From NCBI GenBank assembly GCA_964580065.1, contig CAZOJE010000002.1, positions 2,978 to 66,977 of the forward strand: a DNA stretch of 64,000 nt. Reading direction: 5' to 3'. Numbering within the stretch: the stretch's first letter is position 1; each line of letters begins with the position of its first letter. Under the pieces are notes generated by a model. That model made no database searches, was not told where the DNA came from, and saw only the letters and a program-made list of their open reading frames with translations. Position numbers and translations under genes: made by a program. This DNA is from an uncultured Candidatus Saccharibacteria bacterium. GTDB lineage: Bacteria > Patescibacteriota > UBA1384 > DTJR01. This document shows, in pieces, positions 1 to 64,000 of the stretch.

Positions 1-1
1 T

Positions 2-1252
2 AGTAACATTTCGCTCGACTATATTTACGTCGGACGCCATAGCATTAAAAAAGCCGGCAAAACAGTCGTAGTCTATCAACCCACTCCAGTTAAAATCGAG
101 AAGGAAGAGAAAATTGCTCGAGCCAAATTGATCTTCGATGCTTATCAGAGCTATCTCAAGAGAAATCCTTCGGTAGAAGAGTTTACTAACTGGTACATCT
201 ACGGCGGACACATGCCAGAAGGAACGGATAAATATCCATGGCAAGACACTTTAAAGGCGGAAAATTCAAAAGTTCGACTTGGCTGGTTGCAGAGAAACCT
301 AACTGGAAAAGGCAATGGCTCCGTACCCGATGGTGGTAAATCACTGATTGAATATGGTTTTTGCTCATGGTGTTCTAACTCCCAATGGAAAACGGCGGTA
401 GCTAAATTGAAATTTGCTTATGGAAACCAGAAAGAATATAAGTGCATTAAATCTGGTAAAGCGGCAGAAGATTGTCCGACGAGACCAACCGATATAATGC
501 AATACAATCCGCTTACAGAAGAATATCTCGATGGTGACACTGGCGGAACCGACAGTAACGAATACAAATACATCAAAGAATTCCTTGACTTGATTGAAAA
601 GATGTCACAAGAGGACCCGGGTGTTGACGAAATAGTTGATGCGTTTATTAAAAACCACGTCGGCTATACCGGATCGATAACACCGACAGCGTCGGCAACG
701 GCTAGCGAATCGGCTGACGGCACTAGTGTGACGTTCCCGAAGGGCTTTAGTACCTATGTCGTACCTTCGACGCTTAGCGGGGTCAATCCAGTTGAGTTTA
801 CTAACAAAGGATTAGATCTGTTCCAGTATGACTCGACTTCTGCCAATAAATGGATTTCGACGGCCTTGGGTGATGAAATTGAAGTATTAAGAAAGGGTGT
901 CGGATATTATATCTATAACCCCGGCACGGCTGTAACGGTTTCGATTAAACAATCGACCGTTGTCGATACCTCTCAAGCCAAGCCGACGCTCAAAAAGGGC
1001 TGGAATTTAGTCGGAAACAGTTTGGGTAAGGATATGAATCTTGGCGAAATAACACATGAAATAGTTGCGGGCGAAAGTAAAACCCTTTCGGCGATGGGTA
1101 AAGAAAATCACATTTACAGTAAGATTTATCTTATCAAGAACGGTTCAGCGACGACAGCTTCAGAAGCGTTTTCGGTGCTTAACCCATTAGCGTCTGACAT
1201 TAGTTCTCAAGTTGTCAGCTATCGCAAGGCGTATTGGGTCTACGTAAAATAA
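2..1252 (+). CDS. Hypothetical secreted/surface protein, 5'-partial; the reading frame is open back to the window edge
   Basis: The listed ORF begins at 128 with TTG, but the same frame has no stop codon back to nt 2. There is no recognisable catalytic motif. Background host-like composition. Confidence 0.45.
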   Translation, partial: SNISLDYIYVGRHSIKKAGKTVVVYQPTPVKIEKEEKIARAKLIFDAYQSYLKRNPSVEEFTNWYIYGGHMPEGTDKYPWQDTLKAENSKVRLGWLQRNLTGKGNGSVPDGGKSLIEYGFCSWCSNSQWKTAVAKLKFAYGNQKEYKCIKSGKAAEDCPTRPTDIMQYNPLTEEYLDGDTGGTDSNEYKYIKEFLDLIEKMSQEDPGVDEIVDAFIKNHVGYTGSITPTASATASESADGTSVTFPKGFSTYVVPSTLSGVNPVEFTNKGLDLFQYDSTSANKWISTALGDEIEVLRKGVGYYIYNPGTAVTVSIKQSTVVDTSQAKPTLKKGWNLVGNSLGKDMNLGEITHEIVAGESKTLSAMGKENHIYSKIYLIKNGSATTASEAFSVLNPLASDISSQVVSYRKAYWVYVK

Positions 1253-1253
1253 A

Positions 1254-2117
1254 ATGTCTGCGGATACGGCCGTAAAAGCGGTCAAAGAGGCCGAAAAGCT
1301 GTATCCGCGGCGCTTGGCGCCGCTCGAAAACCCGCCCAAAGTTCTTTATGGAAAAGGCGATCTATCGCTGTTAAATTGTCAAAAAAGTTTTGCGATTGTT
1401 GGCACAAGAAAGGCCTCGACTTATGCTCTGCAACAGGCCGGAAGAGCGGCTTATGAGCTGGCTGAATCGGGTTTTGTGATAATTTCGGGATTAGCACTAG
1501 GCATAGACTCCGAAGCGCACCGTGGGGCGCTTCAGGCAAAAGGAAAAACAATTGCTGTTTTGGGTAATGCGATCAATTCGATTTATCCGCCACAAAATGA
1601 ATCCTTAGCGGAAAAAATTATCAAAAATAACGGGCTGATTTTGTCAGAATATCCACCTGAAACGGTAACGCAAAAATACAATTTTCTTTATCGCAACAGG
1701 ATAATTGCTGGCTTAGGAGATTATTTGTTTGTGGTGGAAGCGCCCGAAAGATCGGGCGCTCTAGTCACGGCTGGTTTTGCCGCCGATTATGGTCGTGAAG
1801 TTTTTGCTTTGCCCGGAGACATTTCCCGCTGCCAATCAAAGGGTTCAAATAATTTGATTGCCTCTGGCGCGCAATGCGTTTGCTCGATTGATCGTCTGCT
1901 GGAAGCAGTCGGAGCAACGTCAAAGAAAATTAAAATATCGTCAGAGGACGAAAAAATTTTGTCAGCGATTGTCACAAATGCCGGCAATTTTGATAAAATA
2001 CTAACATGCCTGGCATTAAATTCAGCCGAGTTGAACGTTGAGTTAATGCGGTTAGAAATTGCAGGGCTTGTCAAAAAGGATAATTTAGGGAAATATATAG
2101 TGGTTAATTATGAGTAA
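1254..2117 (+). CDS. dprA: DNA processing protein DprA/Smf (Rossmann-fold DNA-protecting protein)
   Basis: Motif ...FAIVGTRKAS...ISGLALGIDSEAHRGAL...TIAVLGNAIN...GALVTA... is typical of DprA. It overlaps the topA start by 8 nt. Confidence 0.75.
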   Translation: MSADTAVKAVKEAEKLYPRRLAPLENPPKVLYGKGDLSLLNCQKSFAIVGTRKASTYALQQAGRAAYELAESGFVIISGLALGIDSEAHRGALQAKGKTIAVLGNAINSIYPPQNESLAEKIIKNNGLILSEYPPETVTQKYNFLYRNRIIAGLGDYLFVVEAPERSGALVTAGFAADYGREVFALPGDISRCQSKGSNNLIASGAQCVCSIDRLLEAVGATSKKIKISSEDEKILSAIVTNAGNFDKILTCLALNSAELNVELMRLEIAGLVKKDNLGKYIVVNYE

Positions 2118-4095
2118 AAATTTAGTCATCGTTGAGTCTCCGGCAAAAGCCAAAACAATCAATGCCTATTTGGGCAATGATTTTGAAGTTACGGCCTCCT
2201 TTGGTCATGTAAGAGATTTGCCTAAAAGTGAAACGGGTATTGATGTTGAGAATAATTTTGAGCCGAAATATATTATCCCCGCTAAAGCAAAAAAAGTTGT
2301 GGCTGATTTGCGCAAAAAAGCTAAAAGTGCTAAAGAAATTTATTTAGCCACTGACCTTGATCGCGAAGGTGAGGCGATTGCTTGGCATATTGCCGAAGCG
2401 ATTGGACTTAATAAGGAAAAATCAAAAGATGAAACGGCTAAAGCCAAACGCATCACTTTTTCTGAAATTACCAAAGACGCTATTTTGGAAGCCGTCAAAA
2501 ATCCCCGCAAACTCGATGTTGATTTAATTGATGCCCAGCAAGCGCGCCGTGTCCTCGACCGTTTGGTTGGCTACAATTTGAGTCCTTTGCTTTGGAAAAA
2601 AGTCATGAAGGGTCTTTCGGCTGGAAGAGTGCAATCAGTCGCTCTTCGCTTAGTTGTGGAGCGCGAAAGAGAAATTGAAGCTTTCAAACCCGAAGAATAC
2701 TGGACGATTGTTGCCGAGCTTGAAAAAGACAAAATCAAATTCGAAGCTCGCTTATCGGAAATAGACGGCAAAAAAACTGATAAACTGGAAATTAAAAACG
2801 AAGAATCAGCCAAAGCGATCGAAAAAGAGCTTGAAAAAGGTAAATATATTGTTTCTAGCGTAGAAAATAAGAAAGAAACCCGCAATCCTTCCAGCCCTCA
2901 CACTACTTCTACTATGCAGCAAGAGGCAGCCAACAGCTTTGGTTTTTCGGCCAAACAGACAATGCGCTTAGCCCAAACTCTTTACGAACAGGGTTTCATC
3001 ACATATATGAGAACCGATTCAGTTAATATTTCGGCCTATGCTAAAGACAAAATTGCTAATTATATCCGCCAATCTTTTGGTGAAAAATACTTGGCCGAAG
3101 CTGGACGCGCCTATAAAACTAAAACTGCACGGGCACAAGAGGCGCACGAATGTATTCGCCCAACCGATGTTGCCAAAACACAGGAAAATTTACAAGGAAA
3201 ATTTGATGCTCAAAGCATAAAATTGTACGACATGATTTGGAGGCGAACTTTATCGTCGCAAATGGCTAAAGCCGAGCTAGATGTAGTTGAAGCCAAAATA
3301 GACAATTCCAAATATCGGTTTTCGGCTAGGGGACAGGCGATTGGTTTCGATGGTTGGCTTAAACTTTATCCCAGCCGTGTCAGCGTGATTGAATTGCCAA
3401 ATCTGGCCGTTAAAGATGAAACAAAATTAGTAGAGCTCAAAAGCGAAAAACACTTCACTGAACCGCCCGGGCGATATTCGGAAGCTACCCTCATTAAAGC
3501 GCTCGAAGAGAGGGGGATCGGCCGACCTTCAACTTACGCACCAACCATGTCAACCATTCAAGATCGCGGTTATGTCGCGAAAGAAAAAGGTAAACTAAAA
3601 CCGGAAAGAGTTGGTTTTATTGTCAATGACATTCTGGTGGCAAATTTTCCCGAAGTGATTGACTATAATTTCACGGCTAAAATGGAAGACGATTTAGATA
3701 AGGTTGCCGCCGGAGAATATAACTGGCGCAAATTAGTTGGCGATTTTTATGGTCCATTTAGCAAAAAAATTGACGAGGGAAAGGACAAAATTGAAAAAAC
3801 TTCTCTCGATGAAGAAACAGAAGAACCTTGTCCTGAATGTGGTAAAAAATTGGTTATAAAACAGTCGCGCAACGGCCGTTTTTACGGGTGTAGCGGTTTT
3901 CCAGAATGTCGTTTCACGAGGTCGTATATCGATGAAAAAACGCAAGCCAAAATCGACGAAGGACAAGATTTAATTAAAGGACGCACTTGCCCAAATTGTT
4001 CAAGCGAGCTTAAAATAGTTAACGGTAAATATGGTCCGTTCATCGGTTGCAGTAAGTATCCCGAGTGCAAATATATCGAAAAAATTAAAAAATAG
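2110..4095 (+). CDS. topA: DNA topoisomerase I
   Basis: N-terminal Toprim (LVIVESPAKAKTI), the catalytic region, and two C-terminal C4 zinc ribbons (CPECGKK...GCSGFPEC; CPNCSSEL...GCSKYPEC). Confidence 0.9.
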   Translation: MSKNLVIVESPAKAKTINAYLGNDFEVTASFGHVRDLPKSETGIDVENNFEPKYIIPAKAKKVVADLRKKAKSAKEIYLATDLDREGEAIAWHIAEAIGLNKEKSKDETAKAKRITFSEITKDAILEAVKNPRKLDVDLIDAQQARRVLDRLVGYNLSPLLWKKVMKGLSAGRVQSVALRLVVEREREIEAFKPEEYWTIVAELEKDKIKFEARLSEIDGKKTDKLEIKNEESAKAIEKELEKGKYIVSSVENKKETRNPSSPHTTSTMQQEAANSFGFSAKQTMRLAQTLYEQGFITYMRTDSVNISAYAKDKIANYIRQSFGEKYLAEAGRAYKTKTARAQEAHECIRPTDVAKTQENLQGKFDAQSIKLYDMIWRRTLSSQMAKAELDVVEAKIDNSKYRFSARGQAIGFDGWLKLYPSRVSVIELPNLAVKDETKLVELKSEKHFTEPPGRYSEATLIKALEERGIGRPSTYAPTMSTIQDRGYVAKEKGKLKPERVGFIVNDILVANFPEVIDYNFTAKMEDDLDKVAAGEYNWRKLVGDFYGPFSKKIDEGKDKIEKTSLDEETEEPCPECGKKLVIKQSRNGRFYGCSGFPECRFTRSYIDEKTQAKIDEGQDLIKGRTCPNCSSELKIVNGKYGPFIGCSKYPECKYIEKIKK

Positions 4096-4180
4096 TTCTC
4101 CTTCAAGGTTTTTGGCGGTGACAAATAAGTAAAAATACGCTATTTTTATTGTGCAATTAATTTGTAAATAAAAAGTATCA

Positions 4181-4777
4181 ATGCTTCCAAAATCGATTAG
4201 TAACCTCATCGAAGAATTTTCCCGGCTTCCCGGAATCGGGCCGAAATCGGCTTCGCGAATTGTTTTTTATCTTCTTTCTCAACGAAAAGAAGATTTGGAG
4301 CGTTTGTCAAAATCTGTTGCTGATTTGAAGGAAAATTTAAAGGTTTGCTCGGACTGCTATAATTATGGCGAAACAGATCCTTGTGAAATTTGTTTAGATG
4401 AACAAAGAAATAAAACAATGGTTTGTGTCGTCGAAGAGCCGCTTGATGTCATTGTTTTGGATCGAGCTGGTTTTGATGGCCTTTTTCATGTTTTAGGTGG
4501 AGTAATTTCACCGATCAACGGCATTGGCCCTGATGATATCAGGATTAAAGAGCTAGTTGACAGAGTGAGGAAGGATTCTGATAAAATAAAAGAAATCATT
4601 CTGGCGACAAACCCATCGCTAGAGGGTGAGGCGACGGCTGTATATATTCAAGATCGTTTGCGTGATCTTGATGTCAAAGTGACTCGCTTGGCCCGCGGTT
4701 TGCCGGTTGGTGGTGATTTAGAGTACGCTGACGAGCTGACTTTATCAAGATCGCTCGATGGCCGAAAAGAATTTTAA
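4181..4777 (+). CDS. recR: Recombination protein RecR
   Basis: HhH N-terminus (LPGIGPKSASRI), a C4 zinc finger (CSDCYNYGETDPCEIC), and a Toprim domain. Confidence 0.9.
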   Translation: MLPKSISNLIEEFSRLPGIGPKSASRIVFYLLSQRKEDLERLSKSVADLKENLKVCSDCYNYGETDPCEICLDEQRNKTMVCVVEEPLDVIVLDRAGFDGLFHVLGGVISPINGIGPDDIRIKELVDRVRKDSDKIKEIILATNPSLEGEATAVYIQDRLRDLDVKVTRLARGLPVGGDLEYADELTLSRSLDGRKEF

Positions 4778-4822
4778 ATCTAAAAGCTCGATTTGTGAGC
4801 AAAGCAAAGATAAAGGGGAAAA

Positions 4823-5095
4823 ATGGACAATAGCAATCAAAATATTGATGAGGTAAAAGCAGAAGCAAAATATTTTTGTTCAATTTGCGGATTTGAAGGC
4901 AATGATTTAATCTGTCCAGTCTGTGGCGAAAAAATGGAATCGCTCGAAACAGAGCTGGATAAAATTAAAGAACGTGAAGAATCGGACGATTTACTTGATG
5001 TTGAAAGCGATGAAATTAGCTTGGAACAAGAAGTCGAAAAAGAACACAAGGAGGCGGAAAAAGAGGCGAATGAGGAAGATACTGGAGATTTATAA
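4823..5095 (+). CDS. Small zinc-ribbon protein (CxxC...CxxC) with an acidic C-terminal tail
   Basis: CSICGFEGNDLICPVCG motif. An AAAGGGG Shine-Dalgarno sits 6 nt upstream of the ATG. The 3' end overlaps the cysS start by 26 nt. Confidence 0.45.
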   Translation: MDNSNQNIDEVKAEAKYFCSICGFEGNDLICPVCGEKMESLETELDKIKEREESDDLLDVESDEISLEQEVEKEHKEAEKEANEEDTGDL

Positions 5096-6551
5096 CACAT
5101 TATCGAAAAAAATCGAAGAAGTTGAACCGCTCGAAGGTGATTTAATTCGAATTTATTCATGCGGCCCGACAGTTTATGATTATGCTCACATTGGCAACTT
5201 GCGAAAATATGTTTTTGATGATTTGCTGGTTCGCACCTTAAAAAATTTCGGTTATCAGGTAAAAAGAGTAATGAACATTACAGATGTTGGTCATCTGACT
5301 AGCGACTCTGATACCGGCGAAGACAAAATTGAAAAAGGGGCACGCCGCGAAGGCAAAACGGCTTGGGAAATTGCTAAATTTTACGAAAAGGCGTTTTTTG
5401 AAGATATCGAAAAGCTGAATATTATCGAACCGGATATTGTGGCCCGAGCTTCGGAACATATCGACGACCAAATTAATCTTATAAAAAAACTCGACGAGAA
5501 AGGTTTTGCCTACAAAATAGACGATGGAATCTATTTCGACACTTCGAAATTGGCTGATTATGGCAAATTAGCCCATTTAAATACTGAAGGCCAGATTGAA
5601 GGGGCGCGGGTAGAAGCGAACCAGCAAAAAAGAAACCCAACTGATTTTGCGCTGTGGAAATTTTCTTATCCGAGTGGACGGAAATTTGATTCGTCGCGTG
5701 ATGACGCAAAAGCTCGTCGCCAAATGGAATGGAATTCTCCTTGGGGATTAGGTTTTCCGGGTTGGCATTTAGAATGTTCGGCAATGAGCGTGAAGTATCT
5801 TGGCCAGCCGTTTGAAATTCACACCGGTGGTGTCGATCACATCAGTGTTCATCACACTAACGAAATCGCCCAATCGGAAGCGGCCGAAGACAAGTCTTTG
5901 GCCAAATATTGGGTTCATAGCGAATTTGTGCTTGAAAACGGTCACAAAATGGCCAAATCCGAAGGCCATTTTATTAGACTTTCCGATTTAGAGGCGAAAT
6001 CTTTTGATCCGCTGGATTTTCGTTATCTTTGCTTGGGGGCCCATTATCGCTCAAAACTTGATTTTAGTTACGATTCTTTAGCGGGCGCCCAATCGGCTAG
6101 GCAGAAAATTGTTAATTTTGCCCGAAAAATTGCTACTGACAAGCAGTCATCAGAAGAGGAAAAGGCATTTTTTGTTGATAAGGAAAATGCCTTTGAGCAG
6201 GCGTTAGCAAACGATTTGGACACGCCGCGCGCTTTGGCGATAATTTTTGAAACAATTTCTTCAGCTTACGAATCAGCGTATTTTGGCAAGTCAGCCGAAG
6301 AATTTTTAGAAAAAATTGATGGTTATCTCGGTTTGAATTTAATGGCGAAGATGTTCTTTTACGATTCCGTAAGATCAACCGCAGAATTGCCTGAAGAAAT
6401 TATTAAATTAGCGCAAAAAAGAAATCATTTGCGTCAAGTTGGCGATTTTGCCCAAGCCGACCAGTTAAAGCAGGAAATTATCGCTAAGGGATATCGATTA
6501 GAGGACTCACTTGATTACGTAACTATTGACAAATCTGCCATTTTGAAGTAG
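5070..6551 (+). CDS. cysS: Cysteine--tRNA ligase
   Basis: HIGN and KMAKS(E) class-I motifs. The listed ORF starts at 4923, but the conserved N-terminus (MRKILEIYNTL...) starts at the ATG at 5070, which has an AAGAGG Shine-Dalgarno. Confidence 0.9.
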   Translation: MRKILEIYNTLSKKIEEVEPLEGDLIRIYSCGPTVYDYAHIGNLRKYVFDDLLVRTLKNFGYQVKRVMNITDVGHLTSDSDTGEDKIEKGARREGKTAWEIAKFYEKAFFEDIEKLNIIEPDIVARASEHIDDQINLIKKLDEKGFAYKIDDGIYFDTSKLADYGKLAHLNTEGQIEGARVEANQQKRNPTDFALWKFSYPSGRKFDSSRDDAKARRQMEWNSPWGLGFPGWHLECSAMSVKYLGQPFEIHTGGVDHISVHHTNEIAQSEAAEDKSLAKYWVHSEFVLENGHKMAKSEGHFIRLSDLEAKSFDPLDFRYLCLGAHYRSKLDFSYDSLAGAQSARQKIVNFARKIATDKQSSEEEKAFFVDKENAFEQALANDLDTPRALAIIFETISSAYESAYFGKSAEEFLEKIDGYLGLNLMAKMFFYDSVRSTAELPEEIIKLAQKRNHLRQVGDFAQADQLKQEIIAKGYRLEDSLDYVTIDKSAILK

Positions 6552-6574
6552 GGTTTGATGTTATAAATAAGGAG

Positions 6575-6598
6575 AGGAGGGAACCCTCTTCTTTTTAT
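6575..6598 (+). terminator. Putative intrinsic terminator of cysS
   Basis: 7-bp stem AGGAGGG/CCCTCTT (one G-U pair) with a 2-nt loop, followed by CTTTTTAT, 24 nt after the cysS stop. Confidence 0.5.
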
Positions 6599-6620
6599 AC
6601 GATTCACGGGCCCGATGAGC

Positions 6621-6634
6621 CAAAAGCAAATTAT
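6621..6634. repeat. Left copy of a 14-bp direct repeat CAAAAGCAAATTAT flanking the high-GC cassette
   Basis: An identical 14-mer is at 9383-9396; together they bracket the ~2.8 kb GC-rich insertion. Confidence 0.5.
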
Positions 6635-6778
6635 AATTTGGTTTTAAGATGAATAGAATTCTGGCTGGGATTTGGGAGAGTTGTCCCGACTTGGATCGGG
6701 ACTATGCCCCTCCTTCTCACTTCCTGGCTAGAATCCTGCTCGTCTTAATCTAGGCGAAGCATGTAATTTGAAAATTGA

Positions 6779-6901
6779 AGCTTCGGACAATTAAGCGCGC
6801 AAAGCCCTATCATTTATAAAGATGACTAAATTTCTTCTTGGAATTACTAATTCCAAGCTATTTGGGGTCAAGGGCGTTTGTTCGTTTAGTTGTCCGAAGC
6901 T
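6779..6901. repeat. 12-bp inverted repeat (AGCTTCGGACAA / TTGTCCGAAGCT) separated by ~100 nt, just upstream of the GC-rich cassette
   Basis: Arms at 6779-6790 and 6890-6901 are exact reverse complements. Inside is a 7-bp hairpin, TTGGAAT/ATTCCAA. Confidence 0.45.
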
Positions 6902-6980
6902 CGAAACTAAGGGGTAGATTAAAATCGCCCCGCACGCCGAAAAGGCGGAAAGCAAAAAGCCGCCAATTCGGCGGCAAGGA

Positions 6981-8141
6981 GTGGTTGAAGTGACGAAGTA
7001 TTTCGCCGTGGTCGTGCTCCTTGCTGTGGTTACGACATTTGTACCACAGCAGGCGATGGCGGGAGGGGTGTTTGAGCTCGTCTTTGGCTCCAAGTCGAAG
7101 ACGGTTCAGGCCTTTGCCCCCGGGGTCATTGGGGCTTTTTCGGCCCGTGATCCGAGAGACTTACACGAGGTCAGCTTTGACCTCGACGGCTCCGGCCGGC
7201 GGGTGGTGCTGGATACCGGCATCCCCGTTGAGAAGGGGCTAGTACTGGTGGGTATCCTTGCTGCCAGCACGGCGGCGAGAAACGCCCAAAAAGCCGTTCT
7301 ACGCCTAGATCTCGATCCGAAGGCTTTTGACGTTGTGCCAGGGCCGAGATCAGGCGAGGATCAAGAGGCGTGGTTGGCCTACGCAGTCACCTGCGCCAGA
7401 TACAAGGTTGGGGCAGGCGGGAGGGCCTTCAAGCCCTTCCAGACGGCGTCACCACCATTCGTATTCGTCGTCGATTCGAGTACGCTGCTGAACTCGGCGC
7501 ACTCGATCGACATTTATCTGGAGTGCGGGGGGACGGGAGCGTCGTTCTTACTGCCCTTCCGGGTTGTTCAGTTGGCTGATGAGACTGGACAACCGATCCA
7601 GAGCGAGTACCAAAAGCCGCTGCCGGCTGGTGCTTACTCTGGCGGAGCAGTTCCGCCCAGTCCCGCTGCTGGCGACTTTGCTGCGCAAGCGCTGGCAAGC
7701 GCCCCCTGGAAGGCGAGGATCAAGGAGGCGGCCGCCAAGCACGGCCTAAACCTGGATACCTCCTCCGAGAAGGACTTTAGGCTCGGCGGAACGTTTCGCT
7801 GGCCTAAGGATAAGGGCCCTTCTCCCTTCATCGTCATTTGCCTCGGCAAGGACGGCCTCCCCTTGCCGCAGGGGAAGATTTCCCTCCTTCTCATGGATAG
7901 AGACAAGATCAGGAGGGAGATCAAGGGAGATGTTATCGACGGAATGTTTGTTTCTTACGATGTTCCGTCGATCAAGCAGGTCGCGTTCCGGGTGAACGGG
8001 CAGATATTGTCCGTTAATATCGTTCCACCCGGGCACGACCCATACTTCGTATGGCAAACGCGTCCCCACGACAAGACGGTGGGGACGTATGTTGTACTCG
8101 TCCAAGACAAGGGCGAGTGGCGCATACCGCGATCTAACTAG
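6981..8141 (+). CDS. Secreted hypothetical protein with a signal peptide, on strongly GC-rich foreign-looking DNA
   Basis: GTG start with an AAGGAG Shine-Dalgarno. The signal peptide ends ...AMA|GG. Codon usage is GC3-rich, unlike its neighbours. No known domain recognised. Confidence 0.6.
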
Positions 8142-8146
8142 AGGAG

Positions 8147-9283
8147 GTGCGCAAGATGCGCACGAAGATTGTCGCATTGACATTTGTCGTGGCCATGGTT
8201 GCTTCGACCGCCATGGCAGATCGGCCGTCGTACGTTCGTGAGGTGAGGGTGGCCCTGACGCACGAAAGGGTCATCCAAGATCCTCGCTTCGCCGCTTTCG
8301 CTCGGCAGTTCGGCTTGTGCGAGAACGTCTTCACGAGTTTCCCGCACAAGCAGGCGAATCTCCCGTCGGAAACGACGGGAAAGTTTCGCTGGGGTGTCGA
8401 CGACTCCCAGGCCAAGGAGTGGGGAGCCGTTACACCGCAGGAGTCGGCCTGTTTCCCGGGGGTACTGTACGACCTCGGGAACGGCTGGTTCCTGCACGCC
8501 CAGCTAGGAGCACTGGGAAACGCTATCCTGTTCTACGGGCGTTTCCCGGGAGCGGGTCCAGCTGGTCCTGCCGGCCCACAGGGTCCTGCCGGTCCTCCTG
8601 GGCCTAAGGGCGATGTTGGTCCGATGGGTCCGGTTGGTCCTACCGGTGCTACTGGAGCTACTGGTCCGGCTGGTGCTCCTGGACCGGCGGGTCCCAAGGG
8701 CGACGCGGGCCTGCAGGGGGCTCCCGGCACGGACGGGGCCGATGGTGCTCCCGGGCCTAAGGGCGACAAGGGAGATACTGGCCCACAGGGTGTCCCCGGA
8801 GCTACGGGCGCTACGGGCGCCAAGGGTGATACGGGGCCTGCTGGTCCCCCTGGACCAGCCGTTGCCGCCGCGCCAGCACCGGCGCCGGCTCCTCCCGAGA
8901 AGCCCAAGAAAAAGCGGGAAGCGCCCTGTGTTTGGGAGCCGCAACCACTTGAGCGGCCGTGCCAGCCACTGGTACAGAAAATCGTCGTGGCTGGCATGCG
9001 CAATGACCGCCCCTTTGGAGTTGACGTTCACGGGGCGCAGCCAATCATCATCCAGCAACCCGGCCGGCCGGGCTTGCTGGACTATGTGGTGCCTCTTGGC
9101 GCGGCCTATCTCGGCCGGGCCGAAGGCAGCCGTTACTACTTGTCGGCCACCGGCGGTACGGCTGTCGCCACCGGTGGCCAGGGCGGATCGGCTTGCGTTG
9201 GGCCGATCACGAACGTGAGCAGCAACACAAACTCCAACGCAAATAGCAACTCTAACGCGTTGGCCGCTAGTGCCGGCAACTAG
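8147..9283 (+). CDS. Secreted collagen-like (G-X-Y repeat) protein, on GC-rich foreign-looking DNA
   Basis: GGAGG Shine-Dalgarno; signal peptide (...STAMA|DR); about 34 uninterrupted GXY triplets ([20 protein letters not shown]...). A Pro/Ala linker follows, then a C-terminal globular region ending in an Asn/Ser-rich tail, [12 protein letters not shown]. Confidence 0.7.
8555..8860 (+). repeat. Collagen-like triplet repeat coding region (~34 x G-X-Y)
   Basis: Direct read of 9-nt/3-codon periodicity GGN-CCN-NNN in frame with CDS 8147-9283. Confidence 0.7.
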
Positions 9284-9302
9284 AGGCCAACGCATTCTCA
9301 TG

Positions 9303-9335
9303 GGGCGGCGGCGAGTGACAAGCTCGCCGCCGCCC
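9303..9335. terminator. GC-rich 13-bp perfect hairpin 20 nt after the collagen-like gene; factor-independent terminator-like without a U-tract
   Basis: GGGCGGCGGCGAG tgacaag CTCGCCGCCGCCC. Confidence 0.4.
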
Positions 9336-9382
9336 TACCGCACTGATTAATTTTCAGCAGAGATAAGCTCTTGAGAAATAAT

Positions 9383-9396
9383 CAAAAGCAAATTAT
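9383..9396. repeat. Right copy of the 14-bp direct repeat CAAAAGCAAATTAT
   Basis: Identical to 6621-6634. Confidence 0.5.
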
Positions 9397-9449
9397 GGTG
9401 AAAATTAGTTCGAGGGGAGCTCACACCTAGGTCGAAAATAAAGAGCCAA

Positions 9450-10118
9450 ATGGCTCAAAGAGGTAAAATGAAAAAAGCAATGACGATTGTTGCAGGAATG
9501 GCCTTAATTGGCTTGGCTACTCCTGTCTACGCCGCAGACACTGCCACTGATTTAACCAATAAAATCATGGCAAATGTCTCGAGCGACCTTCAAAAATCGG
9601 GGATCAAGGCGAATCTTGCAGGTTCGGCTAACCCGTGTTGCATAAGTGGTGGCACATGCTGCGCTAATGGTGGCAGCAATATTACCAATATCAACACTAA
9701 TAACAATACTTCGAGCAATTCGAATAGCATTGCGGTTAATGTTGGAAGCAAGACCTCTGACACTGGCGGAGCAGCCGCTTCAGCCGGTGGTGGAGCTTCA
9801 GCTGGTAATGGGGCCGCCGCTTCAAGTTCAGCCGCTGCCGCCGCTGGCAATGCCAGCGCTTCAGCGTCTGGAGCCGCTTCAGCCGGTACAAATGGAGCTT
9901 CAGCTTCTAGCGCCGCAGCTGCTTCAGCTGGTACAACTAAAGCTAGTACGACCGCAAAGGTTGCTGTTGCCAAAAAGACTGTTAGCAAACCGGCCGAATT
10001 ACCAAAAACCGGTTTTCCGGTTGCACCTGCTGCGGTCGCTTCAGTGGCCGTTAGCGGAGCTTCAGCTGCCGCTTTAGCAATCAGAAAGAAGCTCGCTTTC
10101 ATACGAGAGAATCTTTAA
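9450..10118 (+). CDS. LPXTG-motif cell-wall-anchored surface protein, a sortase substrate
   Basis: N-terminal signal peptide; a Cys-rich CCISGGTCCANGG motif; an Asn/Ser-rich tract; an Ala/Ser/Gly-rich low-complexity region. The C-terminal LPKTG (nt 9999-10013) is followed by a 23-aa hydrophobic segment and RKK, a classic sorting signal. Confidence 0.65.
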   Translation: MAQRGKMKKAMTIVAGMALIGLATPVYAADTATDLTNKIMANVSSDLQKSGIKANLAGSANPCCISGGTCCANGGSNITNINTNNNTSSNSNSIAVNVGSKTSDTGGAAASAGGGASAGNGAAASSSAAAAAGNASASASGAASAGTNGASASSAAAASAGTTKASTTAKVAVAKKTVSKPAELPKTGFPVAPAAVASVAVSGASAAALAIRKKLAFIRENL

Positions 10119-10143
10119 TTGCTCGACTGCCGCACGAAAAAAA

Positions 10144-10175
10144 GAAAAACTCCGGTTCGCCGGAGTTTTTCTTTT
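10144..10175 (+). terminator. Intrinsic terminator after the LPXTG gene; bidirectional in form
   Basis: AAAAACTCCGG ttcg CCGGAGTTTTT, a perfect 11-bp stem with an A-run before and a T-run after. Confidence 0.65.
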
Positions 10176-10210
10176 TGTCTTTTTCGGGAAAAAACGATAC
10201 AATTACCCTG

Positions 10211-11182
10211 ATGAAAAAAGAAGAATTAGCCAAACTGCTAAAAATTGACGATAAAACTCGTGAAGCCGAGGAAATTCAGCAAAAAATGCTCGAAGAGGGC
10301 TTTTGGAATGCTCGAGAATTATCCGCTAAACTAAGCCAGCGATTGGCTTATTTAAATGATTTTTTAACTAAATTTGCCAATAGCGAAACCGAAGCAGAAT
10401 TAGCCGATTTGGAAAAAGATGCTTTGTTCGACGAAGAATTTGACGAAATGGCAACTATTTTATCAATTCATGCCGGTGCCGGCGGTACCGAAGCGCAAGA
10501 TTGGGCCCAAATGCTTGAAAGAATGTATCTGCGTTATTGCGAAAAGGAAAATTTCTCGGCGACAATTCTTGATTCGTCCGAAGGCGAAGAAGCAGGTATA
10601 AAAAGTTGTTCGATCAAAATCGACGGGATTAATGCGTATGGTAAGCTAAAATCGGAAAATGGCGTTCATCGGCTAGTCCGAATCAGCCCGTTTGATGCCG
10701 ATAAAGCCCGCCATACATCTTTCGCTTTAGTGGAGGTGATTCCGGAATTTGACGATATCGGTGATGTTGATATTGATGAAAAAGATCTCAAGGTTGACGT
10801 TTTTCGCTCTGGCGGACACGGTGGGCAATCGGTTAACACAACTGATTCGGCGGTCAGAATCACTCATTTGCCAACCAAAATTACGGTTTCGGTGCAAAAT
10901 GAGAGATCGCAGCTGCAAAATCGCGAAACGGCCATGAAAATCTTAAAAATCAAGCTTAAGAAAAAAATGCTTGATAGTCAAAAAGAAAAAGAACGCGACA
11001 TCAAGGGTGGCCATATTTCGGCTGAATGGGGCAATCAAATACGATCGTATGTCTTGCAACCGTATCAACAGGTAAAGGATCATCGTACGCAATTTGAGTC
11101 AGCCAATCCCGAAGCAGTTTTGGATGGCGATTTAAATGGATTTATTGACGCTTATTTGAAGTGGCAACACGAAAAAAATTGA
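10211..11182 (+). CDS. prfB: Peptide chain release factor 2
   Basis: SPF tripeptide and GGQ motif (SGGHGGQSVNTT). The ORF is uninterrupted from TTG 10175; ATG 10211 (MKKEELAKLL) is the likely start. No internal in-frame TGA programmed +1 frameshift site is visible. Confidence 0.85.
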   Translation: MKKEELAKLLKIDDKTREAEEIQQKMLEEGFWNARELSAKLSQRLAYLNDFLTKFANSETEAELADLEKDALFDEEFDEMATILSIHAGAGGTEAQDWAQMLERMYLRYCEKENFSATILDSSEGEEAGIKSCSIKIDGINAYGKLKSENGVHRLVRISPFDADKARHTSFALVEVIPEFDDIGDVDIDEKDLKVDVFRSGGHGGQSVNTTDSAVRITHLPTKITVSVQNERSQLQNRETAMKILKIKLKKKMLDSQKEKERDIKGGHISAEWGNQIRSYVLQPYQQVKDHRTQFESANPEAVLDGDLNGFIDAYLKWQHEKN

Positions 11183-11237
11183 AAAATCCTTTAATTAACG
11201 ATAAATTTAATCAAATAACTAATTTAAGAGGAGAAAA

Positions 11238-11546
11238 ATGGCCTTCGACAAAGCAAAACAGCTCTATCAACTACAAAAAAAAGCCAAACAGGTGCAAAAA
11301 GAACTGAAAGAGACAGAGATTGAAGCAAGAAGCACCGACGACATGGTAATGGTGGTAATAAGTGCTGATCAAAAAATTAAATCGGTTGAAATCAATGAAG
11401 ACTTGTTAAAGCCGGAGAAAAAGAAAGATTTAGAAGACAAACTAGTCAAAGTAATTTCCGAAGCCATGAGCCGATCCCAAGCCGTTGCGGCGGAAAAAAC
11501 CAAAAGCTTAATGGGTGATATGGGCCTTAATATTCCAGGGATGTAA
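11238..11546 (+). CDS. ybaB: Nucleoid-associated protein YbaB/EbfC
   Basis: About 100 aa with a coiled N-terminus and a C-terminal ...GLNIPGM typical of the family; AGAGGAG Shine-Dalgarno. Confidence 0.75.
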   Translation: MAFDKAKQLYQLQKKAKQVQKELKETEIEARSTDDMVMVVISADQKIKSVEINEDLLKPEKKKDLEDKLVKVISEAMSRSQAVAAEKTKSLMGDMGLNIPGM

Positions 11547-11548
11547 AA

Positions 11549-12109
11549 ATGTATTTAATTGTTGGATTGGGCAATCCGGGGAACGAATATGCGCAAACGC
11601 GTCACAATGTTGGTTTTGATTTTATTGACGATTTAATCAAGAAAATTGATTTTCCTGTCGGCTCAATTACTCTCAAAAATCAGTCCAAATTTGAAAGCAT
11701 AATTGGCGAAACAACAGTCGATGGCGAAAAGATCATTTTAGCTAAACCGCAGACATTTATGAATTTATCCGGTCAGGCAGTCAAAAAAATTACTGATTTT
11801 TATAAAATCAGTAACGAAAATATTATCGTTGCTTGCGACGATGCTAATATGGAGCTAGGCAAAACGAGAATTAAAATTTCGGGTGAAGATGGCGGTCACA
11901 ACGGTCTAAAATCAATTATTTCTTCAGTAGGCCCGAATTTTTGGCGCGTTCGGATAGGCATAGGCCAAGGTAATATTGCGTTAGAAAATTATGTTTTGGC
12001 CAAATTTTCTGCTGACGAAAGGCAAAACATAGATCTAGCGATTGACAAAGCGACCCAAGAAGTGATAAACTCATTATCTAAAAATTACTTAGAAAATAAA
12101 ACAATTTAA
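11549..12109 (+). CDS. pth: Peptidyl-tRNA hydrolase
   Basis: N-terminal LIVGLGNPG...YAQTRHNVGF signature. Confidence 0.9.
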   Translation: MYLIVGLGNPGNEYAQTRHNVGFDFIDDLIKKIDFPVGSITLKNQSKFESIIGETTVDGEKIILAKPQTFMNLSGQAVKKITDFYKISNENIIVACDDANMELGKTRIKISGEDGGHNGLKSIISSVGPNFWRVRIGIGQGNIALENYVLAKFSADERQNIDLAIDKATQEVINSLSKNYLENKTI

Positions 12110-12171
12110 TCCGCTCTTTTAGAGCGACAAGTGGGACCTCGAAAAGAGGGTTTGACCACGGGGAGGTATGT

Positions 12172-13044
12172 ATGGCAAAGAAAAAACAAGAAGTCGGACA
12201 AGAGGAAAATCTGGCGATTTCCGAGGAAGAACTCGACAAGGAAGAAACCGAGCAAGAATCGGCCACTGATCAGGAGGCCGAATTAGAAGTGGTAGAAGAA
12301 CAAACCGATACGGAAGATGTTGCACCGGCTGAATTAGAAAGTATTCATACAGATACAGAAACGGCTGAAGAGGCGACAAAAGAAGCCGCCAAGCAAGAAA
12401 AAAAAGCGACAAAAAAAAGCAAAACCAAAAAACAAGCAAAAAAATCTGCTAGATCAAAAAAATACCTAGAAAAAACCGAACTTGTTGACCATAAGAAAAA
12501 ATATTCTGTCGCGGAAGCCGTCAAATTAGTCAAAGAATTATCTTTTAGCAAGTTTGACGGTACTGTAAGTTTGGCTTTAAAGCTGGAAAAAGCCAAAAAA
12601 GCGGAAGATGCGATAAGAGGGACGATTAAATTGCCCCATGGCACCGGAAAAAAACAAAAAGTTGTTGTGGTCACAGAAGAAATAATCGAAGATATTAAAA
12701 AGGGCTCGCTTGACTTTGATATCTTGGTTTCAACTCCGGAAATGATGCCGCGGCTTGGCGTTTTAGCCAAAGTCCTCGGACCAAAAGGTAAAATGCCTAA
12801 TCCTAAGGATGGTACCGTGGTTGAAGACCCCACGGCAGTGATCGAAGATTTAAGCGAAAAAATTGTCCGCTACCGAACAGATGCTGGTCGCAATATTCAT
12901 CTTCCTGTTGGCAAAGTGTCTTGGGATGCAGAAAAATTAGAAGAAAATATTAACTTTGTTCTAAAATCTCTTATAAGATTCAAAAAAGAATCGGCTACTT
13001 TGAGCCCGACAATGGGCCCTGGCGTTCATCTTGACATCAAATAG
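12172..13044 (+). CDS. rplA: 50S ribosomal protein L1 with a ~95-aa acidic-then-lysine-rich N-terminal extension
   Basis: The canonical L1 core starts at ...KKYSVAEAVKLVKELSFSKFDGTVSLALKL... The N-terminal 95 aa are low-complexity (E/D-rich, then K-rich). No rplK lies upstream; pth does. Confidence 0.8.
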   Translation: MAKKKQEVGQEENLAISEEELDKEETEQESATDQEAELEVVEEQTDTEDVAPAELESIHTDTETAEEATKEAAKQEKKATKKSKTKKQAKKSARSKKYLEKTELVDHKKKYSVAEAVKLVKELSFSKFDGTVSLALKLEKAKKAEDAIRGTIKLPHGTGKKQKVVVVTEEIIEDIKKGSLDFDILVSTPEMMPRLGVLAKVLGPKGKMPNPKDGTVVEDPTAVIEDLSEKIVRYRTDAGRNIHLPVGKVSWDAEKLEENINFVLKSLIRFKKESATLSPTMGPGVHLDIK

Positions 13045-13087
13045 GACGGTAGCTTAAGATTATAAAAGAAACTAACAAGGGGGGAAG

Positions 13088-14035
13088 ATGGGTCTAGAAG
13101 TGTCGAAAAAATCTGCCACTGTTGGATTGGTGGCCTTGGTGGCTGTTTTGGCTGCGGGAGGTTATAGTTTTTATAACATGTCACAGGTATCCGCTGATGT
13201 TGTTGGCGATACAGACATTAGCACTTACACTTCGGCTCTTTGCGGCAAGGGCAATCCGGTTGCGGGCTACTATAAAAAAAGTGTCGATGAGAATGTAACT
13301 TTTTTGCCAGAGTCAACGAGCTCGACTACAGCCAATAAGGCGGCTGCGGCTACAACCACAGCTACAGCTACTTCGACGACTTCGACTGAATTGTCATCGC
13401 TAAAAATATCGACCAAAACCAAAACCGAAGGCAGATATGTCGAGTTAACAACTATTGCCGGAGAAGACTCCCAGCAAAAATTTTCTGTCGGTATCAGTGC
13501 GGTCATCGCGTCGGGAACAGGATCCCTACAAACATTGAAAGCAGGCGACAAAATTAATTTTTATGTCAGAGTGAAAAATAATGCCGACACAACTTTGAGC
13601 CAAAAAGGAAGCGACCGGATTTATTTGACATTTTCAGATGCGGCCACAGGCAAAAACATTAGTTCGAGAATATTCACAGTCTCCAAGACCAATTCGAAAG
13701 CAATCTCAAAAGCCACTGCCAAAGCGAGCAAAGAAGAGTATCAAACTTTTGCCGTACCAAAGATTTTAGACGGCAAAACACTATCAGTTGGAGTAAAATA
13801 CTACGCTGGCGCTGAAAACAAGAGAACCATTTTCGGCAGAAGATCTTCAAAGAGTGCTTACTGGCTAATTGATAGCGGTTTCCTCGGTTATTGCAATCTT
13901 GACATGAAAAATGTTTTCATGCTTGGAGACACAAGCACAACCGACGGATGCGATGTTTCGGCTGGCGCTACGGCGACAACGACTGTCACAACCACCACAG
14001 CTACGCCTACGACTACCGTTACGACCGCAGATTGA
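13088..14035 (+). CDS. Hypothetical secreted/membrane-anchored protein with Thr-rich termini, inserted between rplA and rplJ
   Basis: N-terminal TM/signal segment, poly-Thr/Ala stretches, no known domain. Confidence 0.5.
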   Translation: MGLEVSKKSATVGLVALVAVLAAGGYSFYNMSQVSADVVGDTDISTYTSALCGKGNPVAGYYKKSVDENVTFLPESTSSTTANKAAAATTTATATSTTSTELSSLKISTKTKTEGRYVELTTIAGEDSQQKFSVGISAVIASGTGSLQTLKAGDKINFYVRVKNNADTTLSQKGSDRIYLTFSDAATGKNISSRIFTVSKTNSKAISKATAKASKEEYQTFAVPKILDGKTLSVGVKYYAGAENKRTIFGRRSSKSAYWLIDSGFLGYCNLDMKNVFMLGDTSTTDGCDVSAGATATTTVTTTTATPTTTVTTAD

Positions 14036-14108
14036 CCTAGCTGATAATTGATTTTAGCAAAAAGAGCCGATTGACGGCTCTTTTTGCGTTAAAATAGCAT
14101 AGAACCTG

Positions 14109-14136
14109 TTGACAAAAATAGGTTAACAGGTATAAT
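14109..14136 (+). promoter_or_regulatory. Near-consensus sigma70-type promoter for rplJ-rplL (TTGACA-16 nt-TATAAT)
   Basis: TTGACA at 14109-14114 and TATAAT at 14131-14136. Confidence 0.6.
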
Positions 14137-14142
14137 TTATTT

Positions 14143-14282
14143 CAGCCGAAGAAAGCCGGATCCGCAAGGATTAAAAACCCAAAAGGTGACCTGCCGAGGC
14201 AAATGCAAGGTGTTTCGAATAATGAGCATTTGTAATTCGGCCAAAAAGCCGAATTTTTTAATAAATTTTTCAAAGGAGACCG
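14143..14282 (+). promoter_or_regulatory. rplJ (L10) 5' leader containing an intrinsic terminator/attenuator hairpin; probable L10(L12)4 autoregulatory leader
   Basis: A ~140-nt untranslated leader with an 8-bp perfect stem, AATTCGGC caaaaa GCCGAATT, followed by TTTTTT (14235-14260) just before the rplJ Shine-Dalgarno AAAGGAG. Confidence 0.5.
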
Positions 14283-14804
14283 ATGGTTTTAACTAAAGGC
14301 AAAAAACAGGAAAAATTAGCCGAATTAAAAGAGCTGTTTTCAGATTCAGCCGCCGCCGTGGCAATTGATTATTCTTCTCTGAAGGCGAATGAATTCACTA
14401 AATTAAGAAAAAAGCTTAAAGCGGCTGACATTACGGCTAGCGTAACTAAAAATACGCTCGTGAAAAAAGCTTTAGCAGAAATTAATTTTACAATCGATCA
14501 ATCAATTTTGGACAAGCCAGTATTATTTGGTTTTGGTCAAGATGAGGTTGAAATGGCCAAAATCCTAACGGAATTTGCCAAGGAATTTGAAGCGGTCGAG
14601 ATACTTGGCGGAATTGTCAGGGGTGAAGCGGTTGACGCGGCTAAAATCAAAGTTCTTTCAACCTTACCGTCGAGAGAACAGTTGCAGGCGCAAGTTGTTG
14701 GCACGATTTCAGCTCCTTTGAGCGGTTTTGTCAACGTGCTTTCTGGCAATTTAAGAGGATTGGTCAATATTTTGAATCAATATAAAAATAAATTAGAAGG
14801 ATAA
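14283..14804 (+). CDS. rplJ: 50S ribosomal protein L10
   Basis: Length, position before rplL and conserved core. Confidence 0.85.
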
Positions 14805-14817
14805 TAGAGGAGAAAAA

Positions 14818-15264
14818 ATGGCAGAAGAAAAAAAAGAAGAAACCACTGTGGAAAAAGCAGAAAAAGAAACCAAGGAAACACCAGCAAAATTTGCTGACTT
14901 GGTAGAAAAAATCGAGAAAATGACCGTCGCCGATTTGGCCGAATTGGTTAAAGTTCTCGAAGACAAACTTGGCGTTAGCGCCGCTCAACCGATGATGGTT
15001 GCCGCTGGTGCTGCTGGTGCCGCCGCTCCAGCCGAAGCCGAGGAAGAAAAATCCAGCTATACCGTTATGCTTAAAGATGGTGGTGCTCAAAAAATCGCCG
15101 TCATCAAGGCCGTTAGAGAAATCAACCAAGACCTCGGTTTAGTTGACGCAAAAAATTTGGTTGAATCAGCTCCTAAGGAAGTTAAAAAAGACTTGCCCAA
15201 AGCTGAAGCAGAAGAAGCCAAGAAAAAACTCGAAGCCGCTGGCGCTACAGTTGAACTAGTCTAA
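14818..15264 (+). CDS. rplL: 50S ribosomal protein L7/L12 with a ~24-aa N-terminal extension
   Basis: ...[27 protein letters not shown]..., an Ala-rich hinge, and a C-terminal domain ending ...[13 protein letters not shown]. Confidence 0.9.
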
Positions 15265-15285
15265 TTGCTAAAACTATCTTAAACC

Positions 15286-15316
15286 CGAAGCCCCTGTGAA
15301 AGCAGGGGCTTTCGGT
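15286..15316 (+). terminator. Terminator after rplL
   Basis: CGAAGCCCCTG tgaaag CAGGGGCTTTCG hairpin 22 nt after the stop. Confidence 0.5.
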
Positions 15317-15341
15317 GCTAAAGTAGAGAAAATATACAAAA

Positions 15342-16493
15342 ATGTTTGAGTATAAAATAAAAAATAAATCCAAGATATCAAGAGCGAGAATCGGCGTTTT
15401 TTCAACCCCTCACGGCGATATCGAAACGCCGGTTTTCATGAGCGTTGGCACTGTGGGTGCGGTCAAAACGATGACGCCTAAAGATTTAGACGATCTTGAC
15501 GCCCAGATTATTCTTGCCAACACTTATCATTTATATTTGCGCCCGGGAGAAGAAATTATAAAAAAAGCGGGTGGTTTACATGGCTATACCCGTCGAGAAA
15601 AGCCATTTTTAACAGATTCGGGCGGCTTTCAGGTTTTTTCGCTCGGGGAAAGTCGCGTCAATAAAAACTCTTTCGCCGCAGTCAAACCGGCCAAGATTTC
15701 CGAAAAAGGCGTTAAGTTTTATTCGCATTTGGACGGCTCCGAGCATTTTATTAGTCCCGAAAAGTCAATCAAAATTCAGGAAGATTTGGGTGCTGACATA
15801 ATTATGGCTTTTGACGAGTGCCCGCCAGCCGATATAACGAAAAATGCTCTTAAAGAGTCGGTTGAAAGAACCCATCGTTGGTTATGTCGTTGTGTTAAAG
15901 CAAAAACCAGAAAAGATCAAGCCCTTTTTCCGATCTGCCAAGGAGGAACCGACTTAAAGCTTAGGCGCTATTCGGCCGAATATATCCAGAGATTTGATCT
16001 CCCGGGTAATACAATTGGTGGGGTATCGGTAGGCGAACCAAAGGAAAAAATTTACGAAATTGCTGATTTTTGTGCTAGTCTTTTGGACGAAAATAAACCT
16101 CGCTATCTCATGGGCATAGGGTATCCAGAAGACATTGTTGAAATTGTGCGACATGGAATTGATATGTTTGATTGTGTTTTGCCCTCAAGATTGGCTCGAC
16201 ACGGTGTTGTTTGGGTTAAAGCCCCTAAAAAGCAGGGGATTAAACTCAATGGATTGGGCTACAATTACGAGCAGGTGAATTTGTCGAATTCGGAACACAA
16301 AAATGATTTTGGGCCAATTGACAAAAAATGCAGTTGCTACACATGCAAATCGGGTTTTTCGAGGTCTTATATCAAACATCTCATCAGTGAACAGGAGCCC
16401 TTGGGGATACATTTAACAACTATTCACAATCTCGCTTTTACATTTGATCTGGTGAGTGATATAAAGGCAAAGATCAAACAAGACAAATTTTAA
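15342..16493 (+). CDS. tgt: Queuine tRNA-ribosyltransferase
   Basis: Tgt family N-terminus (RIGVFSTPHGDIETPVFMSVGT), DSGGFQ motif, and zinc site CSCYTC...H. Confidence 0.9.
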   Translation: MFEYKIKNKSKISRARIGVFSTPHGDIETPVFMSVGTVGAVKTMTPKDLDDLDAQIILANTYHLYLRPGEEIIKKAGGLHGYTRREKPFLTDSGGFQVFSLGESRVNKNSFAAVKPAKISEKGVKFYSHLDGSEHFISPEKSIKIQEDLGADIIMAFDECPPADITKNALKESVERTHRWLCRCVKAKTRKDQALFPICQGGTDLKLRRYSAEYIQRFDLPGNTIGGVSVGEPKEKIYEIADFCASLLDENKPRYLMGIGYPEDIVEIVRHGIDMFDCVLPSRLARHGVVWVKAPKKQGIKLNGLGYNYEQVNLSNSEHKNDFGPIDKKCSCYTCKSGFSRSYIKHLISEQEPLGIHLTTIHNLAFTFDLVSDIKAKIKQDKF

Positions 16494-16518
16494 TTTTACA
16501 TTCTCTATTTGGTATAAT
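16490..16518 (+). promoter_or_regulatory. Extended -10 promoter (TGGTATAAT) upstream of the first coupling-ATPase gene
   Basis: TGgTATAAT at 16510-16518; a weak TTTACA lies upstream at short spacing. Confidence 0.4.
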
Positions 16519-16533
16519 TACAAGTAGAGGAAA

Positions 16534-19014
16534 ATGTTGAATAATCAACTATATAGTGAGGGTCCCAATTTTGTCGTGATTTTTCTGTGCGTATTGGGCG
16601 CTGTAGTATTTTTTGTCTTACTATATTTTTTGTATCGAAAATATCTTAAATCTAAATTGACTAAAAGGGCAGACGACTTAATTATTTTAGAAGTAAAATT
16701 GCCAAAAAAGTACGAAAAAGAAGAGTATGAACAGCAAAAAACTATCAGGGACATAACGGCGGGGGCGGATCAATTTTTTACGGCCCTGTCTTCTTTATGG
16801 GTAGATGGTTTTAAAGGATTGTTCTTAGGTCAGCCAGTCGTTTCATTTGAATATGTCGCGAAAGACCACGAAATTATGTTTTATGTTGGCGTACCAAGAG
16901 CGGTTGCCTCATTAGTTGAAAAACAAATCCAAAGTTTTTACCCTAGCGCCAACGTCGAACCAAGCGGGGATTTTCGCGTTTTTAAGGAGGGGCTAAAAAT
17001 TGCTTACGGTAATTTGCGACTGTCGCGCAGTTATATATATCCTATTCGAACATACACCGAGCTGGAGAATGACTCGATTGCAAACATTACCAATGTTTTG
17101 TCGAAAATTGGCGAAGATTCAAGAGCGGTTATTCAAATCTTGGTTAGACCAGCCAATCAAAGCTGGCGTGGTCAAGCGGATTGGATGATTAGGCGGATCC
17201 AAGAAGGAAAAGGCACGGCATTTGGGGTGAGTTGGTGGAACAAATTGGGATATTATGCCGGTCAATTATTCTCGGCGGCGGCGACTAACAACAAAGACCA
17301 ACAATTAAATAAAATAACACCAATGCAGGAGGAAACGATTAAATATCTCACGGCAAAAAGTGCAAAGCCAGGGTTTGATGTTCAGATAAGATTAATCAGC
17401 TTGGCCAAAACAGCTCCTGAAGCCGAAACCAATCTTAAAAACCTTGCTTCGGGCTTCTCGCAATTTTCTACACCTGACCGCAATGGTTTCAAATTAGTGC
17501 GCGCCCACGAAGAAAAGTCGTTTTTAACTCATTTTATTTTGCGATCTTTCATTGGTTTCAAAAAGAACCTTCTTAATTCCGAAGAATTAGCTAGCATTTA
17601 CCATTTTCCTTCAGAGCACATTGATACACCGGGGATTAGGTGGTTTAACGCCAAGCGCGCTCCAGCGCCGGCCAATATGCCTAAAGAGGGGCTAATATTG
17701 GGCAAAAATGTTTATCGGGGCGAAGAAACTATCATTCGTCTTAAAGAGACCGACAGACGCCGCCACCTTTATGCCATTGGTATGACCGGCACGGGTAAAT
17801 CAACATTTTTTGAATCGATGATTTTGCAGGATATAAGAGAGGGGAAGGGGCTGGCCTTGTTCGATCCACACGGCGAATTGGCAGAAAGCATCTTGGATAA
17901 AATCCCCAAGGAACGCGCCGATGACGTAATTTATTTTGATCCGGCCGACACCGAAAGACCGATGGGTCTTAATTTGCTCGAATGGAAAACTAAGGAGCAA
18001 AAGGATTTTCTTGTTCAAGAAGCTATTCAGATTTTTTATAAATTGTTCGATCCGAACGGCCAAGGATTTGTTGGGCCGCAATTTGAACATTGGATGAGAA
18101 ATGCGGCCTTGACTTTAATGGATTATCCCGAAGGCGGCACGCTTATCGAAATACCAAAACTTTTTATGGACGACGGTTTTCGACAGGAGCGAATTAAAAC
18201 AATCAAGGATAATACGGTGAAGGCGTTCTGGGAAGAACAAATGGCCAAAACATCCGATTTTCATAAATCGGAAATGTATAATTATTTTATTTCTAAATTT
18301 GGCCGTTTTATGACCAATATTACGATGCGCAATATCATCGGCCAAACGCATAGCGCTTTTGATTTGCGCGAAGCAATGGATTCGGGCAAAGTCTTGCTGA
18401 TTAACTTGTCAAAGGGAGAGATTGGGGAAATAAATAGTAATCTTTTGGGTATGATTTTCGTGGCCAAACTTTTCACGGCCGCTTTAAGTCGAGGCGATGT
18501 TGAAGAAAATGAAAGGCGGGATTTTTATCTTTATGTTGATGAGTTTCAAAATTTTGCCACCGATACTTTTTCTTCAATTCTTTCCGAAGCGAGAAAATTT
18601 CGTTTAAATCTCAATATTACTAACCAGTACATTGCCCAAATTCCCGAGCCAATTAGAGATGCGATCATTGGTAATGTTGGTTCACTGGTTTCATTTAGGA
18701 TTGGTGTGCCGGATGCGGAATTTATGGCTAAAGAATTTGAGCCGATTGCTAATCAAACTGACCTTAACCAAATAGACGCTTACAACGCCTATGCCAAGAT
18801 TTTAATTGATAATGCTCCGACCAAAGCATTCAGCATGCAAACAATTAAGGATCCGACGGAAAAAAATGCTAAGCTTGGGCAGGCAATGCAGGAGCTGTCG
18901 CGATTGAAATATGGCCGCGATGCTTCTATTGTAGAAAGTGAGATAGGCGAGAGACTTAAGACCGTAGAAGTGCCAGAGCAGAAAGACTTTGTAAGGGAAG
19001 CGGGAGTTAAATGA
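16534..19014 (+). CDS. VirD4/TraG/TraD-like (type IV coupling protein-like) P-loop ATPase, membrane-anchored, with a ~380-aa N-terminal domain of unknown function
   Basis: N-terminal TM helix; Walker A (GMTGTGKST); DPHGEL; Walker B (YLYVDEFQNFATD). A paralog of the next gene. Confidence 0.6.
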   Translation: MLNNQLYSEGPNFVVIFLCVLGAVVFFVLLYFLYRKYLKSKLTKRADDLIILEVKLPKKYEKEEYEQQKTIRDITAGADQFFTALSSLWVDGFKGLFLGQPVVSFEYVAKDHEIMFYVGVPRAVASLVEKQIQSFYPSANVEPSGDFRVFKEGLKIAYGNLRLSRSYIYPIRTYTELENDSIANITNVLSKIGEDSRAVIQILVRPANQSWRGQADWMIRRIQEGKGTAFGVSWWNKLGYYAGQLFSAAATNNKDQQLNKITPMQEETIKYLTAKSAKPGFDVQIRLISLAKTAPEAETNLKNLASGFSQFSTPDRNGFKLVRAHEEKSFLTHFILRSFIGFKKNLLNSEELASIYHFPSEHIDTPGIRWFNAKRAPAPANMPKEGLILGKNVYRGEETIIRLKETDRRRHLYAIGMTGTGKSTFFESMILQDIREGKGLALFDPHGELAESILDKIPKERADDVIYFDPADTERPMGLNLLEWKTKEQKDFLVQEAIQIFYKLFDPNGQGFVGPQFEHWMRNAALTLMDYPEGGTLIEIPKLFMDDGFRQERIKTIKDNTVKAFWEEQMAKTSDFHKSEMYNYFISKFGRFMTNITMRNIIGQTHSAFDLREAMDSGKVLLINLSKGEIGEINSNLLGMIFVAKLFTAALSRGDVEENERRDFYLYVDEFQNFATDTFSSILSEARKFRLNLNITNQYIAQIPEPIRDAIIGNVGSLVSFRIGVPDAEFMAKEFEPIANQTDLNQIDAYNAYAKILIDNAPTKAFSMQTIKDPTEKNAKLGQAMQELSRLKYGRDASIVESEIGERLKTVEVPEQKDFVREAGVK

Positions 19015-21746
19015 AAAAGCTAAACGTGCCTACAAGCGCTGATAAAGTTTTGATGCGTTTGATGGTGCCGAAAAACAACGAAAAAACGCCGGCGGCGGCG
19101 GAATTGTTTTTTGCCGCCTTGCATGGCGTTTATAATTACTCAAGCCGAATTCAGCCCGAAATGAGCTTTGAAATAGTCTCAATCAACAAGTTTATCCAAT
19201 TTTACTTTTGCGTGCCGAGAGAACTGAAGGAATTTGTTGAAGGCCAGTTTTATGCTCAATATCCAACCGTGGAAATTTCCGCCGCCGATGATTATACCGA
19301 GAAAATTTTTGAAGAAAAATATGCCGTAGGATATGATGTTCAGACAACTAAAGAAGACGTTTATCCGATAAAAACTTTTCAAAGTTTTGAAGTTGACCCT
19401 TTGTCGGGTATCACAAGTGTCTTGAGCCAACTAAGTGCCAATGAAGAAGTTTGGATACAAATTTGTGTTTCGCCGGCTTCCGATCAGTGGCAAAAAAAAG
19501 CGACTAGCTTTGTAAAGGCGATAAAATCCGGCAATGATCCGAACGAACCGATTTGGAAAACAATTCTTGGCGGTTTGGGTACTATTGCTAAAACTGTTAG
19601 CGCTCCGCCGACGCAAACGGCTTCCGCACCAACACAAGTAGATATCAGCGGCCCGGCCGCTTTAGCAATGAGTGGTATTGAAACGAAGTCAACAAAACTC
19701 GGTTTTAAATCAAAGATAAGAGTCATATCTTTGTCGGGCGACTATCATCGCGCCAGAGCTAATGCCGGTTCTGTTGCAGGTGTTTTGAAGCAATTCACTC
19801 AAACGAATATGAACGGTTTTATACAGGGCAATATTGTTGAGGGTGCGCCAGTGGTAGATCTTTATAAACAAAGAACAGTTGGCTCGACGGGATATATTTT
19901 GAACATAGAGGAGCTGGCAAGCATTTATCATCTTCCGGGCGAAAGTGTTGAAACACCGGCAATGGATTGGGCTGGGAGTAAAAAAGGTGAGCCGCCGATG
20001 AATTTGCCGCTGATAAATGATTTGCATGATTCGCAGGATACGACTATTGTCGGAAAAACAGATTTCCGAAATGAGGAAAGAAATTTTGGTATTAAAATCA
20101 AAGATAGGGCTTTGCATGTGTATGTTTTGGGAAAAACCGGTACTGGTAAGTCAACCCTTTTAAGCAATCTGATTATCGACGATATTATAAAGGGCCGCGG
20201 CGTTGCCGTTGTCGATCCGCACGGTGATTTGATCAATGACGTTATGGAATATATTCCCGAAAGCCGAATCAACGACGTGGTCTATTTTTCACCGGCTGAT
20301 CGTGATTATCCCATCGGCTTCAATCTGCTAGAAAGTGTTGATCCCGAATATAAAAACATTGTTGCTTCAGGCATTGTGGGGATTTTTAAAAAAATATTTG
20401 GCGAATCGTGGGGACCGCGTTTGGAATATATTTTGCGCAACGTTGTTCTTGGACTTCTTGATTATCCGGGCGCAACGATGTTGAGCATTATCAAAGTCCT
20501 GACCGATACAAAATTTAGAAGGGGAGTAATTGAAAAAATTAGCGATCCGGTTATTAAGGACTTCTTTCTTAATGAATATGAAAAGTATGATCAAAAATTT
20601 AGAACAGAAGCCGTAGCGCCGATTCAAAATAAAGTCGGACAGTTTCTTTCGTCTACAATTATTAGAAATATTGTTGGACAGGAGGAAAGCACGATTGATA
20701 TTCGTAAATTAATGGACGAACAGAAAATTCTGCTTGTCGATTTGTCCATGGGTAAAATCGGTGAAGATAACAGCGCACTTTTGGGCTCAATGTTAATCAC
20801 AAAAATTCAAATGGCGGCAATGAGTCGAGCTGATATGCCCAAACAATTGCGTGTGCCGTTCTATCTATACGTTGATGAGTTTCAAAATTTTGCGACAGAT
20901 TCCTTTGCAGTTATTTTATCTGAAGCAAGAAAATATGGCTTGAGCTTAATGATGGCTAACCAGTACATTGCCCAAATGCCGGAAAATGTGGCTAATGCAG
21001 TCTTCGGCAACGTTGGAACAATTATCGCTTTTCGAGTGGGCGCCCAAGATGCCGAGGGATTACAAAGAGAATTTATGCCGGTATTTGAAGCTAATGATTT
21101 AATTAATCAGGATAATTACAATATTTATATTAAAATGGCAATTGACGGGATTACCAGTTCGCCGTTTTCGTCTAAGACAATTTTGCCGATTTACGAAAAA
21201 ACCGACAATATTGCCAACATTACCGAGCAATCACGCATTAAATATTCTAAACCTCGCGAAGAAGTAGAAAAGCAAATCAGGGATAAAACGGAAAACATCC
21301 AAACGCCTACGGAAATTTTGGGGAGCAAAAAGGACGAAAATCCAATTGTTAAAGAAGATAATAAGACAAGTCCAGATACGAGCGTGAAAGAAGACAAAAC
21401 AGAAGATGCTAAAAATGGATTATTCGTCAGCGATATGAACGATAAACGAGAAGATCAGCATGAAAAAGACACAGAAGAGAGTGGGGAACAGAGCCAGGAT
21501 AACGACGCTGATATTCCTGAAGAATTAAAGAATGCTAAAACAGCCGAGGATTATGAAATCAACAAATGGTATTTTCTAACGCGAACGGGTTTTAGAAAAG
21601 TAATTGGCAGAGAAGAAGAACAAGCGCCAAAACGAGCAGAGGAAATGGAAACGAATAAAAATGAGCCGGCAAACACTGCAAGTGTGGGAGCGACGATAGG
21701 GCAAAGTAGCTCGTCTGACACACAAGAAATACCCGAAGCACAATAA
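19011..21746 (+). CDS. Second VirD4/TraG/TraD-like ATPase paralog, with no N-terminal TM and a ~170-aa acidic disordered C-terminal tail
   Basis: Motif order matches the upstream gene: LGKTGTGKST, DPHGDL, YLYVDEFQNFATD, NQYIAQ. It overlaps the upstream gene by 4 nt (ATGA). Confidence 0.6.
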   Translation: MKKLNVPTSADKVLMRLMVPKNNEKTPAAAELFFAALHGVYNYSSRIQPEMSFEIVSINKFIQFYFCVPRELKEFVEGQFYAQYPTVEISAADDYTEKIFEEKYAVGYDVQTTKEDVYPIKTFQSFEVDPLSGITSVLSQLSANEEVWIQICVSPASDQWQKKATSFVKAIKSGNDPNEPIWKTILGGLGTIAKTVSAPPTQTASAPTQVDISGPAALAMSGIETKSTKLGFKSKIRVISLSGDYHRARANAGSVAGVLKQFTQTNMNGFIQGNIVEGAPVVDLYKQRTVGSTGYILNIEELASIYHLPGESVETPAMDWAGSKKGEPPMNLPLINDLHDSQDTTIVGKTDFRNEERNFGIKIKDRALHVYVLGKTGTGKSTLLSNLIIDDIIKGRGVAVVDPHGDLINDVMEYIPESRINDVVYFSPADRDYPIGFNLLESVDPEYKNIVASGIVGIFKKIFGESWGPRLEYILRNVVLGLLDYPGATMLSIIKVLTDTKFRRGVIEKISDPVIKDFFLNEYEKYDQKFRTEAVAPIQNKVGQFLSSTIIRNIVGQEESTIDIRKLMDEQKILLVDLSMGKIGEDNSALLGSMLITKIQMAAMSRADMPKQLRVPFYLYVDEFQNFATDSFAVILSEARKYGLSLMMANQYIAQMPENVANAVFGNVGTIIAFRVGAQDAEGLQREFMPVFEANDLINQDNYNIYIKMAIDGITSSPFSSKTILPIYEKTDNIANITEQSRIKYSKPREEVEKQIRDKTENIQTPTEILGSKKDENPIVKEDNKTSPDTSVKEDKTEDAKNGLFVSDMNDKREDQHEKDTEESGEQSQDNDADIPEELKNAKTAEDYEINKWYFLTRTGFRKVIGREEEQAPKRAEEMETNKNEPANTASVGATIGQSSSSDTQEIPEAQ

Positions 21747-21754
21747 TATTGTGC
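21738..21754. repeat. 17-nt perfect palindrome GCACAATAATATTGTGC spanning the stop codon of the second ATPase gene
   Basis: Read directly; a second palindrome, CAATATTG, lies at 21761-21768. Confidence 0.5.
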
Positions 21755-22480
21755 GACATGCAATATTGATCTAAAAATATGCCATCTAATAGGATAAAAT
21801 TTTAGTATTATTACGAATTGATCTTATGGGCGTAAAAGAGGATTAAAATAGAAAAATAAATCCTAAATTAGGAGATTGATTATGGCTCCTCTGAATAAGG
21901 GAGAGCCGGGGGAGGGGTTGAAAAAGCGGTTTTTATTTAATTAGTATGCCGGTGAGGAAGCGGCAAGGTGATATATTTGTGTGTGAGAAATTTTTAGAGA
22001 AACGTTTTCAATTAATTTAGAGTTTTATCTGCAAAATGTATTTATACAAGTATCGAGCAGATTGAGTGTCATTGTAGTGAAAAAAATAGAATATAACGCT
22101 TCGTACTCTACGTCGAACAATATATCTTTTGCGACATAGGGCTGACAAAAAATGCATATTAATTTTTCTTTTGCTCTATTTTTAATCATTTGATTTTTAA
22201 ATAAATATTAATTTAACAATTTCTATCTATTTATCTTTATTTAGTGATTTAATCCTTCATATATACCCTAGGTGTTTGCTCTGGTTTTTACAGGGTAAAC
22301 TTTAAAACAGAATTTATTTTTATTATTTAAATTTTTTAAAAAAGATAAATTTGGTATGCAAAAATATTACGATTTGTTGCATTTGGCGGCCATTTTACAC
22401 CTGTTTTAGCCGCTAGAATCGTCCAGAATCGATTTTTATTTTTTAAATGAGTATTTCTTCGTCTACACTTAAAATTTCAC

Positions 22481-22515
22481 AAAAGATCTCCCCCGCTTTT
22501 AAAATTGCGGTGGGG
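22481..22515 (-). terminator. Putative terminator of secDF on the minus strand
   Basis: Minus-strand hairpin CCCCACCGC...GCGGGGG followed by TCTTTT, ~33 nt after the secF stop. Confidence 0.4.
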
Positions 22516-22547
22516 TATTAACAAGTAGTATCTATTTTGAGTACTTT

Positions 22548-23453
22548 TTAAACTTTAACGCGCTTGTTGTCTTTATTTTTATATTCAAACCACATTACAA
22601 GGGCCGGTGCGGCAATAAATATCGAACTATAAGTTCCAATACCAATACCAATGGCTAGCATTAGAATGAACGGCTTGATAGTTGATCCGCCCAATATAAG
22701 CATGGCAATTAAAATTAAAATAGCGGTTAAGGAAGTGTTAAGCGATCTTGCAAGGGTCTGGTTAATACTGGAATTGGCGTTTTGCGAGAATGATCTTTGA
22801 GGATTTTTGATGATGTTTTCTCTTATACGATCAAATACAACAATAGTATCGTGCACCGAAAAACCTAGGATCGTTAGAGATGCCACAAGAAAATTGCTGT
22901 CTAGCTCGTAGCCAAAGATTCTTCCTATGATCGAATAAATGGCCACAGTTGAGCATAAATCATGCAGAAGCGTTACAATAGCGATTGTACCAAAGGCCCA
23001 TGAAGAAACCGATCTGGGAACCTCTCTGAACGAGTAAGCCAAATACATGATGATTAAAACGGCGGCCAGCAAAAAGCCATAGATACCTCTCCTAGTTGTG
23101 TTGGCCGAGACAATCGTGCCGATATTTTCACGTCGTACAATTTCAATATCGGGAAGCTTGGATTTTAATTCCTCCTCAAATTTTTTTGACTTTTCGTTAT
23201 CGGCAATATTGACTCTGACGATGAATTGATTAGAGCCAGATTGCTGAATTTGAACATTTTTCTCTTCTAGCTCTTTGACCTTTTCCCTCAAAACACTGAC
23301 ATCCATTTGCTCTTTGGGTTTGAATTCAACAAGTGTGCCGCCGGTGAAATCAATCCCTGATGGTAAGCGGAAAAAAATAATAGTTGGAATGCTGACTACA
23401 ACCATTGCTAGTGAAAAAATAAGCCAAAATTTACGAAATTTAATAATATTCAT
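22548..23453 (-). CDS. secF: Protein translocase subunit SecF
   Basis: Six-TM SecF topology and position immediately after secD. Confidence 0.8.
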   Translation of the reverse strand: MNIIKFRKFWLIFSLAMVVVSIPTIIFFRLPSGIDFTGGTLVEFKPKEQMDVSVLREKVKELEEKNVQIQQSGSNQFIVRVNIADNEKSKKFEEELKSKLPDIEIVRRENIGTIVSANTTRRGIYGFLLAAVLIIMYLAYSFREVPRSVSSWAFGTIAIVTLLHDLCSTVAIYSIIGRIFGYELDSNFLVASLTILGFSVHDTIVVFDRIRENIIKNPQRSFSQNANSSINQTLARSLNTSLTAILILIAMLILGGSTIKPFILMLAIGIGIGTYSSIFIAAPALVMWFEYKNKDNKRVKV

Positions 23454-23455
23454 TG

Positions 23456-24718
23456 TTATTTATTTTTTACAAATATCCTTAAAATGTTTCTAGTAACGTT
23501 AATTGAGGTGAACAGCGAAACGATAATACCCAGTCCGAGAGTTACGGCAAAACCTTTAACCGTTCCAGATCCGATATAAAATAGAACTGAAGCGGTAATC
23601 AACGAAGCGATATTGGAGTCTCTAATACTTGGCCAGCTGCGCGAAAAACCATTTTCCAAAGCTTGCGTTGGCACTATCCCCTTCTTTAACTCCTCATAAT
23701 ATCTTTCATAAATGAGAATATTGGCATCTACGGCAATACCGATGGAAAAAATGAAACCAGCAATACCGGAAAGAGTTAGGGTTACTGGAATGAGTTTATA
23801 CAAAGAAACGACAATTATGGTATAAATTCCGAGCGCGGCAGTGGCGGCGACACCTAGCCATTTGTAGTAACTAATCATAAAGATTGCGACCAAAACAAAG
23901 CCAATCAAACCGGCGACGAGACTTTTTTCGATGGCGTCTTGACCCAAAGTTGAACCAATTTGGCTTTCTTGGACAAGTTTAATTGGCGCGGGCAGAGCCC
24001 CTTCGTTAATTAGCTTTGTAGTGTCCTTGGCCTCTTTTAGGGTGTCGATGCCGCTAATTTGGGCTTTGCCGCCAGTGATTTCGGTTTGGACGGTAGCTTG
24101 GTTGATAATTTGGTCATCGAGCTTGGTTATGAGGGCTTTTCCGACATTTCTTTTAGTGATTTCGGCAAATTTTTTGGCGCCTTCTTCAGTAAATTCAAGA
24201 TAAATAATTGGCGAAGTACCAAAGCTTTGGCTGTTTTGATCAGTCCCCGCTTGAGCACTTTTCACATCTGATCCAACCAGATTGGTTTCAATTTCTTTTT
24301 GATTTTCGTCTAATTCGAAAAATTTCAGCTGGGCGGTCTTCCCTATCAGCTTTTTTGCTTCTTCAACATCTGAAATTCCCGGTAATTCCACTAAAACGCC
24401 GTAGCTCTCCCCTATCCTACGGGCTTGGACTATTGGTTCGCTGACACCAAGGTCATTAACTCTCCTATCAATTAAATCAATTGTTTCAGACTGGGCGCTT
24501 TCCGGTGATTTACCGTTTAATTGAGACGAGTCGATCTCATATAGTAGTTGTACCCCTCCTTGTAAATCGAGGCCAAGGTGTGTTTTTGTCTGTTTGCCAA
24601 AATAATTTGGGCCGTTAGGAATAACGATGCTGATTCCAAAAGCCGTTATCGCGATTATTAAAATTAAAGAAACAAAATTATTTCTCATACTAAAAGAGAT
24701 TGAAACACAGCCCGACAA
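23456..24718 (-). CDS. secD: Protein translocase subunit SecD
   Basis: N-terminal TM, large periplasmic domain and C-terminal 5-TM bundle; the true start is probably the internal Met (MRNNFVSL). Confidence 0.8.
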   Translation of the reverse strand: MSGCVSISFSMRNNFVSLILIIAITAFGISIVIPNGPNYFGKQTKTHLGLDLQGGVQLLYEIDSSQLNGKSPESAQSETIDLIDRRVNDLGVSEPIVQARRIGESYGVLVELPGISDVEEAKKLIGKTAQLKFFELDENQKEIETNLVGSDVKSAQAGTDQNSQSFGTSPIIYLEFTEEGAKKFAEITKRNVGKALITKLDDQIINQATVQTEITGGKAQISGIDTLKEAKDTTKLINEGALPAPIKLVQESQIGSTLGQDAIEKSLVAGLIGFVLVAIFMISYYKWLGVAATAALGIYTIIVVSLYKLIPVTLTLSGIAGFIFSIGIAVDANILIYERYYEELKKGIVPTQALENGFSRSWPSIRDSNIASLITASVLFYIGSGTVKGFAVTLGLGIIVSLFTSINVTRNILRIFVKNK

Positions 24719-24801
24719 TCATGTCAAATAAAAAATTCATTTTTGTTAGCATACTCAAACATTGTGCTTTATAAACGGCCTTCGATTAGAAAAAAGCAGT
24801 T

Positions 24802-25710
24802 TTAGATGTTTTCGAGATAACTATTTATGGCGATGGCCGCCTTCGCTCCTTCACCGCATGCGACGACTGTTTGTTTGGCTGTAATATTTGTGACGTCGCC
24901 GGCGGCGTATATCCCCTTTTTCGATGTTTCATTGTTGGCTTTTATGACAATCTCGCCGGCTTTATTTTTTTCTAAATCTTCGAAAATATCAGAATTGGCA
25001 ATCTGGCCAATTTCCACAAAAGCCATTTGTGCTTTAAGTGTTTGAATTTCTTTTGACTTTACATTTTCTATTTCAACTGATTCTAAAACACCATTTTTTT
25101 CGTTTAGCGCTTTTGTTTTTGAATTAAAAACCACTTTTATTGACTTGCTCTGCCTGACTTTTTCAACTGTCACTTTCTCGCAAAATAAACAATCGTCTAG
25201 CACAATCATCGTAACGGAATCAGCAATTTTCTCTAAGATCAAAGCGGCTTCGGTTGCGGCATAGCCACCCCCAATAACCACCACATCCTTGCCTTTTGCA
25301 AATGCGCCATCGCATGTCGCACAATAACTTATGCCTCGGCCAATTAGCTTTTCTTCGTTGTCTAAATCAAGTTTTCTGTGACGGCGGCCGCTGGTGATTA
25401 AAATCGTTTTAGCTTCGACACTTTCCTCGCCAAATGCCATCTTAAAACCATTGGCTATTTTTTCTATATTCCGAACTCCCGCTCCAGTTTTTTTCTCAAC
25501 TGAAAAATTTTCAGTTTGTTCAACCATTTTACTGATTAGTTCGAATCCGTTGATAGACTTGTATCCGGGAAAATTCTCGATTGTTCCGGAAATAGCTGTT
25601 TGTCCGCCAATGTTTTCCGTCAAGATGATTGGTTTTCTTTTAAATCTTGCCAAATAAATTGCCGCTGTTAATCCGGCTGGTCCGCCGCCAATAATTGCTG
25701 TGTCGTACAT
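24802..25710 (-). CDS. trxB: Thioredoxin-disulfide reductase
   Basis: FAD motif GGGPAGLTAA, redox CATCDG, second dinucleotide motif GGGYAA. Confidence 0.9.
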   Translation of the reverse strand: MYDTAIIGGGPAGLTAAIYLARFKRKPIILTENIGGQTAISGTIENFPGYKSINGFELISKMVEQTENFSVEKKTGAGVRNIEKIANGFKMAFGEESVEAKTILITSGRRHRKLDLDNEEKLIGRGISYCATCDGAFAKGKDVVVIGGGYAATEAALILEKIADSVTMIVLDDCLFCEKVTVEKVRQSKSIKVVFNSKTKALNEKNGVLESVEIENVKSKEIQTLKAQMAFVEIGQIANSDIFEDLEKNKAGEIVIKANNETSKKGIYAAGDVTNITAKQTVVACGEGAKAAIAINSYLENI

Positions 25711-26774
25711 TATTTTCTCCCCATTATTTCACCTAAAAGAATAGCTTGTTCAATTAATCTGTTAGAGTATCCCCATTCGTTGTCATACCATGCGACAACT
25801 TTAATCAAATTTCCATCGACAACCTGTGTTAGAGAAAGATCAATAATTGATGAATGTGGGTTGCCGATAATATCACTGGAAACAATTGGATCAGACGTAT
25901 AAGTCATAATATTTTCCCAGCGAGAGCTTTCACATTCTTTTATGAGAACATCGTTTATTTGTTCCACTGTCGCTTCTTTCTCGATAAGCATAGTGATATC
26001 AGAGATTGAGCCGACCGGTACGGGAACCCTAATTGAAAGACCGTCAAATTTTCCTTCAAGATCCGGAACAGTTTTGGTGGCGGCAATGGCGGCGCCGGTT
26101 GTTGTAGGAATTACGTTAATCGAGGCACTTCGAGCCCTTCTTAAATCACGATGTGGACCATCGACAAGCGTTTGGTCGGCGGTAAAAGCGTGAACAGTCG
26201 TCATCATCGATTTTTTAATGCCAAAATGCTTGTTGACAACAGAAATCACCGGAGCAATGCAGTTTGTAGTGCAAGAAGCATTTGAAATAATGTCTTCTTT
26301 TGTCCCGATTTTGTCAGCGTTAACACCCATTACATATGTACCGACATCATCGCTTTTGGCGGGAGCAGAAATAATAACTTTTTTCGCTCCGGCTTTGAGG
26401 TGAGCGCTGGCACTTTGTTTGTCAGTGAAACGTCCAGTTGATTCAACAACAATATCTATACCTAATTTTTTCCATGGCAATTTAGCGGGGTCCGGCTCGG
26501 ATATAACGCCGATTATATCGGAGTCAACTTTAATTTCGCCCCTGAAGATTGAATTTGAAGATTTATCGGACCAGCCAATTTTATTCGGTAAAACTCCATA
26601 AGCGGAATCATACTTAAAAAGATGAGCTAGAGTTTTGGGGTCGGTTAAATCATTAACCGCAACCAATTCTACTTTATCTTTTGAGATTTCACCGTTTTCA
26701 AATTTATCTAATAGCGCCCTTGCGGTTTGTCGTCCAATGCGGCCAAAACCATTTATTGCAATTTTTATTGCCAT
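25710..26774 (-). CDS. gap: Glyceraldehyde-3-phosphate dehydrogenase
   Basis: INGFGRIGR and active-site SCTTNC. Confidence 0.9.
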   Translation of the reverse strand: MAIKIAINGFGRIGRQTARALLDKFENGEISKDKVELVAVNDLTDPKTLAHLFKYDSAYGVLPNKIGWSDKSSNSIFRGEIKVDSDIIGVISEPDPAKLPWKKLGIDIVVESTGRFTDKQSASAHLKAGAKKVIISAPAKSDDVGTYVMGVNADKIGTKEDIISNASCTTNCIAPVISVVNKHFGIKKSMMTTVHAFTADQTLVDGPHRDLRRARSASINVIPTTTGAAIAATKTVPDLEGKFDGLSIRVPVPVGSISDITMLIEKEATVEQINDVLIKECESSRWENIMTYTSDPIVSSDIIGNPHSSIIDLSLTQVVDGNLIKVVAWYDNEWGYSNRLIEQAILLGEIMGRK

Positions 26775-26786
26775 ATTTTCTCCTTT

Positions 26787-27758
26787 TTAATATACGGGAT
26801 TTTTGGGCTTCATGCCGTGAAGCACGCAAATTATATTTTCAGCGGCACATTCCGACATACATTCCCTTGCTTCATTTGTAGCACTAGCAATGTGCGGGGT
26901 AAAGATTACATTTGGTAAATCTTTGAGGCCATCAACAGGATTTGGTTCAAATTCAAAAACATCTATTCCAGCGGCAAAGATTTCGCCATTTTTAAGCGCT
27001 TCGCAAAGGGCTTTTTCGTCTATGACTGGTCCGCGCGCAGTGTTTACGATGATGGCGGTTTTTTTCATGGCCTTCAATTGCTCGTGTGAAATTAAATGCC
27101 TAGTGCTATCAAGAAGCGGCACATGCAAAGAAATAAAATCCGATCTTTCAAGTAAAGTATTCAAGGAAACATAATCGGCCTGCAGATTTCGTTCGACATC
27201 TTCGTTGTGATTAGGGTCATTATAGAGAATTTTCATGCCAAAGCCATGATAACCAATTTTGGCTAACGCTTGCCCAATTCGGCCAATACCAACGATTCCA
27301 AGGGTTTTTCCCGCTATCTCCGGTCCGAGCAAGAGTTCCGGCTCCCAATGTTCGTATTTACCTTGTCTGACGAATTCGTCACCTTCAACAATGCGTCGGG
27401 CGCAAGCTAAAATTAAAGCCATGGCGTGTTCGGCAACGGCTTGAGTCATTACTTCGGGAGTGTTGGAAACAAAAATATTTCTTGATTTAGCCGCCTCGAT
27501 ATCTATATTGTCATACCCTACGGCATAGTTAGCAATGATCTTTAATTGCGGACCGATCGCATCCATTATTTTGCCGTCAATTTTATCGGTTAAAAGGGTT
27601 AGGATTGCATCACAACCTTTAGCCCTATCGATCAGCTCTTCTCTCGAGAGGATTTTGTCTTCATCGTTCATTTTGACATCAAAACTTTCGTACTTTTGCA
27701 AAAGCTTCAAGCCATTTTCATCGATTTTGCGAGTGATAAATAATTTCTTTTTTTCCAT
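26787..27758 (-). CDS. D-isomer-specific 2-hydroxyacid dehydrogenase (glycerate/hydroxypyruvate reductase-like)
   Basis: NAD-binding GIVGIGRIGQALA and the catalytic R/E/H arrangement of the family. Confidence 0.75.
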   Translation of the reverse strand: MEKKKLFITRKIDENGLKLLQKYESFDVKMNDEDKILSREELIDRAKGCDAILTLLTDKIDGKIMDAIGPQLKIIANYAVGYDNIDIEAAKSRNIFVSNTPEVMTQAVAEHAMALILACARRIVEGDEFVRQGKYEHWEPELLLGPEIAGKTLGIVGIGRIGQALAKIGYHGFGMKILYNDPNHNEDVERNLQADYVSLNTLLERSDFISLHVPLLDSTRHLISHEQLKAMKKTAIIVNTARGPVIDEKALCEALKNGEIFAAGIDVFEFEPNPVDGLKDLPNVIFTPHIASATNEARECMSECAAENIICVLHGMKPKNPVY

Positions 27759-27766
27759 TTCCCTCC

Positions 27767-28729
27767 CTAAATTTTTGTTTCTCGTAAAGACGAGGCACTT
27801 AATAATGCCCGTTCCATTTGATTATTTGAGAGTAAACCATCTGTGGCGCCAACTTTTGAAATAACACTTGACGAGTTAATCATGCCCCACTTTGCTGCGC
27901 TAACAGCATTCTTGTTGTAAATTATTCCACCGACAAAACCGGACGAGAAGCTATCGCCTGCTCCGGTTGGATCAACGGCGGTGCCGGCAAAAATATTCAT
28001 ATGAAATCTATGATCGTCTTGCGATATGTAGGCGCCGCTTGAGCCGCAAGTAATGATATTTATTTTTGCTCCTAATGCTTTCATCTCTTTTAACTGTGAC
28101 GAAATTTCTTTTGGCCCAAAGATCAAGTCCGCTTCATCTCGATTGATAATAAAAATCTCGCACCATTTAACTAGCGGCGCGAAAAGCGGAAATTTTTCTA
28201 ATTCCCAGCTTCCGGGATTAAAAACGATGCGTGCACCGGATTTGGCTGAAGCGATTAATTTATCGATTAAAATTTCCGCTCCCTTAGCGGCAGAGGCAAA
28301 ATATATCCAATCTGTTTTTGGAATTTTTATTTTATTATAATTTCTTTGCTCATGATGCGATAAAATAGTTCTTTCACTATCGTACAAGATGATAAATGCT
28401 TGGTTCGTCTTGCCGTTCACGGCCGAGCCGTTGAGGAGGACCTTATTTTTATGTAAAAAATCCAAAACTTCTTTGCCTTCTTCGTCATTACCTACAATGG
28501 TGGCAATATATGTTTTAATATTCTGTCGGGCGAAACCTATTGCGACATTAAGGGCGCTACCACCAAAATCGCGATTGGTTTCAGAAACTGGGATTTTTTC
28601 TCCGTAGTTGAAGCAAATTTCTTTTTCTCGAGTTCGCTTATTGACGGACAAAGCGGCGTTTTCTTTGTCTATACAAATTATTTGATCAATAGTTGAATCG
28701 CCAATAGTTAAAATAGATTTTTCCTCCAT
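27767..28729 (-). CDS. PfkB-family carbohydrate kinase (ribokinase-like)
   Basis: GGSALNVA and C-terminal GAGDSF signature. Confidence 0.75.
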   Translation of the reverse strand: MEEKSILTIGDSTIDQIICIDKENAALSVNKRTREKEICFNYGEKIPVSETNRDFGGSALNVAIGFARQNIKTYIATIVGNDEEGKEVLDFLHKNKVLLNGSAVNGKTNQAFIILYDSERTILSHHEQRNYNKIKIPKTDWIYFASAAKGAEILIDKLIASAKSGARIVFNPGSWELEKFPLFAPLVKWCEIFIINRDEADLIFGPKEISSQLKEMKALGAKINIITCGSSGAYISQDDHRFHMNIFAGTAVDPTGAGDSFSSGFVGGIIYNKNAVSAAKWGMINSSSVISKVGATDGLLSNNQMERALLSASSLRETKI

Positions 28730-28802
28730 GCGTTAAATATATCATATCTAGCAGTTTGGTTTAACAACCGGACTTAAAATTTATTCGTTAGTTAGCTGGC
28801 AA

Positions 28803-29372
28803 TTATCCTATTTTTTTATACTTGACCGTGTTGCTGTCGGGATCAAAAAGGCCATACATTCCTAGCCCATCGGGATATTTTTGGAAAGACGGGATCTTTA
28901 TATGGGTCGTGGCGGCATACTTCACTAGACCATATTGAGAGTGTAGATGCCCCGAAAGATGATATTTTGGGGCGTTTGCAAATGGTGTCTCAAGGATATT
29001 TTTTAAAGGCGGACGGTGCGTTAAAAGGATTGTTCCGGCTATATCAGCGCTGTCAAATTCATCGAGAATTTCCCCGTCTGATATTCCAAAAACATAGTCT
29101 TTGCCAATTTTTCTTTTGACTAATTGAGCGGAATGTTTTGAGTCCCAAACGCGTCTCCTGACATTTGCTCCGTCGTTGTTGCCCGTAATCAAAAATGATT
29201 TTGGCACCGATTCAAGACAAGAAAAAAATTTTTCAAGATAATCTAAATCATCTCCTTGGCAAATATCACCACAACAAATCAGCCCGTCCGGTTTTTCAAG
29301 TTTAATAAGCTGTTTCAGTTGTGCTAGACAAGCATTATTACTATGTGTATCGCTTATCAGGATTATTTTCAC
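28803..29372 (-). CDS. Metallophosphoesterase (YfcE-like)
   Basis: ISDTH...GD...GNND motifs. Confidence 0.7.
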   Translation of the reverse strand: MKIILISDTHSNNACLAQLKQLIKLEKPDGLICCGDICQGDDLDYLEKFFSCLESVPKSFLITGNNDGANVRRRVWDSKHSAQLVKRKIGKDYVFGISDGEILDEFDSADIAGTILLTHRPPLKNILETPFANAPKYHLSGHLHSQYGLVKYAATTHIKIPSFQKYPDGLGMYGLFDPDSNTVKYKKIG

Positions 29373-30016
29373 TTGTTTAAGTCTGCTTCGATTGTCGAAG
29401 AAAGCTGGCTAAGATCTTCAAGATATGTACCGTTGACAAAGATACTTGGTGTGCCTTGCAACCCTAGTGAAACAGCGTCTTCGCTGTCTTTGGCTACATT
29501 GTTTTTTATCTTTTCAGATGACATATCTTGGGTGAATTTGCTTTTATTAAGCCCTAAGTCGTCGGCAATTTTCGCCAAACCTTTTTCGTCGGCATTTTGA
29601 TAATTGTTAAAAATCAAATCATTAGCTTCTTTAAATTTCCCCTGTAGAGAAGCGGCTTCGGCGGCGCGGCTCATCGGCTCGGCGGCATTATGGATAAGGT
29701 ATGTTCGATGGTAAACTACAATTTTGTCGCCATATTTGTCTGCAATTTCTTTAAGGGTGGTGTTTATATTTTTGCAACCCGGGCAAAGGTAATCCGAAAA
29801 AATAACGACTTTTACCTTAGCGTCTTTCTTGCCTATATATGGCGCATCATCTCTATAAATTAGCTTCTCGTCTGTTCCGACTGTTGATTGTGAGCTAGTA
29901 TCTTGTGTCGGCGCCGATGTTTTTTCGGGCGAAGCAATTAAAATTACGCCTAATATGATACCGGCAATTGCGACAAAGATTAGAAAAGCCCCAGAATTAT
30001 TATTTTTTTTAGCCAT
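29369..30016 (-). CDS. DsbA-like thiol:disulfide oxidoreductase, membrane-anchored
   Basis: N-terminal TM and a CPGC active site in a thioredoxin fold. Confidence 0.7.
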   Translation of the reverse strand: MAKKNNNSGAFLIFVAIAGIILGVILIASPEKTSAPTQDTSSQSTVGTDEKLIYRDDAPYIGKKDAKVKVVIFSDYLCPGCKNINTTLKEIADKYGDKIVVYHRTYLIHNAAEPMSRAAEAASLQGKFKEANDLIFNNYQNADEKGLAKIADDLGLNKSKFTQDMSSEKIKNNVAKDSEDAVSLGLQGTPSIFVNGTYLEDLSQLSSTIEADLNK

Positions 30017-31004
30017 TTTGACTCCTTATAATTGATTCAATTTCTTTTACCGCCAGATCCATTTTTCCCTCAATATTTTTGACGATTTTATCGCAGATAC
30101 CTGCATGACGTATTTCGATTCTAGCAATCTCCATTCTCTTTTCAATAGCTTCTGGTGACTCCGTTGCCCGTTTGACGAGACGTTTTTTTAAATCTTTAAG
30201 GTCTACCTCTAGGAAAATAGCATATACGTTTGCAAACAATTTTTTAAAACTTCGAACGCCGTTTAAATCAATTTCCATTAACGCATTTTTGCCGAGCCCA
30301 AGAATATTATCAACTTCATTTTTTGAAGCACCATACCAGTTGCCGTTATAGCAGTTTTTTTCAATCAACTCGCCGTTTGCTTCCATTTGGTTGAACTTTT
30401 TTTTGTCAACAAAAATCCTTTCAGAACTTTCGTTAGGACGCTTTTCTCGTGTGGTGACTGTTCTTGCTTTGACTAAATTGAGTTTTCTATTTTTTAAAAG
30501 GGCTTGAGTAATAGCGCCCTTCCCCGCTCCGGCGGAACCACAGATTATAAATATTTTGGGGTAAAGTTGATTTACGATCGTTTCGTTAGTTTTGAGCAAA
30601 GAACTTTTGTGCCATACGTATTCTAGTTTTTCAACCGCTTTGTCTTTTTCCAAAAATTCATATTGGCTGAATTCTTTTTTGTCAACATTAAGCTGGCTCC
30701 CCGTTATATCAAAAGCAAAAGCTAATTCTTTTACCTCGCCATTTCTTTTTGGGTCACTACTATTTTTTGCCACAAAATTATTTGTCTGGCCTGTATAAAA
30801 GAAATTACGCCATTGGCTGGTGCCTAGTTCTTCGATTAGCTCTCTTTTGACGCCTTCAATGTATGATTCTTGCTCACAACCCTTGCCATCACCAACATGG
30901 CCGGTTGGAAGTCTCCAGAGCCCGTTGTGCGTTGCACGGCCGACAAAATATAATGGCTTTCCCTCAACAATTTTGTAGGGAATAAATTGAACTTTTTTGA
31001 TCAT
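30009..31004 (-). CDS. Fusion protein: N-terminal Nudix hydrolase and C-terminal guanylate-kinase-like P-loop domain
   Basis: Nudix box GHVGDGKGCEQESYIEGVKRELIEELG (aa ~35-61). The C-terminal half has GSAGAGKG, then TVTTRE..R, then ...NGNWYG..., matching Gmk order (P-loop, TTR, Y-G). Confidence 0.6.
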   Translation of the reverse strand: MIKKVQFIPYKIVEGKPLYFVGRATHNGLWRLPTGHVGDGKGCEQESYIEGVKRELIEELGTSQWRNFFYTGQTNNFVAKNSSDPKRNGEVKELAFAFDITGSQLNVDKKEFSQYEFLEKDKAVEKLEYVWHKSSLLKTNETIVNQLYPKIFIICGSAGAGKGAITQALLKNRKLNLVKARTVTTREKRPNESSERIFVDKKKFNQMEANGELIEKNCYNGNWYGASKNEVDNILGLGKNALMEIDLNGVRSFKKLFANVYAIFLEVDLKDLKKRLVKRATESPEAIEKRMEIARIEIRHAGICDKIVKNIEGKMDLAVKEIESIIRSQNG

Positions 31005-31261
31005 TTTTTTACTTCAACTTCTTCTTTATCTTGAAGTTTGAGTTTATCCCAAACATTTCTTAAGTCAATTAACCGATGAGAGTGCATTGCGCCAGTGCAG
31101 TCGCAAGGAATATCATAAATTCTTACTTTTATGGCAGTGCCCTTTATGTTTAGAGCTTGCTCACCTATCTCGATATCATTCCAAATTTTTTTTGGAACAA
31201 CGATGAATTTATCTATTTCGGTGAAATCATTGAATGCCTTTGTAAAGACTTTGAGCCTCAT
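31001..31261 (-). CDS. Small hypothetical protein (86 aa), 4-nt overlap with the downstream Nudix-Gmk gene
   Basis: ORF with CxC...HxH residues; translational coupling (ATGA overlap) suggests it is real. Confidence 0.4.
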   Translation of the reverse strand: MRLKVFTKAFNDFTEIDKFIVVPKKIWNDIEIGEQALNIKGTAIKVRIYDIPCDCTGAMHSHRLIDLRNVWDKLKLQDKEEVEVKK

Positions 31262-31358
31262 AAGCTAAAAATACCACGGAATATTAAATCCATAAATAAG
31301 CAAAGAGAGCACAAAAAGAATGAACGACATTATTAGGACGACTATGATCGAGATAATA

Positions 31359-32588
31359 TTATTTTTTTCTTGGTTTTGTGACGGCATTTGATTTTTTTAC
31401 TTTTGCTATAGTTGTCTTTTTTACAGGAGTTTTAATCGATTCAAGCTTAGTCATTTTTATTGGCACTTCTTTTTTATCTGATATCGGAGACATTTGCGTT
31501 GTTTGCTTTTCAAAGATTGCTAATAATATCGCGCCTAGCGATATAATTATAAGGGAAAAATCTACGAACCAACCGAACACTGGAATGTAGCCAAGGAGAA
31601 TAAAAATAACAGCCCCAGCCGAGCAAACCAGCCAATTTGATTCTAGGGGCTTTCGATTAATCAAACCGATAACTAATTTGCCCGTGAATATTGCGGCGAT
31701 AGCGGCGGCAATGAAAAACGAAAGGATGTAAAGGCAGAGCAAGCTAAAGCCAAAAATCATGCCAATTAAAGTGGAAATAATCACTATTATTGCTATTGGC
31801 GCCAAGAACAGATAGCAAAAACCGAGCAGAGCTGATCTGACGGTATTATTTTGCGCTATTGTGGTTGCTTGACCTGTGAATTTTGGTGAAAAGTAAGTCA
31901 AAACAATTGCAAGAATGAATAAACCAATGACGCGAACCAGAAAGTCAAAACCGTTATTTTGGCGAGTTTTGCCATGATTGAACTCTTTTTGCTCAATAGA
32001 GCCAATTTTTGCCGCAGATGATATATCAGCACTTTCTTTACTAGCGTAGACTAATTTTCCGCTGATTTCTGTGTTATCGGCAATTTTTATTTTTTCGGCA
32101 TTTATTTCCACGTCACCTGAATATTTGCCAGAGATTGCAACGCTTGAACCATTAATTTTTGTCTTTCCCTTTACGGTTCCATTTGCGTTGACATTTCCGG
32201 CGTTAACAATTAAATCGCCCGAAACAATATTCTTATCTGTCGAAGTGAAAGTGCCGCTAAAAATAATCTCATCTTCACTCACGGGGCCATTAACAGTGAC
32301 AGTGCCGCCAAAAATTCTTAGATTTTGACCTACAGGAGAGTCGATTTTGATCGTTCCGCCTGCTGTAAATAAATTCTTTTCAATATTTTTTTCGCTATAA
32401 ATATCGCTACCGAAAGTAACTGTGTCTCCAGCCATATCGGAATTAATATTAACTGTTGAACCAAATATATAAGCGTTTTTGAGTGGCTGATCGATATTTA
32501 CAGAATCGTCTGCTTTGATATCGGCGGCGAGGACTGCAGAAGGTAAGATTAAAACTGCAAACAATGAAAGCACAATTTTTTTAATCAT
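31359..32588 (-). CDS. Membrane protein with an N-terminal signal peptide, an extracytoplasmic bactofilin/DUF4097-like beta-helical repeat domain, C-terminal multi-TM region and a Lys-rich tail
   Basis: Repeats such as GGTVTVNGPV...SGDLIVNAGNVNANGTVKGKTKINGSSVAISGKYSGDVEIN, followed by 4-5 hydrophobic helices. Confidence 0.5.
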   Translation of the reverse strand: MIKKIVLSLFAVLILPSAVLAADIKADDSVNIDQPLKNAYIFGSTVNINSDMAGDTVTFGSDIYSEKNIEKNLFTAGGTIKIDSPVGQNLRIFGGTVTVNGPVSEDEIIFSGTFTSTDKNIVSGDLIVNAGNVNANGTVKGKTKINGSSVAISGKYSGDVEINAEKIKIADNTEISGKLVYASKESADISSAAKIGSIEQKEFNHGKTRQNNGFDFLVRVIGLFILAIVLTYFSPKFTGQATTIAQNNTVRSALLGFCYLFLAPIAIIVIISTLIGMIFGFSLLCLYILSFFIAAAIAAIFTGKLVIGLINRKPLESNWLVCSAGAVIFILLGYIPVFGWFVDFSLIIISLGAILLAIFEKQTTQMSPISDKKEVPIKMTKLESIKTPVKKTTIAKVKKSNAVTKPRKK

Positions 32589-32706
32589 ATTTCTCCATTT
32601 GAGTTTATTAAGATTAAGCTATCATTTAATTATCAGGTGTCAATAGGTGCCGAGATCCTTTCTTAATCTGTCTAAAAATGGTATTTGTAAATAAAAAGGG
32701 AGAAAA

Positions 32707-32892
32707 ATGAAAATAACTGTTGACAAAGACAAATGTATTGCCTGCGGGATGTGTGCCTCAACCTGCCCGCAGTGCTTTGAAATAAAAGATGGTTTCAGCC
32801 ACGTTAAGGAAGGCGTGGAAGATCATCGCGATTGCGATCTCGATCAAGTTGCAGCTGATTGTCCGGTTGGGGCAATTGAAATCAGTGAATAA
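32707..32892 (+). CDS. fdx: 4Fe-4S single-cluster ferredoxin
   Basis: CIACGMCASTCP ... C...CP motifs in 61 aa. Confidence 0.8.
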   Translation: MKITVDKDKCIACGMCASTCPQCFEIKDGFSHVKEGVEDHRDCDLDQVAADCPVGAIEISE

Positions 32893-32900
32893 TTAGCCAA

Positions 32901-32926
32901 AGGAAAAGGGGCCAATTGTTGGCCCC
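32901..32926. terminator. Hairpin GGGGCCAA ttg TTGGCCCC with an A-run on plus and a T-run on minus; likely a minus-strand terminator closing the adjacent GC-rich element, also positioned after fdx
   Basis: Perfect 8-bp stem at 32908-32926; the minus-strand reading is followed by TTTTCCTTT. Confidence 0.5.
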
Positions 32927-32943
32927 GGAAAGGCGTGCGAGGA

Positions 32944-33345
32944 CTACGACGCTCCGACGATGAACGCGATCCTCGTGATGCTCTTGACCCTGTATGGGCA
33001 GTGCCCCTTCGACGTACTTTGAGGAGATAGGGTCGCGGTAAGCTCGACGTAGCGGCCATCACCCATCTTTATCCAACCGATAATCCTGCCGACAAATGCG
33101 GATCCGACAAACACCTTCTCTCCCTTCCGCTTCCCGTTCCTGCTGGCGATGGTGCCGATCAGATGGTTAGCACCTTGCTGAAAGTACCGGGGAGGACGAA
33201 CCGTGACTTCGGCACGGAAATCCGGCTTTCTCTTTCGAGCTGTTTGGACACGACGATGCAAATGCGTCTGGGGCTTGCTGACTGGCTTACTTCCGTGAGA
33301 CACGAAATATCCCTCCTCGAATGTGGTCGTGAGATGGCCGGTCAA
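32944..33345 (-). other. ~450-bp GC-rich foreign-looking patch carrying a 133-codon basic ORF on the minus strand; unresolved between a horizontally acquired small CDS and a structured RNA
   Basis: GC is visibly much higher than the flanks. The minus-strand ORF (MTGHLTTTFEEG...) spans the whole patch with no recognised domain, and a minus-strand terminator hairpin lies at its 3' end. Confidence 0.3.
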
Positions 33346-33381
33346 GGAAAATCTAATTTAAAAAAAGAAATATTTCAAGAG

Positions 33382-34137
33382 CTAGGACGATTTACTTTCT
33401 TTAATGGCCGATAATTCAATAAAAATTTCGGGATTTCTTTTGGCGGCGCGGCCAATGAGAACGCCTTCAAGCCCATCAATTTTTTCTCTTAAAGTTTCGA
33501 GACTGTCGATATCCCCGCTTCCAAGGACAACAAGGTCGGGGAAATTTGTTTTTATAAGTTGAATTGCCTTCCAGTCAGCTTGCCCGTGATATTTTTGTGT
33601 CGGCGTACGACCGTGAACGGCAATCATATCAATCCCCGCTTCTTTAATTTTGTTTATAAAATTCAAACTATCTTGAATATTTTTTGAAACTAATCTTATT
33701 TTTGCGCTTATAGGAATTTTTTTAACGACTAATTTTATCGCGCCGACAATTTCTGCCGCTTTTTCTGAATCAGAAAGTTGAATAGAGCCAAATCCTTGCT
33801 TGGCGGCCTTTTGAACCGGACAACCAAAATTAATATCTATTCCGTCCGGAATAAATTCCTGTTCAATGATTTTTGCCGCTTCGGCCATGGTTTGAGGATT
33901 GTCGCCAAAAATTTGAATGATGATTGGTCGTTCTTCCGGCTCAAAATGCATCATTTGCCATGCTTGAGGAATGCGACGAATTATGGCTTCAGCAGCAACC
34001 ATTTCTGAATAAACTACATCAGCACCGGCTTTGCGGCAGAGAAGGCGCAAAGGGCTTTTTGAAACAGCGTGCATCGGGGCTAGACCAATGATTGGCTTAG
34101 AGACATTATTAAACCAATAATTTTTCTTCTTTATCAT
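33382..34137 (-). CDS. dus: tRNA-dihydrouridine synthase
   Basis: TIM-barrel Dus motifs (LAPMHAVSK...; catalytic Cys region NFGCP...). Confidence 0.8.
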   Translation of the reverse strand: MIKKKNYWFNNVSKPIIGLAPMHAVSKSPLRLLCRKAGADVVYSEMVAAEAIIRRIPQAWQMMHFEPEERPIIIQIFGDNPQTMAEAAKIIEQEFIPDGIDINFGCPVQKAAKQGFGSIQLSDSEKAAEIVGAIKLVVKKIPISAKIRLVSKNIQDSLNFINKIKEAGIDMIAVHGRTPTQKYHGQADWKAIQLIKTNFPDLVVLGSGDIDSLETLREKIDGLEGVLIGRAAKRNPEIFIELSAIKESKSS

Positions 34138-34871
34138 TTTTCAATTTTTAATTTGTTCAAAAAACCAGCCAAATTTTCGGGTAAATCGTCTTGGAGGCAA
34201 ACAACGTTTCCGTCTAAATCCCTTATCTTCAAGCTTATTGCATGCAAGAACTGTCGGTCGAGACCAAGCTTTTTTGAAATCCTTTTTGACTTTTTATTGT
34301 TATAAACCGGATCGCCGATGACTGGACACCCCTCATATTGCATGTGGACTCTAATCTGATGTTTTCGGCCGGTCAAAATTTGCACGTCCAATAAACTCAA
34401 CATTTCACCATCAAATTTAAATTGCTCGATTACTTTATAGCGTGTAGCCGATTTTTTTCGCTCTATTTCATCTAAACCAAAATTCAAAAGATCAATTTTT
34501 TGTTTTTTGCGATCTTTGGGATCACGTCGAATAAAGGCATCAATAGATCTCTCTTTAAACGGCGGTGAGCCAAGAACCAAAGCAAGATAATGTTTTTCGA
34601 CTTCCCTACTTTTAAACTGGGCTTGAAAAAAATCTAAAGTTTTTTGATTTTTGGCTAAAATTAAAAGACCCGAGGTTTCTTTATCTAGACGGTGAACTAT
34701 TCCCGGCCGAATTTTTGACAGCCACGTTTGCGTTTTAATTTCTGGTCTGGTTTGCAAAAGCCAATCCACGATCGTGAATTGTTTTCCACCAGCTCCATCA
34801 TGAACGGATATGCCGGCCGGTTTAGAGATGATCAAATAATCATCGTTTTCTTTTAAGATTTTTATTTCCAT
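34134..34871 (-). CDS. RluA-family pseudouridine synthase
   Basis: Catalytic HRLDKETSGLLILAK motif; 4-nt overlap with dus. Confidence 0.85.
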   Translation of the reverse strand: MEIKILKENDDYLIISKPAGISVHDGAGGKQFTIVDWLLQTRPEIKTQTWLSKIRPGIVHRLDKETSGLLILAKNQKTLDFFQAQFKSREVEKHYLALVLGSPPFKERSIDAFIRRDPKDRKKQKIDLLNFGLDEIERKKSATRYKVIEQFKFDGEMLSLLDVQILTGRKHQIRVHMQYEGCPVIGDPVYNNKKSKRISKKLGLDRQFLHAISLKIRDLDGNVVCLQDDLPENLAGFLNKLKIEK

Positions 34872-34890
34872 TTAGCAGACCCTAGTAACC

Positions 34891-36033
34891 CTAGCCGGTT
34901 ATTTGAATTTGATCTTCTTCCGGCTTTTCAAGAGCACTTTGATTTTTAATTTTATCAACAACGCCGGTAAGTTGCCTTGTCCTTGTTGTTGATACAACGT
35001 CAAATTGCTTACTGGCTGAAGCAATTCTGTCACCTAGAAGATCTACGGATTGCGAATACTTTTGATATTCGTCATCGAATTTTTGAATTAGTCCGATAAT
35101 GTGATGAATATTTTTTTGGTAGCGGAAATTGCTGTAGGCCTGTTTTACCATACGCAAAATTGCCGTGAAACTGAACGGGCCAGCCAAAACAACTTTTTTC
35201 TTCATCGCCTCTTCCCAAACATCGGCCATGTTTTCATAAATATAAGAAAAAATCATTTCATTAGGAATGAAAAGAATAACAAAATCGACGGTATTTTCTT
35301 CGGGATTAATATAATCACGGGTGCACACTTGCTTGATCTTATTTTTGACATCTTGTTTAAAAGTTAGAAAATGCCTTTTTTTATCGGCGTTATTTTCGGC
35401 CTCTAGGGACTTTACGAGAGAATTGTAAGGAAACTTAACATCGATATTTATTTTAGTTCTGTCGGGGAGAAAAATCGTGAAATCAGGCCTGGTGTCTTGA
35501 GTCGCTTGAGTCTCATTTCGAGAGAAATCTTTGCCGATAACAAACCCTGCCATTTCAAGCAGGTTTTCGGCAATTTGTTCGCCAAAAGCGCCGCGCATCT
35601 GATTATTTGACAAAAGATTTTTTAGCTTATCGGTGCTAATTTTTAGTTCGCCAGTAATCTTCTTGTAGCTTTCGAGCTCTGTTTGTAAGGTTGAGAAGCT
35701 TTTGATTCTTTCCTCTTCTGTTTTGATGAGCTTTTCCTCGTTTTTCTTTAAATCTTTTCTGATCTCGTCAATCAAATTATTAATAGCGTTCTTTTTGCCG
35801 TCGAGATCAATAGCCATTTCATTTTTTTGTCCTTGGAGCACTTCTTTGGCCATTAATAAAAATCTTTGACTATTTTTGTCAAGTGCCTCAATTGATAGTT
35901 TCGAAATCATACCCTCAACAGACTCATTGTTTCCCCGTTGTTTTTTTGACAGTAAGATAAACGTAATAATCCCCACTATCAAACCAAGTGTAACGGCGCC
36001 GATGATGATAATAATGTCTAATCCTGTTTTCAT
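34891..36033 (-). CDS. rmuC: DNA recombination protein RmuC
   Basis: N-terminal TM, long coiled coil, and a conserved C-terminal RmuC nuclease-like domain. Confidence 0.8.
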   Translation of the reverse strand: MKTGLDIIIIIGAVTLGLIVGIITFILLSKKQRGNNESVEGMISKLSIEALDKNSQRFLLMAKEVLQGQKNEMAIDLDGKKNAINNLIDEIRKDLKKNEEKLIKTEEERIKSFSTLQTELESYKKITGELKISTDKLKNLLSNNQMRGAFGEQIAENLLEMAGFVIGKDFSRNETQATQDTRPDFTIFLPDRTKINIDVKFPYNSLVKSLEAENNADKKRHFLTFKQDVKNKIKQVCTRDYINPEENTVDFVILFIPNEMIFSYIYENMADVWEEAMKKKVVLAGPFSFTAILRMVKQAYSNFRYQKNIHHIIGLIQKFDDEYQKYSQSVDLLGDRIASASKQFDVVSTTRTRQLTGVVDKIKNQSALEKPEEDQIQITG

Positions 36034-36054
36034 TTATATTTTTTATATCTACTG

Positions 36055-36090
36055 CATTATAATACCGAACGAATGTCGAACGTGTCAAAC
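36055..36090 (-). promoter_or_regulatory. Putative rmuC promoter on the minus strand (TTGACA-18 nt-TATTAT) giving a very short leader
   Basis: Minus-strand TTGACA corresponds to plus 36083-36088; the -10 lies around plus 36059-36064. Confidence 0.4.
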
Positions 36091-36092
36091 AT

Positions 36093-36127
36093 AAAACAAG
36101 CCCCCGCAAATGCGAGGGCTTGTTTTA
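36093..36127 (-). terminator. Terminator of the RRM-protein gene (minus); bidirectional in form
   Basis: AAAACAAGCCC ... GGGCTTGTTTT, an 11-bp perfect stem flanked by A and T runs, 12 nt after the stop at 36139. Confidence 0.65.
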
Positions 36128-36138
36128 TTGGTCGATAT

Positions 36139-36426
36139 TTATCTGAAATCTCTTTTGCCACCAAAGCTTCCACCGCGGTCTTCCTTTGGTCTTGCTTCGT
36201 TGACAATGATAGCGCGGCCTTCGATTTCAGTTCCATTGAGCTGTTGAACTGCTTTTTCAGCATCTTCATCAGCCATTTCGACGAAACCGTAGCCCCTGCT
36301 TCTGCCACTGAATTTGTCAGTAACAACTGCAGCGCTTTCGACATTACCGATTTTACCGAAGATCTCTTTGAGATCTTCATCGGTAGTCTTATATGGGAGA
36401 TTCCCAACGTATAATTTCTTTGTCAT
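36139..36426 (-). CDS. RRM-type RNA-binding protein with a C-terminal Arg/Gly tail
   Basis: RNP2 KLYVGNL and RNP1 RGYGFVEM motifs. The track ORF extends to 36480, but the Met at 36426 (MTKKLYVGNL) fits the family. Confidence 0.8.
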   Translation of the reverse strand: MTKKLYVGNLPYKTTDEDLKEIFGKIGNVESAAVVTDKFSGRSRGYGFVEMADEDAEKAVQQLNGTEIEGRAIIVNEARPKEDRGGSFGGKRDFR

Positions 36427-36598
36427 TTTGATCCTTAATTTTAATCCTGCTCGACCTTTGACCCAGAGCGTAGATTTCAATAAGAAACTATCGTTGGGCT
36501 CCAGCCATACTTTATATGACTGATGCAGTTTCGACTACACTATACCACAATTTCGTAAAAAAAGCAATATAGTTGGTTAATTTATCTGATTCTATGTT

Positions 36599-37408
36599 TT
36601 ATTCAACTGCAATGTCGCGGCGAGAAAAAATTGCTAGAGCTAATATTGTGAAGATTAAACTAATGCTCAAGAAAATGATAATCGAGATCGGCTCAATTTT
36701 TTGATCAGTAACAATGGCGCTAGCATTAAAATAATGGAAAAAAGAAATATATTTCAAATCTGACCAACTCTCTTTAAGAGAAGCGAAAATATTAGCAACA
36801 TACATTATGACAAGGAGCGCTCCGGAAATTGCATATACCCTTGAACGTTCAGAAAAAATTGCCGAGAGCATGAATGTTATAGAATAAACCGCTAAACCGA
36901 ATAGTGCGCCGGATATAGTGATTAGATAAATAGAGGTATGGTTAAATGAAATGTCATAAAATAAGGCAATTGGCACGGCGGCGAGGGTAGAAGTTGCAAT
37001 GAAAATTATTAGCTCTAAAAGTCCTGTCAGATATTTTGACCAAAATAATTTCATTCTTGAAACAGGCATTGCAAGTAGGATTTGGATTGTACCTTTGTCA
37101 ATTTCTCCGGCGATAGCATTTCCGGCTGAAGATATTAATAAAATTGAGAAAACAAGCGGCCAAGTCAGTGAATAAAATTCGCTTGAAAGAAAATTGTCGT
37201 AATAGTTGAAGAAGGTTGTTTGGTTGATGCCAAAAGCTTTTGAAATCGCTTCAGGCAAGTTTTTAAAGACTTCAGAAAAAGATTGACTTTCGGCTTGAAA
37301 TGACGGAAAAAGCGAGCTGTAAAGCGTGAGCATTGCAAGAGAAAATAAGCTATATATTATAATAGATAGGCGTCTTTGTTTTAAGCTTTTTAGTATAATA
37401 TTAATCAT
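36599..37408 (-). CDS. ABC-2 type transporter permease
   Basis: Six hydrophobic segments; 4-nt overlap with the upstream ATPase gene. Confidence 0.65.
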   Translation of the reverse strand: MINIILKSLKQRRLSIIIYSLFSLAMLTLYSSLFPSFQAESQSFSEVFKNLPEAISKAFGINQTTFFNYYDNFLSSEFYSLTWPLVFSILLISSAGNAIAGEIDKGTIQILLAMPVSRMKLFWSKYLTGLLELIIFIATSTLAAVPIALFYDISFNHTSIYLITISGALFGLAVYSITFMLSAIFSERSRVYAISGALLVIMYVANIFASLKESWSDLKYISFFHYFNASAIVTDQKIEPISIIIFLSISLIFTILALAIFSRRDIAVE

Positions 37409-38295
37409 TTTTTATAATATTCTAAAAATATTTCTTCAAGATTGGCATGCGCAACTTCTATGTCCTTTATTTCATATGGGGCGATTCTTTTCAGGAAAGG
37501 GCCAATTTCTCCTTTTACTTTTACGATATATCCGTCCGAAATTTTGCGAATAATTTCACAATCATCGCTCTCGATTTGATCACCTCGAATTTTTTTGGGA
37601 AAGACAACCGTCACAAAGTGGATTTTTAGTTGTTTTATTTCTTGGATCGTGGTGGTTTTGATTATTTTTCCGGATTTTATAATAGCAATACGGTCGCAAA
37701 TCTTCTCAACTTCTGGCAAATTATGTGAAGACACAAAAGCAGTTTTACCGGCTTTTTTATAGTCATTTAAAATCTCATAAATATCGTTTTGCAAAATTGG
37801 GTCTAGTCCCCTCGTCGGTTCATCCAAAACTAAAATATCCGGATTTCCCATTAAAGCCAAAATTATACCCAGTTTTTGTTTGTTACCAGTTGAGAGACTT
37901 TTGACTTTTTTGCGTGAATCAAAAGCTAGTTTCTTTATTAATTCAGTCGGGTTGGTTTTTATCCCATAAAATCCTCTAACAAAGTCCATGTGCTCTCTAC
38001 CGGTCCAACCGCCGTAAAAATAGCTGTCGGAAGGCAGATAACCGATTTTTCTTTTTATTTCGACAGAGTCTTTTTTTGAGTCTAAACCGTCGATCGTAAT
38101 TGTTCCGCTAGTTGGCGTAATAAAATCCATAATGGCGCGCATTGTTGTAGTTTTGCCGGCGCCGTTAGGGCCTAAAAAACCAAAAATCTCTCCCCTTTCA
38201 ATCGATAAATTAATATCATCGACGGCGTGGTTTTTGCCAAAGTATTTCTTTAAATTTTTAATTTCAATTGCGTTGCTCATATTTATTTGAAACAT
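37405..38295 (-). CDS. ABC transporter ATP-binding protein
   Basis: Walker A GPNGAGKTT, signature LSTGNKQKL, Walker B ILVLDEPT. Confidence 0.85.
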   Translation of the reverse strand: MFQINMSNAIEIKNLKKYFGKNHAVDDINLSIERGEIFGFLGPNGAGKTTTMRAIMDFITPTSGTITIDGLDSKKDSVEIKRKIGYLPSDSYFYGGWTGREHMDFVRGFYGIKTNPTELIKKLAFDSRKKVKSLSTGNKQKLGIILALMGNPDILVLDEPTRGLDPILQNDIYEILNDYKKAGKTAFVSSHNLPEVEKICDRIAIIKSGKIIKTTTIQEIKQLKIHFVTVVFPKKIRGDQIESDDCEIIRKISDGYIVKVKGEIGPFLKRIAPYEIKDIEVAHANLEEIFLEYYKK

Positions 38296-38301
38296 TCGTT
38301 T

Positions 38302-38910
38302 TCACATCTGTTTGGCCTCTTCTCTAGCGGTTTTGATTAAGTGGACAATTTCTTGGTTGATGGCATGTGTCAATTTCGTTTCGTGTCCCAATTCTGTTAA
38401 TTGGCGATCTTTTTCCAGCGCTTCATTTAAAGCAGCCATTCTCCCCATATCTGGCTTGCGAGAATTTTTTGTGCCGGTGCTTACTGTTTTAGGGCGGCTT
38501 GGATCAAACTGTCTGTAAATAAACCGTTCGCCTGTGTTCAAATCTGTCACGGTATTTTCGCCATAAGGATAATAATGGGAATCAAAAAAATCTCGGTTAA
38601 TTTGGGTTAAATCTAGGCCATAGAGATCACTTAGCCAACGCATAGTAACTTCAAGATTTATGTTTAAAAACACACCTTCATTCAGCTTCCGACGAGTTTT
38701 TTCCTCGTATTCGCGGCGCTGATTATCTTCTTTTACAACTTGAAGCGTCAGTTTTTTAAGATAAAGCCATTCGCTCATAGATAAGTCTTTAATACCGAAC
38801 TCACTCTCCATAAATTTCCTAACTTCGCGTGCTCGCTCAACGTTTGACTCGCTATTTATTTCCGTCCCTTCTTGATAATTTTCCGGGACATATCCTTTTG
38901 TTTCTGGCAT
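38302..38910 (-). CDS. Hypothetical protein (202 aa), first gene of the ABC exporter operon
   Basis: No recognised motif; 6 nt upstream of the ABC ATPase on the same strand. Confidence 0.4.
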   Translation of the reverse strand: MPETKGYVPENYQEGTEINSESNVERAREVRKFMESEFGIKDLSMSEWLYLKKLTLQVVKEDNQRREYEEKTRRKLNEGVFLNINLEVTMRWLSDLYGLDLTQINRDFFDSHYYPYGENTVTDLNTGERFIYRQFDPSRPKTVSTGTKNSRKPDMGRMAALNEALEKDRQLTELGHETKLTHAINQEIVHLIKTAREEAKQM

Positions 38911-39038
38911 TGTTTTCTCCTAAATATAAGTTTATATCTTTTTTGTCGGTTTTATCAATGCCGAGACTGCAAATTAGGATATTTTTTCAATATTATTCTT
39001 TTTGTAGACAGATATTTTTATACTAAAGGAGATGTAAA

Positions 39039-39722
39039 ATGGAAAAATTTTATCCGGAAAATTTTTTTGATTTAAGCGAATTTGAGTTTAAAGACGTTTT
39101 CTTATCCAACAAACCGGCTTGGGAAACGGTGAGGAATCTTGAATCATATCTTAAATCATTTTTTCAAAAATCAGAAAAAATAGATTTAAACGAGAGATTT
39201 CCTCGGGCTTTTATCGAAGGAAAAAACGTTTACGTCGGTGAAAATACTAAAATTTTCCCCGGCGCTTTTATTGGCGAAAATGTGATCATCGCTAATAATT
39301 GCGAAATCCGTCCGGGGGCTTTTATCCGCGAAAATGTAATTCTCGGCAATGATTGTATCGTTGGCAACTCTTGTGAAATTAAAAATGCTATCTTGCTGAA
39401 CCATGCCTGGACGTCGCATTTTAATTACATTGGCGATTCTATCGTCGGAAGTAATACCAATATTGCCGCCAGTACGATCTTTGCCAATATCAGATTCGAT
39501 TTTTTCGATGAAGACGCTAAAACAATTCAAGTTAAGGACGGTCAAGATCGATATGACACAAAATTAAGAAAATTTGGGGCGATTTTTGGCGATAACAGCC
39601 AAACGGGTTGCAAATGCGTCTTAAATCCGGGCACATTTGTCGGTAAAAAATCAACACTTGGGGGCCTCAAGGGTTATAGTGGATATATTGAGCCGGGGTC
39701 ATTTATTTTAGAGCGAAATTAG
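39039..39722 (+). CDS. Left-handed beta-helix (hexapeptide-repeat) protein, sugar-nucleotide transferase/acyltransferase-like
   Basis: Tandem hexapeptide repeats (IGENVIIANNCEIRPGAFIRENVILGNDCIVGNSCEIKNAIL...). Confidence 0.55.
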   Translation: MEKFYPENFFDLSEFEFKDVFLSNKPAWETVRNLESYLKSFFQKSEKIDLNERFPRAFIEGKNVYVGENTKIFPGAFIGENVIIANNCEIRPGAFIRENVILGNDCIVGNSCEIKNAILLNHAWTSHFNYIGDSIVGSNTNIAASTIFANIRFDFFDEDAKTIQVKDGQDRYDTKLRKFGAIFGDNSQTGCKCVLNPGTFVGKKSTLGGLKGYSGYIEPGSFILERN

Positions 39723-40255
39723 TTCTGGCTAATCTCGAGCGAGTTGATGATTCTGTAATAATCTTTTAAAAAGTTTAGATTGCTTCGGCTTATGAACGTA
39801 TTAGTTTGGTCATAATAGGTGTCGTAAAATTTAACTAGAACGATCAGGCCGTCTTTTTTGAAGTAATTGTAAGTTATTCTATCGCCCGAAACGATCTGGC
39901 TAAATTCATATCCTTCGGCGGACAGTTTCAAATTCTTTTTTAGATCGCTTCTGGTGATTTGCGGATAGGAATCTAAAATAACCTGCTTGAGATCTTTTGA
40001 CTGGGCGTCGGTTTGGATTGCGGCTATTTCGATTAATTTGTTGCTGTTATTTTGGATTGTAATCAGCTTTATATTGTCAAAACTCGTTTCATCTAAGCTG
40101 AAGTTGCCATTATAGCTAAAAGACATATTTTCATCTTCGTATGATTTCAGCGTAGAGGAATTTCGATTGACAAAAAAAGCCGCCCCAAACATAAGTAGGC
40201 AAATGGCGCCCACAATGACGCTATCGAAGGATAGATTTTTTTTAACTTTTTTCAC
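39719..40255 (-). CDS. Hypothetical membrane-anchored protein (N-terminal TM plus ~150-aa extracytoplasmic domain)
   Basis: Hydrophobic N-terminus; no known domain. Confidence 0.4.
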   Translation of the reverse strand: MKKVKKNLSFDSVIVGAICLLMFGAAFFVNRNSSTLKSYEDENMSFSYNGNFSLDETSFDNIKLITIQNNSNKLIEIAAIQTDAQSKDLKQVILDSYPQITRSDLKKNLKLSAEGYEFSQIVSGDRITYNYFKKDGLIVLVKFYDTYYDQTNTFISRSNLNFLKDYYRIINSLEISQN

Positions 40256-40574
40256 TTTCAGTGTGGATTATTTCTCTTATTGCAACAACAAAAGCCGATG
40301 CGGCAACAAAGGAAACAAAGTCATTAAGAATGAGCTGAACGACTCCACCGAGACTGCCTGTAGAAAAAAGTGCGCTAATTCCAGCTGTACCCACAACGAG
40401 CAAGGTAATTGATGCTATTAAAAATTTCTGCGCTTCTTTTTCGTTGATATTAACAAAGCCGACAATGAACCCGAGTAACATTAAAACGACTGGCATGGGT
40501 GACCAATCAATATATCCTGACGCAACCGACAAGACGATACCTACAATAAATAACCATTTCCCTATATTTTTCAT
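40242..40574 (-). CDS. Small 3-TM membrane protein
   Basis: Hydropathy only. Confidence 0.35.
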   Translation of the reverse strand: MKNIGKWLFIVGIVLSVASGYIDWSPMPVVLMLLGFIVGFVNINEKEAQKFLIASITLLVVGTAGISALFSTGSLGGVVQLILNDFVSFVAASAFVVAIREIIHTESEKS

Positions 40575-40644
40575 CTTCCTCCTTAAAATTAATTATAGCA
40601 AATACTAAAAAATATGCTAAAAGCAGAATTTTATTTTGAGATGC

Positions 40645-41070
40645 CTAGTTGATATAAAAATCCTTGATCTGAAATAGGAAATATAGCGAAATAATAAGAC
40701 TAACAATTAATGTGATAAAATCACTTGCAACCAAGTCACCAACAGCGCTAATCAGTGTAGCGTAAAAAAGGATTCGCCATGCACTTAATTTTCTTGCCTC
40801 TAATCCTTTAATAGCAGAAAATCTCATAATTATAGCAATCAACGAAACCCCCCAAATCAAATAGCCCATTGGCATGAATAGATAAAAGAATTTTCTGGGG
40901 ACTAAATCGTTCAGTGGTAATACATGGAAAGCTGTGAGTGCAAAAAATGACGGAATTATAGATACATAAAAAACGATAATCATCAAAGGAATATATCTGA
41001 CGATTATTTCCTTGACTCTTTTTGGCAACTGCGGCAAATTTTTGCTTAAATTAGCCAGATAATCTTCCAT
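40645..41070 (-). CDS. Small multi-TM membrane protein
   Basis: Hydropathy only. Confidence 0.35.
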   Translation of the reverse strand: MEDYLANLSKNLPQLPKRVKEIIVRYIPLMIIVFYVSIIPSFFALTAFHVLPLNDLVPRKFFYLFMPMGYLIWGVSLIAIIMRFSAIKGLEARKLSAWRILFYATLISAVGDLVASDFITLIVSLIISLYFLFQIKDFYIN

Positions 41071-41113
41071 GTCTCCCCCTCCTTTTTAGTTATTCGGGCA
41101 AAAATTTATTATT

Positions 41114-41797
41114 TTAGCGGGAGTTTAGGCCGTCTTTTAATTTAATAATCTTTTTGCATTGCGCGGCGACTTCCATATTGTGCGTGACAATCAAGAAAGT
41201 TTTGTTTTGATTTTTATTTAAATCTTTGAGGATTTTCATGATTTCCAACGAAGTCTTTGTGTCGAGTTCTCCGGTCGGCTCATCGGCTAAAATTATAGTA
41301 GGGTCGTTAATGAGAGCCCGGGCAATAGCAACTCTTTGTTGCTGGCCGCCAGAAAGTTCGTTTGGCTTGTGGCTCATTCTTTTTTCTAAACCAAGTAATT
41401 TTAAAAGATTCTTAGCTTTTTCCATCCTTTCCGATTTTTTTAAACCGCCATATTTTCCGGCTAAGGTGACATTTTCAAGGGCCGTCAGTGTGGGGACGAG
41501 ATTGAAGCCCTGAAAGATGAACCCGATTTTTTTAGAGCGGATTTTATGAGCGTTTTTTTCTTTTAATTTTGACATATTAACGCCGTCAATCTCGAGATGC
41601 CCTTCATCAGGACGATCCAGTAGACCTAAAATATGCATTAAAGTTGATTTGCCGCAACCAGAAGGGCCAACTATGGCGGAAAAATCCCCTTCAGAAACTT
41701 CTATGTTAACTCCACGTAGAGCATGCACGACATTCTTTTTTGACATTCGGTAAGATTTTTTTATACCTTCAGCTTTTACAATAATTTTTTCTCTCAT
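41114..41797 (-). CDS. ABC transporter ATP-binding protein (MacB/LolD/FtsE-like)
   Basis: [32 protein letters not shown]. Confidence 0.85.
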
Positions 41798-43083
41798 AAT
41801 TCCCTCATTGCATCAACGACGTTTAGTTTTGACGCCCTAATGGCTGGTATTACGCCGGCAATAATTCCGACAACAAAAGAAAAGATTATTACTTCAATCA
41901 GAAAATTTCCTTGAATTAAAAATATTTCAGCACCTTTTTCGGCCATTTTGGCATTCATGATGCCTGCGGTTAAAACGCCCAGTCCCATACCGATTGCTCC
42001 GCCAACCAAACCGATAATTCCGGCTTCAAGGGTATATTCAAGGGCGATTGAAAACGGCGAAGCGCCAATAGCTTTTTTTATGCCAATTTCTTTTGTTCTT
42101 TCGGAAATTGACATGACCATCGTGTTGACGATCGAAGAAAGACCTACAATCAAAGCTAGTAGCGCACTTCCCAAAATGATAGCGTTCATTGTAGCGGTGG
42201 CTTTGTCAATTTGCTCGCCCATTTTATCTGGCGAAAGAACAATAACATCGTTTTTGAACTGATCTTTTATTCGGTTTGCTACCTCTTCGGAATTAGCACC
42301 TTCTTTCCAAGAAACAGCAGCCATTGAGGTGACATCTTCAACCTTGAATGTTTTGGCTTGAATTAATTGCTGACGTAAATCAGCTGGCAGTGAGGCCAAT
42401 TCACTTTGCGAAATATTAGCCGCTTTTTCAGACTGTTCTTTGAGTGATTTTAAGAATGGGTTGGCTTCGATATATAATTCGCGCGCTGGTTTTAGCGGCA
42501 TAAACACATAGTAGTCTGGGCCGGTCATCGTTTTGTCGGAAATTCCAACGACTTTAAATTGACGATTGCGAATCGTAACCGTGTCCCCAACCTTCCAGCC
42601 CTTATCAAGGGCGATTGTATAACCGATCGTAATCGAATCTTCACTATCTCCTTTTTCAACCATCTTGCCATCTTTCATTGCCATACTTGTCCAGTTGACA
42701 TTGCGGAAGTTTGAGCTTGTATCAACTGCTTCGATTGTGGGCGGGATACCAAAGTTCACTCCGCTTGTTGGATTATCCGGGTTGGGTTCATCTAAAGATA
42801 GCTCGACACCAGCAGCGACATCTTTGACGCCTTCTACTTGAGCAATCTTATTTAATGTGTCGACCGGAAGCATTGCGCCAACTTGTCCCGTAGCGTAATC
42901 AGTACCTTTGGGCATAATTGAAATTTGACCGGTGACATATTTTTTTCCACCGTCGATCATTTTGTTTAATTTCAGGGCCATTGAACCCATTACGGTAAAC
43001 GCAAAAATTCCGATAACAATACCAAAAATTGTTAAAACGGTCCTAAACTTCCTTCGCCACATATTTCGAAAAATTTCTATCAT
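41794..43083 (-). CDS. FtsX-like/MacB-type ABC permease with a large extracytoplasmic domain
   Basis: N-terminal TM, ~250-aa periplasmic domain and C-terminal 3-TM FtsX-like bundle; 4-nt overlap with the ATPase gene. Confidence 0.75.
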   Translation of the reverse strand: MIEIFRNMWRRKFRTVLTIFGIVIGIFAFTVMGSMALKLNKMIDGGKKYVTGQISIMPKGTDYATGQVGAMLPVDTLNKIAQVEGVKDVAAGVELSLDEPNPDNPTSGVNFGIPPTIEAVDTSSNFRNVNWTSMAMKDGKMVEKGDSEDSITIGYTIALDKGWKVGDTVTIRNRQFKVVGISDKTMTGPDYYVFMPLKPARELYIEANPFLKSLKEQSEKAANISQSELASLPADLRQQLIQAKTFKVEDVTSMAAVSWKEGANSEEVANRIKDQFKNDVIVLSPDKMGEQIDKATATMNAIILGSALLALIVGLSSIVNTMVMSISERTKEIGIKKAIGASPFSIALEYTLEAGIIGLVGGAIGMGLGVLTAGIMNAKMAEKGAEIFLIQGNFLIEVIIFSFVVGIIAGVIPAIRASKLNVVDAMREL

Positions 43084-43184
43084 AATTATTCCTTATAATG
43101 AAAAGATTAACATTAATTCGCAAGTACCTCAAATGTTATTAAGATTTTATTATACGCTACGAGCGTGATTTTACTTATTTTTTC

Positions 43185-43601
43185 CTAAGATGCGGATGTT
43201 TGATCTGGCTCATTTTTTTCTTCAATCCAATTTCGAAATTCGCCAGTAAAAAAACTGTAGATAATACCGGATTCATGATCGGCCTTAATTGTTTGCTGTT
43301 CGCTTTCGGGTATAGAGCTATCTGTTAGCAGGTGAAACAAAGCCGTGTGGCGGATATCTTTACCATAGCTTTCCAGCCACTGCTTACAAATGGCAGTTTT
43401 TGCATTATAAATTTTCATTTTTATTGTCATGTCTTTTATGTCAACGTATTGCTGGTATATTTGTTGACACTCTCTGACTTTTGCAGCGTTTTCTGGTGGC
43501 ATAAATTCTGCGGCTTTAAGAATGCTAACTCCGGTGATATTTTTTTGATCTGGGTCAGGATCTCCTTCTGGCGGTATCATATTGCCATTTTCGTTAAACA
43601 T
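43185..43601 (-). CDS. Hypothetical protein (138 aa)
   Basis: ORF only. Confidence 0.35.
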   Translation of the reverse strand: MFNENGNMIPPEGDPDPDQKNITGVSILKAAEFMPPENAAKVRECQQIYQQYVDIKDMTIKMKIYNAKTAICKQWLESYGKDIRHTALFHLLTDSSIPESEQQTIKADHESGIIYSFFTGEFRNWIEEKNEPDQTSAS

Positions 43602-43610
43602 ATTGCTCCT

Positions 43611-43799
43611 TTAAAATTTTAGAAGCTCGAGAATTTTATACATTAATATTGCTGGCCAAACAATGGCTTTCAAAAAGCCCAAAACTCCCATCCAAAACGT
43701 GCTAGAGTGCTGAATGAAATAAACCGCGGCGCCAACGAAGGCCAATCCATATATTCCGCCGCAAGGAGCGTGCGCTTCACTATTTTTTACTTTCCACAT
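43611..43799 (-). CDS. Small 2-TM membrane protein (62 aa)
   Basis: Hydropathy; tightly spaced with the previous gene. Confidence 0.3.
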   Translation of the reverse strand: MWKVKNSEAHAPCGGIYGLAFVGAAVYFIQHSSTFWMGVLGFLKAIVWPAILMYKILELLKF

Positions 43800-43964
43800 A
43801 ATCCTCCTAACTTAAATTTGGCTAAGATTTATTCGTTGATAATAACGTATTATATTACGGCTTTGATTTCAATATAGTCTCGAAGAGAACGAAATATTTT
43901 TTGCTTATTAAACCTTTAACAGATATAAATTTCGCCAGACAGATCGGACACCAAGTCCATCTTC

Positions 43965-44747
43965 TTGACAAAGGTAGGCCAAGAGGTACGATTTTGTCAG
44001 TATTACGCGCGAACCTTGAAAGGAGGTTCGGTCAAAGTGGAACGGTCGAAATCCGAGCAGGTCAGGTTTCGTATCGAAGCCGCTAAGGGTAACGTGGTTT
44101 TTGAACGCAAGCCCCTTTGGTGGCTTCCCGGACTTGTGCTGGGTTTCAACATAGCATTGCTTTGTGTGGGCATTGCCATCTTCTACAAGATAACAGTAGC
44201 TATCATGGTAACGCTTGCCTTGGTAGCAGGGAATGTCCTTGCAATGGTTGTTATCGACGTCAGCTTGCGTCGAAAATGCACGCTGGCGTCAATCCGCGAT
44301 CTGGGACAAATCGCTGTTAATGATGACGAAGATCTCGCTGATGAGATTCTGTCTGTTCTTATTCCGCTTGCATTAAGGCAGAGCGGAAATCAAACGATAG
44401 CATTGCGTTCGTTGCTGTCGTTTGTTCACGTGAACGAACTGTCGCCAGAGATCGTTTGTCAGCTGTCAGACGATCTTCTCCTTACATCACCAAGAGCGCA
44501 TTTCCTTCTTGGTCACTTTTTTGTGGAGGTCGACGACAGCAAGAGAGCGAAAAGGCATCTCGTTCTCGCTTTGAATGGCAAAGGCGAGACAGCCGCAAAA
44601 GCTGTCAAGCTACTATCTCATCTCGTTGACCAGGACACACTCGAAGATCTCGTTGACCAAACGGATCGGCCCGCTTGCGCTAAATCGCAACTTCTTGGCG
44701 CTGTGCAGAAGTTGTACGTACGGCCGAAGCCGAGTTCCGCCTCTTAG
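43965..44747 (+). CDS. Hypothetical membrane protein on a mid-GC foreign-looking patch
   Basis: Composition is distinctly richer in G+C than its neighbours; TTG at ORF start, true start uncertain; two TM helices near the N-terminus. Confidence 0.4.
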   Translation: MTKVGQEVRFCQYYARTLKGGSVKVERSKSEQVRFRIEAAKGNVVFERKPLWWLPGLVLGFNIALLCVGIAIFYKITVAIMVTLALVAGNVLAMVVIDVSLRRKCTLASIRDLGQIAVNDDEDLADEILSVLIPLALRQSGNQTIALRSLLSFVHVNELSPEIVCQLSDDLLLTSPRAHFLLGHFFVEVDDSKRAKRHLVLALNGKGETAAKAVKLLSHLVDQDTLEDLVDQTDRPACAKSQLLGAVQKLYVRPKPSSAS

Positions 44748-44761
44748 TAGGCCATAAGAAA

Positions 44762-44795
44762 AGGGCTCGTTGCGTGTGTACACGCAACGAGCCCT
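44762..44795. repeat. 34-nt perfect palindrome (AGGGCTCGTTGCGTGTGTACACGCAACGAGCCCT) 15 nt after the stop of the mid-GC gene; terminator-like
   Basis: Exact reverse-complement symmetry around GTAC. Confidence 0.55.
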
Positions 44796-45049
44796 TGATG
44801 TTTTCGAAGCGCTAACGCCTAATGCGTCAGTACGTCCGCAAAGACAACCGAGAAAACAACAAGACCTGCTAAAATCAAGAATATCAGCAGGTCCCAAATG
44901 TCAACTTTGCGTTCTTTTGCCTCTCCGTTCTCGTCTTTCGACAAGAGGATCGCCTCCTTCATGTCTGCAGATTCAACTGACTAAAATATTAGTCTAGTTT
45001 TCATACCTGTCAATACAAATTCAGTTAAGTCTAAGAGAACTTTTTAAAA

Positions 45050-47392
45050 TTAAGGGAGATTTTTATCAACTCGGCCACTCCAATCTAACGCCGTAAAACC
45101 ATTTCGAAACGGAATTTCGGCAAAATTTGGCTCGGGCAAGTTGATTTTTGCCATCAACGGGCGAAAGTACATCACGATCGGAATAAAGGTATCTGGTTTT
45201 GGCGAAATTTCTAAATTGAGTATTTTTTCCGCTTCGGCTAACGGATAGTGAGATATTTGAATATATGGGCCCAGTCCTTTTAGTTTCTTTTGCCAAAAGG
45301 TCACAAAATCCCTTGTTTCTCTTTCATTTAGTTTCAGATTGTGGGCATATTCTGTTAACCCTTTAGCTAAATTAGCGCTTTCAACAACAACGCCGTTTTT
45401 AGGAGGGTTTAAATTAGCGCCTTTATAATCATATTTAATATTATTGTAAATTTGGCCTTCTGAAAAAAGCTGTCCGTTGACAGTGGCCGTTACGTTCCAG
45501 TGTCCGTTTTTATCAATTGGATTCGTGTTGTAAACGGCATTACCTGAACTAATAGAAACTGAAGTTGCTCTGGTGGGGTAAAGATAAAGCGGTGAATCAA
45601 AACAATGATAAAATTGCGCATCCCTATAAGTCAATTTTGACCATGGGTTACGAATATCGTTGTCTTCGGTATATCCACCATTTGTGGCAATAAAAAATTT
45701 ATCGCATTGTTCATCCGACAGTTCCTTCGAATTATCAAGTTTCCATCTTATTACTTCTTCAACTGTCATTTCTCTTTTAACACCGTCCGGCGTTATAACA
45801 GTGTAAACGGCTTCGGTTGAACCAGGCTTGAAATAATAGCCCATCATATTTGGCTTTGTCATATCAATACAACCATTAGTGCAATCGGAAGATTTGAAAG
45901 ATGACTGGAAAGCGGTTGCTTTATTTTCCGATACTATTTGCGACTTGTCTGGTGTCCAAGCTGAAACTTGAGTATTGCTTGGAATACTAGAAGAACTTTT
46001 TGCTTGAGCGCTTTCGTCAACCGTTGTTTTTACATTAGCGGCGTCTTGGTTGAGCGTGGGAACATTTTCAGCCGTTGGAACGCTGTTATCGGGGAAACTG
46101 GCTTGTTTTTTGACCTCTCCAGTTTTGGGATCAGCCAGCATGACATCGCTGGCTAAAAAAGCGCTTGGCGTAGAGCCCAAGAACGAAACGCCCGCCTTTA
46201 AATCGTCTGTATAGTGAACCATCAACATCATTCCGCTATTGGTAAAGTTTGAGGCGCGAAACTTAGCATCAGCTTTAATCTGGACAGATGTTTTGTTCTT
46301 AACATTAATAGATAGGGTGTAATATTCGTTATTTTGTTTATTTTTTATTGTCGCGCCAATATATTGGCCATCATTTGAAATCAGCGGTGCGGCGGAAACA
46401 AAAGAGTTTAAATCTTTAAAGACAAGTGTTTTTTCTCCAGTTGTTAAATCTAGCAAATATATTTCGTCGGGATTTTTTTGAGCAAAGTCAGATGCCTTGC
46501 GTGTTGCAACCAGCGGCTCTGTCGGACTGACAACAACGGCTGTTTTGCCATCAGACGAAATTGTTGGCATATACGAATACGAACCGATTTTTAATGGTTC
46601 GTAAGAAACGATTTTTAAAGTATTTTGGTCAACATAAGAGATTCCGCCTCCCCAACCAAATCCTTCAACGGCATTGGGGCAAAAAGTATCGAGAAAAACA
46701 TTATTATTAACATCGTAAAAAATCGGATATTGCAAACAAACGCTTGGATCGAGAATGAATTGCATTAAAGATAAGTTTTCACTGCTAAAATTTCCGTTGA
46801 GCGATTGTGATGCAACGAGAGTTTTGGAGTGATAAGTGCTAAGATCGACTTGAATTACTCGTGATTGGCCGCCCAATAATTTGCCTTTCTCGGAAAGTTT
46901 TACGTCCCACGTGGCAATTAAATTCCCTTTTGGACTCAAAACAAAATCGTCAATAGCAAAACCATCCTTTGGCTCGTAAACCACAGCTACTTTATTAGTT
47001 TTGGCGTCGAAAACCGAAACATTTGTACCGCTACCCTTTTCGTTAATATTGGCGATATAAATAAACCGTCCATCCGGCAAAATTTTAAGTGATTTACCTG
47101 TCGATGGGATTTTTAAGATAGTTTCTCCGGATGAATTATCTGCCGCTTCGGCATCATCTGTTTTAAATAAATTAGACCGCTTGGCCACAGTTTTGGTGAC
47201 GGCTTCTTTAATTTCGATTGAACCGCTTGACTGATCGGCATAATAAAAGGCGCCAGCTTCTTGGGCTGATTTAGTGTTTGTACTTGAAGTTGATTTGCTA
47301 GAATTTGAGCTGTTTTGACAGCCAGTAAGTGAGACGGTTATCGACAAAACTGTAATAATAAGCAAAAAACTTTTAATTTTTATTCTCATCAA
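45050..47392 (-). CDS. Large secreted lipoprotein with beta-propeller (TolB/WD40-like) repeats and a C-terminal domain of unknown function
   Basis: Lipobox LTGC after the signal peptide; repeated ...PDGRFIY.../...SPKGNLIA... propeller-blade-like segments. Confidence 0.55.
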   Translation of the reverse strand: MMRIKIKSFLLIITVLSITVSLTGCQNSSNSSKSTSSTNTKSAQEAGAFYYADQSSGSIEIKEAVTKTVAKRSNLFKTDDAEAADNSSGETILKIPSTGKSLKILPDGRFIYIANINEKGSGTNVSVFDAKTNKVAVVYEPKDGFAIDDFVLSPKGNLIATWDVKLSEKGKLLGGQSRVIQVDLSTYHSKTLVASQSLNGNFSSENLSLMQFILDPSVCLQYPIFYDVNNNVFLDTFCPNAVEGFGWGGGISYVDQNTLKIVSYEPLKIGSYSYMPTISSDGKTAVVVSPTEPLVATRKASDFAQKNPDEIYLLDLTTGEKTLVFKDLNSFVSAAPLISNDGQYIGATIKNKQNNEYYTLSINVKNKTSVQIKADAKFRASNFTNSGMMLMVHYTDDLKAGVSFLGSTPSAFLASDVMLADPKTGEVKKQASFPDNSVPTAENVPTLNQDAANVKTTVDESAQAKSSSSIPSNTQVSAWTPDKSQIVSENKATAFQSSFKSSDCTNGCIDMTKPNMMGYYFKPGSTEAVYTVITPDGVKREMTVEEVIRWKLDNSKELSDEQCDKFFIATNGGYTEDNDIRNPWSKLTYRDAQFYHCFDSPLYLYPTRATSVSISSGNAVYNTNPIDKNGHWNVTATVNGQLFSEGQIYNNIKYDYKGANLNPPKNGVVVESANLAKGLTEYAHNLKLNERETRDFVTFWQKKLKGLGPYIQISHYPLAEAEKILNLEISPKPDTFIPIVMYFRPLMAKINLPEPNFAEIPFRNGFTALDWSGRVDKNLP

Positions 47393-47408
47393 AATTATTA
47401 TAGCATTT

Positions 47409-50264
47409 TTATGCGGCCGAATCGGGACAGGTAAATTTATAAGGACACCATTTGCATTTTCGTGAATCAGGTTTAGCTGTGTAGTCTTCGGCTTTGATGC
47501 CTTGGGCGACCTCTATAATCATTTGGCGCGTTTTTTCTAAATCTGGCTCTTTAAATAATCTGGTCCCCTTTTTGTCTGATTCGATAAAAAAAAGCGTTGT
47601 TTGAGGAATCTCATTATATTTTTCATACCAAGCCAAGGCATATATTTTCATCTGCGTTGACTCTCGAATTCGTCTATCAGCTTCGGCCTGATCTTTAACT
47701 TCGGAAGTTTTGAAATCGAGAATTTCTGCCCCATCCTTGTTTTTGTTCACCAGATCATATCGGCCGTTAATTTTTAAGCCGTCTTCAGCGAACTCAAATC
47801 TTTCTTCGATCATATCGGGAATGAGATCGGTTCGTTGATCTTCACTGTAAAATCGACTTAAAGTTTCGATAGCTGTTTTGTAGCGTTGCTCTTCATGATT
47901 TCGGGTAATAAATCCTTCGTTTTTAAAATAAATTTGAAAATCGGTCAATAAAGAATCAAGATCGGGTTTTTCACCACGCTGTTTTTTGGAAAAATATCTC
48001 TGCAGGGCCTCGTGAATGGCTGTGCCATACATGAAATGCCAATCTGTTGGCAGGGGTACTTTTACAACCGAAACGAAATAGTATTTTTTGGGGCAAGTGT
48101 AATAATCGTCAATTTGTTGGCGTGATAGATATAGCTGGCCATTTTTAGAAATACTGGTGTCTCTTACTTTTAGTAGCTTCCCTTCAATTTTTTTAAACTT
48201 TTCAATTTTTTCTAGCGGCGATTGTTTATGTTTGATTTTTCCAAGTGTCGGATCATCTAAAAGTTCTAAAACGAATTGAGAGATTTTTTTGGTTCTTTTG
48301 CCGCCGTAATCGTCAGAAGATGTTAAAAATAATCTTTGCTTAGCTCGTGTTACGCCGACATAAAACAAACGCCTTTCCTCTTGGAGATGAAAATCCCCTT
48401 CAGGAAGTTTTTCTTTAATTAACTCTTGGGGAATCGGTAAAGCGTCCTGACGACGGCGTGTTGGAAAGCGCTCTGTAACCATATTGACAATAAAAACAAT
48501 TGGCCACTCCAAACCCTTAGCGGCGTGAACAGTCATCATATTAACAGCATCCAAATCGGGGTCGATATCCGAAGAAACCACTTCATCGCCAACCTCCATA
48601 ATTAGCTCTAGATTATTCAAGAAGGCGTGAACAGTTTTTTCGTTGGAGATGTGATCAAACTGATAAATTCGTTCAAAAAACTTGGCGATATTGGATATTT
48701 TTATTTCTGCTTCAATCGTTGCCTGTTCCGTTAAAGTTTTAAAATAATTTTTTTCTTTCAGATATTCATATAAAAGCTCGCCGGCGCGGTAATTTTTAGA
48801 TAATTTTTCACGATATTTTTGAATGTCAGCTAAAATTTCCTCGATTTTTTTATCCGGTTGTTTGTCGGACGAAAACATTTCGGTAAAATTGCGGTTTTGC
48901 CTTTTAGCTAAGGCGTAGTAATAAGAAAGCATGTGAACATCGCAATTATAAATCTCCCCTGTCGCCAAGGAAAAGAAAGCTAAATTATCGTCGGGATAAA
49001 CAAGGCATTTTAAAAAACTGATGAGCATTTTTATTTCCTCGCGAGCAAAAAGTGACGAAGCGCCAACAAAAATGCTGGGAATTCTTTTGATATTTAATGC
49101 TTGAATAAAAGGTTCCAGATGGGAATTAGCTCGAGCTAAAATGGCAAAATCCTTATATTCATATTGACCAGTTGCTTTAAATTCTTCGATTTTGGTGGCT
49201 ACTTGATCGGCTTCACAAGAAAGTGTTTCACAGTGAAGCAATTCCGGCGCTTGACCTTTTTGATTGGAAAATAATTTCTTATCAATTTTATTTTTGACTT
49301 CTAACCGATCGGGATTATTGTGTTGAATTAATTTATAGGAAGCGTCGAGAATTTCCTGAACCGATCGATAATTTTGATTTAGGACAATTTGGGTGCAGTC
49401 TTTGTAATCGTCCTTAAAAGACAAGATATTAGAAATAGATGCTCCACGAAAACGGTAAATGCTTTGGTCGTCATCGCCAACAACGGTAATATTGGCTTTT
49501 TCGTCGGCCAAAAACTTAACCAGCTGATATTGAGCGTAATTAGTATCCTGAAATTCGTCAACAAGAATATATTTGAAGCGCGCTTGGCAATCAGCCAAAA
49601 CTTTCATATTTTCTTTAAGCAAACGATAAGTTAAATAAATTTGATCGCCATAGTCCAAATTTCCCGATTGAATCATTAAGTCTTGATAATGCTCATAGGC
49701 GTGGGCCAACTCAAGGGCTTTTTCTTTTTCTTCATTATTTTCGTAATTATGATTTTCAACAAAATCTAAATATTCTTTAGGCGTAATTAATTCATCTTTG
49801 AGGCGGGAAAAATGTTTCAAAAGCGCTTCAATATGGCTGGTGGGATTTGCTAAGGGACGAAAATATTTCAGATCAAATGAATAGAGATTTTCTCTCATCA
49901 AAATTGCCTGCTCGGTTTCGGAAAGAACTTTAAAATTAATTGGCAATCCTAAATCAATGGCAAACTCCCGCAAAATTCTGTCGCCAAAAGCATTAAAAGT
50001 AGAAATCCAAGTATCAACAAAACCGTAAGGAACGAGCTGGTCGACGCGTTCTTCCATCTCGCCCGCCGCTTTATCGGTAAAAGTTAAAGCGAGAATCTCT
50101 GAAGGTTTGGCTAACTTTTTTTTGATTAAATAAGCAATGCGGCGCGTGATGACGGTTGTTTTTCCTGTGCCGGCGCCGGCGATTATCAAAAGCGGGCCGC
50201 CGCTATGGGCAACGGCCCGCTTTTGATTTTTGTTCAATCCTTCAAATAGTATTTCTTTGGTCAC
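47409..50264 (-). CDS. UvrD/PcrA-family SF1 helicase fused to a C-terminal PD-(D/E)xK (RecB/Cas4-like, Cys-cluster) nuclease domain (AddA-like)
   Basis: Walker A GAGTGKTT, SF1 motifs through ...VGVTRAK..., and a C-terminal 4-Cys cluster (C...CKWCPYKFTC). Confidence 0.8.
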   Translation of the reverse strand: MTKEILFEGLNKNQKRAVAHSGGPLLIIAGAGTGKTTVITRRIAYLIKKKLAKPSEILALTFTDKAAGEMEERVDQLVPYGFVDTWISTFNAFGDRILREFAIDLGLPINFKVLSETEQAILMRENLYSFDLKYFRPLANPTSHIEALLKHFSRLKDELITPKEYLDFVENHNYENNEEKEKALELAHAYEHYQDLMIQSGNLDYGDQIYLTYRLLKENMKVLADCQARFKYILVDEFQDTNYAQYQLVKFLADEKANITVVGDDDQSIYRFRGASISNILSFKDDYKDCTQIVLNQNYRSVQEILDASYKLIQHNNPDRLEVKNKIDKKLFSNQKGQAPELLHCETLSCEADQVATKIEEFKATGQYEYKDFAILARANSHLEPFIQALNIKRIPSIFVGASSLFAREEIKMLISFLKCLVYPDDNLAFFSLATGEIYNCDVHMLSYYYALAKRQNRNFTEMFSSDKQPDKKIEEILADIQKYREKLSKNYRAGELLYEYLKEKNYFKTLTEQATIEAEIKISNIAKFFERIYQFDHISNEKTVHAFLNNLELIMEVGDEVVSSDIDPDLDAVNMMTVHAAKGLEWPIVFIVNMVTERFPTRRRQDALPIPQELIKEKLPEGDFHLQEERRLFYVGVTRAKQRLFLTSSDDYGGKRTKKISQFVLELLDDPTLGKIKHKQSPLEKIEKFKKIEGKLLKVRDTSISKNGQLYLSRQQIDDYYTCPKKYYFVSVVKVPLPTDWHFMYGTAIHEALQRYFSKKQRGEKPDLDSLLTDFQIYFKNEGFITRNHEEQRYKTAIETLSRFYSEDQRTDLIPDMIEERFEFAEDGLKINGRYDLVNKNKDGAEILDFKTSEVKDQAEADRRIRESTQMKIYALAWYEKYNEIPQTTLFFIESDKKGTRLFKEPDLEKTRQMIIEVAQGIKAEDYTAKPDSRKCKWCPYKFTCPDSAA

Positions 50265-50572
50265 TTTTGTAACGCTTTTCTTAAATCCTCTTTACTCACA
50301 ACACCGTTGAATTGTCTAGTAATGTTGCCGCGGTTGAATATCAAAATTGTTGGAACGGACATAACCTGATATTGATTGGCTAAACCGCCCTCTGCCTCAA
50401 CATCTACCTTAAAAAATTCCGCCTCCCCTTTCATTTGTTTGGCTAATTCATCAATAATCGGCGACATTATTTGGCAGGGGCCGCACCACGAAGCAAAAAA
50501 ATCAACCAAAACCGGTTTGTTGGATTTTAGGACTTTTGCGTCAAATTCGTCACCTTTAAGTTCAAGTGCCAT
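50261..50572 (-). CDS. trxA: Thioredoxin
   Basis: WCGPC active site; ~100 aa. Confidence 0.85.
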   Translation of the reverse strand: MALELKGDEFDAKVLKSNKPVLVDFFASWCGPCQIMSPIIDELAKQMKGEAEFFKVDVEAEGGLANQYQVMSVPTILIFNRGNITRQFNGVVSKEDLRKALQK

Positions 50573-51048
50573 GAGATATTCCTCCTTTTAATTTTCCCAA
50601 CCATGTAGTCAAGCGCGAACAGTGCGGCTGTAAACGTTAAGTCACCCAAAATGGTGTTTTTATAGAAAGGCACTGCAAGCGTAAAACATTTAGTGAATCC
50701 AGCTAGATCATGCGTGTACCACGGACCGAGCCAGACCGCCAAATTGGTTATTGCAAAAAATGAAAGCGACCCTAGCACAGCTGAAATAACAGGAGAAAAC
50801 TTTTTTTGGGTGAAAATTTTTTCAAATAAAATGTAGGAGAGACTGCCGAGATAAACAAAAACGGAATACCAGCCAAATCCTAGAAAAATATCGCTGATTA
50901 TCATGGAAATCAATGTAATCCCAACGGCTTTTTTCCAACCATATTTTTTAGTGGCAAATATCGAAACAGCCCCAACCGGCGTGAAGTTAGCCGGATGCGG
51001 CAAGAAGCGAGAAAGTGTTTGTAAAAAAATTAAAATATAGGTCATCAC
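50527..51048 (-). CDS. Multi-TM membrane protein, possibly an ECF-transporter S-component-like vitamin uptake protein
   Basis: 5-6 hydrophobic helices in 173 aa; sits in a cobalamin/RNR gene neighbourhood; overlaps the trxA start by 46 nt. Confidence 0.45.
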   Translation of the reverse strand: MMTYILIFLQTLSRFLPHPANFTPVGAVSIFATKKYGWKKAVGITLISMIISDIFLGFGWYSVFVYLGSLSYILFEKIFTQKKFSPVISAVLGSLSFFAITNLAVWLGPWYTHDLAGFTKCFTLAVPFYKNTILGDLTFTAALFALDYMVGKIKRRNISWHLNLKVTNLTQKS

Positions 51049-51092
51049 CTTTTTAAGTTATTGCCCTTTGTTGATATTGTCAAGCGCAGGCG

Positions 51093-51656
51093 TTAGAACT
51101 CGGCGCTTGAAACTGAATCTTCCTTATTTTGACAAAACAAAGTTATCGAATCAAATTGTAGAAGTGACACACTGGATGGAATAGAAAAATCGACCGATTG
51201 AGATGAAATTGGCGTTGAAAAAGATGGCGACAAAATGGCGATAACTTTTTCACTCGGTTTTATTGTCAGCTTTGCCGTTAGAGCACCGCAACCGCCATTA
51301 TAGCTAAAATTGGTAAAACGTATTGTGCCGGTGGAAATAATCGTTACTTGTCCATCAATGCCATATTTTGACGATTTTGACAATTTAACTGTAGCGCCGA
51401 TTTTCTTTTGAGCGGCCGCATCAACAGTGGCCGTGGCGGCGGCTTGCACTTTGTTTTTTCCCTGTAAATACTCGTACAAAACCGGATCGGTCAAAATCAT
51501 TGTGTTGCCGTCAAAAGTCGAAAGTAATGGATTAGCTTCGCTGTTTTGTTGACTTGGTGTGGGCGTGGCCGTGGCTTGGGTCTGGCTATTTGAAGACGAA
51601 CAGCCAAAAAGCAACATTGATATGCCAACCACTGTAATTAATATTTTTTTATTCAT
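51093..51656 (-). CDS. Lipoprotein of unknown function
   Basis: Lipobox LFGC. Confidence 0.5.
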   Translation of the reverse strand: MNKKILITVVGISMLLFGCSSSNSQTQATATPTPSQQNSEANPLLSTFDGNTMILTDPVLYEYLQGKNKVQAAATATVDAAAQKKIGATVKLSKSSKYGIDGQVTIISTGTIRFTNFSYNGGCGALTAKLTIKPSEKVIAILSPSFSTPISSQSVDFSIPSSVSLLQFDSITLFCQNKEDSVSSAEF

Positions 51657-51686
51657 TAACGAAATTATAGCAAAAAATAATGTTGC

Positions 51687-52196
51687 TTATAAATCTATAC
51701 CGATTTTGGCTTGTATACCTTTATCGAAAGGATGCTTGATTTTTTTCATTTCTGTCACCAGATCACTTAACCGAAGCAATTTGGAAATTTTGGGGCGGCC
51801 GGTCAAAACTAAATCGATGTTTTTTGGCATGTCTTGAATTAGCTTACATATTTCATTTTCGTCGATTAGCTGGCAATCGATGGCACCAAAGACTTCGTCA
51901 AGGATGATGACGTCGAATTTCTGAAAAGCGTTTGAGATATAACGCAGGCCCTCGAGAGCGGCCTTCTGGTGGTCTTGCAAGGGTTTTTGATCGCCCATGA
52001 TGCCAACAAAACCCAAGCCAAATTTTTTGTGAACGATGAGCTTAATTTTTTTAAGCGCAATGTCCTCCCCCGTTATTTGGTCACCCTTAATAAACTGTGC
52101 AAAAAGAACTTTTTTGTCACGGCCGGCGGCTCGGGTCGCTAGACCCAGAGCCGCCGTCGTTTTTCCTTTTCCGTCGCCGTAGTAAGATATAATCAT
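51687..52196 (-). CDS. cobA: Cob(I)alamin/cob(I)yrinic acid a,c-diamide adenosyltransferase (CobA/BtuR type)
   Basis: P-loop GDGKGKTTAA and conserved ...ILDE... core; ~170 aa. Confidence 0.75.
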   Translation of the reverse strand: MIISYYGDGKGKTTAALGLATRAAGRDKKVLFAQFIKGDQITGEDIALKKIKLIVHKKFGLGFVGIMGDQKPLQDHQKAALEGLRYISNAFQKFDVIILDEVFGAIDCQLIDENEICKLIQDMPKNIDLVLTGRPKISKLLRLSDLVTEMKKIKHPFDKGIQAKIGIDL

Positions 52197-52199
52197 TTT

Positions 52200-55100
52200 T
52201 TACGAGCAACCGGTTGTTGCCCCGCAGTTGACGCATTTGAGGCATTTACCGTTTTGCACCATCATATTTGAGCCGCATTCAGAGCATGTGTCGCCTGAAA
52301 AACCCAACTCTTCAGTCAGTGGTGGCTGACTTACTAAATCAGGCGAGCTCATAATCTTTTCTTCTTCGGACAGACCCATTTCTGTTTGTTTTTCGTCAGC
52401 GGGTGCATTTGTGTCCTCGAAAGGAAGACGCAAGGCCTTTATTTCACCAGAGACAAATTTTTTCTCAAGCCATTTAGCGATGAAATCAGCCACCGAAGAA
52501 ACATTGGGAATATCGTTGTCACCAGTGAAACCCATTGGCGAAAACCGAGTGTGCTTCAGTTGCCTGATAATTGTTTCAATCGGTACGCCATACTGCAAGC
52601 CGATCGAAGCCATTTTAGCAAACGAATCAGCCATTCCCGCGGCAAAACTTCCCTGTTGGCTCATTGAAATAAATATTTCGCCTGGTGCGCCGTCTTTGTA
52701 CAAGCCAACTGTCAGATAGATTTTATGACCGCCAAGCATGACTTTTCTTGTGATTGACATTCTCTCTTTGGGCAGACGTTTTCGCGTCGGCCGATATTCA
52801 ACAACAACTTCTTTCTCTTTTGGTTGCTCGGCTTCTTCTTTTTTGTTTTGCTCTTTTGATGAAAGGGGCTGGGCAATTTTAGATCCATCGCGATAAATTG
52901 CTACCGCTTTCAGAGCATATTTCCACGACTTCATATAAATGTCTCTAATGTCAGATTCGGTCGCTTCGTTTGGCAAATTGACGGTTTTGGAAATTGCACC
53001 AGACAAAAACGGCTGAACGGCCGCCATCATTTCAATATGACCTTCCGGTTTAATAAATCTTATTCCGTAGGCGCCGCAACGATTAGCGCAATCAAATATT
53101 GGCAGATGTTCTTCTTGAAGATCAGGTGCTCCCTCAATTGTCATTATTCCACAGACAAAATCGTTTGCTTCACGGATTTGCTCCTTAGAAAAACCAAGTT
53201 CGCTTAATAAGTCCGCTTTTGGCAAGGAAAAAAAGTCTTCCGAAAGGCCAGCCCTTTTAAGTGACTGTGGCGAAATTGTTTCGCTCCCAATAAGGGTAGC
53301 AATGTCAAATGCACCCGCCAATCGTTTGTTAATTTTGGCGATATCTTCGCTCGTTATCCCCTTCTTTTCCAGCGATTCATTATTGATGTGCGGCGCATTT
53401 TCTAGAGAACCGTGGCCGATAACATAATTAACGATCTTATTAACGGCGCTCTTTGTGTAGCCGAGATTTTTAAGGGCACGCGGAACCGATTGATTAATGA
53501 TCTTAAAATAACCGCCGCCTGCCAGTTTTTTTAATTTCACAATAGCGTAATCAGGCTCAACTCCTGTTGTGTCGCAATCCATCACCAGACCAATTGTGCC
53601 GGTCGGGGCTAAAAGAGTTACTTGGGCATTGCGAAAGCCAAATCTTCCTCCATCGACCAGTGCTTTATCCCAAGATTCTTGGGCCGAGTGCAAAATGTAA
53701 TCGGGGCAATTTTCAGCATCTAAAACCCAAGGAGCGACAGACAACCCTTCGAATTCATCTGCTAAACCATATGCTGCTTTGCGGTGGTTGCCAATGACTC
53801 TAAGCATGTCCTTTTTATTTTTGTTGTAAGTTTTAAACGGACCGATTTCTCGAGCCATTTCAGCGCTGGTCGAATAAGCTATTCCCGTCATCAAAGCAGT
53901 GATACCGGCGGCTACGGCGCGGCCCTTTTCGCTGTCGTACGGCAAACCCATAACCATCAACAAAGCACCAAGATTGGCGTAGCCAAGCCCGAGTGGTCTG
54001 TACAGATAGCTGTTTTTAGCAATTTCGTATGAAGGAAATTGAGCCATCAAAACAGAAATTTCTAATGTAATAGTCCAGAGCCGTGAGGCGTGAGTGAAAG
54101 CTTTAATATCAAATTCACCGCTTTCGTCATGATAAAATTTTAGCAAATTCATCGAAGCTAAGTTGCATGACGAATCATCAAGAAACATAAATTCACTGCA
54201 TGGATTTGAAGCATTGATTCGACCTGATGCTAAGCAGGTGTGCCAATCGTTGATTGTGGTGTCGAACTGTAGCCCGGGGTCGCCGCATTTCCAAGTCGCT
54301 TTGGCAATTTCATCCCAAAGTCGGCTAGCCGATACTGTTCGGGCAATAATATTTGGTTGTGTCCGCCAAGTTAAGTTCCAGTCCTCGTCATTTTCTACCG
54401 CCTTCATATAATCAGACGTAACCCTGACTGTGTTATTGGAATTTTGCCCTGAAACAGTTTGATAGGCCTCACCTTCAAGTCCGGCAGAGTAGCCCTCGGC
54501 TATAAGGGCCGCCGCTTTTTCTTCTTCCTGATGTTTCCAGTTGATAAAAGTTTCTATTTCCGGATGGTCAACGTTTAGAACAACCATTTTGGCGGCACGA
54601 CGAGTGGTTCCTCCTGATTTAATGGCACCGGCGGCCTTATCAAAGATTTCCAACCAGCTCATCAGGCCGGTAGAATGACCGCCGCCCGAAAGTGCTTCGC
54701 CTTTGGCTCGAAGAGATGAAAAGTTCGTGCCGCTACCAGAGCCATATTTAAAGATTCTAGCTTCGCGGGTAACTAGATCAAAGATTCCACCACTATTTAC
54801 CAAGTCATCTCTAACCGATTGAATAAAGCAAGCGTGTGGCTGTGGCCGAGTATAAGCATCTTCAGAAAGCTTGAGCTTTCCATCTTCTGGATCAGCGTAC
54901 CAGTGGCCTTGAGCCGGACCGGAAATTTTGTAAGCATAATTTAAACCGGTGTTGAACCATTGCGGTGAATTTGGCGAGCCGATTTGCCTGATGAGCATGT
55001 ATTTCATTTCGTCTTCAAAAATTGCCGCGTCAGCTTTACTGGCAAAGTAACCATATTTCTCGCCCCAATGTCTCCAACAACCAGCCAAACGATTAACTAC

Positions 55101-55472
55101 TTGTTTAACCGAGGTTTCACTGCCCGTTTTTTGATTGCCGTCTGAATCTAGTAGCGCGTCGCCGTTTTCATCAAATCGAGGAACGCCTTTTCTGCGAATA
55201 TATTTTGAAATTAAAATATCCGAAGCCGTTCGACTCCACGCGGCCGGTACTTCAACTTCATCGGATTCAAAAACAATTGATCCGTCGGGGTTAATAATTT
55301 TGCTCGTTCGTTTTTCGAACTCGATGCCGTCAAACGGATCTTGATTGTGCGTAGTGTAAAACCGATCAATTTTCAATCCTTTAATGTTTTTCTTGCGATT
55401 ATCTTTTTCAACAAGTTTTTCTTTGATTTTTTCTGTTTTAGCCGATGTTCTTGGCACTGATCCCCCCTTCAA
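52200..55472 (-). CDS. nrdJ: Class II (adenosylcobalamin-dependent) ribonucleotide reductase with a C-terminal zinc ribbon
   Basis: Active-site NPCSEF; no glycyl-radical motif; C-terminal CSECGS...CLKCVNCG. The nrdR stop abuts its start. Confidence 0.8.
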   Translation of the reverse strand: MKGGSVPRTSAKTEKIKEKLVEKDNRKKNIKGLKIDRFYTTHNQDPFDGIEFEKRTSKIINPDGSIVFESDEVEVPAAWSRTASDILISKYIRRKGVPRFDENGDALLDSDGNQKTGSETSVKQVVNRLAGCWRHWGEKYGYFASKADAAIFEDEMKYMLIRQIGSPNSPQWFNTGLNYAYKISGPAQGHWYADPEDGKLKLSEDAYTRPQPHACFIQSVRDDLVNSGGIFDLVTREARIFKYGSGSGTNFSSLRAKGEALSGGGHSTGLMSWLEIFDKAAGAIKSGGTTRRAAKMVVLNVDHPEIETFINWKHQEEEKAAALIAEGYSAGLEGEAYQTVSGQNSNNTVRVTSDYMKAVENDEDWNLTWRTQPNIIARTVSASRLWDEIAKATWKCGDPGLQFDTTINDWHTCLASGRINASNPCSEFMFLDDSSCNLASMNLLKFYHDESGEFDIKAFTHASRLWTITLEISVLMAQFPSYEIAKNSYLYRPLGLGYANLGALLMVMGLPYDSEKGRAVAAGITALMTGIAYSTSAEMAREIGPFKTYNKNKKDMLRVIGNHRKAAYGLADEFEGLSVAPWVLDAENCPDYILHSAQESWDKALVDGGRFGFRNAQVTLLAPTGTIGLVMDCDTTGVEPDYAIVKLKKLAGGGYFKIINQSVPRALKNLGYTKSAVNKIVNYVIGHGSLENAPHINNESLEKKGITSEDIAKINKRLAGAFDIATLIGSETISPQSLKRAGLSEDFFSLPKADLLSELGFSKEQIREANDFVCGIMTIEGAPDLQEEHLPIFDCANRCGAYGIRFIKPEGHIEMMAAVQPFLSGAISKTVNLPNEATESDIRDIYMKSWKYALKAVAIYRDGSKIAQPLSSKEQNKKEEAEQPKEKEVVVEYRPTRKRLPKERMSITRKVMLGGHKIYLTVGLYKDGAPGEIFISMSQQGSFAAGMADSFAKMASIGLQYGVPIETIIRQLKHTRFSPMGFTGDNDIPNVSSVADFIAKWLEKKFVSGEIKALRLPFEDTNAPADEKQTEMGLSEEEKIMSSPDLVSQPPLTEELGFSGDTCSECGSNMMVQNGKCLKCVNCGATTGCS

Positions 55473-55473
55473 T

Positions 55474-55917
55474 TTACTTTTTTAATTTTATAAGCTCTTG
55501 TTCAAAAGAGCTGATGTCTTTAAAATTTTTATATACGCTGGTAAATCTCAAATATGCAATTTCGTCGATTTTTTTCAATCTTTTTATCACCATATTACCA
55601 ATTTTCTTTGTTGGCACATTCTGCTCGCCTGATTCGATAATCCTTTTTTCGATACTATCAACAATTTCTTCGATCTCGTCAGGGCTAATCCTATCGTTAG
55701 CCGACATTTTAATTCCGCGGGCGATTTTTTCGCGATCAAACGGTTCAACTCGACCATTGCGTTTGATAACGGAAATTTTAATCGCTTCAATCCGTTCATA
55801 GGTATTAAAACGGTATTTGCAATCTTCGCATTCCCTTCGACGACGAATGGTTTTCGCATCATAGTCACGGGAATCAATGACTGAAATACTAGTAGATTTA
55901 CATATAGGACAAATCAT
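55474..55917 (-). CDS. nrdR: Transcriptional repressor NrdR
   Basis: N-terminal zinc ribbon CPICKS...CEDCKYRF and an ATP-cone. Confidence 0.9.
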   Translation of the reverse strand: MICPICKSTSISVIDSRDYDAKTIRRRRECEDCKYRFNTYERIEAIKISVIKRNGRVEPFDREKIARGIKMSANDRISPDEIEEIVDSIEKRIIESGEQNVPTKKIGNMVIKRLKKIDEIAYLRFTSVYKNFKDISSFEQELIKLKK

Positions 55918-55947
55918 TTCCCCTCCACTAAATGTTGCGTATTTCTA

Positions 55948-55981
55948 AATATAAACTACTAAATATAGTTGTCAAGACAAC
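55948..55981 (-). promoter_or_regulatory. Putative nrdR-nrdJ promoter on the minus strand (TTGACA-16 nt-TATATT), overlapped by a 14-bp palindrome and an NrdR-box-like AT-rich dyad
   Basis: Minus-strand TTGACA corresponds to plus 55970-55975 and -10 to plus 55948-55953. A GGAGGGG Shine-Dalgarno precedes the ATG. The palindrome is at 55968-55981. Confidence 0.5.
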
Positions 55982-56005
55982 AAAAAAACGGGTGGTCCCG
56001 TTTTC
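55982..56005 (-). terminator. ftsZ terminator; bidirectional in form
   Basis: AAACGGG tggt CCCGTTTT flanked by A and T runs. Confidence 0.55.
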
Positions 56006-56027
56006 TAAAAGTCTGACTATATACCTG

Positions 56028-57185
56028 TTATTTGAGTTTTCTTCTAATAAAAGCCGGCACTTCTAATTCATCATCGGATTCTTCCTGTTTTACTTCTTCT
56101 TCCTTTTCAATAAAGGTATTGTAAATTGGTTGCGGCTGGGGTTGGGGTTGAGGAGCTTGAACTGGACGCTGTTGGGGCGTGTTAGCTGAATATCTTCTTT
56201 CTTCATAGGTTGGACGCAACTGTTTTTTGGTTTCTAAATCTTCGTCAAATCCGGTGGCAATAACCGTAATTTTTACTTCGCCAGACATTGACTCGTCAAC
56301 AATCGAACCAAAAATGATATTCGAATCAGGGTCGGCCGCTTCTGTAATAGTTTTGGCCGCTTCGTCTATTTCGTACATACTTAAATCAGGGCCGCCCGTA
56401 ATATTAAACAAAATTCCTTTGGCGCCGTCGATAGAAAGCTCTAAAAGTGGTGAATCGATAGCGGCGCGGGCTGCTTCGATGGCGCGATTATCGCCTGTAC
56501 CGCGGCCGATTCCCATCAAGGCCGAACCAGCATCAGCCATGATTGTTTTTACGTCAGCAAAGTCAACGTTGATGATGCCATGCATTGTAATCAGATCGGA
56601 AATACCTTGAACACCCTGTCGCAGAACGTCATCAACAATACTGAAAGCGTCGGTTAAGGAAGTTTTCTTGTCGATAACCTGCAAAAGTCGGTCGTTAGGA
56701 ATAACAATGAGCGTGTCAACTTTATCTTTAAGGTCTTCGATCCCCTGCTCGGCAACTTTCTTGCGTCTGATTCCTTCAAAACTAAATGGCTTGGTTACAA
56801 TACCGACAGTCAAAGAACCCTGCTCTTTGGAAATGGCCGCTACTACCGGTCCGGCACCCGTACCGGTACCGCCGCCGGCGCCATAGGCCACAAAAACCAT
56901 ATCGGCACCTTTGAGCGCTTCGTAAATTTCTTCTTTATTTTCTTCAACGGCGGCGCGACCCACTTCATAGTTACTGCCGGCGCCTAATCCTCGTGTCGTT
57001 TCTTTTCCAATTTGAATTTTTACCGGCGCTGGATTATTTACAAGCGCTTGAGCGTCCGTGTTTACAACAATAAACTCGACTCCACGCAATTTGGACTCAA
57101 TCATTCTAAGGACGGAATTTCCGCCCGACCCACCTACACCAACAACCTTTATTGTGGCAAATGTTTCCAGCTCTTCTTTAATCAT
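56028..57185 (-). CDS. ftsZ: Cell division protein FtsZ
   Basis: Tubulin signature GGGTGTG, T7 loop and a Gln/Pro-rich C-terminal linker. Confidence 0.9.
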
Positions 57186-57191
57186 TATTTG

Positions 57192-58436
57192 TTAAGGTAT
57201 AAAATTTTTAAAAATGTCCTTAACCTTATTGAAAGCCCCTCCCAACCTTTCAGTTTTGGTTCCTTGCTTGTTTTTATTAGACACAAAGTTAGACGTTTCG
57301 TCAATACCCCACAAAACTAAACCAATGGCTGTGGCGTACTCCGGATCATCTAATTTCTCGATTACACCGGGCAATTCTAAATTGTTTTGTCCAATTTGAA
57401 TTGGCAGACCAAGATTTTGCTTGGCAAATTTTTGCAAACCGTTTAACTTTGACCCGCCGCCGACAAAAACGGCGCCAGCCGGCAACATGCCGTCGCGGTC
57501 GATCGACTTTAACTCATCTTTAATCATCGCAAAAAGTTCATTCAAACGCGCTTCGACAATTTCGGAAATATAACGGCGGTTGGGTTTATCTGTTTCATTT
57601 TTGTCATATTTAGATAGATCAACCTTGTCCGATTCCTTTACTTCGGAAACTCTGACATCGACTTCGTTCAGTTTAATTTTTTCCGCCGCATCAAGTGAAA
57701 TCTTTAAACCGATAGCAATGTCATTGGTGATGTGGTTTGAGCCGATTGGCAAAACCTTGCTGTGAATAACGGTGCCTTCTTCAAAAACTGCCATAGTTGT
57801 GTTTGTCGATCCGATGTCGATTATAACAACGCCAATTTCTTTTTGCTTTTTTGTTAGATAGGCCTTAGCTGAAGCGAGGGGTGAAAAAACAATCCCTTCG
57901 ATTTCTAAGCCGGCTTGAGCAATGGCTTTTGAGAAATTTTTTAAAGCGGGTGTTGATGAACCAATAACGTGACATTGAGCTTCAAGACGAATACCGGTCA
58001 TGCCGATCGGATCCTTAATACCGGATTGGCCATCAACGGTGAACCATTTTGGAATAATGTGCAAAATTTCAAAATTTTGAGGTAGGGCGACGGATTTAAC
58101 GGCGTCAATAACTCTATCGACATCGGCTTGTTGGATTTCGCCATCGCCGCGGCTGACAGCAATAACGCCCTTTGAGTCAACTGAAATTATTTGATTTCCG
58201 CCAAAAGAAGCGTAGCAAGAGTCGATCGGCACACCGCTCGATCTTTCCGCTTCGTCTAAAGCGGCCGAGATCGCGCTGACAGTATCTTCGATATCGACAA
58301 CTGCTCCCTTTCTCATTCCTGAATTCGGCGCTTTACCAAAGCCGTTGATTCTAATCATTCCTTCCTGAATTTGACCAACTATGGCAATTACTTTGGTTGA
58401 TCCAACGTCGATTCCGACGATAGTGTCGTTACTCAC
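57192..58436 (-). CDS. ftsA: Cell division protein FtsA
   Basis: Actin-fold motifs (VGIDVGSTK..., ...DIGSTNTT...) and position upstream of ftsZ. Confidence 0.9.
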   Translation of the reverse strand: MSNDTIVGIDVGSTKVIAIVGQIQEGMIRINGFGKAPNSGMRKGAVVDIEDTVSAISAALDEAERSSGVPIDSCYASFGGNQIISVDSKGVIAVSRGDGEIQQADVDRVIDAVKSVALPQNFEILHIIPKWFTVDGQSGIKDPIGMTGIRLEAQCHVIGSSTPALKNFSKAIAQAGLEIEGIVFSPLASAKAYLTKKQKEIGVVIIDIGSTNTTMAVFEEGTVIHSKVLPIGSNHITNDIAIGLKISLDAAEKIKLNEVDVRVSEVKESDKVDLSKYDKNETDKPNRRYISEIVEARLNELFAMIKDELKSIDRDGMLPAGAVFVGGGSKLNGLQKFAKQNLGLPIQIGQNNLELPGVIEKLDDPEYATAIGLVLWGIDETSNFVSNKNKQGTKTERLGGAFNKVKDIFKNFIP

Positions 58437-58447
58437 TCAATCCTCCC

Positions 58448-58819
58448 CTATTTATGATGTATTCCAACTAAATGATCGATACCATGACAGACATAAAAAT
58501 AAAACTCTTCATCAAAGGATTTATTCAATTTTTTTGCCTGCGATTTTATTATATCACTACACACCACAACAGTTCCAATAAAATCACATTCGGCGACGGT
58601 CGGGAAATCGGCAACAGGAAAACTCAAAACATCGGTGGCATAATCATGATTGAGAAAATCGCGATTTAGACGACGCATTTTTGCTTTGCCGACAATATCG
58701 AGTTCGATCCAAGCATTTTCTTTTTTCCTGTAACGCAAATGCTTCTTTATTACTCTTTGAGCATCATCAAGGGAAATTCCAAAATCGCCCCTTATTTTTA
58801 GAAATATTTTATTTTGCAT
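58448..58819 (-). CDS. ybeY: Endoribonuclease YbeY
   Basis: HGIDHLVGIHH metal-binding motif. Confidence 0.8.
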   Translation of the reverse strand: MQNKIFLKIRGDFGISLDDAQRVIKKHLRYRKKENAWIELDIVGKAKMRRLNRDFLNHDYATDVLSFPVADFPTVAECDFIGTVVVCSDIIKSQAKKLNKSFDEEFYFYVCHGIDHLVGIHHK

Positions 58820-59660
58820 ATTTACGTTTGTGATGAATATGGCTAAGTGTTTCGGTGATTGCTTTAGCGATTTTTTTGAGCTCCGCCGGAGTCAGCGAGC
58901 AATCATCAAGCTGACCAGAATCAAGCTTTTTGTTGATTTCGCCTGTTACTAGTCTTTCTATAGCTTCCTCATTCAATTTTTTTTCGTTACGCGATTTGGC
59001 CTCGACGCAATCGGCGATCATGACAATAGCGGCTCGTTTTGATTTTGGTTTTGGCCCGGGGTAGCAAAAGTTTTGTTTTTTCAATGAGTCAACTCTTGTA
59101 TTACCGTGATGTTGGGCAATAACGCTAATTATTTCTGACGGCAAATCTTTTTTGCGGGCAATTTTTACGCCGTCTTCAACATGAGCAATGAGATTTTTTG
59201 CTAATTCTTCTTTACTTATATCGATCAGGGCTCCTTCGGGACGATTTTCGATAAATAAAACGGGATTTTTCATCTTGCCAATGTCATGGTAGTACCCGCC
59301 AAGACGTAAATATTGGTCGTTTAGCCCAATCGCTTTTCCGGCAGCCGAGCAAAGTTGGGCAACATTTGTCGAATGCATAAAAGTCCCCGGGGCTTTTTTG
59401 GCCAATGAAGATAAAATGGGATTGTTCAGATTACCAAGATAATTAAGTTCGCTAAAGGAACTTTTTTCACTTAGGATTTTTTTCCACTTAACATTGGTGG
59501 CAAAGGCCAAAAAAACCGCATCGGCAAGAATAATCAATGTTTTGGTCTTGGTTGTAAAACTGCTGGTCAGCAAAAGGAGTAGAACGAAATTATTCAGAAA
59601 AAAATATAAAACACTCAAAAGAAGCTTTTTATTAATTTTACCAAAGTTCATTTTTAACAA
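58809..59660 (-). CDS. Membrane-anchored HD/HDIG phosphohydrolase (PgpH/YqfF-like)
   Basis: N-terminal TM helices, YHDIGK and AQHHGNT motifs; classic gene order before ybeY. Confidence 0.7.
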   Translation of the reverse strand: MLKMNFGKINKKLLLSVLYFFLNNFVLLLLLTSSFTTKTKTLIILADAVFLAFATNVKWKKILSEKSSFSELNYLGNLNNPILSSLAKKAPGTFMHSTNVAQLCSAAGKAIGLNDQYLRLGGYYHDIGKMKNPVLFIENRPEGALIDISKEELAKNLIAHVEDGVKIARKKDLPSEIISVIAQHHGNTRVDSLKKQNFCYPGPKPKSKRAAIVMIADCVEAKSRNEKKLNEEAIERLVTGEINKKLDSGQLDDCSLTPAELKKIAKAITETLSHIHHKRKYAK

Positions 59661-60092
59661 TTACAAATATTTTTGCAAAATAGCTGAAACTGTTTTCCCG
59701 TCAGCTCTATCACCAATTTGCGCCATTATTTGGCCCATTAGCGGACCGAATGATTTATCGGTCGACTTTTCAACGATGCTCTTGACGATATTTTCAATTT
59801 CCTCAACTGGCATTTCTTCTGGAAGAAATTTTTTAATTTCATCAATTTCGAATTGCATTTTTTCAACTAAATCTTGTCTTTTGGCTTCTTTGTATTGCAA
59901 AAGCGCTTCGCTTCTTTGCTTTAGCTCATGTTTAAGCGTTTTTGTTGCTTCGTTGTCATCGAATTTATCCGCTAAATCTTTTTGTTTCGACAAAAGAGAC
60001 GCTTTTAGCGTTTGCAATAAAACTCGGCGCTGGGCATTACCGGCTTTGTATTCAACAATTATTTCTTTTGAGATATCATCGAGAATTTTCAT
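59661..60092 (-). CDS. yqeY: GatB/YqeY domain protein
   Basis: About 140 aa of YqeY-like sequence, directly downstream of rpsU as in Firmicutes. Confidence 0.75.
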   Translation of the reverse strand: MKILDDISKEIIVEYKAGNAQRRVLLQTLKASLLSKQKDLADKFDDNEATKTLKHELKQRSEALLQYKEAKRQDLVEKMQFEIDEIKKFLPEEMPVEEIENIVKSIVEKSTDKSFGPLMGQIMAQIGDRADGKTVSAILQKYL

Positions 60093-60202
60093 TTTCCTAT
60101 CACATAAGTTGAACCAGTTATTTTAGTCAGTTGGTATATCACAAAAATGGCCAAAATAACGATTATTGCATAAATGCATAACCATACTGGCTTTATTTTC
60201 TT

Positions 60203-60373
60203 CTTACCATCCTCGCTTGTACTCATTCTTGACGGCCTTTCTTATAGCATCTTGTCTCTTTTTTGCTCTAGAAGGCTCTTTTTCGCGATAACGTCTTCTT
60301 TTTGCTTCAGTGAGAATTCCGCTTAATTGGACTTCTCGAAAGAATTTTCTGATCATTACATCGGGACTTTCAC
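60203..60373 (-). CDS. rpsU: 30S ribosomal protein S21 (not in the supplied ORF track because it is under 60 aa)
   Basis: My translation of the minus strand gives ...MIRKFFREVQLSGILTEAKRRRYREKPSRAKKRQDAIRKAVKNEYKRGW*, an S21-like basic pattern (FKR...G.L.E.RRR.FYEKPS..RK). The start is GTG at 60373 or ATG at 60355. Confidence 0.6.
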
Positions 60374-60535
60374 TTCTTCTCAATTAAATCACCTCTTTCT
60401 CGTTAATTAGAATAGCAAAAATAATCCTATTTTTCAACGCTTAAGAGTAAAAACAGCGCTTATAAGGGATGATTTAAAATAGTAAATAATCATAAAACAA
60501 TTTGGGTTCTTTTTCCTGCAAATATGGGTGGCATC

Positions 60536-60564
60536 TTGACAAATTGAGAAATTCATAGTATAAT
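60536..60564 (+). promoter_or_regulatory. Consensus promoter TTGACA-17 nt-TATAAT for the lytic transglycosylase gene
   Basis: TTGACA at 60536-60541 and TATAAT at 60559-60564. Confidence 0.6.
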
Positions 60565-60606
60565 AACGGCTTCCCAAAATATGGGAATTTTTTATTTTAG
60601 GAAGTT

Positions 60607-61212
60607 ATGATGAAACACAAAATTCAATTGCTGGGTTGGGCGCTGATTGTCGTCATGGCGATCCTACTCAATCCTAGCCAAAGTGCCTTATCGTATTCAG
60701 ATGATTCGAGCTTAAAAGTCCCGATAGAAATTAAGGATGGCTTCGAAATTACCACCATTAGTCCGAAAATAGTCATTACTCCGGGTGAAAGCGAATATAC
60801 GAAAAAACAAAAAAGCTTGGCTAAAAAAGCTTCTACTTCAAGCGTGGCTGTATCTTCGTCTAAGCAATATACTCTAGATGAACTAAAAAGCTTCTATAAA
60901 CAAGCGGCTAGCCAATTTGGTATTGACCCGAAATTGTTAGAATCTGTCCACCAAGTCGAATCGGGTAAGTCTTCTTATTGTAAAACCAGTTCAGCTGGAG
61001 CAATGGGACCAATGCAATTTTTGCGTTCAACTTTTGCTCATTACAGCGACGGTAACATTTGTGATGCTAAAGATGCTATCTTTGCTGCGGCTAAATTGTT
61101 AGCGGCAAATGGCGCTTCTGATGGTGATATTAGATCTGCTCTTTACAGCTATAACCATTCTCAAAAATACGTTAATTTAGTTATTAGCGTAATGGATAGT
61201 ATCCCGTCCTAA
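60607..61212 (+). CDS. Lytic transglycosylase (SLT domain) with a signal peptide
   Basis: Catalytic E-S motif (VESGKSS) and AMGPMQF signature. Confidence 0.75.
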   Translation: MMKHKIQLLGWALIVVMAILLNPSQSALSYSDDSSLKVPIEIKDGFEITTISPKIVITPGESEYTKKQKSLAKKASTSSVAVSSSKQYTLDELKSFYKQAASQFGIDPKLLESVHQVESGKSSYCKTSSAGAMGPMQFLRSTFAHYSDGNICDAKDAIFAAAKLLAANGASDGDIRSALYSYNHSQKYVNLVISVMDSIPS

Positions 61213-62306
61213 AAAAACGTTGGCGTTACTTCGGGTGGAATTATCTCGTACCAGAAATTACCGCCGTTAAATTGAATTTCCTGACCGGATTCATCATAGA
61301 ACTTTGTTCTATCTGTCAAAGAAGTTTTTTTCCAAGTGGCGCTAATTAACTTACCATCTTGCATGATCGTTGCGTTGCCGGAGCCTATAGTCTTGAAAAT
61401 CCAGTTTTGACTGCCATAACTTCCTGTCGGGTCGAGAGTGCGCGAAACGGTTTGAATAATAATATTCTTGGCCGTTATTTGTTTGCCAGTGTTGCGATCG
61501 GTATGCTCTTTTCCAGCTAAAAAGCGCAAATAAACATTATTTGTCGGGTCATAAGTCCATTTCACTTTATAGGAAATGTTGTTAGAGAAGTCTATTTCAG
61601 CGCCCTTGCCAATTTCGGTCGTGGGAGAGTCTTTTTTGAAAGTGAATTTAGTAAAATCCATTCCATTTGTGTCGAATTTCTTGCTTTTGGCGTAGTCGTA
61701 AAGCTTTTCGGTTGAAGAAAAAAGCGTGTGCTCGCTAGCTACCGAACGTCCTTTTGAGTCACGGTAAAAATACTTTGCTGAATGATTCAAATCTTTAATT
61801 TTGTACGAATCAATATTGGCTAAAGCATCTTCATTCCCGCCGGCATGAGCGAAAAAGGCGTCATATTCTTTGAGCCAGTCCATAAAAAATAAACGTGCAC
61901 TTCGAACCGGGCCGACCTCCTTAGCATCTTTTGGCCCAAAAATAGCCAAGAATCTAGTAATACCGCCTTCGGTTATTGCTTCATAAACAATGCTAGCGTC
62001 AGATAAACCGGATTGCGGCCGAGCGTCAGGGTGATTTTCGATCGAAACCGCCAGAGGATGCCGGTCAACCAATTCTTTGGAGGTATACAGCGCGCCATCT
62101 AGGGGCGATTGATAAGTAACAGGTGTTGGCGTGACCTTTGGTTTGTTGATAGAAACGGTTTGTGTGCCGCCTTTCTTTTTTAAATAATGGCCGGCGGCCA
62201 CGCCGGCAACAATGAAAATTGCCACGCTTATTAGAACAACACCAATTATTTTATATTTTTTGCTTATGCCTTTTTGGATCGGTTTACCGTCTTTTTTTTC
62301 TTCCAA
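61209..62306 (-). CDS. DUF3048 (YerB-like) membrane-anchored protein
   Basis: ...EGGITRFLAIF...GPVRSARLFFMDW...HAGGN... pattern typical of DUF3048. Confidence 0.55.
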   Translation of the reverse strand: MEEKKDGKPIQKGISKKYKIIGVVLISVAIFIVAGVAAGHYLKKKGGTQTVSINKPKVTPTPVTYQSPLDGALYTSKELVDRHPLAVSIENHPDARPQSGLSDASIVYEAITEGGITRFLAIFGPKDAKEVGPVRSARLFFMDWLKEYDAFFAHAGGNEDALANIDSYKIKDLNHSAKYFYRDSKGRSVASEHTLFSSTEKLYDYAKSKKFDTNGMDFTKFTFKKDSPTTEIGKGAEIDFSNNISYKVKWTYDPTNNVYLRFLAGKEHTDRNTGKQITAKNIIIQTVSRTLDPTGSYGSQNWIFKTIGSGNATIMQDGKLISATWKKTSLTDRTKFYDESGQEIQFNGGNFWYEIIPPEVTPTFF

Positions 62307-62320
62307 CTCCCCTCCTAAAT

Positions 62321-62710
62321 CTATTTTATAAGGTTCAAGCCAATTTGCTCATCGAAATATCTTTCGACTTCATTTGATGAAGCAAAAAAGCAAAACTCAA
62401 AAGTTGCCCCAACTATTCCTTTCGAAATATGGCCGGAAAATGTTTCAAAATTTTTATTTGATAAAACAGCGTGTGGATGAATTCCCATTTTTCCGTCTGG
62501 CAACTTTCCGACAACACCGACAAAAGAGCCGATTTCCAAAGGGCCTTCAATTTGTTTTTGGGAATACTCCTTCTCTTCAAGCAAATAAAGTTTAAGTTCG
62601 GCCTGTTCAAGAGCACCCAAGCCGACAATTAAACCCGAAGGTTTATCGGCAACAAATTTTTCCAATTCTTCTATTAAATTATCACCTTTTTTAAGACGAT
62701 GAATTTCCAT
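62321..62710 (-). CDS. PPC/DUF296-domain protein
   Basis: Pattern ...GxxHxH...G...G; 129 aa. Confidence 0.45.
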   Translation of the reverse strand: MEIHRLKKGDNLIEELEKFVADKPSGLIVGLGALEQAELKLYLLEEKEYSQKQIEGPLEIGSFVGVVGKLPDGKMGIHPHAVLSNKNFETFSGHISKGIVGATFEFCFFASSNEVERYFDEQIGLNLIK

Positions 62711-62924
62711 TTTGTACCTCCAAAACTTTATGGACTGATTGCTTTCCTTTTATTATTCTAATCGATTTTGGCTCAACATTAAACTCCTTAGCCGCTAGAT
62801 CGATTAACTCAATATTGGCCCGGTTCCCTTTTGGCAGGGCCTTAAGATGCGCTACCAATTTTCCACGATCGTGTGAAAAAAAACTTCTGTTTTGGCCTGT
62901 TTTGCAATCGATTTTTATTTCCAT
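62691..62924 (-). CDS. DUF167/YggU-family small protein
   Basis: ...ALPKGNRANIELIDLAAKEFNV....IKGKQSVHKV... typical of UPF0235. Confidence 0.55.
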   Translation of the reverse strand: MEIKIDCKTGQNRSFFSHDRGKLVAHLKALPKGNRANIELIDLAAKEFNVEPKSIRIIKGKQSVHKVLEVQNGNSSS

Positions 62925-63532
62925 ACTTTCCTAAATATAATCAGCAATAAATTAAGTAAAAATAAGCAAATAATTGTTGCACAGAAGACTATTAGCAAAT
63001 ATTCATTAAAAAGCATATGGGAGAAAATTTTATTTCGGAAAACTATAATTGTTAGTAATATTAATATTGAAGCGACGGCCGAATTGGCGATGTCACGGCT
63101 TGAAGGAAACATGCTCAAGAACACCGAGAAACCCAAGTAAATTAAAACGATTTTCCAGATAAGGATTATATTCACTTGCGTGGAAAAAATTTTGTAAATT
63201 AAAACTAAAAATAAAAGACCGATAACTAAAGGCGCCGTAGAAATAAAAAAATCTCTTATTTGGTTTTTTCTTTTTGACTCATATTCAACAAATCCTTCAC
63301 CTTGAGAAAATAGTTTCATTCTTTTTATTCGCACGCCAAAGATGAGACAAAAAACGGCGTGCGAAAGCTCATGTAAAACTACGCCCGGATAAAGCAAAAA
63401 ATACAGCCAAATTTTGCTAGCAGAGACTTGTGTCAAAAAAAGATTTTTAAGCTTATAAATCAAAAAAGACCCAATCAGAATCGAGATGATTAAGCCATTC
63501 GGACTATTTAGCGCCGAGAGTAACGACTGCAT
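62915..63532 (-). CDS. Intramembrane HExxH zinc metalloprotease (M50/site-2-protease-like)
   Basis: HELSH within a TM helix; multi-TM protein. Confidence 0.45.
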   Translation of the reverse strand: MQSLLSALNSPNGLIISILIGSFLIYKLKNLFLTQVSASKIWLYFLLYPGVVLHELSHAVFCLIFGVRIKRMKLFSQGEGFVEYESKRKNQIRDFFISTAPLVIGLLFLVLIYKIFSTQVNIILIWKIVLIYLGFSVFLSMFPSSRDIANSAVASILILLTIIVFRNKIFSHMLFNEYLLIVFCATIICLFLLNLLLIIFRKVWK

Positions 63533-63968
63533 CGTATTGGCTGGCTATTGAATCAGATTTTTGAATTTCTGCCTTGTATTCCTTTTCTAGAGATGTTTGT
63601 AGGGCTTTAGCCAAATCTTCTTTGCCTGTTTTGTAATAAATTATCGAACTTGTGTATGCTTTAGTAGCGTTGTTCACCAAAACAATATTAAAACCATCCT
63701 CTTTGAGGATTTGGGCGATTCTTTTTCCTTCACCGTTGATAGAGTTGCCATTAGCTACCCTAACTGTGCCGGTTATATTTACGGTTTTAGACTCTTGAGC
63801 GCTAGCGGTAATAGTTTCTGTTTCGGTTACGCTGGCTGTCGCACTTTCAACGGCCGATTCTTCGGCGGTAGTTGTGGCAACTGCATTGGTGCCGTTTTTA
63901 TTTCCACTGTCTTTTAGAAAAACGTACAAAGAAATACCGGCGGCCAGAAGCAGGGCAACGACACCCAA
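63504..63968 (-). CDS. LytR_C (cell-envelope related) domain protein with an N-terminal TM
   Basis: C-terminal ...GTVRVANGNSINGEGKRIAQILKEDGFNIV.VNNATKAYTSSIIYY..G..DLA..L pattern typical of LytR_C. Confidence 0.55.
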   Translation of the reverse strand: MGVVALLLAAGISLYVFLKDSGNKNGTNAVATTTAEESAVESATASVTETETITASAQESKTVNITGTVRVANGNSINGEGKRIAQILKEDGFNIVLVNNATKAYTSSIIYYKTGKEDLAKALQTSLEKEYKAEIQKSDSIASQYDAVVTLGAK

Positions 63969-64000
63969 AACAAGATAAAAAACTCCGCCGCCTTCCTTTG

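Follow-up and report, generated by a model that had tools for sequence, protein, structure and literature searches.

The gene analysed here, ORF2, is part of a cassette composed of a structured RNA, ORF1, ORF2 and ORF3. The window, i.e., the whole stretch of DNA that was analysed, is 64 kb in length. The features of the locus, all located on the forward (+) strand, are as follows:

6621..6637 (+): 14-nt direct repeat CAAAAGCAAATTAT, copy 1, running into a -10-like TATAAT (6632-6637); likely promoter of leader-ORF1-ORF2
6645..6748 (+): structured RNA, a rod-like hairpin of ~100 nt and 36 bp; candidate for the 5' leader of the operon
6925..6985 (+): GC-rich hairpins in the proximal part of the leader, immediately before the ribosome-binding site of ORF1 (AAGGAG)
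6990..8141 (+): ORF1, first gene of the operon, encoding a 383-aa putative secreted protein (signal peptide ending in PQQAMA, followed by GG)
8156..8218 (+): ORF2 signal peptide, read in the sequence, with an inferred cleavage site and no lipobox Cys
8219..8554 (+): ORF2 N-terminal globular domain (N-domain), ~113 aa, family-defining and unnamed; it abuts the collagen run in most family members
8555..8860 (+): collagen-like region, 34 triplets (Pfam Collagen, 1.1e-14; triplet count)
8861..8926 (+): Ala/Pro linker (APAPAPAPP) followed by a basic patch, read in the sequence
8927..9157 (+): conserved C-domain, ~77 aa (C..C...KIVVAGMR...), from alignments across lineages
9158..9280 (+): C-terminal Gly-rich segment, Cys and Asn-rich tail; proposed docking peptide mirroring the ORF3 head
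9303..9335 (+): perfect 13-bp GC hairpin after ORF2; probable operon terminator, at which the GC-rich block ends
9383..9399 (+): 14-nt repeat, copy 2, running into TATGGT, within the promoter-like site that precedes ORF3
9468..10118 (+): ORF3, 216 aa, from the gene call; proposed sortase-anchored base of the fibre

Within the open reading frame 8147..9283 (+), the likely start is the ATG at position 8156, 9 nt inside the frame, which is preceded by AGGAGG (8141-8146) and is shared with gene calls on independent contigs. The ORF2 product (8156-9283, +) is 375 aa long. The G-X-Y run, put at ~34 triplets in a preliminary description of the locus, consists of exactly 34 uninterrupted triplets (aa 134-235; nt 8555-8860; 102 aa) and matches the Pfam Collagen family (PF01391) with 54.3 bits (E 1.1e-14; cutoff 27.2). 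Pro residues occupy 17 of the 34 X positions and make up 22.5% of the run, Thr residues are found at 7 Y positions, and charged residues account for 12%. The other parts noticed earlier, namely the signal peptide (Asp is the first residue after the inferred cleavage site), the N-terminal domain (~113 aa), the APAPAPAPP linker and the C-terminal region (118 aa), are all present. As far as its sequence features tell, ORF2 is thus confirmed as a bacterial collagen-like protein that is secreted and has a non-collagen domain at each end of the run. At 0.286 nm per residue, the established rise of the collagen helix, the run is predicted to form a triple helix ~29 nm long.

Artefacts and frame disruptions, which had been named as findings that would speak against the repeat, were found in neither the assemblies nor the reading frame. 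DNA repeats coding for the collagen run are degenerate (59-85% matches) and the frame is intact throughout. Contigs of three other sequencing runs (SRR9878565, SRR9674389 and SRR9860463) match the DNA of the window at 100% identity. In a sister strain (ERZ795049, L088), the allele has 35 triplets and one rearranged block, and the triplet count ranges from 0 to 35 across lineages. ORF1 and ORF2 lie in a GC-rich block that spans from the proximal leader to the terminator hairpin (GC 0.59-0.65 vs ~0.40). This anomalous composition, and one short contig located wholly inside the block (L002, 7464-9347), might point to an assembly chimera or contamination. The likelihood of such an origin is practically nil, as it is already refuted by independent assemblies: identical contigs from other runs (the 19.3-kb SRR9878565 contig, L001, and L087) cross both junctions of the block, and diverged, syntenic versions occur in 8 further lineages from other studies.

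Candidate leader RNA, putative promoters and ORF1

The RNA element starts 8 nt past the TATAAT hexamer, and the region 6621..6637 is, by its sequence, the likely promoter of a leader-ORF1-ORF2 transcript. The two copies of the 14-nt repeat (6621-6634 and 9383-9396) are 100% identical. The second falls in the promoter-like site upstream of ORF3 (9371-9399, TTGAGA-17-TATGGT). Each copy overlaps a -10-like hexamer, and none of the other lineages has the motif; a shared promoter motif therefore fits better than attachment sites. The notion that the repeat is an attachment site or a target duplication was also rejected in view of the age of the cassette.

The leader RNA is structured. RNAalifold predicted 36 pairs, 12 of which are compensatory. 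The pair count gives 97.2% paired cells and 13 pairs with changes on both sides, vs 5.0 +/- 1.5 such pairs in shuffled controls (0/500 reach 13) and at most 6 in slid ones. The RNA occurs in one copy per locus in all lineages, and the model recovers a held-out lineage (L094) at E = 3e-8. Its sequence is 89% identical to that of L084, vs ~70% for cysS DNA, and includes the invariant internal sequences GGAGAGUUG and GCCCCUCCUUC. A search of 6300-10400 against 4227 Rfam covariance models gave no match on 6645-6748 at E<=1, and a whole-window search gave nothing at gathering score on the leader RNA. SRP, 6S and RNase P identities were rejected in the light of the Rfam result; the RNA also does not resemble the SRP RNA consensus. 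Equivalent hairpins with changed stems are found in the proximal leaders of L084, L085 and L086.

ORF1 and ORF2 are separated by 14 nt, with no terminator in the gap, and the 9303-9335 hairpin, at the site of which L084 and L085 have a hairpin plus T-run, follows ORF2. This arrangement supports the earlier proposal that ORF2 is co-transcribed with another secreted protein. No match to ORF1 was found in Pfam, PHROG, NCBIfam or PDB sequences, and profile searches of PDB and Pfam returned noise only. ORF1 homologues are 76, 43 and 42% identical, and identity to the window copy ranges from 19 to 76% in an 8-lineage alignment. Compared with the sister strain, ORF1 shows 60-80% nucleotide identity and 76% amino acid identity, against 95-100% over most of the flanks; by this measure, ORF1 is a divergence hot spot between close strains. 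Divergence is mosaic. For instance, ORF1 is 89% identical in L084 and L085, but the ORF2 N-domain is 59% identical in the same pair. Such a pattern fits exposed, selected surface proteins.

Conservation and base composition of the cassette

The cassette is found upstream of prfB-ybaB-pth-rplA in nine lineages (the window, L083, L084, L085/L086, L090, L091, L092, L093 and L094), the CysS proteins of which are only 53-66% identical. A scan of metagenomes added solely one sister-strain contig. Among genome species representatives, the best CysS match is 51%. Gene order gives its best hint in a Daviesbacteria MAG, where recR (59%) adjoins cysS and no cassette is found after cysS. The cassette is probably ancient and vertically inherited, and its host lineage is uncultivated and probably Patescibacteria/CPR-like.

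In the window, GC3 values are 0.687 for ORF1 and 0.662 for ORF2 (z scores +5.3 and +4.9), vs 0.384 +/- 0.057 across the remaining 60 ORFs. ORF1 and ORF2 have GC3 values of 0.54-0.76 in all nine lineages, while those of their neighbours are 0.24-0.46 in low-GC lineages. ORF3 (0.386 in the window) and the flanks are host-like across lineages. The same locus and the same high GC3 in all nine lineages indicate that this composition is of old date and has been maintained, and that it does not stem from a recent import. It represents an equilibrium specific to ORF1 and ORF2 and kept over long times; candidate causes are selection on mRNA and GC-biased gene conversion in a hot spot of recombination.

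Accordingly, the statement that the gene lies on foreign DNA does not stand. A recent foreign island, with a phage or a genome of high GC as its source and bearing a tail-fibre-like or Scl/BclA-like adhesin, would account for the sharp GC contrast, for the exact 14-nt direct repeat that brackets the block and for the PHROG tail-fibre families that match ORF2. We regard such an island as very improbable and largely refuted, since the cassette is syntenic and GC3-rich in nine lineages with CysS proteins so diverged, the 14-nt copies overlap the -10-like hexamers of two transcription units, and the PHROG matches are limited to the collagen run (aa 133-239). The stronger of these (E up to ~1e-3) all lie within aa 131-246, which comprise the run and a few flanking residues, and the likeness to phage tail fibres does not extend to the non-collagen parts. 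No match for ORF1, the N-domain or the C-part was obtained by tblastn in 50,697 phage records (INPHARED), scans of IMG/VR with the N-domain and its alignment found none, and no viral fold in BFVD matches the N-domain. Prophage genes, the presence of which had been thought worth checking, were also missing: the 27 window ORFs scanned against Pfam are housekeeping or unannotated and include no phage, integrase or transposase gene, and the window contains no tRNA. Blastn of the block against plasmids gave a single 145-nt match (70%) in the collagen region.

ORF2 domains and the ORF2-ORF3 match

The N-domain defines a small family. An exhaustive phmmer search of 1.84 billion representatives gave 24 matches, 19 of which at E<1e-10, and ~20 cluster representatives bear the domain. 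The G-X-Y run follows the N-domain in 18/20 family members, and nearly all of the 24 representatives feature an N-domain, a G-X-Y run and a Gly/Asn-rich tail. The N-domain is the best conserved part of ORF2. Modelled with AF2 from a 20-sequence alignment, it folds confidently as a monomer (pLDDT 88.2, pTM 0.82) into short helices and 6-7 strands. The fold has no significant match in PDB or BFVD, and the best hints, to SH3b-like folds, are non-significant (TM 0.33, none above 0.39; E > 0.1). The N-domain is the probable trimerisation and/or binding head.

The preliminary description had envisaged a stalk with a C-terminal globular head. The confident globular domain is N-terminal (pLDDT 88), and in the C-terminal region the conserved segment of ~77 aa gives way to a low-complexity tail rich in Gly and Asn. 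Modelled from its single sequence, whole ORF2 reaches a pLDDT of 37.7. Profiles of the N- and C-domains, which had been recommended as a check, yielded noise only, such as scFv Gly-Ser linkers, and neither domain matched PDB sequences or Pfam families. In L084 and L085, a ~190-aa Gln-rich insert takes the place of the Ala/Pro linker and basic patch.

ORF2 resembles the streptococcal Scl1 and Scl2, Bacillus BclA and Legionella Lcl proteins in that it is predicted to be secreted, has a long G-X-Y run with Pro, GPKGD charged pairs and Thr, features non-collagen flanks and strain-variable repeats (34 vs 35; 0-35 in the family) and is likely to form a surface fibre. Membership in these groups is not borne out. 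NCBIfam scores of 50-65 bits compare with cutoffs of 325-500: the Scl1 and Scl2 models (NF038330 and NF038329) gave 62.5 vs 400 and 49.6 vs 325 bits, on the collagen run only, and the Lcl model (NF046116) gave 64.9 bits vs 500. No C1q or BclA_C domain was detected, as Pfam reports Collagen only. The N-terminus of ORF2 is a Sec signal peptide, not the exosporium leader of BclA-type proteins. The flanking domains of ORF2 are unrelated to those of the three groups, and the modelled N-domain, with its short helices and beta core of 6-7 strands, is unlike the helical Scl V domain. Moreover, Scl-type proteins carry the LPXTG anchor on the same chain, whereas ORF2 ends in ...NALAASAGN, with neither LPXTG nor a hydrophobic segment, and the sorting signal (LPKTG) is on the separate, adjacent ORF3.

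ORF3 is composed of a signal peptide, a head rich in Cys and Asn (aa 57-93; nt 9636-9746), a spacer rich in Ala, Ser and Gly, and LPKTG. The C-terminus reads LPKTG (nt 9999-10013)-FPVAPAAVASVAVSGASAAALAI-RKKLAFIRENL, i.e., the motif is followed by a hydrophobic segment and a basic tail. By motif, this is a putative tripartite LPXTG-type sorting signal and the sole LPXTG-like one in the window; no NCBIfam or Pfam model recognises it. ORF3 homologues adjoin ORF2 in every lineage in which the contig extends beyond ORF2, and feature LP[KQE][TA]G wherever the C-terminus is on the contig. No ORF with the TLxTC signature of sortases was found in the 64-kb window or in the related loci L001 and L090-L093.

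Within each genome, the C-terminal tail of ORF2 matches the mature N-terminus of the adjacent ORF3. In local alignments of tails and heads, the within-genome score is equalled or beaten by 2/40,320 permutations, which are the identity and the swap of the near-identical L084 and L085. The match is repeated in the held-out lineage L094 (INIANSNSN). In L090, 25/29 residues are identical (NNLNNTNNI[AS]N[SN]ATNNTAVSVNQ[AS]QAQ), with the same codon in 6/25. Codons also differ in the window, where GC3 is 0.80 in the ORF2 tail vs 0.45 in the ORF3 head. These differences imply that the match is selected at the protein level, and gene conversion was rejected as the origin of the similarity. The type of motif varies by lineage (Asn-rich, Gln-rich, or poly-Ser/Ala), and both partners always shift together. 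In 8/8 genomes, tail and head either both contain Cys or both lack it (for L092, the Cys at position -46 was counted). The pattern indicates, at the level of sequence, that the ORF2 tail co-evolves with the ORF3 head.

Tails and heads are low-complexity sequences, and part of each raw score is compositional. The tail of the window scores 84 with the L091 head vs 82 with its own head.

A proposed model of a surface fibre

The role proposed earlier for ORF2, that of a surface fibre, is the most reasonable reading of a putatively secreted collagen-like protein encoded in an operon with the likewise secreted ORF1. On balance, we think it somewhat more likely than not that ORF2 is the stalk-and-head subunit of a surface fibre, encoded by an ancient four-part cassette, with the tail docked on a sortase-anchored ORF3. 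Transcription from the promoter at ~6621-6637 would yield the 100-nt hairpin RNA first, then ORF1 and ORF2, and ORF3 would be transcribed from its own promoter bearing the same 14-nt motif. All three proteins would be exported by Sec. Three ORF2 chains would trimerise, with the N-domain beside the G-X-Y run as nucleus, into a triple helix of ~29 nm. A sortase would link ORF3 to the wall at LPKTG, the Ala/Ser/Gly-rich region spanning the envelope, and the low-complexity ORF2 tail would dock on the nearly identical stretch in the N-terminal part of mature ORF3. This contact may consist of homotypic beta-strand pairing (an Asn/Gln/Ser ladder), possibly locked by a disulfide in most lineages. The conserved N-domain would thus end up at the distal tip, where it may bind a partner surface in an adhesive role. 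Its episodic replacement (59% identity, L084 vs L085) is as expected of a ligand-contacting part. If the weak SH3b-like fold hints for the N-domain (TM 0.33, E > 0.1) were real, the fibre could also be oriented the other way round, the N-domain then sitting on a cell wall.

Rather than recognising each other, the two matched segments could both be recognised by one further factor. They would then be substrates or tags for a glycosyltransferase acting on Ser/Thr/Asn-rich stretches, a dedicated chaperone or ORF1; alternatively, they might just be similar hydrophilic spacers. In either case, ORF2 would still be a collagen-like surface protein. The collagen regions of BclA-type proteins are O-glycosylated at Y-position Thr. 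This precedent, the 7 Thr at Y positions of the ORF2 run, the richness of the segments in Asn, Ser and Thr, or in poly-Ser/poly-Ala, and the constant co-encoding of ORF1, to which no role is assigned, are compatible with a common factor, which we nevertheless consider unlikely. A common enzyme selects a class of sequences, not lineage-specific near-identical strings such as those of L090 and L094, and both the kind of motif and the presence of Cys shift in the two partners together. It is rather improbable that ORF2, in place of a projecting adhesin, forms part of the envelope or a matrix (as a nap, an S-layer-like coat or an inter-cell tether), with the N-domain on the cell's own wall and tails assembled in amyloid-like sheets. 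Asn/Gln-rich tails are typical of self-association, BclA builds a nap, not single fibres (PMC11362473), and the best, albeit non-significant, fold hints of the N-domain are to SH3b wall-binding domains. However, these fold matches have E > 0.1 and TM <=0.39, the tail specifically matches ORF3, which already provides a wall anchor, and the N-domain is best conserved yet episodically replaced, as for ligand contact.

The docking model finds parallels in three known systems. The L-ENA cluster of Bacillus paranthracis encodes an anchor (exsL), a collagen-like tip fibril (l-bclA) and a fibre subunit (ena3A); the terminal Cys motif of the collagen protein has been proposed as the coupler, and the length of the stalk scales with the number of G-X-Y residues (PMC11362473). 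Both clusters are small and feature a collagen-like protein that lacks wall or exosporium targeting of its own and is attached, here putatively, to a separately encoded anchored structure. In contrast to L-ENA, domains of the Ena-core (DUF3992), ExsY/CotZ and BclA_C types are absent here, a low-complexity protein of LPXTG type takes the place of the stacked-ring fibre as putative anchor, the putative docking segment of ORF2 is C-terminal and mirrors the N-terminus of the anchor, and nothing in the window marks the organism as a spore former.

In amyloid signalling pairs (HET-s/NWD2; BASS, bioRxiv 10.1101/2020.01.06.895854), a 20-35 aa motif likewise occurs at the C-terminus of one protein and at the N-terminus of the product of the adjacent gene, varies between lineages and matches within the pair. 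The Asn/Gln/Gly/Ser-rich composition of the ORF2 and ORF3 segments would also suit in-register beta stacking. A motif match of this kind is seen here (2/40,320), but Pfam detects neither an NB-ARC/NACHT receptor nor a cell-death effector, and ORF2 and ORF3 lack NLR and Bell domains. BASS and HET-s systems are cytoplasmic NLR/effector cell-death pairs, whereas ORF2 and ORF3 both carry signal peptides, and the purpose proposed for them is structural tethering, not signalling. As in curli (CsgB/CsgA), a cell-bound protein with a sequence homologous to that of a secreted partner could template or dock that partner. Curlin repeats are absent here (no Pfam match), the envelope and the type of anchor differ, and ORF2 and ORF3 share a short terminal segment, not the whole protein.

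We tentatively suggest, as a possibility short of an even chance, that the cassette is an undescribed fibre module of a likely CPR-type clade, which combines a new head, a co-evolving "same-sequence" zipper, a new RNA leader and a high GC3 brought about by selection or conversion, not import. The RNA motif, supported by covariation, and the confidently folded protein domain are both without a match in current libraries. If true, the tail/head zipper would be the structural equivalent, outside the cell, of amyloid-motif pairing.

As a clean counter-example, the cassette speaks against the rule that GC islands are signs of recent horizontal transfer. ORF1 and ORF2 have GC3 values of ~0.54-0.76 in genomes of ~0.24-0.46, in lineages with saturated synonymous sites, and the cassette offers a natural system in which biased gene conversion can be separated from mRNA selection. 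Collagen-like proteins are well known in bacteria, and the repeat alone is ordinary; it is the setting that matters. The collagen gene marks a fixed cassette of three genes and an RNA common to deeply diverged members of an uncultivated lineage. In the lifestyle of these organisms, attachment to other cells probably has a central part. The matched tail and head peptides suggest that a fibre may be mounted on a wall-anchored base, an arrangement undescribed for collagen-like proteins.

The collagen-like gene and its neighbours

The open reading frame at 8147-9283 on the forward strand, singled out in a preliminary description, is present in the window. The probable start of this gene, ORF2, is the ATG at 8156, which is preceded by AGGAGG and is also the start called on independent contigs; the product has 375 residues. 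ORF2 and its surroundings contain the following features.

6990-8141 (+): ORF1, 383 residues, with a signal peptide, in the GC-rich block
7038-8220: stretch compared with the sister strain L083 (mosaic divergence)
ORF2, N-terminus: Sec-type signal peptide
ORF2, after the signal peptide: N-terminal domain (N-domain), about 113 residues
ORF2, residues 134-235, 8555-8860 (+): collagen run of exactly 34 unbroken G-X-Y triplets
ORF2, 3' of the collagen run: Ala/Pro linker with a basic patch
ORF2, C-terminal region: 118 residues
9303-9335: perfect GC hairpin closing the GC-rich block
9468-10118 (+): ORF3, with a signal peptide, a Cys-/Asn-rich head, an Ala/Ser/Gly-rich spacer and an LPKTG-hydrophobic-RKK sorting signal

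The collagen run, put at about 34 triplets in the preliminary description, contains precisely that number and matches Pfam Collagen at 54.3 bits (E 1.1e-14; cutoff 27.2). Pro accounts for 22.5% of its residues, Thr occupies 7 Y positions, and charged pairs of the GPKGD type occur. The repeats are degenerate at the DNA level. Contigs assembled from three other sequencing runs match the window at 100% identity, one of them covering 19.3 kb and both junctions, and the sister strain carries a 35-triplet allele with one rearranged block. The repeat is therefore genuine and in frame, and an assembly artefact is discounted.

The block that contains ORF2 measures about 2.4 kb and has a GC content of 59-75%, in a genome region of about 40% GC. 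GC3 values are 0.687 for ORF1 (z = +5.3) and 0.662 for ORF2 (z = +4.9), compared with 0.384 ± 0.057 for the other 60 ORFs. ORF1 and ORF2 are separated by 14 nt. ORF3, the only LPXTG-like protein in the window, has a host-like GC3 of 0.386. Searches of Pfam, PHROG and NCBIfam returned no match for ORF1. The cassette is flanked by cysS on one side and by prfB-ybaB-pth-rplA-rplJ-rplL-tgt on the other; genes for SecDF, GAPDH, FtsZ/FtsA, a class II RNR, an AddA-like helicase and VirB4/TraG-like ATPases lie elsewhere in the window. A check for prophage found no phage genes among the 27 ORFs of the window that were scanned against Pfam. These 64 kb, densely packed with housekeeping genes, contain neither tRNA genes nor any Rfam family at gathering score.

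Three other loci were recorded. Directly 3' of tgt, two large neighbouring ATPases of the VirB4/TraG/HerA type (16534-21746, forward strand; DUF87, T4SS-DNA_transf, TrwB, TraG-D_C) keep their position in related lineages (DUF8128/DUF87 in L001, a contig identical to the window, and in L091 and L093); they form a predicted chromosomal secretion or DNA-uptake apparatus and not a plasmid. A GC-rich stretch of about 400 nt (32944-33345, reverse strand; GC 0.557) lies between two ordinary genes. Read as a 133-residue ORF it has a GC3 of 0.657 (z = +4.8), and it has no Rfam match at gathering score or E<=1; a divergent structured RNA and a small GC-rich gene are both conceivable. A 260-residue ORF at 43965-44747 on the forward strand (GC 0.498; GC3 0.513, z = +2.3) has a predicted membrane segment and no Pfam match.

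Age and composition of the cassette

Homologues of ORF1 (76, 43 and 42% identity) all lie on contigs ordered cysS-ORF1-ORF2-ORF3-prfB. When 1.84 billion representatives were searched exhaustively with the N-domain by phmmer, 24 proteins emerged, of which 19 reached E<1e-10. In nearly all of them the signal peptide and N-domain are followed by 0-34 G-X-Y triplets, a middle part that varies, a conserved C-segment and a tail rich in Gly, Asn and Ser, and the five that were looked up all belong to the same cassette. The cassette is immediately upstream of prfB wherever the contig reaches (that of the diverged lineage L094 stops inside ORF3) and, in five looked-up loci, usually downstream of dprA-topA-recR-x-cysS. 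The host is uncultivated; judging by its gene content and by weak similarity, it may belong to Patescibacteria/CPR. Municipal landfill metagenomes yielded the L085/L086 lineage.

CysS proteins of cassette lineages are just 53-66% identical, so that synonymous sites have long been saturated. In every lineage, ORF1 and ORF2 have GC3 values of 0.54-0.76, compared with 0.24-0.46 for their neighbours; in the one GC-richer genome the values are 0.71-0.76 and 0.53-0.60, respectively. ORF3 is host-like in all lineages. Cassette proteins and flank proteins give identity matrices that broadly agree. The GC-rich block extends from the proximal leader to the terminator and so matches the coding portion of the transcription unit. 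Taken together, the elevated GC3 across saturated lineages, the congruent matrices and the extent of the block indicate that the composition of ORF1 and ORF2 is a maintained gene-specific equilibrium, with no sign of recent transfer. The earlier assignment of ORF2 to foreign DNA thus does not hold, as site and high GC3 are shared by such distant lineages. Very probably, ORF2 is a collagen-like secreted protein belonging to a cassette that is conserved and inherited vertically.

Divergence within the cassette is mosaic. Between the window and the sister strain, DNA identity is mostly 95-100% in the flanks, 60-80% in ORF1 (76% at the amino acid level) and about 85% in parts of the collagen run and C-domain. 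The pattern is reversed between the related lineages L084 and L085 (ORF1 89%, ORF3 93%, ORF2 N-domain 59%). Such variation, expected where exposed proteins undergo diversifying selection or exchange alleles, suggests one of these processes here. Given the mosaic divergence, recombination-linked GC-biased gene conversion is a candidate cause of the GC3 regime of ORF1 and ORF2.

A structured RNA, probably a leader, and a promoter-like repeat

Positions 6646-6774 are shared with L084 at 89% identity, against about 70% for cysS DNA. This region contains an RNA element of about 100 nt, found once per locus and always just upstream of ORF1, a position kept in L091 although the upstream gene differs. 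The copies are located as follows.

Window: 6645-6748 (+)
L084: 1902-2005
L086: 125-228
L090: 6696-6798
L091: 6558-6663
L092: 6228-6329
L093: 5841-5944
L094: 4608-4706

The element is predicted by RNAalifold to fold as a rod-like hairpin with 36 pairs; 97.2% of cells pair in the count on the named structure. Both sides have changed in 13 pairs, compared with 5.0 ± 1.5 in shuffles (0/500) and at most 6 in slid controls. A covariance model of seven lineages recovers the held-out L094 copy (E = 3e-8), which likewise lies between cysS and ORF1, and finds no further copy in the window; the element (6645-6748) has no Rfam match. Its invariant cores are GGAGAGUUG and GCCCCUCCUUC, and an SD-like GGAG pairs with CUCC inside GCCCCUCCUUC. 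From its placement we infer that the element may be the 5' leader of the ORF1-ORF2 mRNA, and it may represent a cis-regulatory leader or small RNA of a new kind.

The element begins 8 nt after a TATAAT belonging to the 14-nt sequence CAAAAGCAAATTAT, which occurs as an exact direct repeat at 6621-6634 and 9383-9396, bracketing the GC-rich block. The sister strain retains the repeat, which is absent from the other lineages. Attachment sites were considered and rejected, as the copies run into the -10-like hexamers TATAAT and TATGGT upstream of both transcription units. Because of these hexamers, and because the second copy falls within a promoter-like site before ORF3, the repeat is read as a putative shared promoter motif.

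Domain folds, matched peptides and the proposed fibre

AlphaFold2, supplied with a 20-sequence alignment, yields a confident N-domain model (pLDDT 88.2, pTM 0.82) comprising short helices and a beta core of 6-7 strands. Foldseek found nothing significant in PDB (best E 0.13) or BFVD (best E 0.015); the best TM-score is about 0.44 by the short target and about 0.39 by the query, and any likeness to SH3b-type wall-binding domains is faint. Searches of PDB and Pfam with sequence profiles built for the N-domain, C-domain and ORF1 gave nothing. The globular head that had been placed at the C-terminus is unsupported as a globular domain, the single-sequence model having proved unusable; the folded, family-defining domain is, as modelled, N-terminal. 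Since it abuts the collagen run, its position fits trimerisation and/or a binding head.

Resemblance to phage tail fibres, Scl and BclA had also been proposed. All stronger PHROG tail-fibre matches fall within residues 131-246, i.e., the collagen run and a few flanking residues, and tblastn of ORF1, the N-domain and the C-part against 50,697 phage records drew no match, nor did IMG/VR give any. The NCBIfam models Lcl, Scl1 and Scl2 score 50-65 bits on ORF2 against cutoffs of 325-500. Tested for membership, the ORF2 system falls outside Scl, BclA, Lcl, phage tail fibres and BASS alike.

Within each genome, the C-terminal 35-45 residues of ORF2 (tail) resemble the segment right after the ORF3 signal peptide (head). 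In the window, an 18-residue tail segment corresponds to the head segment ITNINTNNNTSSNSNSIA; in L084, SIDVNNRVQQITDVNSPINIGVNQAQSQSGAQAQ in the tail corresponds to SIKVNNSVSQKTTVSNPVNISVSQSQSQSMSQAQ in the head. Tail and head share 25 of 29 residues in L090, poly-Ser followed by poly-Ala in L092 and L093, and INIANSNSN...SNAGN in the held-out L094. The segments are of low complexity, and the window tail scores 84 with one foreign head and 82 with its own; in the 8 x 8 matrix of local alignment scores, the within-genome sum is reached by 2 of 40,320 permutations, namely the identity and the swap of the near-identical L084 and L085. Cys patterns of tail and head are concordant in 8/8 genomes, Cys being present next to the motif in both partners in the window, L084, L085, L090 and L092 and in neither in L091, L093 and L094. 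Gene conversion is ruled out by L090: codons match at just 6 of the 25 identical residues, and the tail has a GC3 of 0.79 against 0.34 for the head. The simplest reading of the matched sequences would be a selected homotypic contact, often disulfide-locked, mounting an ORF2 trimer on wall-anchored ORF3. That ORF2 docks on ORF3 through these peptides may or may not be the case, the two being evenly balanced in our judgement.

The closest organisational analogue of the cassette is the L-ENA cluster of Bacillus, which combines an anchor, a collagen-like tip and a fibre subunit (PMC11362473). Matched C-terminal and N-terminal motifs in adjacent genes also recall amyloid signalling motif pairs (bioRxiv 10.1101/2020.01.06.895854). 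In the best-supported model, a structured leader RNA would precede the ORF1-ORF2 operon, and ORF1 would be a co-expressed secreted partner. The collagen stalk would measure about 29 nm (102 residues x 0.286 nm), carrying the N-terminal head, a putative new fold, at its distal end, while the C-terminal tail would tether the fibre to ORF3, a sortase-anchored, low-complexity base. The cassette would work like known bacterial collagen-like surface fibres. Of the surface fibre or adhesin initially suggested, the fibre is the stronger part: ORF2 probably forms a surface fibre, and it might, somewhat doubtfully, mediate attachment to other cells.

What the first reader, a model, noticed from the sequence alone, without database searches (positions are those of the whole stretch)
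16534..21746. Tandem, translationally coupled paralogous VirD4/TraG/TraD-like coupling ATPases with a shared ~370-aa N-domain of unknown function
The two genes (826 and 911 aa) share the same motif order in both the N-terminal domain and the P-loop ATPase domain: GxTGTGKST ... DPHG(E/D)L ... YLYVDEFQNFATD ... NQYIAQ ... GNVG. Only the first has an N-terminal TM anchor, and only the second has a long acidic disordered C-terminal tail. They overlap by ATGA and are driven by an extended -10 promoter. No relaxase, VirB4, VirB6 or pilin genes flank them: tgt is upstream and an 800-bp non-coding gap downstream. A heteromeric membrane-tethered DNA/protein translocase not embedded in a canonical T4SS or conjugative element is unusual and may be a lineage-specific system.
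Basis: partly seen in the sequence, partly recalled or inferred. Interest (0 to 1): 0.65.

Follow-up and report, generated by a model that had tools for sequence, protein, structure and literature searches.

The report
Paired orphan type-IV coupling ATPases
Two neighbouring sister genes in a tiny "dark matter" (Patescibacteria/CPR) bacterium encode membrane motor proteins of the kind that feed DNA or proteins into type IV secretion machines, but with an extra front domain shaped like that of a different secretion ATPase (VirB4), and they sit right beside the point where chromosome replication ends.

Summary
Genes A (16534-19014, 826 aa) and B (19011-21746, 911 aa) are paralogues, 37% identical over 734 aa, and overlap by ATGA. 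Their motor domains fall in the VirD4/TrwB coupling-protein (T4CP) clade by both sequence and fold.

The "unknown" N-domain is Pfam DUF8128. Confident models match only the N-terminal half of VirB4/TrwK, so the architecture is TM + VirB4-like NTD + T4CP motor.

The pair is not lineage-specific. A and B are two ancient orthogroups found across Patescibacteria. Published surveys already counted about two such "T4CP homologues" per genome, rarely near virB4.

Outside CPR, the same architecture fills the T4CP slot of a Bacillus conjugation module and occurs in phages SPO1 and G next to relaxase-like genes.

Published Tn-seq data, mapped here by synteny, make the A orthologue essential and the B orthologue dispensable in Southlakia epibionticum.

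Most likely these are domesticated coupling motors for a T4SS encoded elsewhere. A heteromer is untested.

Side finding: the "800-bp non-coding gap" is the replication terminus and holds a dif-like site. B lies next to such a site across CPR, which is unexplained.

The parts
16510..16518 (+). TGgTATAAT, an extended -10-like string 16 nt upstream of the A start codon. Putative promoter only.
   Evidence: The sequence is read. No -35 is present. The consensus scan shows no enrichment over shuffles. The gap from tgt to A is only 40 bp, so co-transcription with tgt is equally possible.
16534..19014 (+). Gene A: an A-type DUF8128 coupling-protein-like ATPase, 826 aa. Layout: single N-terminal TM helix, VirB4-NTD-like domain, TrwB-like motor.
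   Evidence: ORF and translation. Homologues carry PF26449 plus PF10412, PF01935 and PF02534. AF2 model has pLDDT 90.1. Foldseek matches TrwK over the full length and TrwB over the motor.
16570..16638 (+). A residues 13-35: predicted transmembrane helix, followed by a K/R-rich stretch. This predicts the C-terminal bulk to be cytoplasmic.
   Evidence: KD19 = 3.09. The model shows a helix over residues 13-48. The downstream sequence is RKYLKSKLTKR. The topology follows from the positive-inside rule and is an inference.
16666..17703 (+). A residues ~45-390: DUF8128 domain with a VirB4 N-terminal-domain-like alpha/beta fold.
   Evidence: PF26449 is precomputed on homologues. Full-length Foldseek alignment to TrwK spans ~900 columns. 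The paralogous B domain was modelled separately.
17716..18843 (+). A residues ~395-770: T4CP-type P-loop motor. Walker A is GMTGTGKS (nt 17779-17802). Walker B is FYLYVDEF (nt 18523-18546). An all-alpha insertion spans residues ~487-602.
   Evidence: Pfam T4SS-DNA_transf, TrwB_AAD_bind and DUF87 all score above their gathering cut-offs. hhalign against TrwB gives 94% probability over 286 columns. Foldseek against TrwB gives TMt 0.62-0.67. Motifs. Helices.
19011..19014 (+). ATGA overlap of the A stop codon and the B start codon, indicating translational coupling.
19011..21746 (+). Gene B: a B-type DUF8128 coupling-protein-like ATPase, 911 aa. In this lineage it has no TM helix and carries an acidic disordered tail.
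   Evidence: Orthogroup assignment. Pfam TraG-D_C, DUF87 and TrwB_AAD_bind score above their cut-offs.
19044..20030 (+). B residues ~12-340: DUF8128 domain with a VirB4-NTD-like fold.
   Evidence: AF2 model has pLDDT 90.6 and pTM 0.86. The top 13 PDB hits are all TrwK/VirB4 (E = 5e-6, TMq 0.41-0.47). In BFVD it matches phage G gp156 (TMq 0.67) and the VirB4-type gp155 (TMq 0.50).
20058..21320 (+). B residues ~350-770: T4CP-type motor. Walker A is GKTGTGKS (nt 20130-20153). Walker B is FYLYVDEF (nt 20859-20882).
21321..21743 (+). B residues 771-911: acidic, low-complexity C-terminal tail containing a short aromatic motif (NKWYFLTRTGF).
   Evidence: The last 147 residues (765-911) are 25% D/E and 14% K/R. 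B tails in other lineages are variable, either acidic or basic, and share short beta-strand-like motifs such as LEEGxxVKL.
21747..22547 (.). Intergenic region between convergent B and secF. This is the replication terminus.
   Evidence: GC skew is positive up to 22 kb and negative after it; the cumulative maximum is at 22-23 kb. Called genes are on the + strand from 128 to 21746 and almost all on the - strand from 22548 onward. No ORF of 60 aa or more, no tRNA and no Rfam hit lies here.
22112..22135 (+). dif-like Xer recombination site GTCGAACAA-TATATC-TTTTGCGAC. Inverted arms flank a 6-bp centre.
   Evidence: It is unique in the window; 0 matches are expected by chance. It is conserved, without flank conservation, downstream of B in distant CPR lineages. 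The variant GTCGCATAATGTATGTTATGCGAC resembles the canonical dif core. 46 of 72 loci have a site within 1.5 kb downstream of B, a 13-fold density enrichment.

Best explanation
A and B belong to a distinct subclass of type IV coupling proteins (T4CPs). Each has a single N-terminal membrane helix (lost in this lineage's B), a cytoplasmic VirB4-N-terminal-domain-like module (DUF8128), a TrwB/VirD4-type hexameric P-loop motor with an all-alpha insertion, and a variable disordered tail.

The subclass serves as the T4CP of conjugation modules in monoderm bacteria and probably archaea. In Patescibacteria two ancient paralogues (A and B) have become chromosomal core genes.

Proposed mechanism (inferred): each forms an ATP-driven ring at the cytoplasmic membrane. 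The VirB4-like N-domain docks it onto the inner-membrane platform of the chromosomal T4SS-like machine (VirB3/VirB4/VirB6/VirB8 homologues), which is encoded elsewhere in the genome. The tail recruits substrates or adaptors. The ring then feeds DNA or unfolded protein into the channel.

A is the main subunit, essential in the cultivated relative. B is an accessory or alternative receptor. In this Berkelbacteria-like lineage B has lost its own anchor and is translationally coupled to A, so here it probably works bound to A.

Shown: paralogy, domain classification, fold, distribution, gene contexts. Inferred: oligomeric state, docking, substrate, the A-B contact and the link to the T4SS.
For: **Motor classification**
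- Pfam T4SS-DNA_transf, TrwB_AAD_bind, TraG-D_C and DUF87 all score above their gathering cut-offs.
- NCBIfam best hits are VirD4-like CD1115, SXT/TOL TraD and CedD.
- In a PDB profile search the best hits are TrwB and DotL; VirB4 is not detected.
- hhalign against TrwB gives 94% probability, E = 1e-7, over 286 columns. Against TrwK/VirB4 it gives 1.9%.
- Foldseek against TrwB-deltaN70 gives TMt 0.62-0.67, rmsd ~5 Å, over ~420 residues.

**N-domain**
- The model has pLDDT 90.6. All 13 significant PDB hits are TrwK/VirB4.
- It also matches the N-part of the VirB4-type phage G gp155.
- Full-length A aligns collinearly with TrwK over ~900 columns, E = 6e-15.

**T4CP role outside CPR**
- On B. subtilis plasmid NRS6116_2 the order is DUF8128-ATPase, then a replication-relaxation family protein, then TcpC, TcpD, TcpE and a VirB4-type AAA_10 ATPase.
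- In phage G, gp153 is TrbL/VirB6-like, gp155 is VirB4-type and gp156 is the DUF8128-ATPase. In SPO1, gp27.4 sits next to the Replic_Relax protein gp27.3.

**CPR-wide core status**
- More than 2,000 close homologues were found, and 10,596 50%-identity clusters score E <= 1e-30.
- A and B form two clean orthogroups.
- The literature reports 5,713 T4CP homologues in 2,918 of 3,035 genomes, 148 of them near virB4.

**Fit to the T4SS**
- The essential S. epibionticum T4SS cluster lacks a recognisable coupling protein (PMC10633639).
- The A orthologue SEML1_0142 is essential. The assignment rests on synteny: small ORF, A, gyrBA.
Against: - No T4SS gene lies within 64 kb here, nor within ±10 kb in any CPR locus examined.
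- Only 148 of 5,713 homologues are near virB4.
- T4CP homologues are found in more genomes (96%) than VirB4 (80%). Two copies combined with incomplete MAGs could explain this difference.
- The B orthologue is dispensable in Tn-seq although the T4SS is essential.
- Relaxases are nearly absent from the phylum, so the substrate is unknown.
- The conserved positions of B next to dif and of A next to gyrBA hint at chromosome-related roles.
- Whether this particular organism has a T4SS cannot be seen from the window.
- No multimer modelling or interaction data exist.
Confidence: 0.55

Rival explanations
1. T4SS-independent chromosomal DNA translocase. A and/or B pump or organise chromosomal DNA at the membrane (terminus segregation, decatenation or Xer/dif-linked dimer resolution), analogous to FtsK/SpoIIIE/SftA rather than to a secretion coupling protein.
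For: - B is the last gene before a dif-like site at the replication terminus, both in this window and in 46 of 72 CPR loci. The genes on either side differ between lineages.
- In Saccharimonadia-like genomes A lies next to gyrB-gyrA, and B lies next to topA.
- Homologues are rarely near virB4 and are more widespread than VirB4.
- SPO1-type phages carry the ATPase with a Replic_Relax protein and an actin-like segregation protein but no VirB4 or VirB6.
- Dispensability of B resembles xer/dif phenotypes. That comparison is my own knowledge.
Against: - A canonical 4TM-alpha-beta-gamma FtsK exists and is essential in S. epibionticum.
- The FtsK_SpoIIIE Pfam model matches only the P-loop, below its cut-off.
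- No gamma or winged-helix domain is present in A or B.
- Outside CPR the family sits in bona fide conjugation modules.
- Synteny alone is weak functional evidence in small, slowly rearranging genomes.
Confidence: 0.2
2. One reading: A and B form an obligate heteromeric, membrane-tethered translocase, with A as the anchor and B as the tail-bearing subunit, as a lineage-specific system.
For: - ATGA translational coupling.
- Features are complementary in this lineage: TM helix only in A, acidic tail only in B.
- A and B are adjacent or near-adjacent in at least 20 loci.
- The VirB4 N-domain mediates protomer-protomer dimers in the R388 machine. This rests on the PDB entry titles plus my own knowledge.
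- Both paralogues keep intact Walker A and B motifs.
Against: - Nearly all B orthologues elsewhere have their own TM helix.
- In Saccharimonadia A and B lie at different loci.
- In S. epibionticum one is essential and the other is not.
- The pair is phylum-wide, not lineage-specific.
- No multimer prediction could be run.
Confidence: 0.3
3. Decaying remnant of an integrated conjugative or dif-targeting (IMEX-like) mobile element, or an anti-phage HerA-type defence ATPase, with no housekeeping role.
For: - The genes sit next to dif, a known integration hotspot.
- L047 has two dif-like copies flanking a ~5-kb insert next to B.
- Relatives occur on plasmids and phages.
- PADLOC gives weak mad8 and HerA hits, E = 1e-12 to 1e-16.
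Against: - Both ORFs are intact, with all catalytic motifs.
- GC content equals that of the surroundings.
- Orthologues are 50-77% identical in conserved housekeeping synteny.
- The two orthogroups are conserved across the phylum.
- The A orthologue is essential.
- No nuclease, methylase, NurA or other defence partner lies nearby.
- No second dif copy was found in the window.
Confidence: 0.05

Closest known systems
VirD4/TrwB/TraD-type type IV coupling proteins (Pfam PF02534 T4SS-DNA_transf, PF10412 TrwB_AAD_bind, PF12696 TraG-D_C)
   Same: - P-loop motor of the FtsK-HerA superfamily with Walker A and B motifs and an all-alpha insertion.
- Sequence-profile and structural match across almost the whole TrwB soluble domain.
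- Membrane anchoring and a disordered C-terminal tail, as in TraD and DotL.
- On a Bacillus plasmid the family occupies the T4CP gene position.
   Different: - One TM helix (A) or none (B) instead of the usual two-helix N-terminal domain.
- A ~330-aa VirB4-NTD-like domain (DUF8128) inserted between the anchor and the motor.
- Chromosomal core genes in two ancient paralogous copies.
- No adjacent relaxase or T4SS. NCBIfam equivalog scores are far below their cut-offs.
VirB4/TrwK/TraC (the signature T4SS ATPase)
   Same: - Overall two-part architecture and size (~800 aa): an N-terminal alpha/beta domain plus a C-terminal P-loop motor.
- The N-domain fold matches TrwK and a phage VirB4-type protein.
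- With its TM helix, A resembles VirB3-VirB4 fusions in topology. That comparison is my own knowledge.
   Different: - No sequence-level similarity to VirB4 beyond the P-loop: hhalign probability 1.9%, no CagE_TrbE_VirB, AAA_10 or P-loop_TraG Pfam hits, and TIGR00929 matches only the P-loop.
- The motor is closer to TrwB.
- Patescibacteria have a separate bona fide VirB4.
DUF8128-containing T4CP-like proteins of monoderm plasmids and Bacillus phages (B. subtilis plasmid NRS6116_2 WP_144625398.1; SPO1 gp27.4; phage G gp156; PHROG 5156)
   Same: - Same full-length architecture.
- phrog_5156 matches A and B end to end, E ~1e-94.
- tblastn gives 22-25% identity over 78-93% of the protein.
- The N-domain model matches gp156 with TMq 0.67.
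   Different: - Those genes are single-copy and on mobile elements.
- They are paired with a Replic_Relax (relaxase-like) gene and, on the Bacillus plasmid and in phage G, with VirB4-type ATPases plus either Tcp-type genes (plasmid) or a VirB6-like gene (phage G).
- None has been characterised experimentally, as far as the searched literature shows.
FtsK/SpoIIIE DNA translocases
   Same: - Same ATPase superfamily, membrane-anchored, ring-forming DNA pumps.
- FtsK acts at dif, and B's gene lies next to a dif-like site.
   Different: - No 4TM, alpha or gamma domains. The Pfam FtsK_SpoIIIE hit is below its cut-off and confined to the P-loop.
- A canonical essential FtsK coexists with the two paralogues in S. 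epibionticum.
Xer/dif chromosome dimer resolution sites (for the element at 22112-22135)
   Same: - Two inverted ~9-11-bp arms around a 6-bp AT-rich centre.
- Single copy, located at the GC-skew switch between convergent replichores.
- Variants read GTCGCATAA-TGTATG-TTATGCGAC. This is close to the E. coli dif core GCGCATAA-TGTATA-TTATG, which I quote from my own knowledge.
- An IMEX-like duplicated copy occurs in L047.
   Different: - The arms are nearly palindromic, which suggests a single Xer-type recombinase, as for difH and difSL.
- No recombinase gene was found in the window.
- No experimental evidence exists. No paper describing dif in Patescibacteria was found.

Membership tests
VirD4/TrwB-type T4CP | P-loop NTPase domain of the VirD4/TrwB clade, by sequence | tested here: met
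   - PF02534, PF10412, PF12696 and PF01935 score above their gathering cut-offs.
- hhalign against TrwB gives 94% probability, E = 1e-7, 286 columns.
- In a PDB profile search the best hits are TrwB and DotL.
- NCBIfam equivalog cut-offs are not reached, so this is a divergent subclass.
VirD4/TrwB-type T4CP | Fold of the nucleotide-binding domain plus the inserted all-alpha domain | tested here: met
   - Foldseek against TrwB-deltaN70 gives TMt 0.62-0.67, rmsd ~5 Å, over ~415-440 columns of a ~420-residue target.
- An all-helical insertion spans residues 487-602, between Walker A and Walker B.
VirD4/TrwB-type T4CP | N-terminal membrane domain with two TM helices directly preceding the motor | tested here: not met
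   A has one TM helix followed by a ~330-aa DUF8128 domain. B has no TM helix.
VirD4/TrwB-type T4CP | Encoded with a relaxase and/or T4SS mating-pair-formation genes | tested here: not met
   - None was found among the 40 ORFs scanned in the 64-kb window, nor in ±10 kb of CPR relatives.
- The feature is met for non-CPR family members: the Bacillus plasmid and phage G.
VirD4/TrwB-type T4CP | Hexamer formation, substrate (relaxosome or effector) recruitment and requirement for transfer | not testable with these tools
   This needs multimer modelling, biochemistry or genetics.
VirB4 | VirB4-type N-terminal domain | tested here: inconclusive
   - Fold level: met. All 13 significant PDB hits are TrwK (E = 5e-6, TMq 0.41-0.47), and phage G gp155 also matches.
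- Sequence level: not met. There is no PF03135 hit, and hhalign finds nothing in the N-domain.
VirB4 | VirB4-type C-terminal ATPase (TIGR00929; AAA_10 or P-loop_TraG) | tested here: not met
   - TIGR00929 matches only the P-loop: 17.6 bits against a cut-off of 643.
- There is no AAA_10 or P-loop_TraG hit.
- hhalign against TrwK gives 1.9% probability.
Pfam DUF8128 (PF26449) proteins | Match to PF26449 | tested here: met
   - PF26449 is precomputed for the 100%-identical protein P0001 and for all close homologues of both A and B.
- The local Pfam copy lacks the model, so the window proteins could not be scored directly.
FtsK/SpoIIIE | FtsK alpha/beta motor, gamma winged-helix domain and 4TM N-domain | tested here: not met
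   PF01580 scores 16 bits (cut-off 24) and matches only the P-loop. There are no PF17854, PF09397 or PF13491 hits.
HerA (repair or anti-phage) | HAS-barrel plus HerA ATPase, with a NurA, Sir2 or other nuclease partner | tested here: not met
   - DUF87 gives only a partial match. NCBIfam HerA models score 12-16 bits against cut-offs of 800.
- PADLOC HerA and mad8 hits are weak.
- No partner gene lies nearby.
Xer-type dif site (element at 22112-22135) | Arm-centre-arm inverted-repeat architecture, single copy, at the replication terminus | tested here: met
   - Architecture: read from the sequence.
- Uniqueness in the window.
- GC-skew and gene-orientation switch at 22 kb.
- Conservation across phylum-level distances without flank conservation.
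Xer-type dif site (element at 22112-22135) | Recombination by a cognate Xer recombinase | not testable with these tools
   No tyrosine recombinase was found among the window ORFs scanned. This needs the whole genome and an experiment.

The most novel reading that the evidence does not exclude
The conserved adjacency of the B-type coupling ATPase gene to the chromosomal dif-like site is functional. In relaxase-poor Patescibacteria the dif/terminus site (with its Xer recombinase) would serve as the cis-acting entry point. From there a T4CP-type pump either hands chromosomal DNA to the T4SS or acts in a second, FtsK-independent terminus-processing pathway.

In parallel, the DUF8128 subclass (VirB4-like N-domain plus VirD4-like motor) may represent the ancestral architecture linking the VirB4 and VirD4 families.
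Probability: 0.1. Interest if true: 0.9.

Novelty: new variant of a known kind. Interest (0 to 1): 0.6.

Why it matters
Patescibacteria make up a large share of bacterial diversity and depend on host cells. Their T4SS-like machine is essential in the one genetically tractable species, yet its substrate is unknown and its coupling ATPase is reported as missing.

This analysis gives a concrete, testable candidate for that missing part: the A-type DUF8128 protein, which synteny mapping identifies as an essential gene in the published Tn-seq data.

It defines a distinct T4CP subclass with a VirB4-like docking domain. The subclass is shared with uncharacterised conjugation modules of Bacillus and other monoderm and archaeal plasmids, and with SPO1- and G-type phages.

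It corrects the published inference that "the" t4cp homologue is dispensable. That holds only for the B paralogue.

The side observation is a phylum-wide dif-like site marking the replication terminus, with B almost always the adjacent gene. It provides a practical terminus marker for CPR genome assemblies and raises an unexplained link between a DNA-pump gene and dif.

Tried and rejected
1. **FtsK replacement.** Rejected. S. epibionticum has a canonical essential FtsK in addition to both paralogues, and the Pfam FtsK model is below its cut-off.
2. **HerA or anti-phage defence ATPase.** Rejected. PADLOC mad8 and HerA hits are weak, there are no partner genes, and the genes show phylum-wide core conservation.
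3. **Terminase large subunit** (phrog_2666). This is P-loop-only similarity.
4. **Long (1.4-2.0 kb) family members as a clue to function.** Their C-terminal extensions have no Pfam domains, and cluster names were uninformative.
5. **fam1 as a dedicated DNA-binding adaptor of B.** fam1 is a Sigma70_r4 + WH + HARE-HTH protein next to B in 69 of 85 loci.
   - The idea is weakened because its S. epibionticum orthologue (SEML1_0294, annotated "RpoS") is essential while B is not.
   - fam1 is also absent from this window.
6. **fam12 and the acidic small ORFs upstream of A.** They have no Pfam hit and are absent from the window.
7. **Rfam, tRNA and small-ORF explanations for the downstream gap.** Nothing was found. 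No fam17 remnant was found either.
8. **prfB frameshift motif near 10.1 kb.** Not found.
10. **Literature searches.** Searches for PF26449 and DUF8128 and for dif in Patescibacteria found nothing.

Full report
**1. Observation**

The window carries two same-strand ORFs exactly as described. A spans 16534-19014 (826 aa) and B spans 19011-21746 (911 aa). They overlap by ATGA, and a GGGAG motif lies upstream of B's start codon.

BLASTP of A against B gives 37% identity over 734 residues, E = 3e-160. The alignment runs from about residue 100 of A to the end of the ATPase.

A has one strongly hydrophobic N-terminal helix followed by a K/R-rich stretch. B has none, and ends in a ~140-residue acidic, low-complexity tail.

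A TGgTATAAT string precedes A. Nothing else supports a promoter there: no -35 is present, and the consensus scan shows no enrichment over shuffles.

The surroundings are housekeeping genes. Upstream are dprA, topA, recR, cysS, collagen-like ORFs, prfB, pth, rplA, rplJ, rplL and tgt. Downstream, and convergent, are secF, secD, trxB-like, gap and others, continuing to RNR, ftsZ and ftsA. No T4SS gene was found in any ORF scanned. There are no tRNA genes or Rfam hits in the window.

**2. What the proteins are**

*Motor domain.* Sequence profiles place the C-terminal halves in the VirD4/TrwB/TraD branch.
- Pfam T4SS-DNA_transf, TrwB_AAD_bind, TraG-D_C and DUF87 score above their gathering thresholds.
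- The best NCBIfam hits are VirD4-like and TraD families, though far below equivalog cut-offs.
- In the PDB the best sequence matches are TrwB and DotL, both for the single proteins and for a 98-sequence family profile.
- A profile-sequence comparison aligns 286 columns of the family with TrwB residues 115-410: probability 94%, E = 1e-7. R388 VirB4 (TrwK) aligns only at the P-loop, probability 1.9%.

*N-terminal domain.* The ~340-residue N-domain has no hit in the local Pfam copy. Every homologue carries the newer Pfam entry PF26449, named DUF8128.

*Structure models.*
- The B N-domain model has pLDDT 90.6 and pTM 0.86. In the PDB it matches only TrwK/VirB4 chains: 13 hits, E down to 5e-6, TMq 0.41-0.47. 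The next best fold has TM 0.17.
- In the viral structure library it matches phage G gp156 (a family member, TMq 0.67). It also matches gp155, a VirB4-type ATPase (TMq 0.50, E = 2e-8).
- The full-length A model has pLDDT 90.1. It aligns collinearly with full-length TrwK over ~900 columns, E = 6e-15. Its motor superposes on TrwB-deltaN70 with TMt 0.62-0.67, including the all-alpha insertion.

The architecture is therefore TM helix, VirB4-NTD-like domain, then a T4CP-type motor. The N-domain resemblance rests on fold only.

**3. Distribution and evolution**

The organism is a Patescibacteria (CPR) bacterium close to Candidatus Berkelbacteria, judged from the names on homologues.

Relatives at 50-77% identity keep the same synteny, tgt - A - (small ORF) - B - gap - secF secD, on contigs of up to 742 kb.

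A genome scan found at least 596 loci, in Saccharibacteria, Berkelbacteria, Nealsonbacteria, Nomurabacteria and Parcubacteria. An exhaustive profile search found 10,596 50%-identity clusters at E <= 1e-30.

A- and B-type proteins form two clean orthogroups: 21 against 79 in the fetched loci, and 70 against 77 among the top cluster representatives. The duplication is therefore ancient.

Gene order varies between lineages:
- A-B directly, as in this window;
- A-fam12-B;
- A-fam12-fam1-B, where fam1 is a Sigma70_r4 + winged-helix + HARE-HTH protein;
- in Saccharimonadia, B alone after dprA-topA-fam1, with A elsewhere.

The window has no fam1 or fam12 homologue. Nearly all B orthologues elsewhere have their own N-terminal TM helix. 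This lineage's B has lost it.

**4. What was already known**

Quinonero-Coronel et al. 2025 (PMC12102498) reported 5,713 VirD4-like T4CP homologues in 2,918 of 3,035 Patescibacteria genomes. Only 148 were near virB4, and VirB4 itself was found in 2,417 genomes. They noted that exaptation cannot be excluded. Their Table S3 lists, for example, genes 83 and 85 of one genome as two T4CPs not near virB4.

Wang et al. 2023 (PMC10633639) state that the essential T4SS cluster of Southlakia epibionticum lacks recognisable coupling and relaxase proteins.

No paper mentions DUF8128 or PF26449.

**5. Experimental data mapped onto A and B**

In the Wang et al. Tn-seq tables, SEML1_0293 is non-essential at all time points. 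It is 921 aa with TrwB_AAD_bind, TraG-D_C and DUF87. It is preceded by a 349-aa "RpoS" (the fam1 equivalent), and topA lies two genes further on. This is the B synteny.

SEML1_0142 is essential. It is 1,019 aa, annotated "TraM recognition domain", with its P-loop domain at residues 381-800. A 139-aa ORF, scored growth-defective at the first time point and essential at the later two, precedes it, and gyrB-gyrA follow.

Three A-type DUF8128 proteins from Saccharimonadia-like contigs show the same arrangement: small ORF, A, gyrB, gyrA. One of them also has the upstream YifB gene. I therefore infer that SEML1_0142 is the A orthologue. This rests on synteny, not on sequence.

The published remark that the t4cp homologue is dispensable applies to B only. 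A canonical FtsK (SEML1_0096) is also present and essential.

**6. Relatives outside CPR**

PHROG 5156 matches both proteins end to end. tblastn finds SPO1 gp27.4 and its relatives, and phage G gp156.
- SPO1 gp27.3, the adjacent gene, is a Replic_Relax protein, and gp27.9 is actin-like.
- Phage G has a TrbL/VirB6-like protein (gp153), a VirB4-type ATPase (gp155) and the DUF8128 ATPase (gp156) in a row, plus a gp27.3 homologue.

In PLSDB, 366 plasmids carry a match; in 38 of them a single match covers at least 80% of the query. They come from Bacillus, Streptomyces, Staphylococcus, Clostridium, haloarchaea and Sulfolobus.

On B. subtilis plasmid NRS6116_2 the gene is followed by a replication-relaxation family protein, then TcpC, TcpD, TcpE and an AAA_10 VirB4-type ATPase. 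This is a Gram-positive conjugation module in which the DUF8128 protein holds the T4CP position.

**7. Mechanism**

The best-supported reading is that A and B are domesticated T4CP-type motors of the monoderm conjugation lineage. This mirrors the published origin of the CPR VirB4. They would serve a T4SS-like machine encoded elsewhere in the genome.

The VirB4-like N-domain would act as the docking module and the tail as an adaptor or substrate-binding element. A would be the principal, essential motor, and B an accessory one. In this lineage B has lost its anchor and is translationally coupled to A, so it probably associates with A.

Shown here: classification, fold, distribution and gene contexts. 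Inferred: ring formation, docking, substrate, and the A-B contact. Confidence in the classification is about 0.9. Confidence in coupling to the T4SS is about 0.55.

**8. The downstream gap**

GC skew and AT skew switch sign at about 22 kb. Gene orientation switches from + to - at the same point. The two replichores converge there.

Inside the gap, GTCGAACAATATATCTTTTGCGAC (22112-22135) is unique in the window. A near-identical element, without any flank conservation, lies downstream of B in distant CPR lineages. One lineage group has the variant GTCGCATAATGTATGTTATGCGAC. That variant is close to the canonical dif core (E. coli GGTGCGCATAATGTATATTATGTTAAAT, quoted from my own knowledge).

With a loose arm-centre-arm pattern, 46 of 72 eligible loci have a site within 1.5 kb downstream of B, at a median of 310 nt. 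59 of 72 have one somewhere downstream. Site density there is 13-fold higher than elsewhere in the loci.

Where the distance from B to the site is larger, extra genes lie between them. L047 has a degenerate second copy, as dif-integrating elements produce.

The gap is therefore the terminus and carries a dif-like site. The B-dif linkage persists although the flanking genes differ between lineages: tgt/A or topA/fam1 upstream, and secF or the ftsQ-dcw cluster downstream.

I cannot explain this linkage. The options are retained ancestral synteny, an ancient dif-integrated element, or a real functional tie. The functional tie is the rival and "novel" reading.

**9. Verdict**

It is wrong about rarity and lineage specificity, and it leaves the heteromer untested.

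The proteins are a distinct, uncharacterised T4CP subclass, so this is a new variant of a known kind. The new points are:
- the VirB4-like fold of DUF8128;
- the A and B orthogroups, with opposite essentiality;
- the conjugation-module context outside CPR;
- the terminus/dif adjacency.

Noticed in passing
window 21747-22547, core 22112-22135: The "non-coding gap" is the replication terminus: GC skew, AT skew and gene orientation all switch there. It holds a unique dif-like site, GTCGAACAA-TATATC-TTTTGCGAC. This site is conserved downstream of B-type genes across distant CPR lineages. No publication on dif in Patescibacteria was found.
   Followed up: yes
L047 13923 and 18911; also L036, L039, L041, L072: In some Saccharibacteria loci several extra genes lie between B and the dif-like site. 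L047 has a degenerate second copy plus a perfect copy flanking a ~5-kb insert. This suggests Xer-exploiting (IMEX-like) mobile elements in CPR.
   Followed up: partly
loci L009-L022 and L025-L085 (e.g. L039 587-1639); absent from the window: A ~350-aa protein with Sigma70_r4, a Rok-like winged helix and HARE-HTH domains sits immediately upstream of B in 69 of 85 loci. Its S. epibionticum counterpart (SEML1_0294) is annotated "RpoS" and is essential. A ~170-aa protein without Pfam hits (fam12) often lies between A and this gene.
   Followed up: partly
L003 9231-10004, L007, L008, L010, L014, L020, L023, L090 7572-7982, L094 6552-6989: A-type genes are usually preceded by a short (100-280 aa) acidic, proline-rich, low-complexity ORF that abuts or overlaps the A start. 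The S. epibionticum equivalent (SEML1_0141) scores as essential. This window has no such ORF; tgt ends 40 bp before A.
   Followed up: partly
L090, L093, L094 (and S. epibionticum SEML1_0142-0146): In Saccharimonadia-like genomes the A-type gene lies directly upstream of gyrB-gyrA. B lies after dprA-topA and faces the dcw cluster (ftsQ, murG, ftsW, mraY, ftsI, ftsL, rsmH) across the dif-like site.
   Followed up: partly
L004 (SPO1 gp27.3-27.9) and L005 (phage G gp146, gp153-156): Bacillus phages SPO1 and G carry conjugation-like genes. These are a DUF8128 T4CP-like ATPase with a Replic_Relax protein, an Alp7A-like actin in SPO1, and VirB6-like (TrbL_4) and VirB4-type ATPase genes in phage G. 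Their role in phage biology appears undescribed.
   Followed up: partly
L096 (B. subtilis plasmid NRS6116_2, NZ_OX419581.1 39108-52337): MOB-suite types this 63.6-kb plasmid as non-mobilizable. It nevertheless carries a full Tcp-type conjugation module plus a DUF8128 T4CP and a replication-relaxation protein. Most plasmids with this T4CP type (291 of 366) are typed as non-mobilizable. A class of conjugative elements may therefore be systematically missed.
   Followed up: partly
window 6981-9283 (GC 0.51-0.59 against ~0.40 background): Two adjacent GC-rich ORFs (386 and 378 aa) stand out from the AT-rich genome. The second has collagen triple-helix (GXY) repeats and 18/27-nt tandem repeats. It is probably a surface or fibre protein.
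   Followed up: partly
window 13088-14035: A 315-aa ORF without any Pfam hit is inserted between rplA (L1) and rplJ (L10). Relatives have different unannotated ORFs at the same position: two in L001, none in L091.
   Followed up: no
window 10175-11182 and 9450-10118: The RF-2-like gene (PCRF + RF-1 domains) is called with a TTG start. No canonical CTTTGAC frameshift motif lies near it. A 222-aa ORF without Pfam hits lies immediately upstream.
   Followed up: partly

Follow-up and report, generated by a model that had tools for sequence, protein, structure and literature searches.

A conserved Nudix hydrolase-guanylate kinase fusion in a Berkelbacteria-type lineage of CPR bacteria

What does a Nudix hydrolase do in one polypeptide with a guanylate kinase (GK)? 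The question is raised by a gene in the 64-kb stretch of DNA analyzed here (64,000 nucleotides at full length, hereafter the window), for which the original prediction, made from the letters alone, proposed a fusion of a Nudix and a guanylate-kinase-type domain. Both Pfam domains were detected above their gathering scores, NUDIX (PF00293) at residues 18-132 with 32.8 bits against 21.1 (E 8e-8, profile positions 17-127 of 134), and Guanylate_kin (PF00625) at residues 150-328 with 92.8 bits against 25.2 (E 2.7e-26, profile positions 3-181 of 182 and thus full length). The ORF coordinates proposed at that time stood (331 aa, ATG to stop), and the strand, then unstated, is minus (Table 1). The AF2 model of the two-domain protein gave a pLDDT of 90.8 and a pTM of 0.87. 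The database labels differ, being 'NUDIX domain-containing protein' in NCBI and 'guanylate kinase' in JGI. The fusion is real and uncharacterised, and each of its halves belongs to an ordinary enzyme family.

Table 1. Features of the fusion gene and its neighbours (positions in the window)
Feature	Position	Strand	Remark
86-aa ORF	31001..31261	minus	4-nt overlap (ATGA) with fusion start
Nudix-guanylate kinase fusion gene	30009..31004	minus	ATG-to-stop ORF, 331 aa
Nudix domain	30570..31004	minus	residues 1-145; Pfam match 18-132 = 30609-30953
Nudix box GKGCEQESYIEGVKRELIEELGT	30819..30887	minus	residues 40-62, regex match to GX5EX7REUXEEXGU
Domain junction NQLYPKIF	30549..30572	minus	residues 145-152; YPKIF conserved, gap-free (column counts)
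Guanylate kinase domain	30021..30557	minus	residues 150-328, PF00625
P-loop GSAGAGKG	30516..30539	minus	residues 156-163, Walker lysine K162
Arg196 codon	30417..30419	minus	replaces canonical Gmk tyrosine (yeast Tyr50)
Membrane-anchored DsbA-like thioredoxin-fold protein	29369..30016	minus	Thioredoxin_4 / DSBA; conserved neighbour
YfcE-type metallophosphoesterase	28803..29372	minus	Metallophos; weak TIGR00040 yfcE match; conserved neighbour
PfkB-family (ribokinase-like) sugar or nucleoside kinase	27767..28729	minus	PfkB 121 bits; next downstream; conserved neighbour

A frameshift of assembly or sequencing origin could in principle have joined two genes, and a check in relatives had been proposed for this reason. 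Such an artefact was refuted by recurrence in independent assemblies, since more than 20 contigs of separate assembly (JGI, ENA, Logan and NCBI) carry the same continuous ORF, at 33-98% identity. Clustering at 50% identity gave about 16 clusters with this uninterrupted architecture (full-length homologues P0001-P0007 and P0011-P0023), which was also present in 17 further metagenome loci, one fusion-bearing relative being a Candidatus Berkelbacteria MAG. The mean pairwise identity was 37% for the Nudix half and 42% for the GK half, the junction was without indel, and the mean pLDDT in the 10-residue blocks spanning residues 141-160 was 91-93. The number of clusters and loci, the indel-free junction and the high pTM indicate that selection acts on the fused protein as one unit. 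The best explanation for the conservation and the model is that a Berkelbacteria-type (CPR) lineage has passed the fusion on by vertical inheritance, as one cytoplasmic polypeptide with two presumably catalytically competent halves. The pairing, which had not been recognised as a known one, is rare, and a literature search found no paper on a Nudix-Gmk fusion and nothing specific on nucleotide salvage in Berkelbacteria.

That the C-terminal half is a member of the guanylate kinase family, rather than of some other P-loop family, was borne out by Pfam, TIGR03263, PDB and Foldseek searches. The PDB sequence search gave 26 guanylate kinases (E 1e-23 to 7e-13), while the matches to MAGUK proteins were much weaker (E 1e-7 or worse). 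A MAGUK-type, non-enzymatic GK domain was ruled out by the intact P-loop and catalytic arginines. In the Foldseek comparison with the yeast Gmk-GMP complex 1GKY (E 8e-17, target-normalised TM 0.88, rmsd 1.7 A, 187 columns), the model shows the same fold as Gmk (PF00625/TIGR03263; yeast 1GKY/1EX7, E. coli 2ANB), the sequence identity to solved Gmks being about 27-32%. It shares with Gmk the P-loop lysine, TTRxxR, the guanine-binding Glu and Asp, the YG motif and the three lid arginines, and the kinase motifs quoted originally were all found (GSAGAGK at residues 156-162, TTREKR at 184-189 and NGNWYG at 220-225). The conserved residues of the kinase half include K162, T182, R186, R189, E215, Y224, D246, R275, R279 and R290, which we take to be K14, S34, R38, R41, E69, Y78, D100, R131, R135 and R146 of the published yeast numbering as mapped here. 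Both the Walker lysine K162 and the lid arginines R275, R279 and R290 are kept in 20 of 20 members of the fusion family, and the GKG form of the P-loop is also the commonest among the 49 canonical Gmk sequences compared. Sequence and model together identify this half as a guanylate-kinase-type NMP kinase, in which the ATP site is predicted to be intact and the GMP site nearly so.

The window protein differs from Gmk by its 145-residue N-terminal Nudix domain and by Arg at the position of yeast Y50. This deviation at a substrate-binding tyrosine, absent from the original prediction, is common to the family, position 196 being Arg in 19 of the 20 fusion members and Tyr in all 49 canonical Gmk. 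In addition, the canonical Tyr216 and Tyr304 are replaced by Lys and Cys in the fusion GK, and at the equivalent of yeast S80 the window protein has Ala, where 17/20 members have Ser or Thr. The TIGR03263 equivalog score of 137.3 bits lies below the cutoff of 160.45; together with the GMP-site change from Tyr to Arg, this indicates that the specificity may have shifted. We favour the idea that Arg196 would be a lineage-specific grip on the NMP phosphate rather than a loss of function. A much larger CPR GK clade that lacks the Walker lysine was also seen.

These substitutions allow a different reading, in which the GK half, with Tyr changed to Arg196 and to Lys216, is a paralogue of altered specificity that acts on another phosphate-rich nucleotide, perhaps the one produced by the Nudix half, and a canonical Gmk has its gene in another part of the genome. 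The invariance of the replaced tyrosine in the canonical enzymes and the score below the equivalog cutoff agree with this reading, and so does one related locus (L064), which is orthologous and carries the Nudix domain with the GK half deleted. In that lineage, at least, the GK at this locus can be dispensed with, which bears against the originally suggested role of the fusion as a possible essential Gmk. We nevertheless consider the paralogue reading fairly unlikely, because Glu215 and Asp246, which recognise guanine, are retained together with all the phosphoryl-transfer residues, and because the same Arg occurs in GKs that are free-standing (P0027, P0028, P0037 and P0049). One of these (P0028) stands alone, without Nudix, at another orthologous locus (L065), which would be expected of an ordinary Gmk specific to the lineage. 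Furthermore, when six-frame ORFs of the 64-kb window and of the fetched flanks of relatives were searched with an HMM of the GK half, the fusion gene alone matched and no second GK gene was detected.

In the N-terminal half the predicted Nudix box is present, but the 27-residue string originally given for it begins five residues too early, and the strict match covers residues 40-62. The last 'U' position of the box is Thr in the window protein and Ile or Val in most relatives, the Ex7REUxEE core was found in 18/18 full-length relatives checked, and E46, R54, E55, E58 and E59 are invariant across 21 Nudix sequences. The first Gly of the box corresponds in shorter-loop relatives to the 'TGH' glycine (G35), indicating a loop insertion of about five residues in the fusion protein. 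The metal ligands of NudB are Glu56, Glu60 and Glu117, with equivalent glutamates in Ap4A hydrolase and RppH (PMC5526541). E111 of the window protein, also invariant across the 21 sequences, is aligned with NudB Glu117 in 'TEHLAYKWL', and all three metal-binding glutamates are retained.

A profile of the 21 Nudix members was compared with PDB, giving 3SON (7e-16), CT771 (6e-12), NUDT2 (6e-10) and NudB (2e-9). Among solved structures, 3SON matches best across the entire Nudix domain with its C-terminal helix (profile positions 4-137), but this structural-genomics Nudix entry is, unlike the fusion, a single-domain protein and is uncharacterised, hence no function can be transferred from it. The closest characterised relatives (E 2e-9 to 6e-12) are NudB (dihydroneopterin triphosphate/dATP pyrophosphohydrolase, PDB 2O1C) and the asymmetric Ap4A hydrolases (human NUDT2 3U53, C. 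trachomatis CT771 4ILQ and C. elegans 1KT9), CT771 being such an enzyme according to PMC5526541 (ref. 26). The window protein shares with these the pre-box loop W-x-x-(P/V)-(T/K)-G-H/S-V-E and the downstream segment E-(H/F)-x-x-Y-(K/R)-(W/F)-L with the third metal-binding Glu (PMC5526541); it differs in its low identity of about 25-30%, in being fused to a kinase, and in scoring below every NCBIfam family-level threshold (best RppH, 20 bits). Its listed NCBIfam matches are RppH models at 13-20 bits, and the NudB model NF006961 (DHNTP diphosphatase) gave weak matches in 20 of 21 family members (best E 3.7e-13), below its curated equivalog cutoff. The closest free-standing relatives are CPR proteins annotated at source as 'NUDIX pyrophosphatase' or 'dATP pyrophosphohydrolase'. 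The alignments and the model thus place the N-terminal half, as a putative Mg-dependent Nudix pyrophosphohydrolase, in the group of NudB, asymmetric Ap4A hydrolase and RppH. Enzymes of this group cut nucleoside 5'-oligophosphates and leave a nucleoside monophosphate end.

As the main reading, to which we give a probability of roughly 0.4, we propose that the protein is bifunctional and acts on guanine nucleotides, the Nudix half to release NMP and the kinase half to make GDP. The Nudix half would convert a guanine-containing oligophosphate into a GMP-level product. Candidates for this substrate are an alarmone, a dinucleoside tetraphosphate such as Ap4G or Gp4G, and (d)GTP that is non-canonical or in surplus. 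Held rigidly beside the Nudix half, the kinase half (GMP + ATP -> GDP + ADP) would control re-entry into the GDP/GTP pool, which in turn may supply the class II ribonucleotide reductase encoded, together with NrdR, in the same window. The guanine-substrate part of this proposal is weakened by the diversity of substrates within the Nudix group (DHNTP, dATP, Ap4A and pppRNA), and no result here singles out guanine.

Alarmone metabolism, put forward originally along with nucleotide salvage as a hypothesis, could also be the whole purpose of the fusion, if the Nudix half degraded (p)ppGpp or pGpp, in many bacteria competitors at the GMP site of Gmk, and thereby relieved the enzyme of its own inhibition. 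Precedents are known for both parts, as (p)ppGpp is hydrolysed by the Nudix enzymes NahA, MutT, NudG and Ndx8, and Gmk is a conserved target of (p)ppGpp/pGpp in Firmicutes (PMC7584652); the extra GMP-site Arg could, in addition, favour a more highly phosphorylated ligand. We regard this explanation as very unlikely, since no gene for a RelA/SpoT-like or small alarmone synthetase was seen within the window, and since the Nudix half is nearest to NudB and the Ap4A hydrolases and not to NahA/YvcI, with NudB and RppH as its best NCBIfam models.

The gene organization offers further hints. The 86-aa ORF is coupled upstream, as originally proposed, through the ATGA overlap with the fusion start codon; downstream, the first 8 nt of the DsbA-like gene (ATGGCTAA) are the last 8 of the fusion gene, and the metallophosphoesterase gene overlaps the DsbA-like gene by 4 nt (GTGA). 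The fusion is thus, as read from the gene overlaps, the second of four predicted translationally coupled genes, coding for the 86-aa Cys2His2 protein, Nudix-GK, the DsbA-like protein and the metallophosphoesterase. For the PfkB-family gene the best NCBIfam models, none of them with a score that reached its cutoff, were ribokinase, ribose-1-phosphate kinase and nucleoside kinase. The gene context is housekeeping, neither mobile nor defence, and the locus is syntenic and of housekeeping character in all relatives. In all related loci that extend far enough, the 86-aa ORF immediately precedes the Nudix/GK gene, and C53, C55, H60 and H62 of its product are invariant; the protein had no Pfam or PDB match, and its single-sequence model (pLDDT 52) was unusable. 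A GC-rich island upstream was considered as a structured RNA and rejected, as it had no Rfam match and folded no better than shuffles.

A small ORF overlapping the start of a larger gene by 4 nt resembles the layout of a toxin-antitoxin pair, and weak matches were indeed obtained, of the P-loop to Zeta_toxin (E 0.001) and of 3 among 27 homologues of the small ORF to MazE_antitoxin (E 0.025). An AbrB/MazE identity of the small-ORF family was rejected after hhalign comparison (probability 1-2%), and PADLOC gave no match for the fusion or the 86-aa protein. With these results and the housekeeping synteny, a toxin-antitoxin or defence module is, like the frameshift artefact, hardly credible. The 86-aa Cys2His2 protein could instead be a zinc-binding regulator or subunit of a two-step machine, in which the Nudix half would cleave a guanine dinucleoside polyphosphate (Ap4G -> ATP + GMP) or an alarmone and pass both kinase substrates directly to a GK with an adapted Arg196 site. 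This elaborate version seems distinctly unlikely to us; if true, the GK-Nudix fusions of reverse order described below would mark an unrecognised Nudix-Gmk pathway of guanine-nucleotide control in bacteria unable to make purines.

The main reading has also to be weighed against genome compaction, by which two independent housekeeping enzymes, the Gmk of the lineage and a generic NudB-like house-cleaning pyrophosphatase, would have been joined for co-expression only. The operon genes all overlap by 4-8 nt, and loss of a stop codon would easily fuse such neighbours. CPR GKs have several unrelated partners, namely an RluA-type pseudouridine synthase (P0046 and P0262) and a cytidylyltransferase-like domain (P0090), and in P0013 the Nudix-GK protein is itself fused in frame to the neighbouring DsbA-like protein; the fusion may, on this account, reflect compaction and not pathway coupling. 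In agreement, the GK-only (L065) and Nudix-only (L064) variants at the same locus indicate that each half can stand alone. On the other hand, the fusion and its invariant, gap-free junction have been kept even between members that share about 25-30% identity in pairwise comparison, and the arrangement to be expected of a precursor, with Nudix and GK as separate genes side by side, was not found among the related loci. Moreover, GK-Nudix fusions made from the same two Pfam families in the opposite order exist in another CPR lineage (P0142, P0193 and P0194). Their Nudix halves are related to that of the window fusion (hhalign probability 97.6%), but their GK halves belong to a different CPR GK clade with the P-loop GxGED and without the Walker lysine. 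The reverse-order fusion is of independent origin, which suggests a functional tie between the two folds, although without this lysine it may lack kinase function altogether. On this balance we hold compaction alone to be possible but somewhat doubtful.

For a bifunctional enzyme of the type favoured here a precedent exists in NadM-Nudix (NMN adenylyltransferase/ADP-ribose pyrophosphatase; NCBIfam NF003788), a bifunctional Nudix fusion that likewise combines a Nudix hydrolase with a nucleotide-transfer enzyme for related metabolites. It differs from the window fusion in the partner enzyme, in the Nudix subfamily and in the pathway, which is that of NAD.

Many CPR bacteria rely on salvaged nucleotides. 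As CPR bacteria are also reported to have limited biosynthetic capacity, the control and cleaning of their GTP pool is a real gap. If compaction alone made the fusion, the outcome would be a refined annotation, from 'NUDIX domain-containing protein' to 'bifunctional Nudix hydrolase/guanylate kinase'. The Tyr-to-Arg change at the GMP site and the CPR GK clade without the Walker lysine indicate that the guanylate kinases of CPR bacteria are not textbook enzymes. A conserved link between a Nudix pyrophosphatase and a GMP kinase, made twice independently, offers a biochemical hypothesis, that an oligophosphate may be cut and its GMP recycled in cis. The fusion is thus a lead on guanine-nucleotide housekeeping in small-genome CPR bacteria, rather than a new kind of system.

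The Nudix box and the guanylate kinase (GK) motifs were found together in a single ORF, and every motif quoted in the original prediction was present, except that the 27-mer given for the Nudix box was of wrong extent, the strict GX5EX7REUXEEXGU pattern being located at residues 40-62 (GKGCEQESYIEGVKRELIEELGT). By a PDB sequence search, 26 guanylate kinases were matched with E values from 1e-23 to 7e-13, the GK domains of MAGUK proteins giving far weaker matches.

Coordinates of the Nudix-GK fusion gene, its two domains and two further genes of the window
Feature	Position	Strand	Remarks
Nudix-GK fusion ORF	30009-31004	minus	ATG-to-TAA, 331 codons
NUDIX domain	residues 18-132		Pfam 32.8 bits (gathering score 21.1)
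Guanylate_kin domain	residues 150-328		Pfam 92.8 bits (gathering score 25.2); full-length, profile positions 3-181 of 182
86-aa ORF	31001-31261	minus	upstream of the fusion
Class II (B12-dependent) ribonucleotide reductase (RNR)	51687-55917	minus	1090 aa, C-terminal TSCPD domain

A word-indexed protein search identified 7 full-length clusters carrying both Pfam domains, with 98% to 42% identity, and an exhaustive profile search over 1.84 billion cluster representatives gave about 16 full-length fusions at 50% identity (268-514 bits), followed at 206 bits or less by fragments of this family, multi-GK-domain proteins and free-standing guanylate kinases. The suspected joining of two genes by a frameshift is refuted, because the uninterrupted ORF recurs in assembled contigs of four sources (JGI, ENA, Logan and NCBI), as well as in 17 additional metagenome loci, and because the domain junction, with its nearly invariant YPKIF motif, is free of indels among 19 full-length members, of which the mean pairwise identity is 37% for the Nudix half and 42% for the GK half. 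The probability that the fusion and the small ORF upstream represent an artefact or a toxin-antitoxin (TA) system is negligible. A pattern scan of species-representative genomes detected the fusion also in a Candidatus Berkelbacteria MAG (MCX6809490.1, annotated as 'NUDIX domain-containing protein'). The fusion is a chromosomal gene of a CPR bacterium, inherited vertically; the combination is already in public databases, but is not named as such and is uncharacterized, and our literature search found no work on a Nudix-GK fusion.

For the GK half, 20 fusion-family domains were aligned with 49 canonical Gmk genes from genomes of Bacillota (including Mollicutes-type lineages), Bacteroidota and Actinomycetota. 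The P-loop lysine K162 is kept in all 20, and T182, R186 and R189 (TTRxxR), E215, Y224 and D246, and the lid arginines R275, R279 and R290 are conserved across the family; in our own mapping onto the published yeast numbering, we take these ten residues to be K14, S34, R38, R41, E69, Y78, D100, R131, R135 and R146, respectively. This set makes up the phosphoryl-transfer machinery plus the guanine-recognizing carboxylates. The P-loop 'GKG' is no deviation, since it is shared by 43 of the 49 canonical enzymes. The AlphaFold model of the fusion (pLDDT 90.8, pTM 0.87) superposes on the yeast Gmk-GMP complex 1GKY with TM 0.88 and rmsd 1.7 A. All the Gmk features tested passed except for the NCBI equivalog cutoff (137 bits for the window protein against 160) and one substrate-site tyrosine: at position 196 arginine is present in 19 of the 20 fusion members, where all 49 canonical enzymes have a tyrosine (yeast Tyr50, a ligand of the GMP phosphate). 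In addition, the canonical Tyr216 and Tyr304 are replaced by Lys and Cys, and the YG(S/T) position is Ala in the window protein. Given that free-standing GKs with the same arginine exist (clusters P0027, P0028, P0037, P0049 and others), we read the GK half as probably a lineage-specific subtype of GMP kinase that is active, leaving some chance that its specificity has shifted; that it is a specificity-shifted paralogue we consider improbable.

The Nudix half likewise looks catalytically competent from its conserved glutamates and from its profile and family matches. Among 21 sequences, E46, R54, E55, E58, E59, E93 and E111 are invariant, and E111 aligns with the Glu of NudB 'TEHLAYKWL'. In NudB the catalytic metals are held by Glu56, Glu60 and Glu117, and Ap4A hydrolase and RppH use the same three glutamates (PMC5526541). 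The best profile match was the uncharacterized Nudix protein 3SON (7e-16), followed by C. trachomatis CT771 (6e-12), which is cited as an asymmetric Ap4A hydrolase (PMC5526541), human NUDT2 Ap4A hydrolase (6e-10), E. coli NudB (2e-9), C. elegans Ap4A hydrolase (4e-9), and then MutT, RppH-like and Dcp2 proteins. The NudB and RppH models of NCBIfam were touched by most family members, with no model reaching its cutoff; the Nudix half passes at superfamily level and reaches no subfamily threshold. Its closest free-standing relatives are CPR proteins annotated as 'NUDIX pyrophosphatase' or 'dATP pyrophosphohydrolase'. These matches place it, by sequence, in the group that cuts a nucleoside 5'-oligophosphate so that a monophosphate is left. 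An alarmone module, in which the Nudix half degrades (p)ppGpp-type molecules acting on the GK, has literature precedent for both parts, in Nudix enzymes that hydrolyse (p)ppGpp and in Gmk as a target of (p)ppGpp and pGpp (PMC7584652), but it finds no support in the window, where no alarmone synthetase gene is present within 64 kb, and we regard it as very unlikely. Taken together, the alignments and the structural model show what appear to be two intact active sites, rigidly joined in one polypeptide and conserved as a unit.

Metagenomes were then searched with the 86-aa ORF as bait, and the flanks were scored by domain HMMs. Wherever a locus is long enough to show it, the ORF lies directly upstream of a Nudix/GK gene. 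It accompanies a 194-aa GK without Nudix in one orthologous locus with the synteny of the relatives (L065:2952-3799), and a frameshifted Nudix-only gene in another (L064:1333-2098), in which the GK half is deleted and the DsbA-like gene follows 80 bp on. In a triple fusion (P0013, 532 aa; locus L072), Nudix-GK is read in frame into its membrane-anchored DsbA-like neighbour. Other CPR GKs are fused to an RluA-type pseudouridine synthase, twice and in different GK clades (P0046, 434 aa, a 22-member cluster; P0262, 520 aa), and to a cytidylyltransferase-like HxGH domain (P0090, 322 aa). This promiscuity of partners and the separable halves suggest that independent Nudix and GK activities were joined by genome compaction. 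Against this, reverse-order GK-Nudix fusions (P0142, P0193 and P0194) have a Nudix half related to that of the window protein (hhalign probability 97.6%), whereas their GK half comes from a different, very large CPR clade with a GxGED P-loop lacking the Walker lysine; two independent fusions, in forward and reverse order, suggest a functional link. The evidence cuts both ways, and we hold compaction to be somewhat unlikely.

The relatives of P0142 outside the window (P0195-P0302) form a very large CPR/Patescibacteria family, including Moranbacteria, Parcubacteria and Magasanikbacteria, annotated as 'guanylate kinase' or 'hypothetical protein'. Their P-loop is GPSG(A/V/S)GED(S/T), with Glu for the Walker lysine in 28 of 28 free-standing sequences examined and in the three reverse-order fusions; the TTTR...R, NYYG and lid motifs have been retained. 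Such proteins are either something other than conventional kinases or a sign that CPR Gmk works by an unusual chemistry.

The 86-aa ORF (mean column identity 52% in 27 sequences) has invariant K4, I16, D17, K24, G33, C53, C55, H60, H62, D66 and L67, and its CxC...HxH spacing suggests a putative zinc site. It gave no Pfam or PDB match, and its single-sequence structure model was unreliable; the family appears limited to the lineage of the fusion (29 metagenome loci), with no known homologues. Weak matches to MazE_antitoxin were not confirmed on profile comparison. Adjacency to the fusion counts, by itself, for little as evidence of a functional link because the whole region is syntenic: in all the relatives, RmuC, RluA-type pseudouridine synthase, Dus, ferredoxin (opposite strand), the 86-88-aa ORF and Nudix-GK are followed by a DsbA-like protein, metallophosphoesterase, PfkB kinase, 2-hydroxyacid dehydrogenase, GAPDH, thioredoxin reductase and SecDF. 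The fusion is one of four translationally coupled genes that form an operon (overlaps ATGA, ATGGCTAA and GTGA). PADLOC gave no match for the fusion; the operon metallophosphoesterase (28803-29372, minus) matched the candidate-defence model PDC-S10 (E 1.4e-13) with its N-terminal 69 residues only, probably reflecting generic metallophosphoesterase similarity. One relative has, a few kb upstream of this block of synteny, a gene for heliorhodopsin (L003/L004:1-207).

Between the ferredoxin gene and Dus, an island of 450-500 bp (32850-33350) has 53-57% GC against about 38% for the genome, and holds a 133-aa ORF (32944-33345, minus) with a strong terminator-like hairpin after it (32926-32908). The ORF has no credible PDB match (chance-level nanobody matches only, E >= 0.16); the island has no Rfam match, folds no better than shuffles (z +1.35), and is matched as DNA, weakly, in only one related locus (L060). 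Elsewhere, an 826-aa protein without Pfam match precedes a 911-aa VirD4/TraG/HerA-like coupling ATPase (16534-21746, plus), which may belong to an apparatus for type IV secretion or DNA uptake, and a 378-aa protein with collagen triple-helix repeats (8147-9283, plus) lies among several Pfam-less ORFs (6981-10118). The remaining window encodes housekeeping functions (DprA, topoisomerase I, RecR, CysRS, release factor, Pth, L1/L10/L12, Tgt and FtsZ/FtsA). The class II RNR, with NrdR before and a corrinoid adenosyltransferase after it, is relevant context for nucleotide metabolism.

In the reading we prefer, the Nudix half would make NMP from a nucleoside oligophosphate and the GK half would turn GMP into GDP, so that the fusion would sit where guanine nucleotides leave and re-enter the pool, which would feed RNA synthesis and the nearby-encoded RNR. 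An attractive, purely inferential version is that Ap4G would be cut to ATP and GMP, which would then react to ADP and GDP. We give functional coupling of this general kind a probability of about 0.4. Both halves are members of well-known superfamilies, with nothing mechanistically unprecedented, and the fusion offers a well-defined lead, open to testing, on how CPR bacteria keep their guanine nucleotides in balance.
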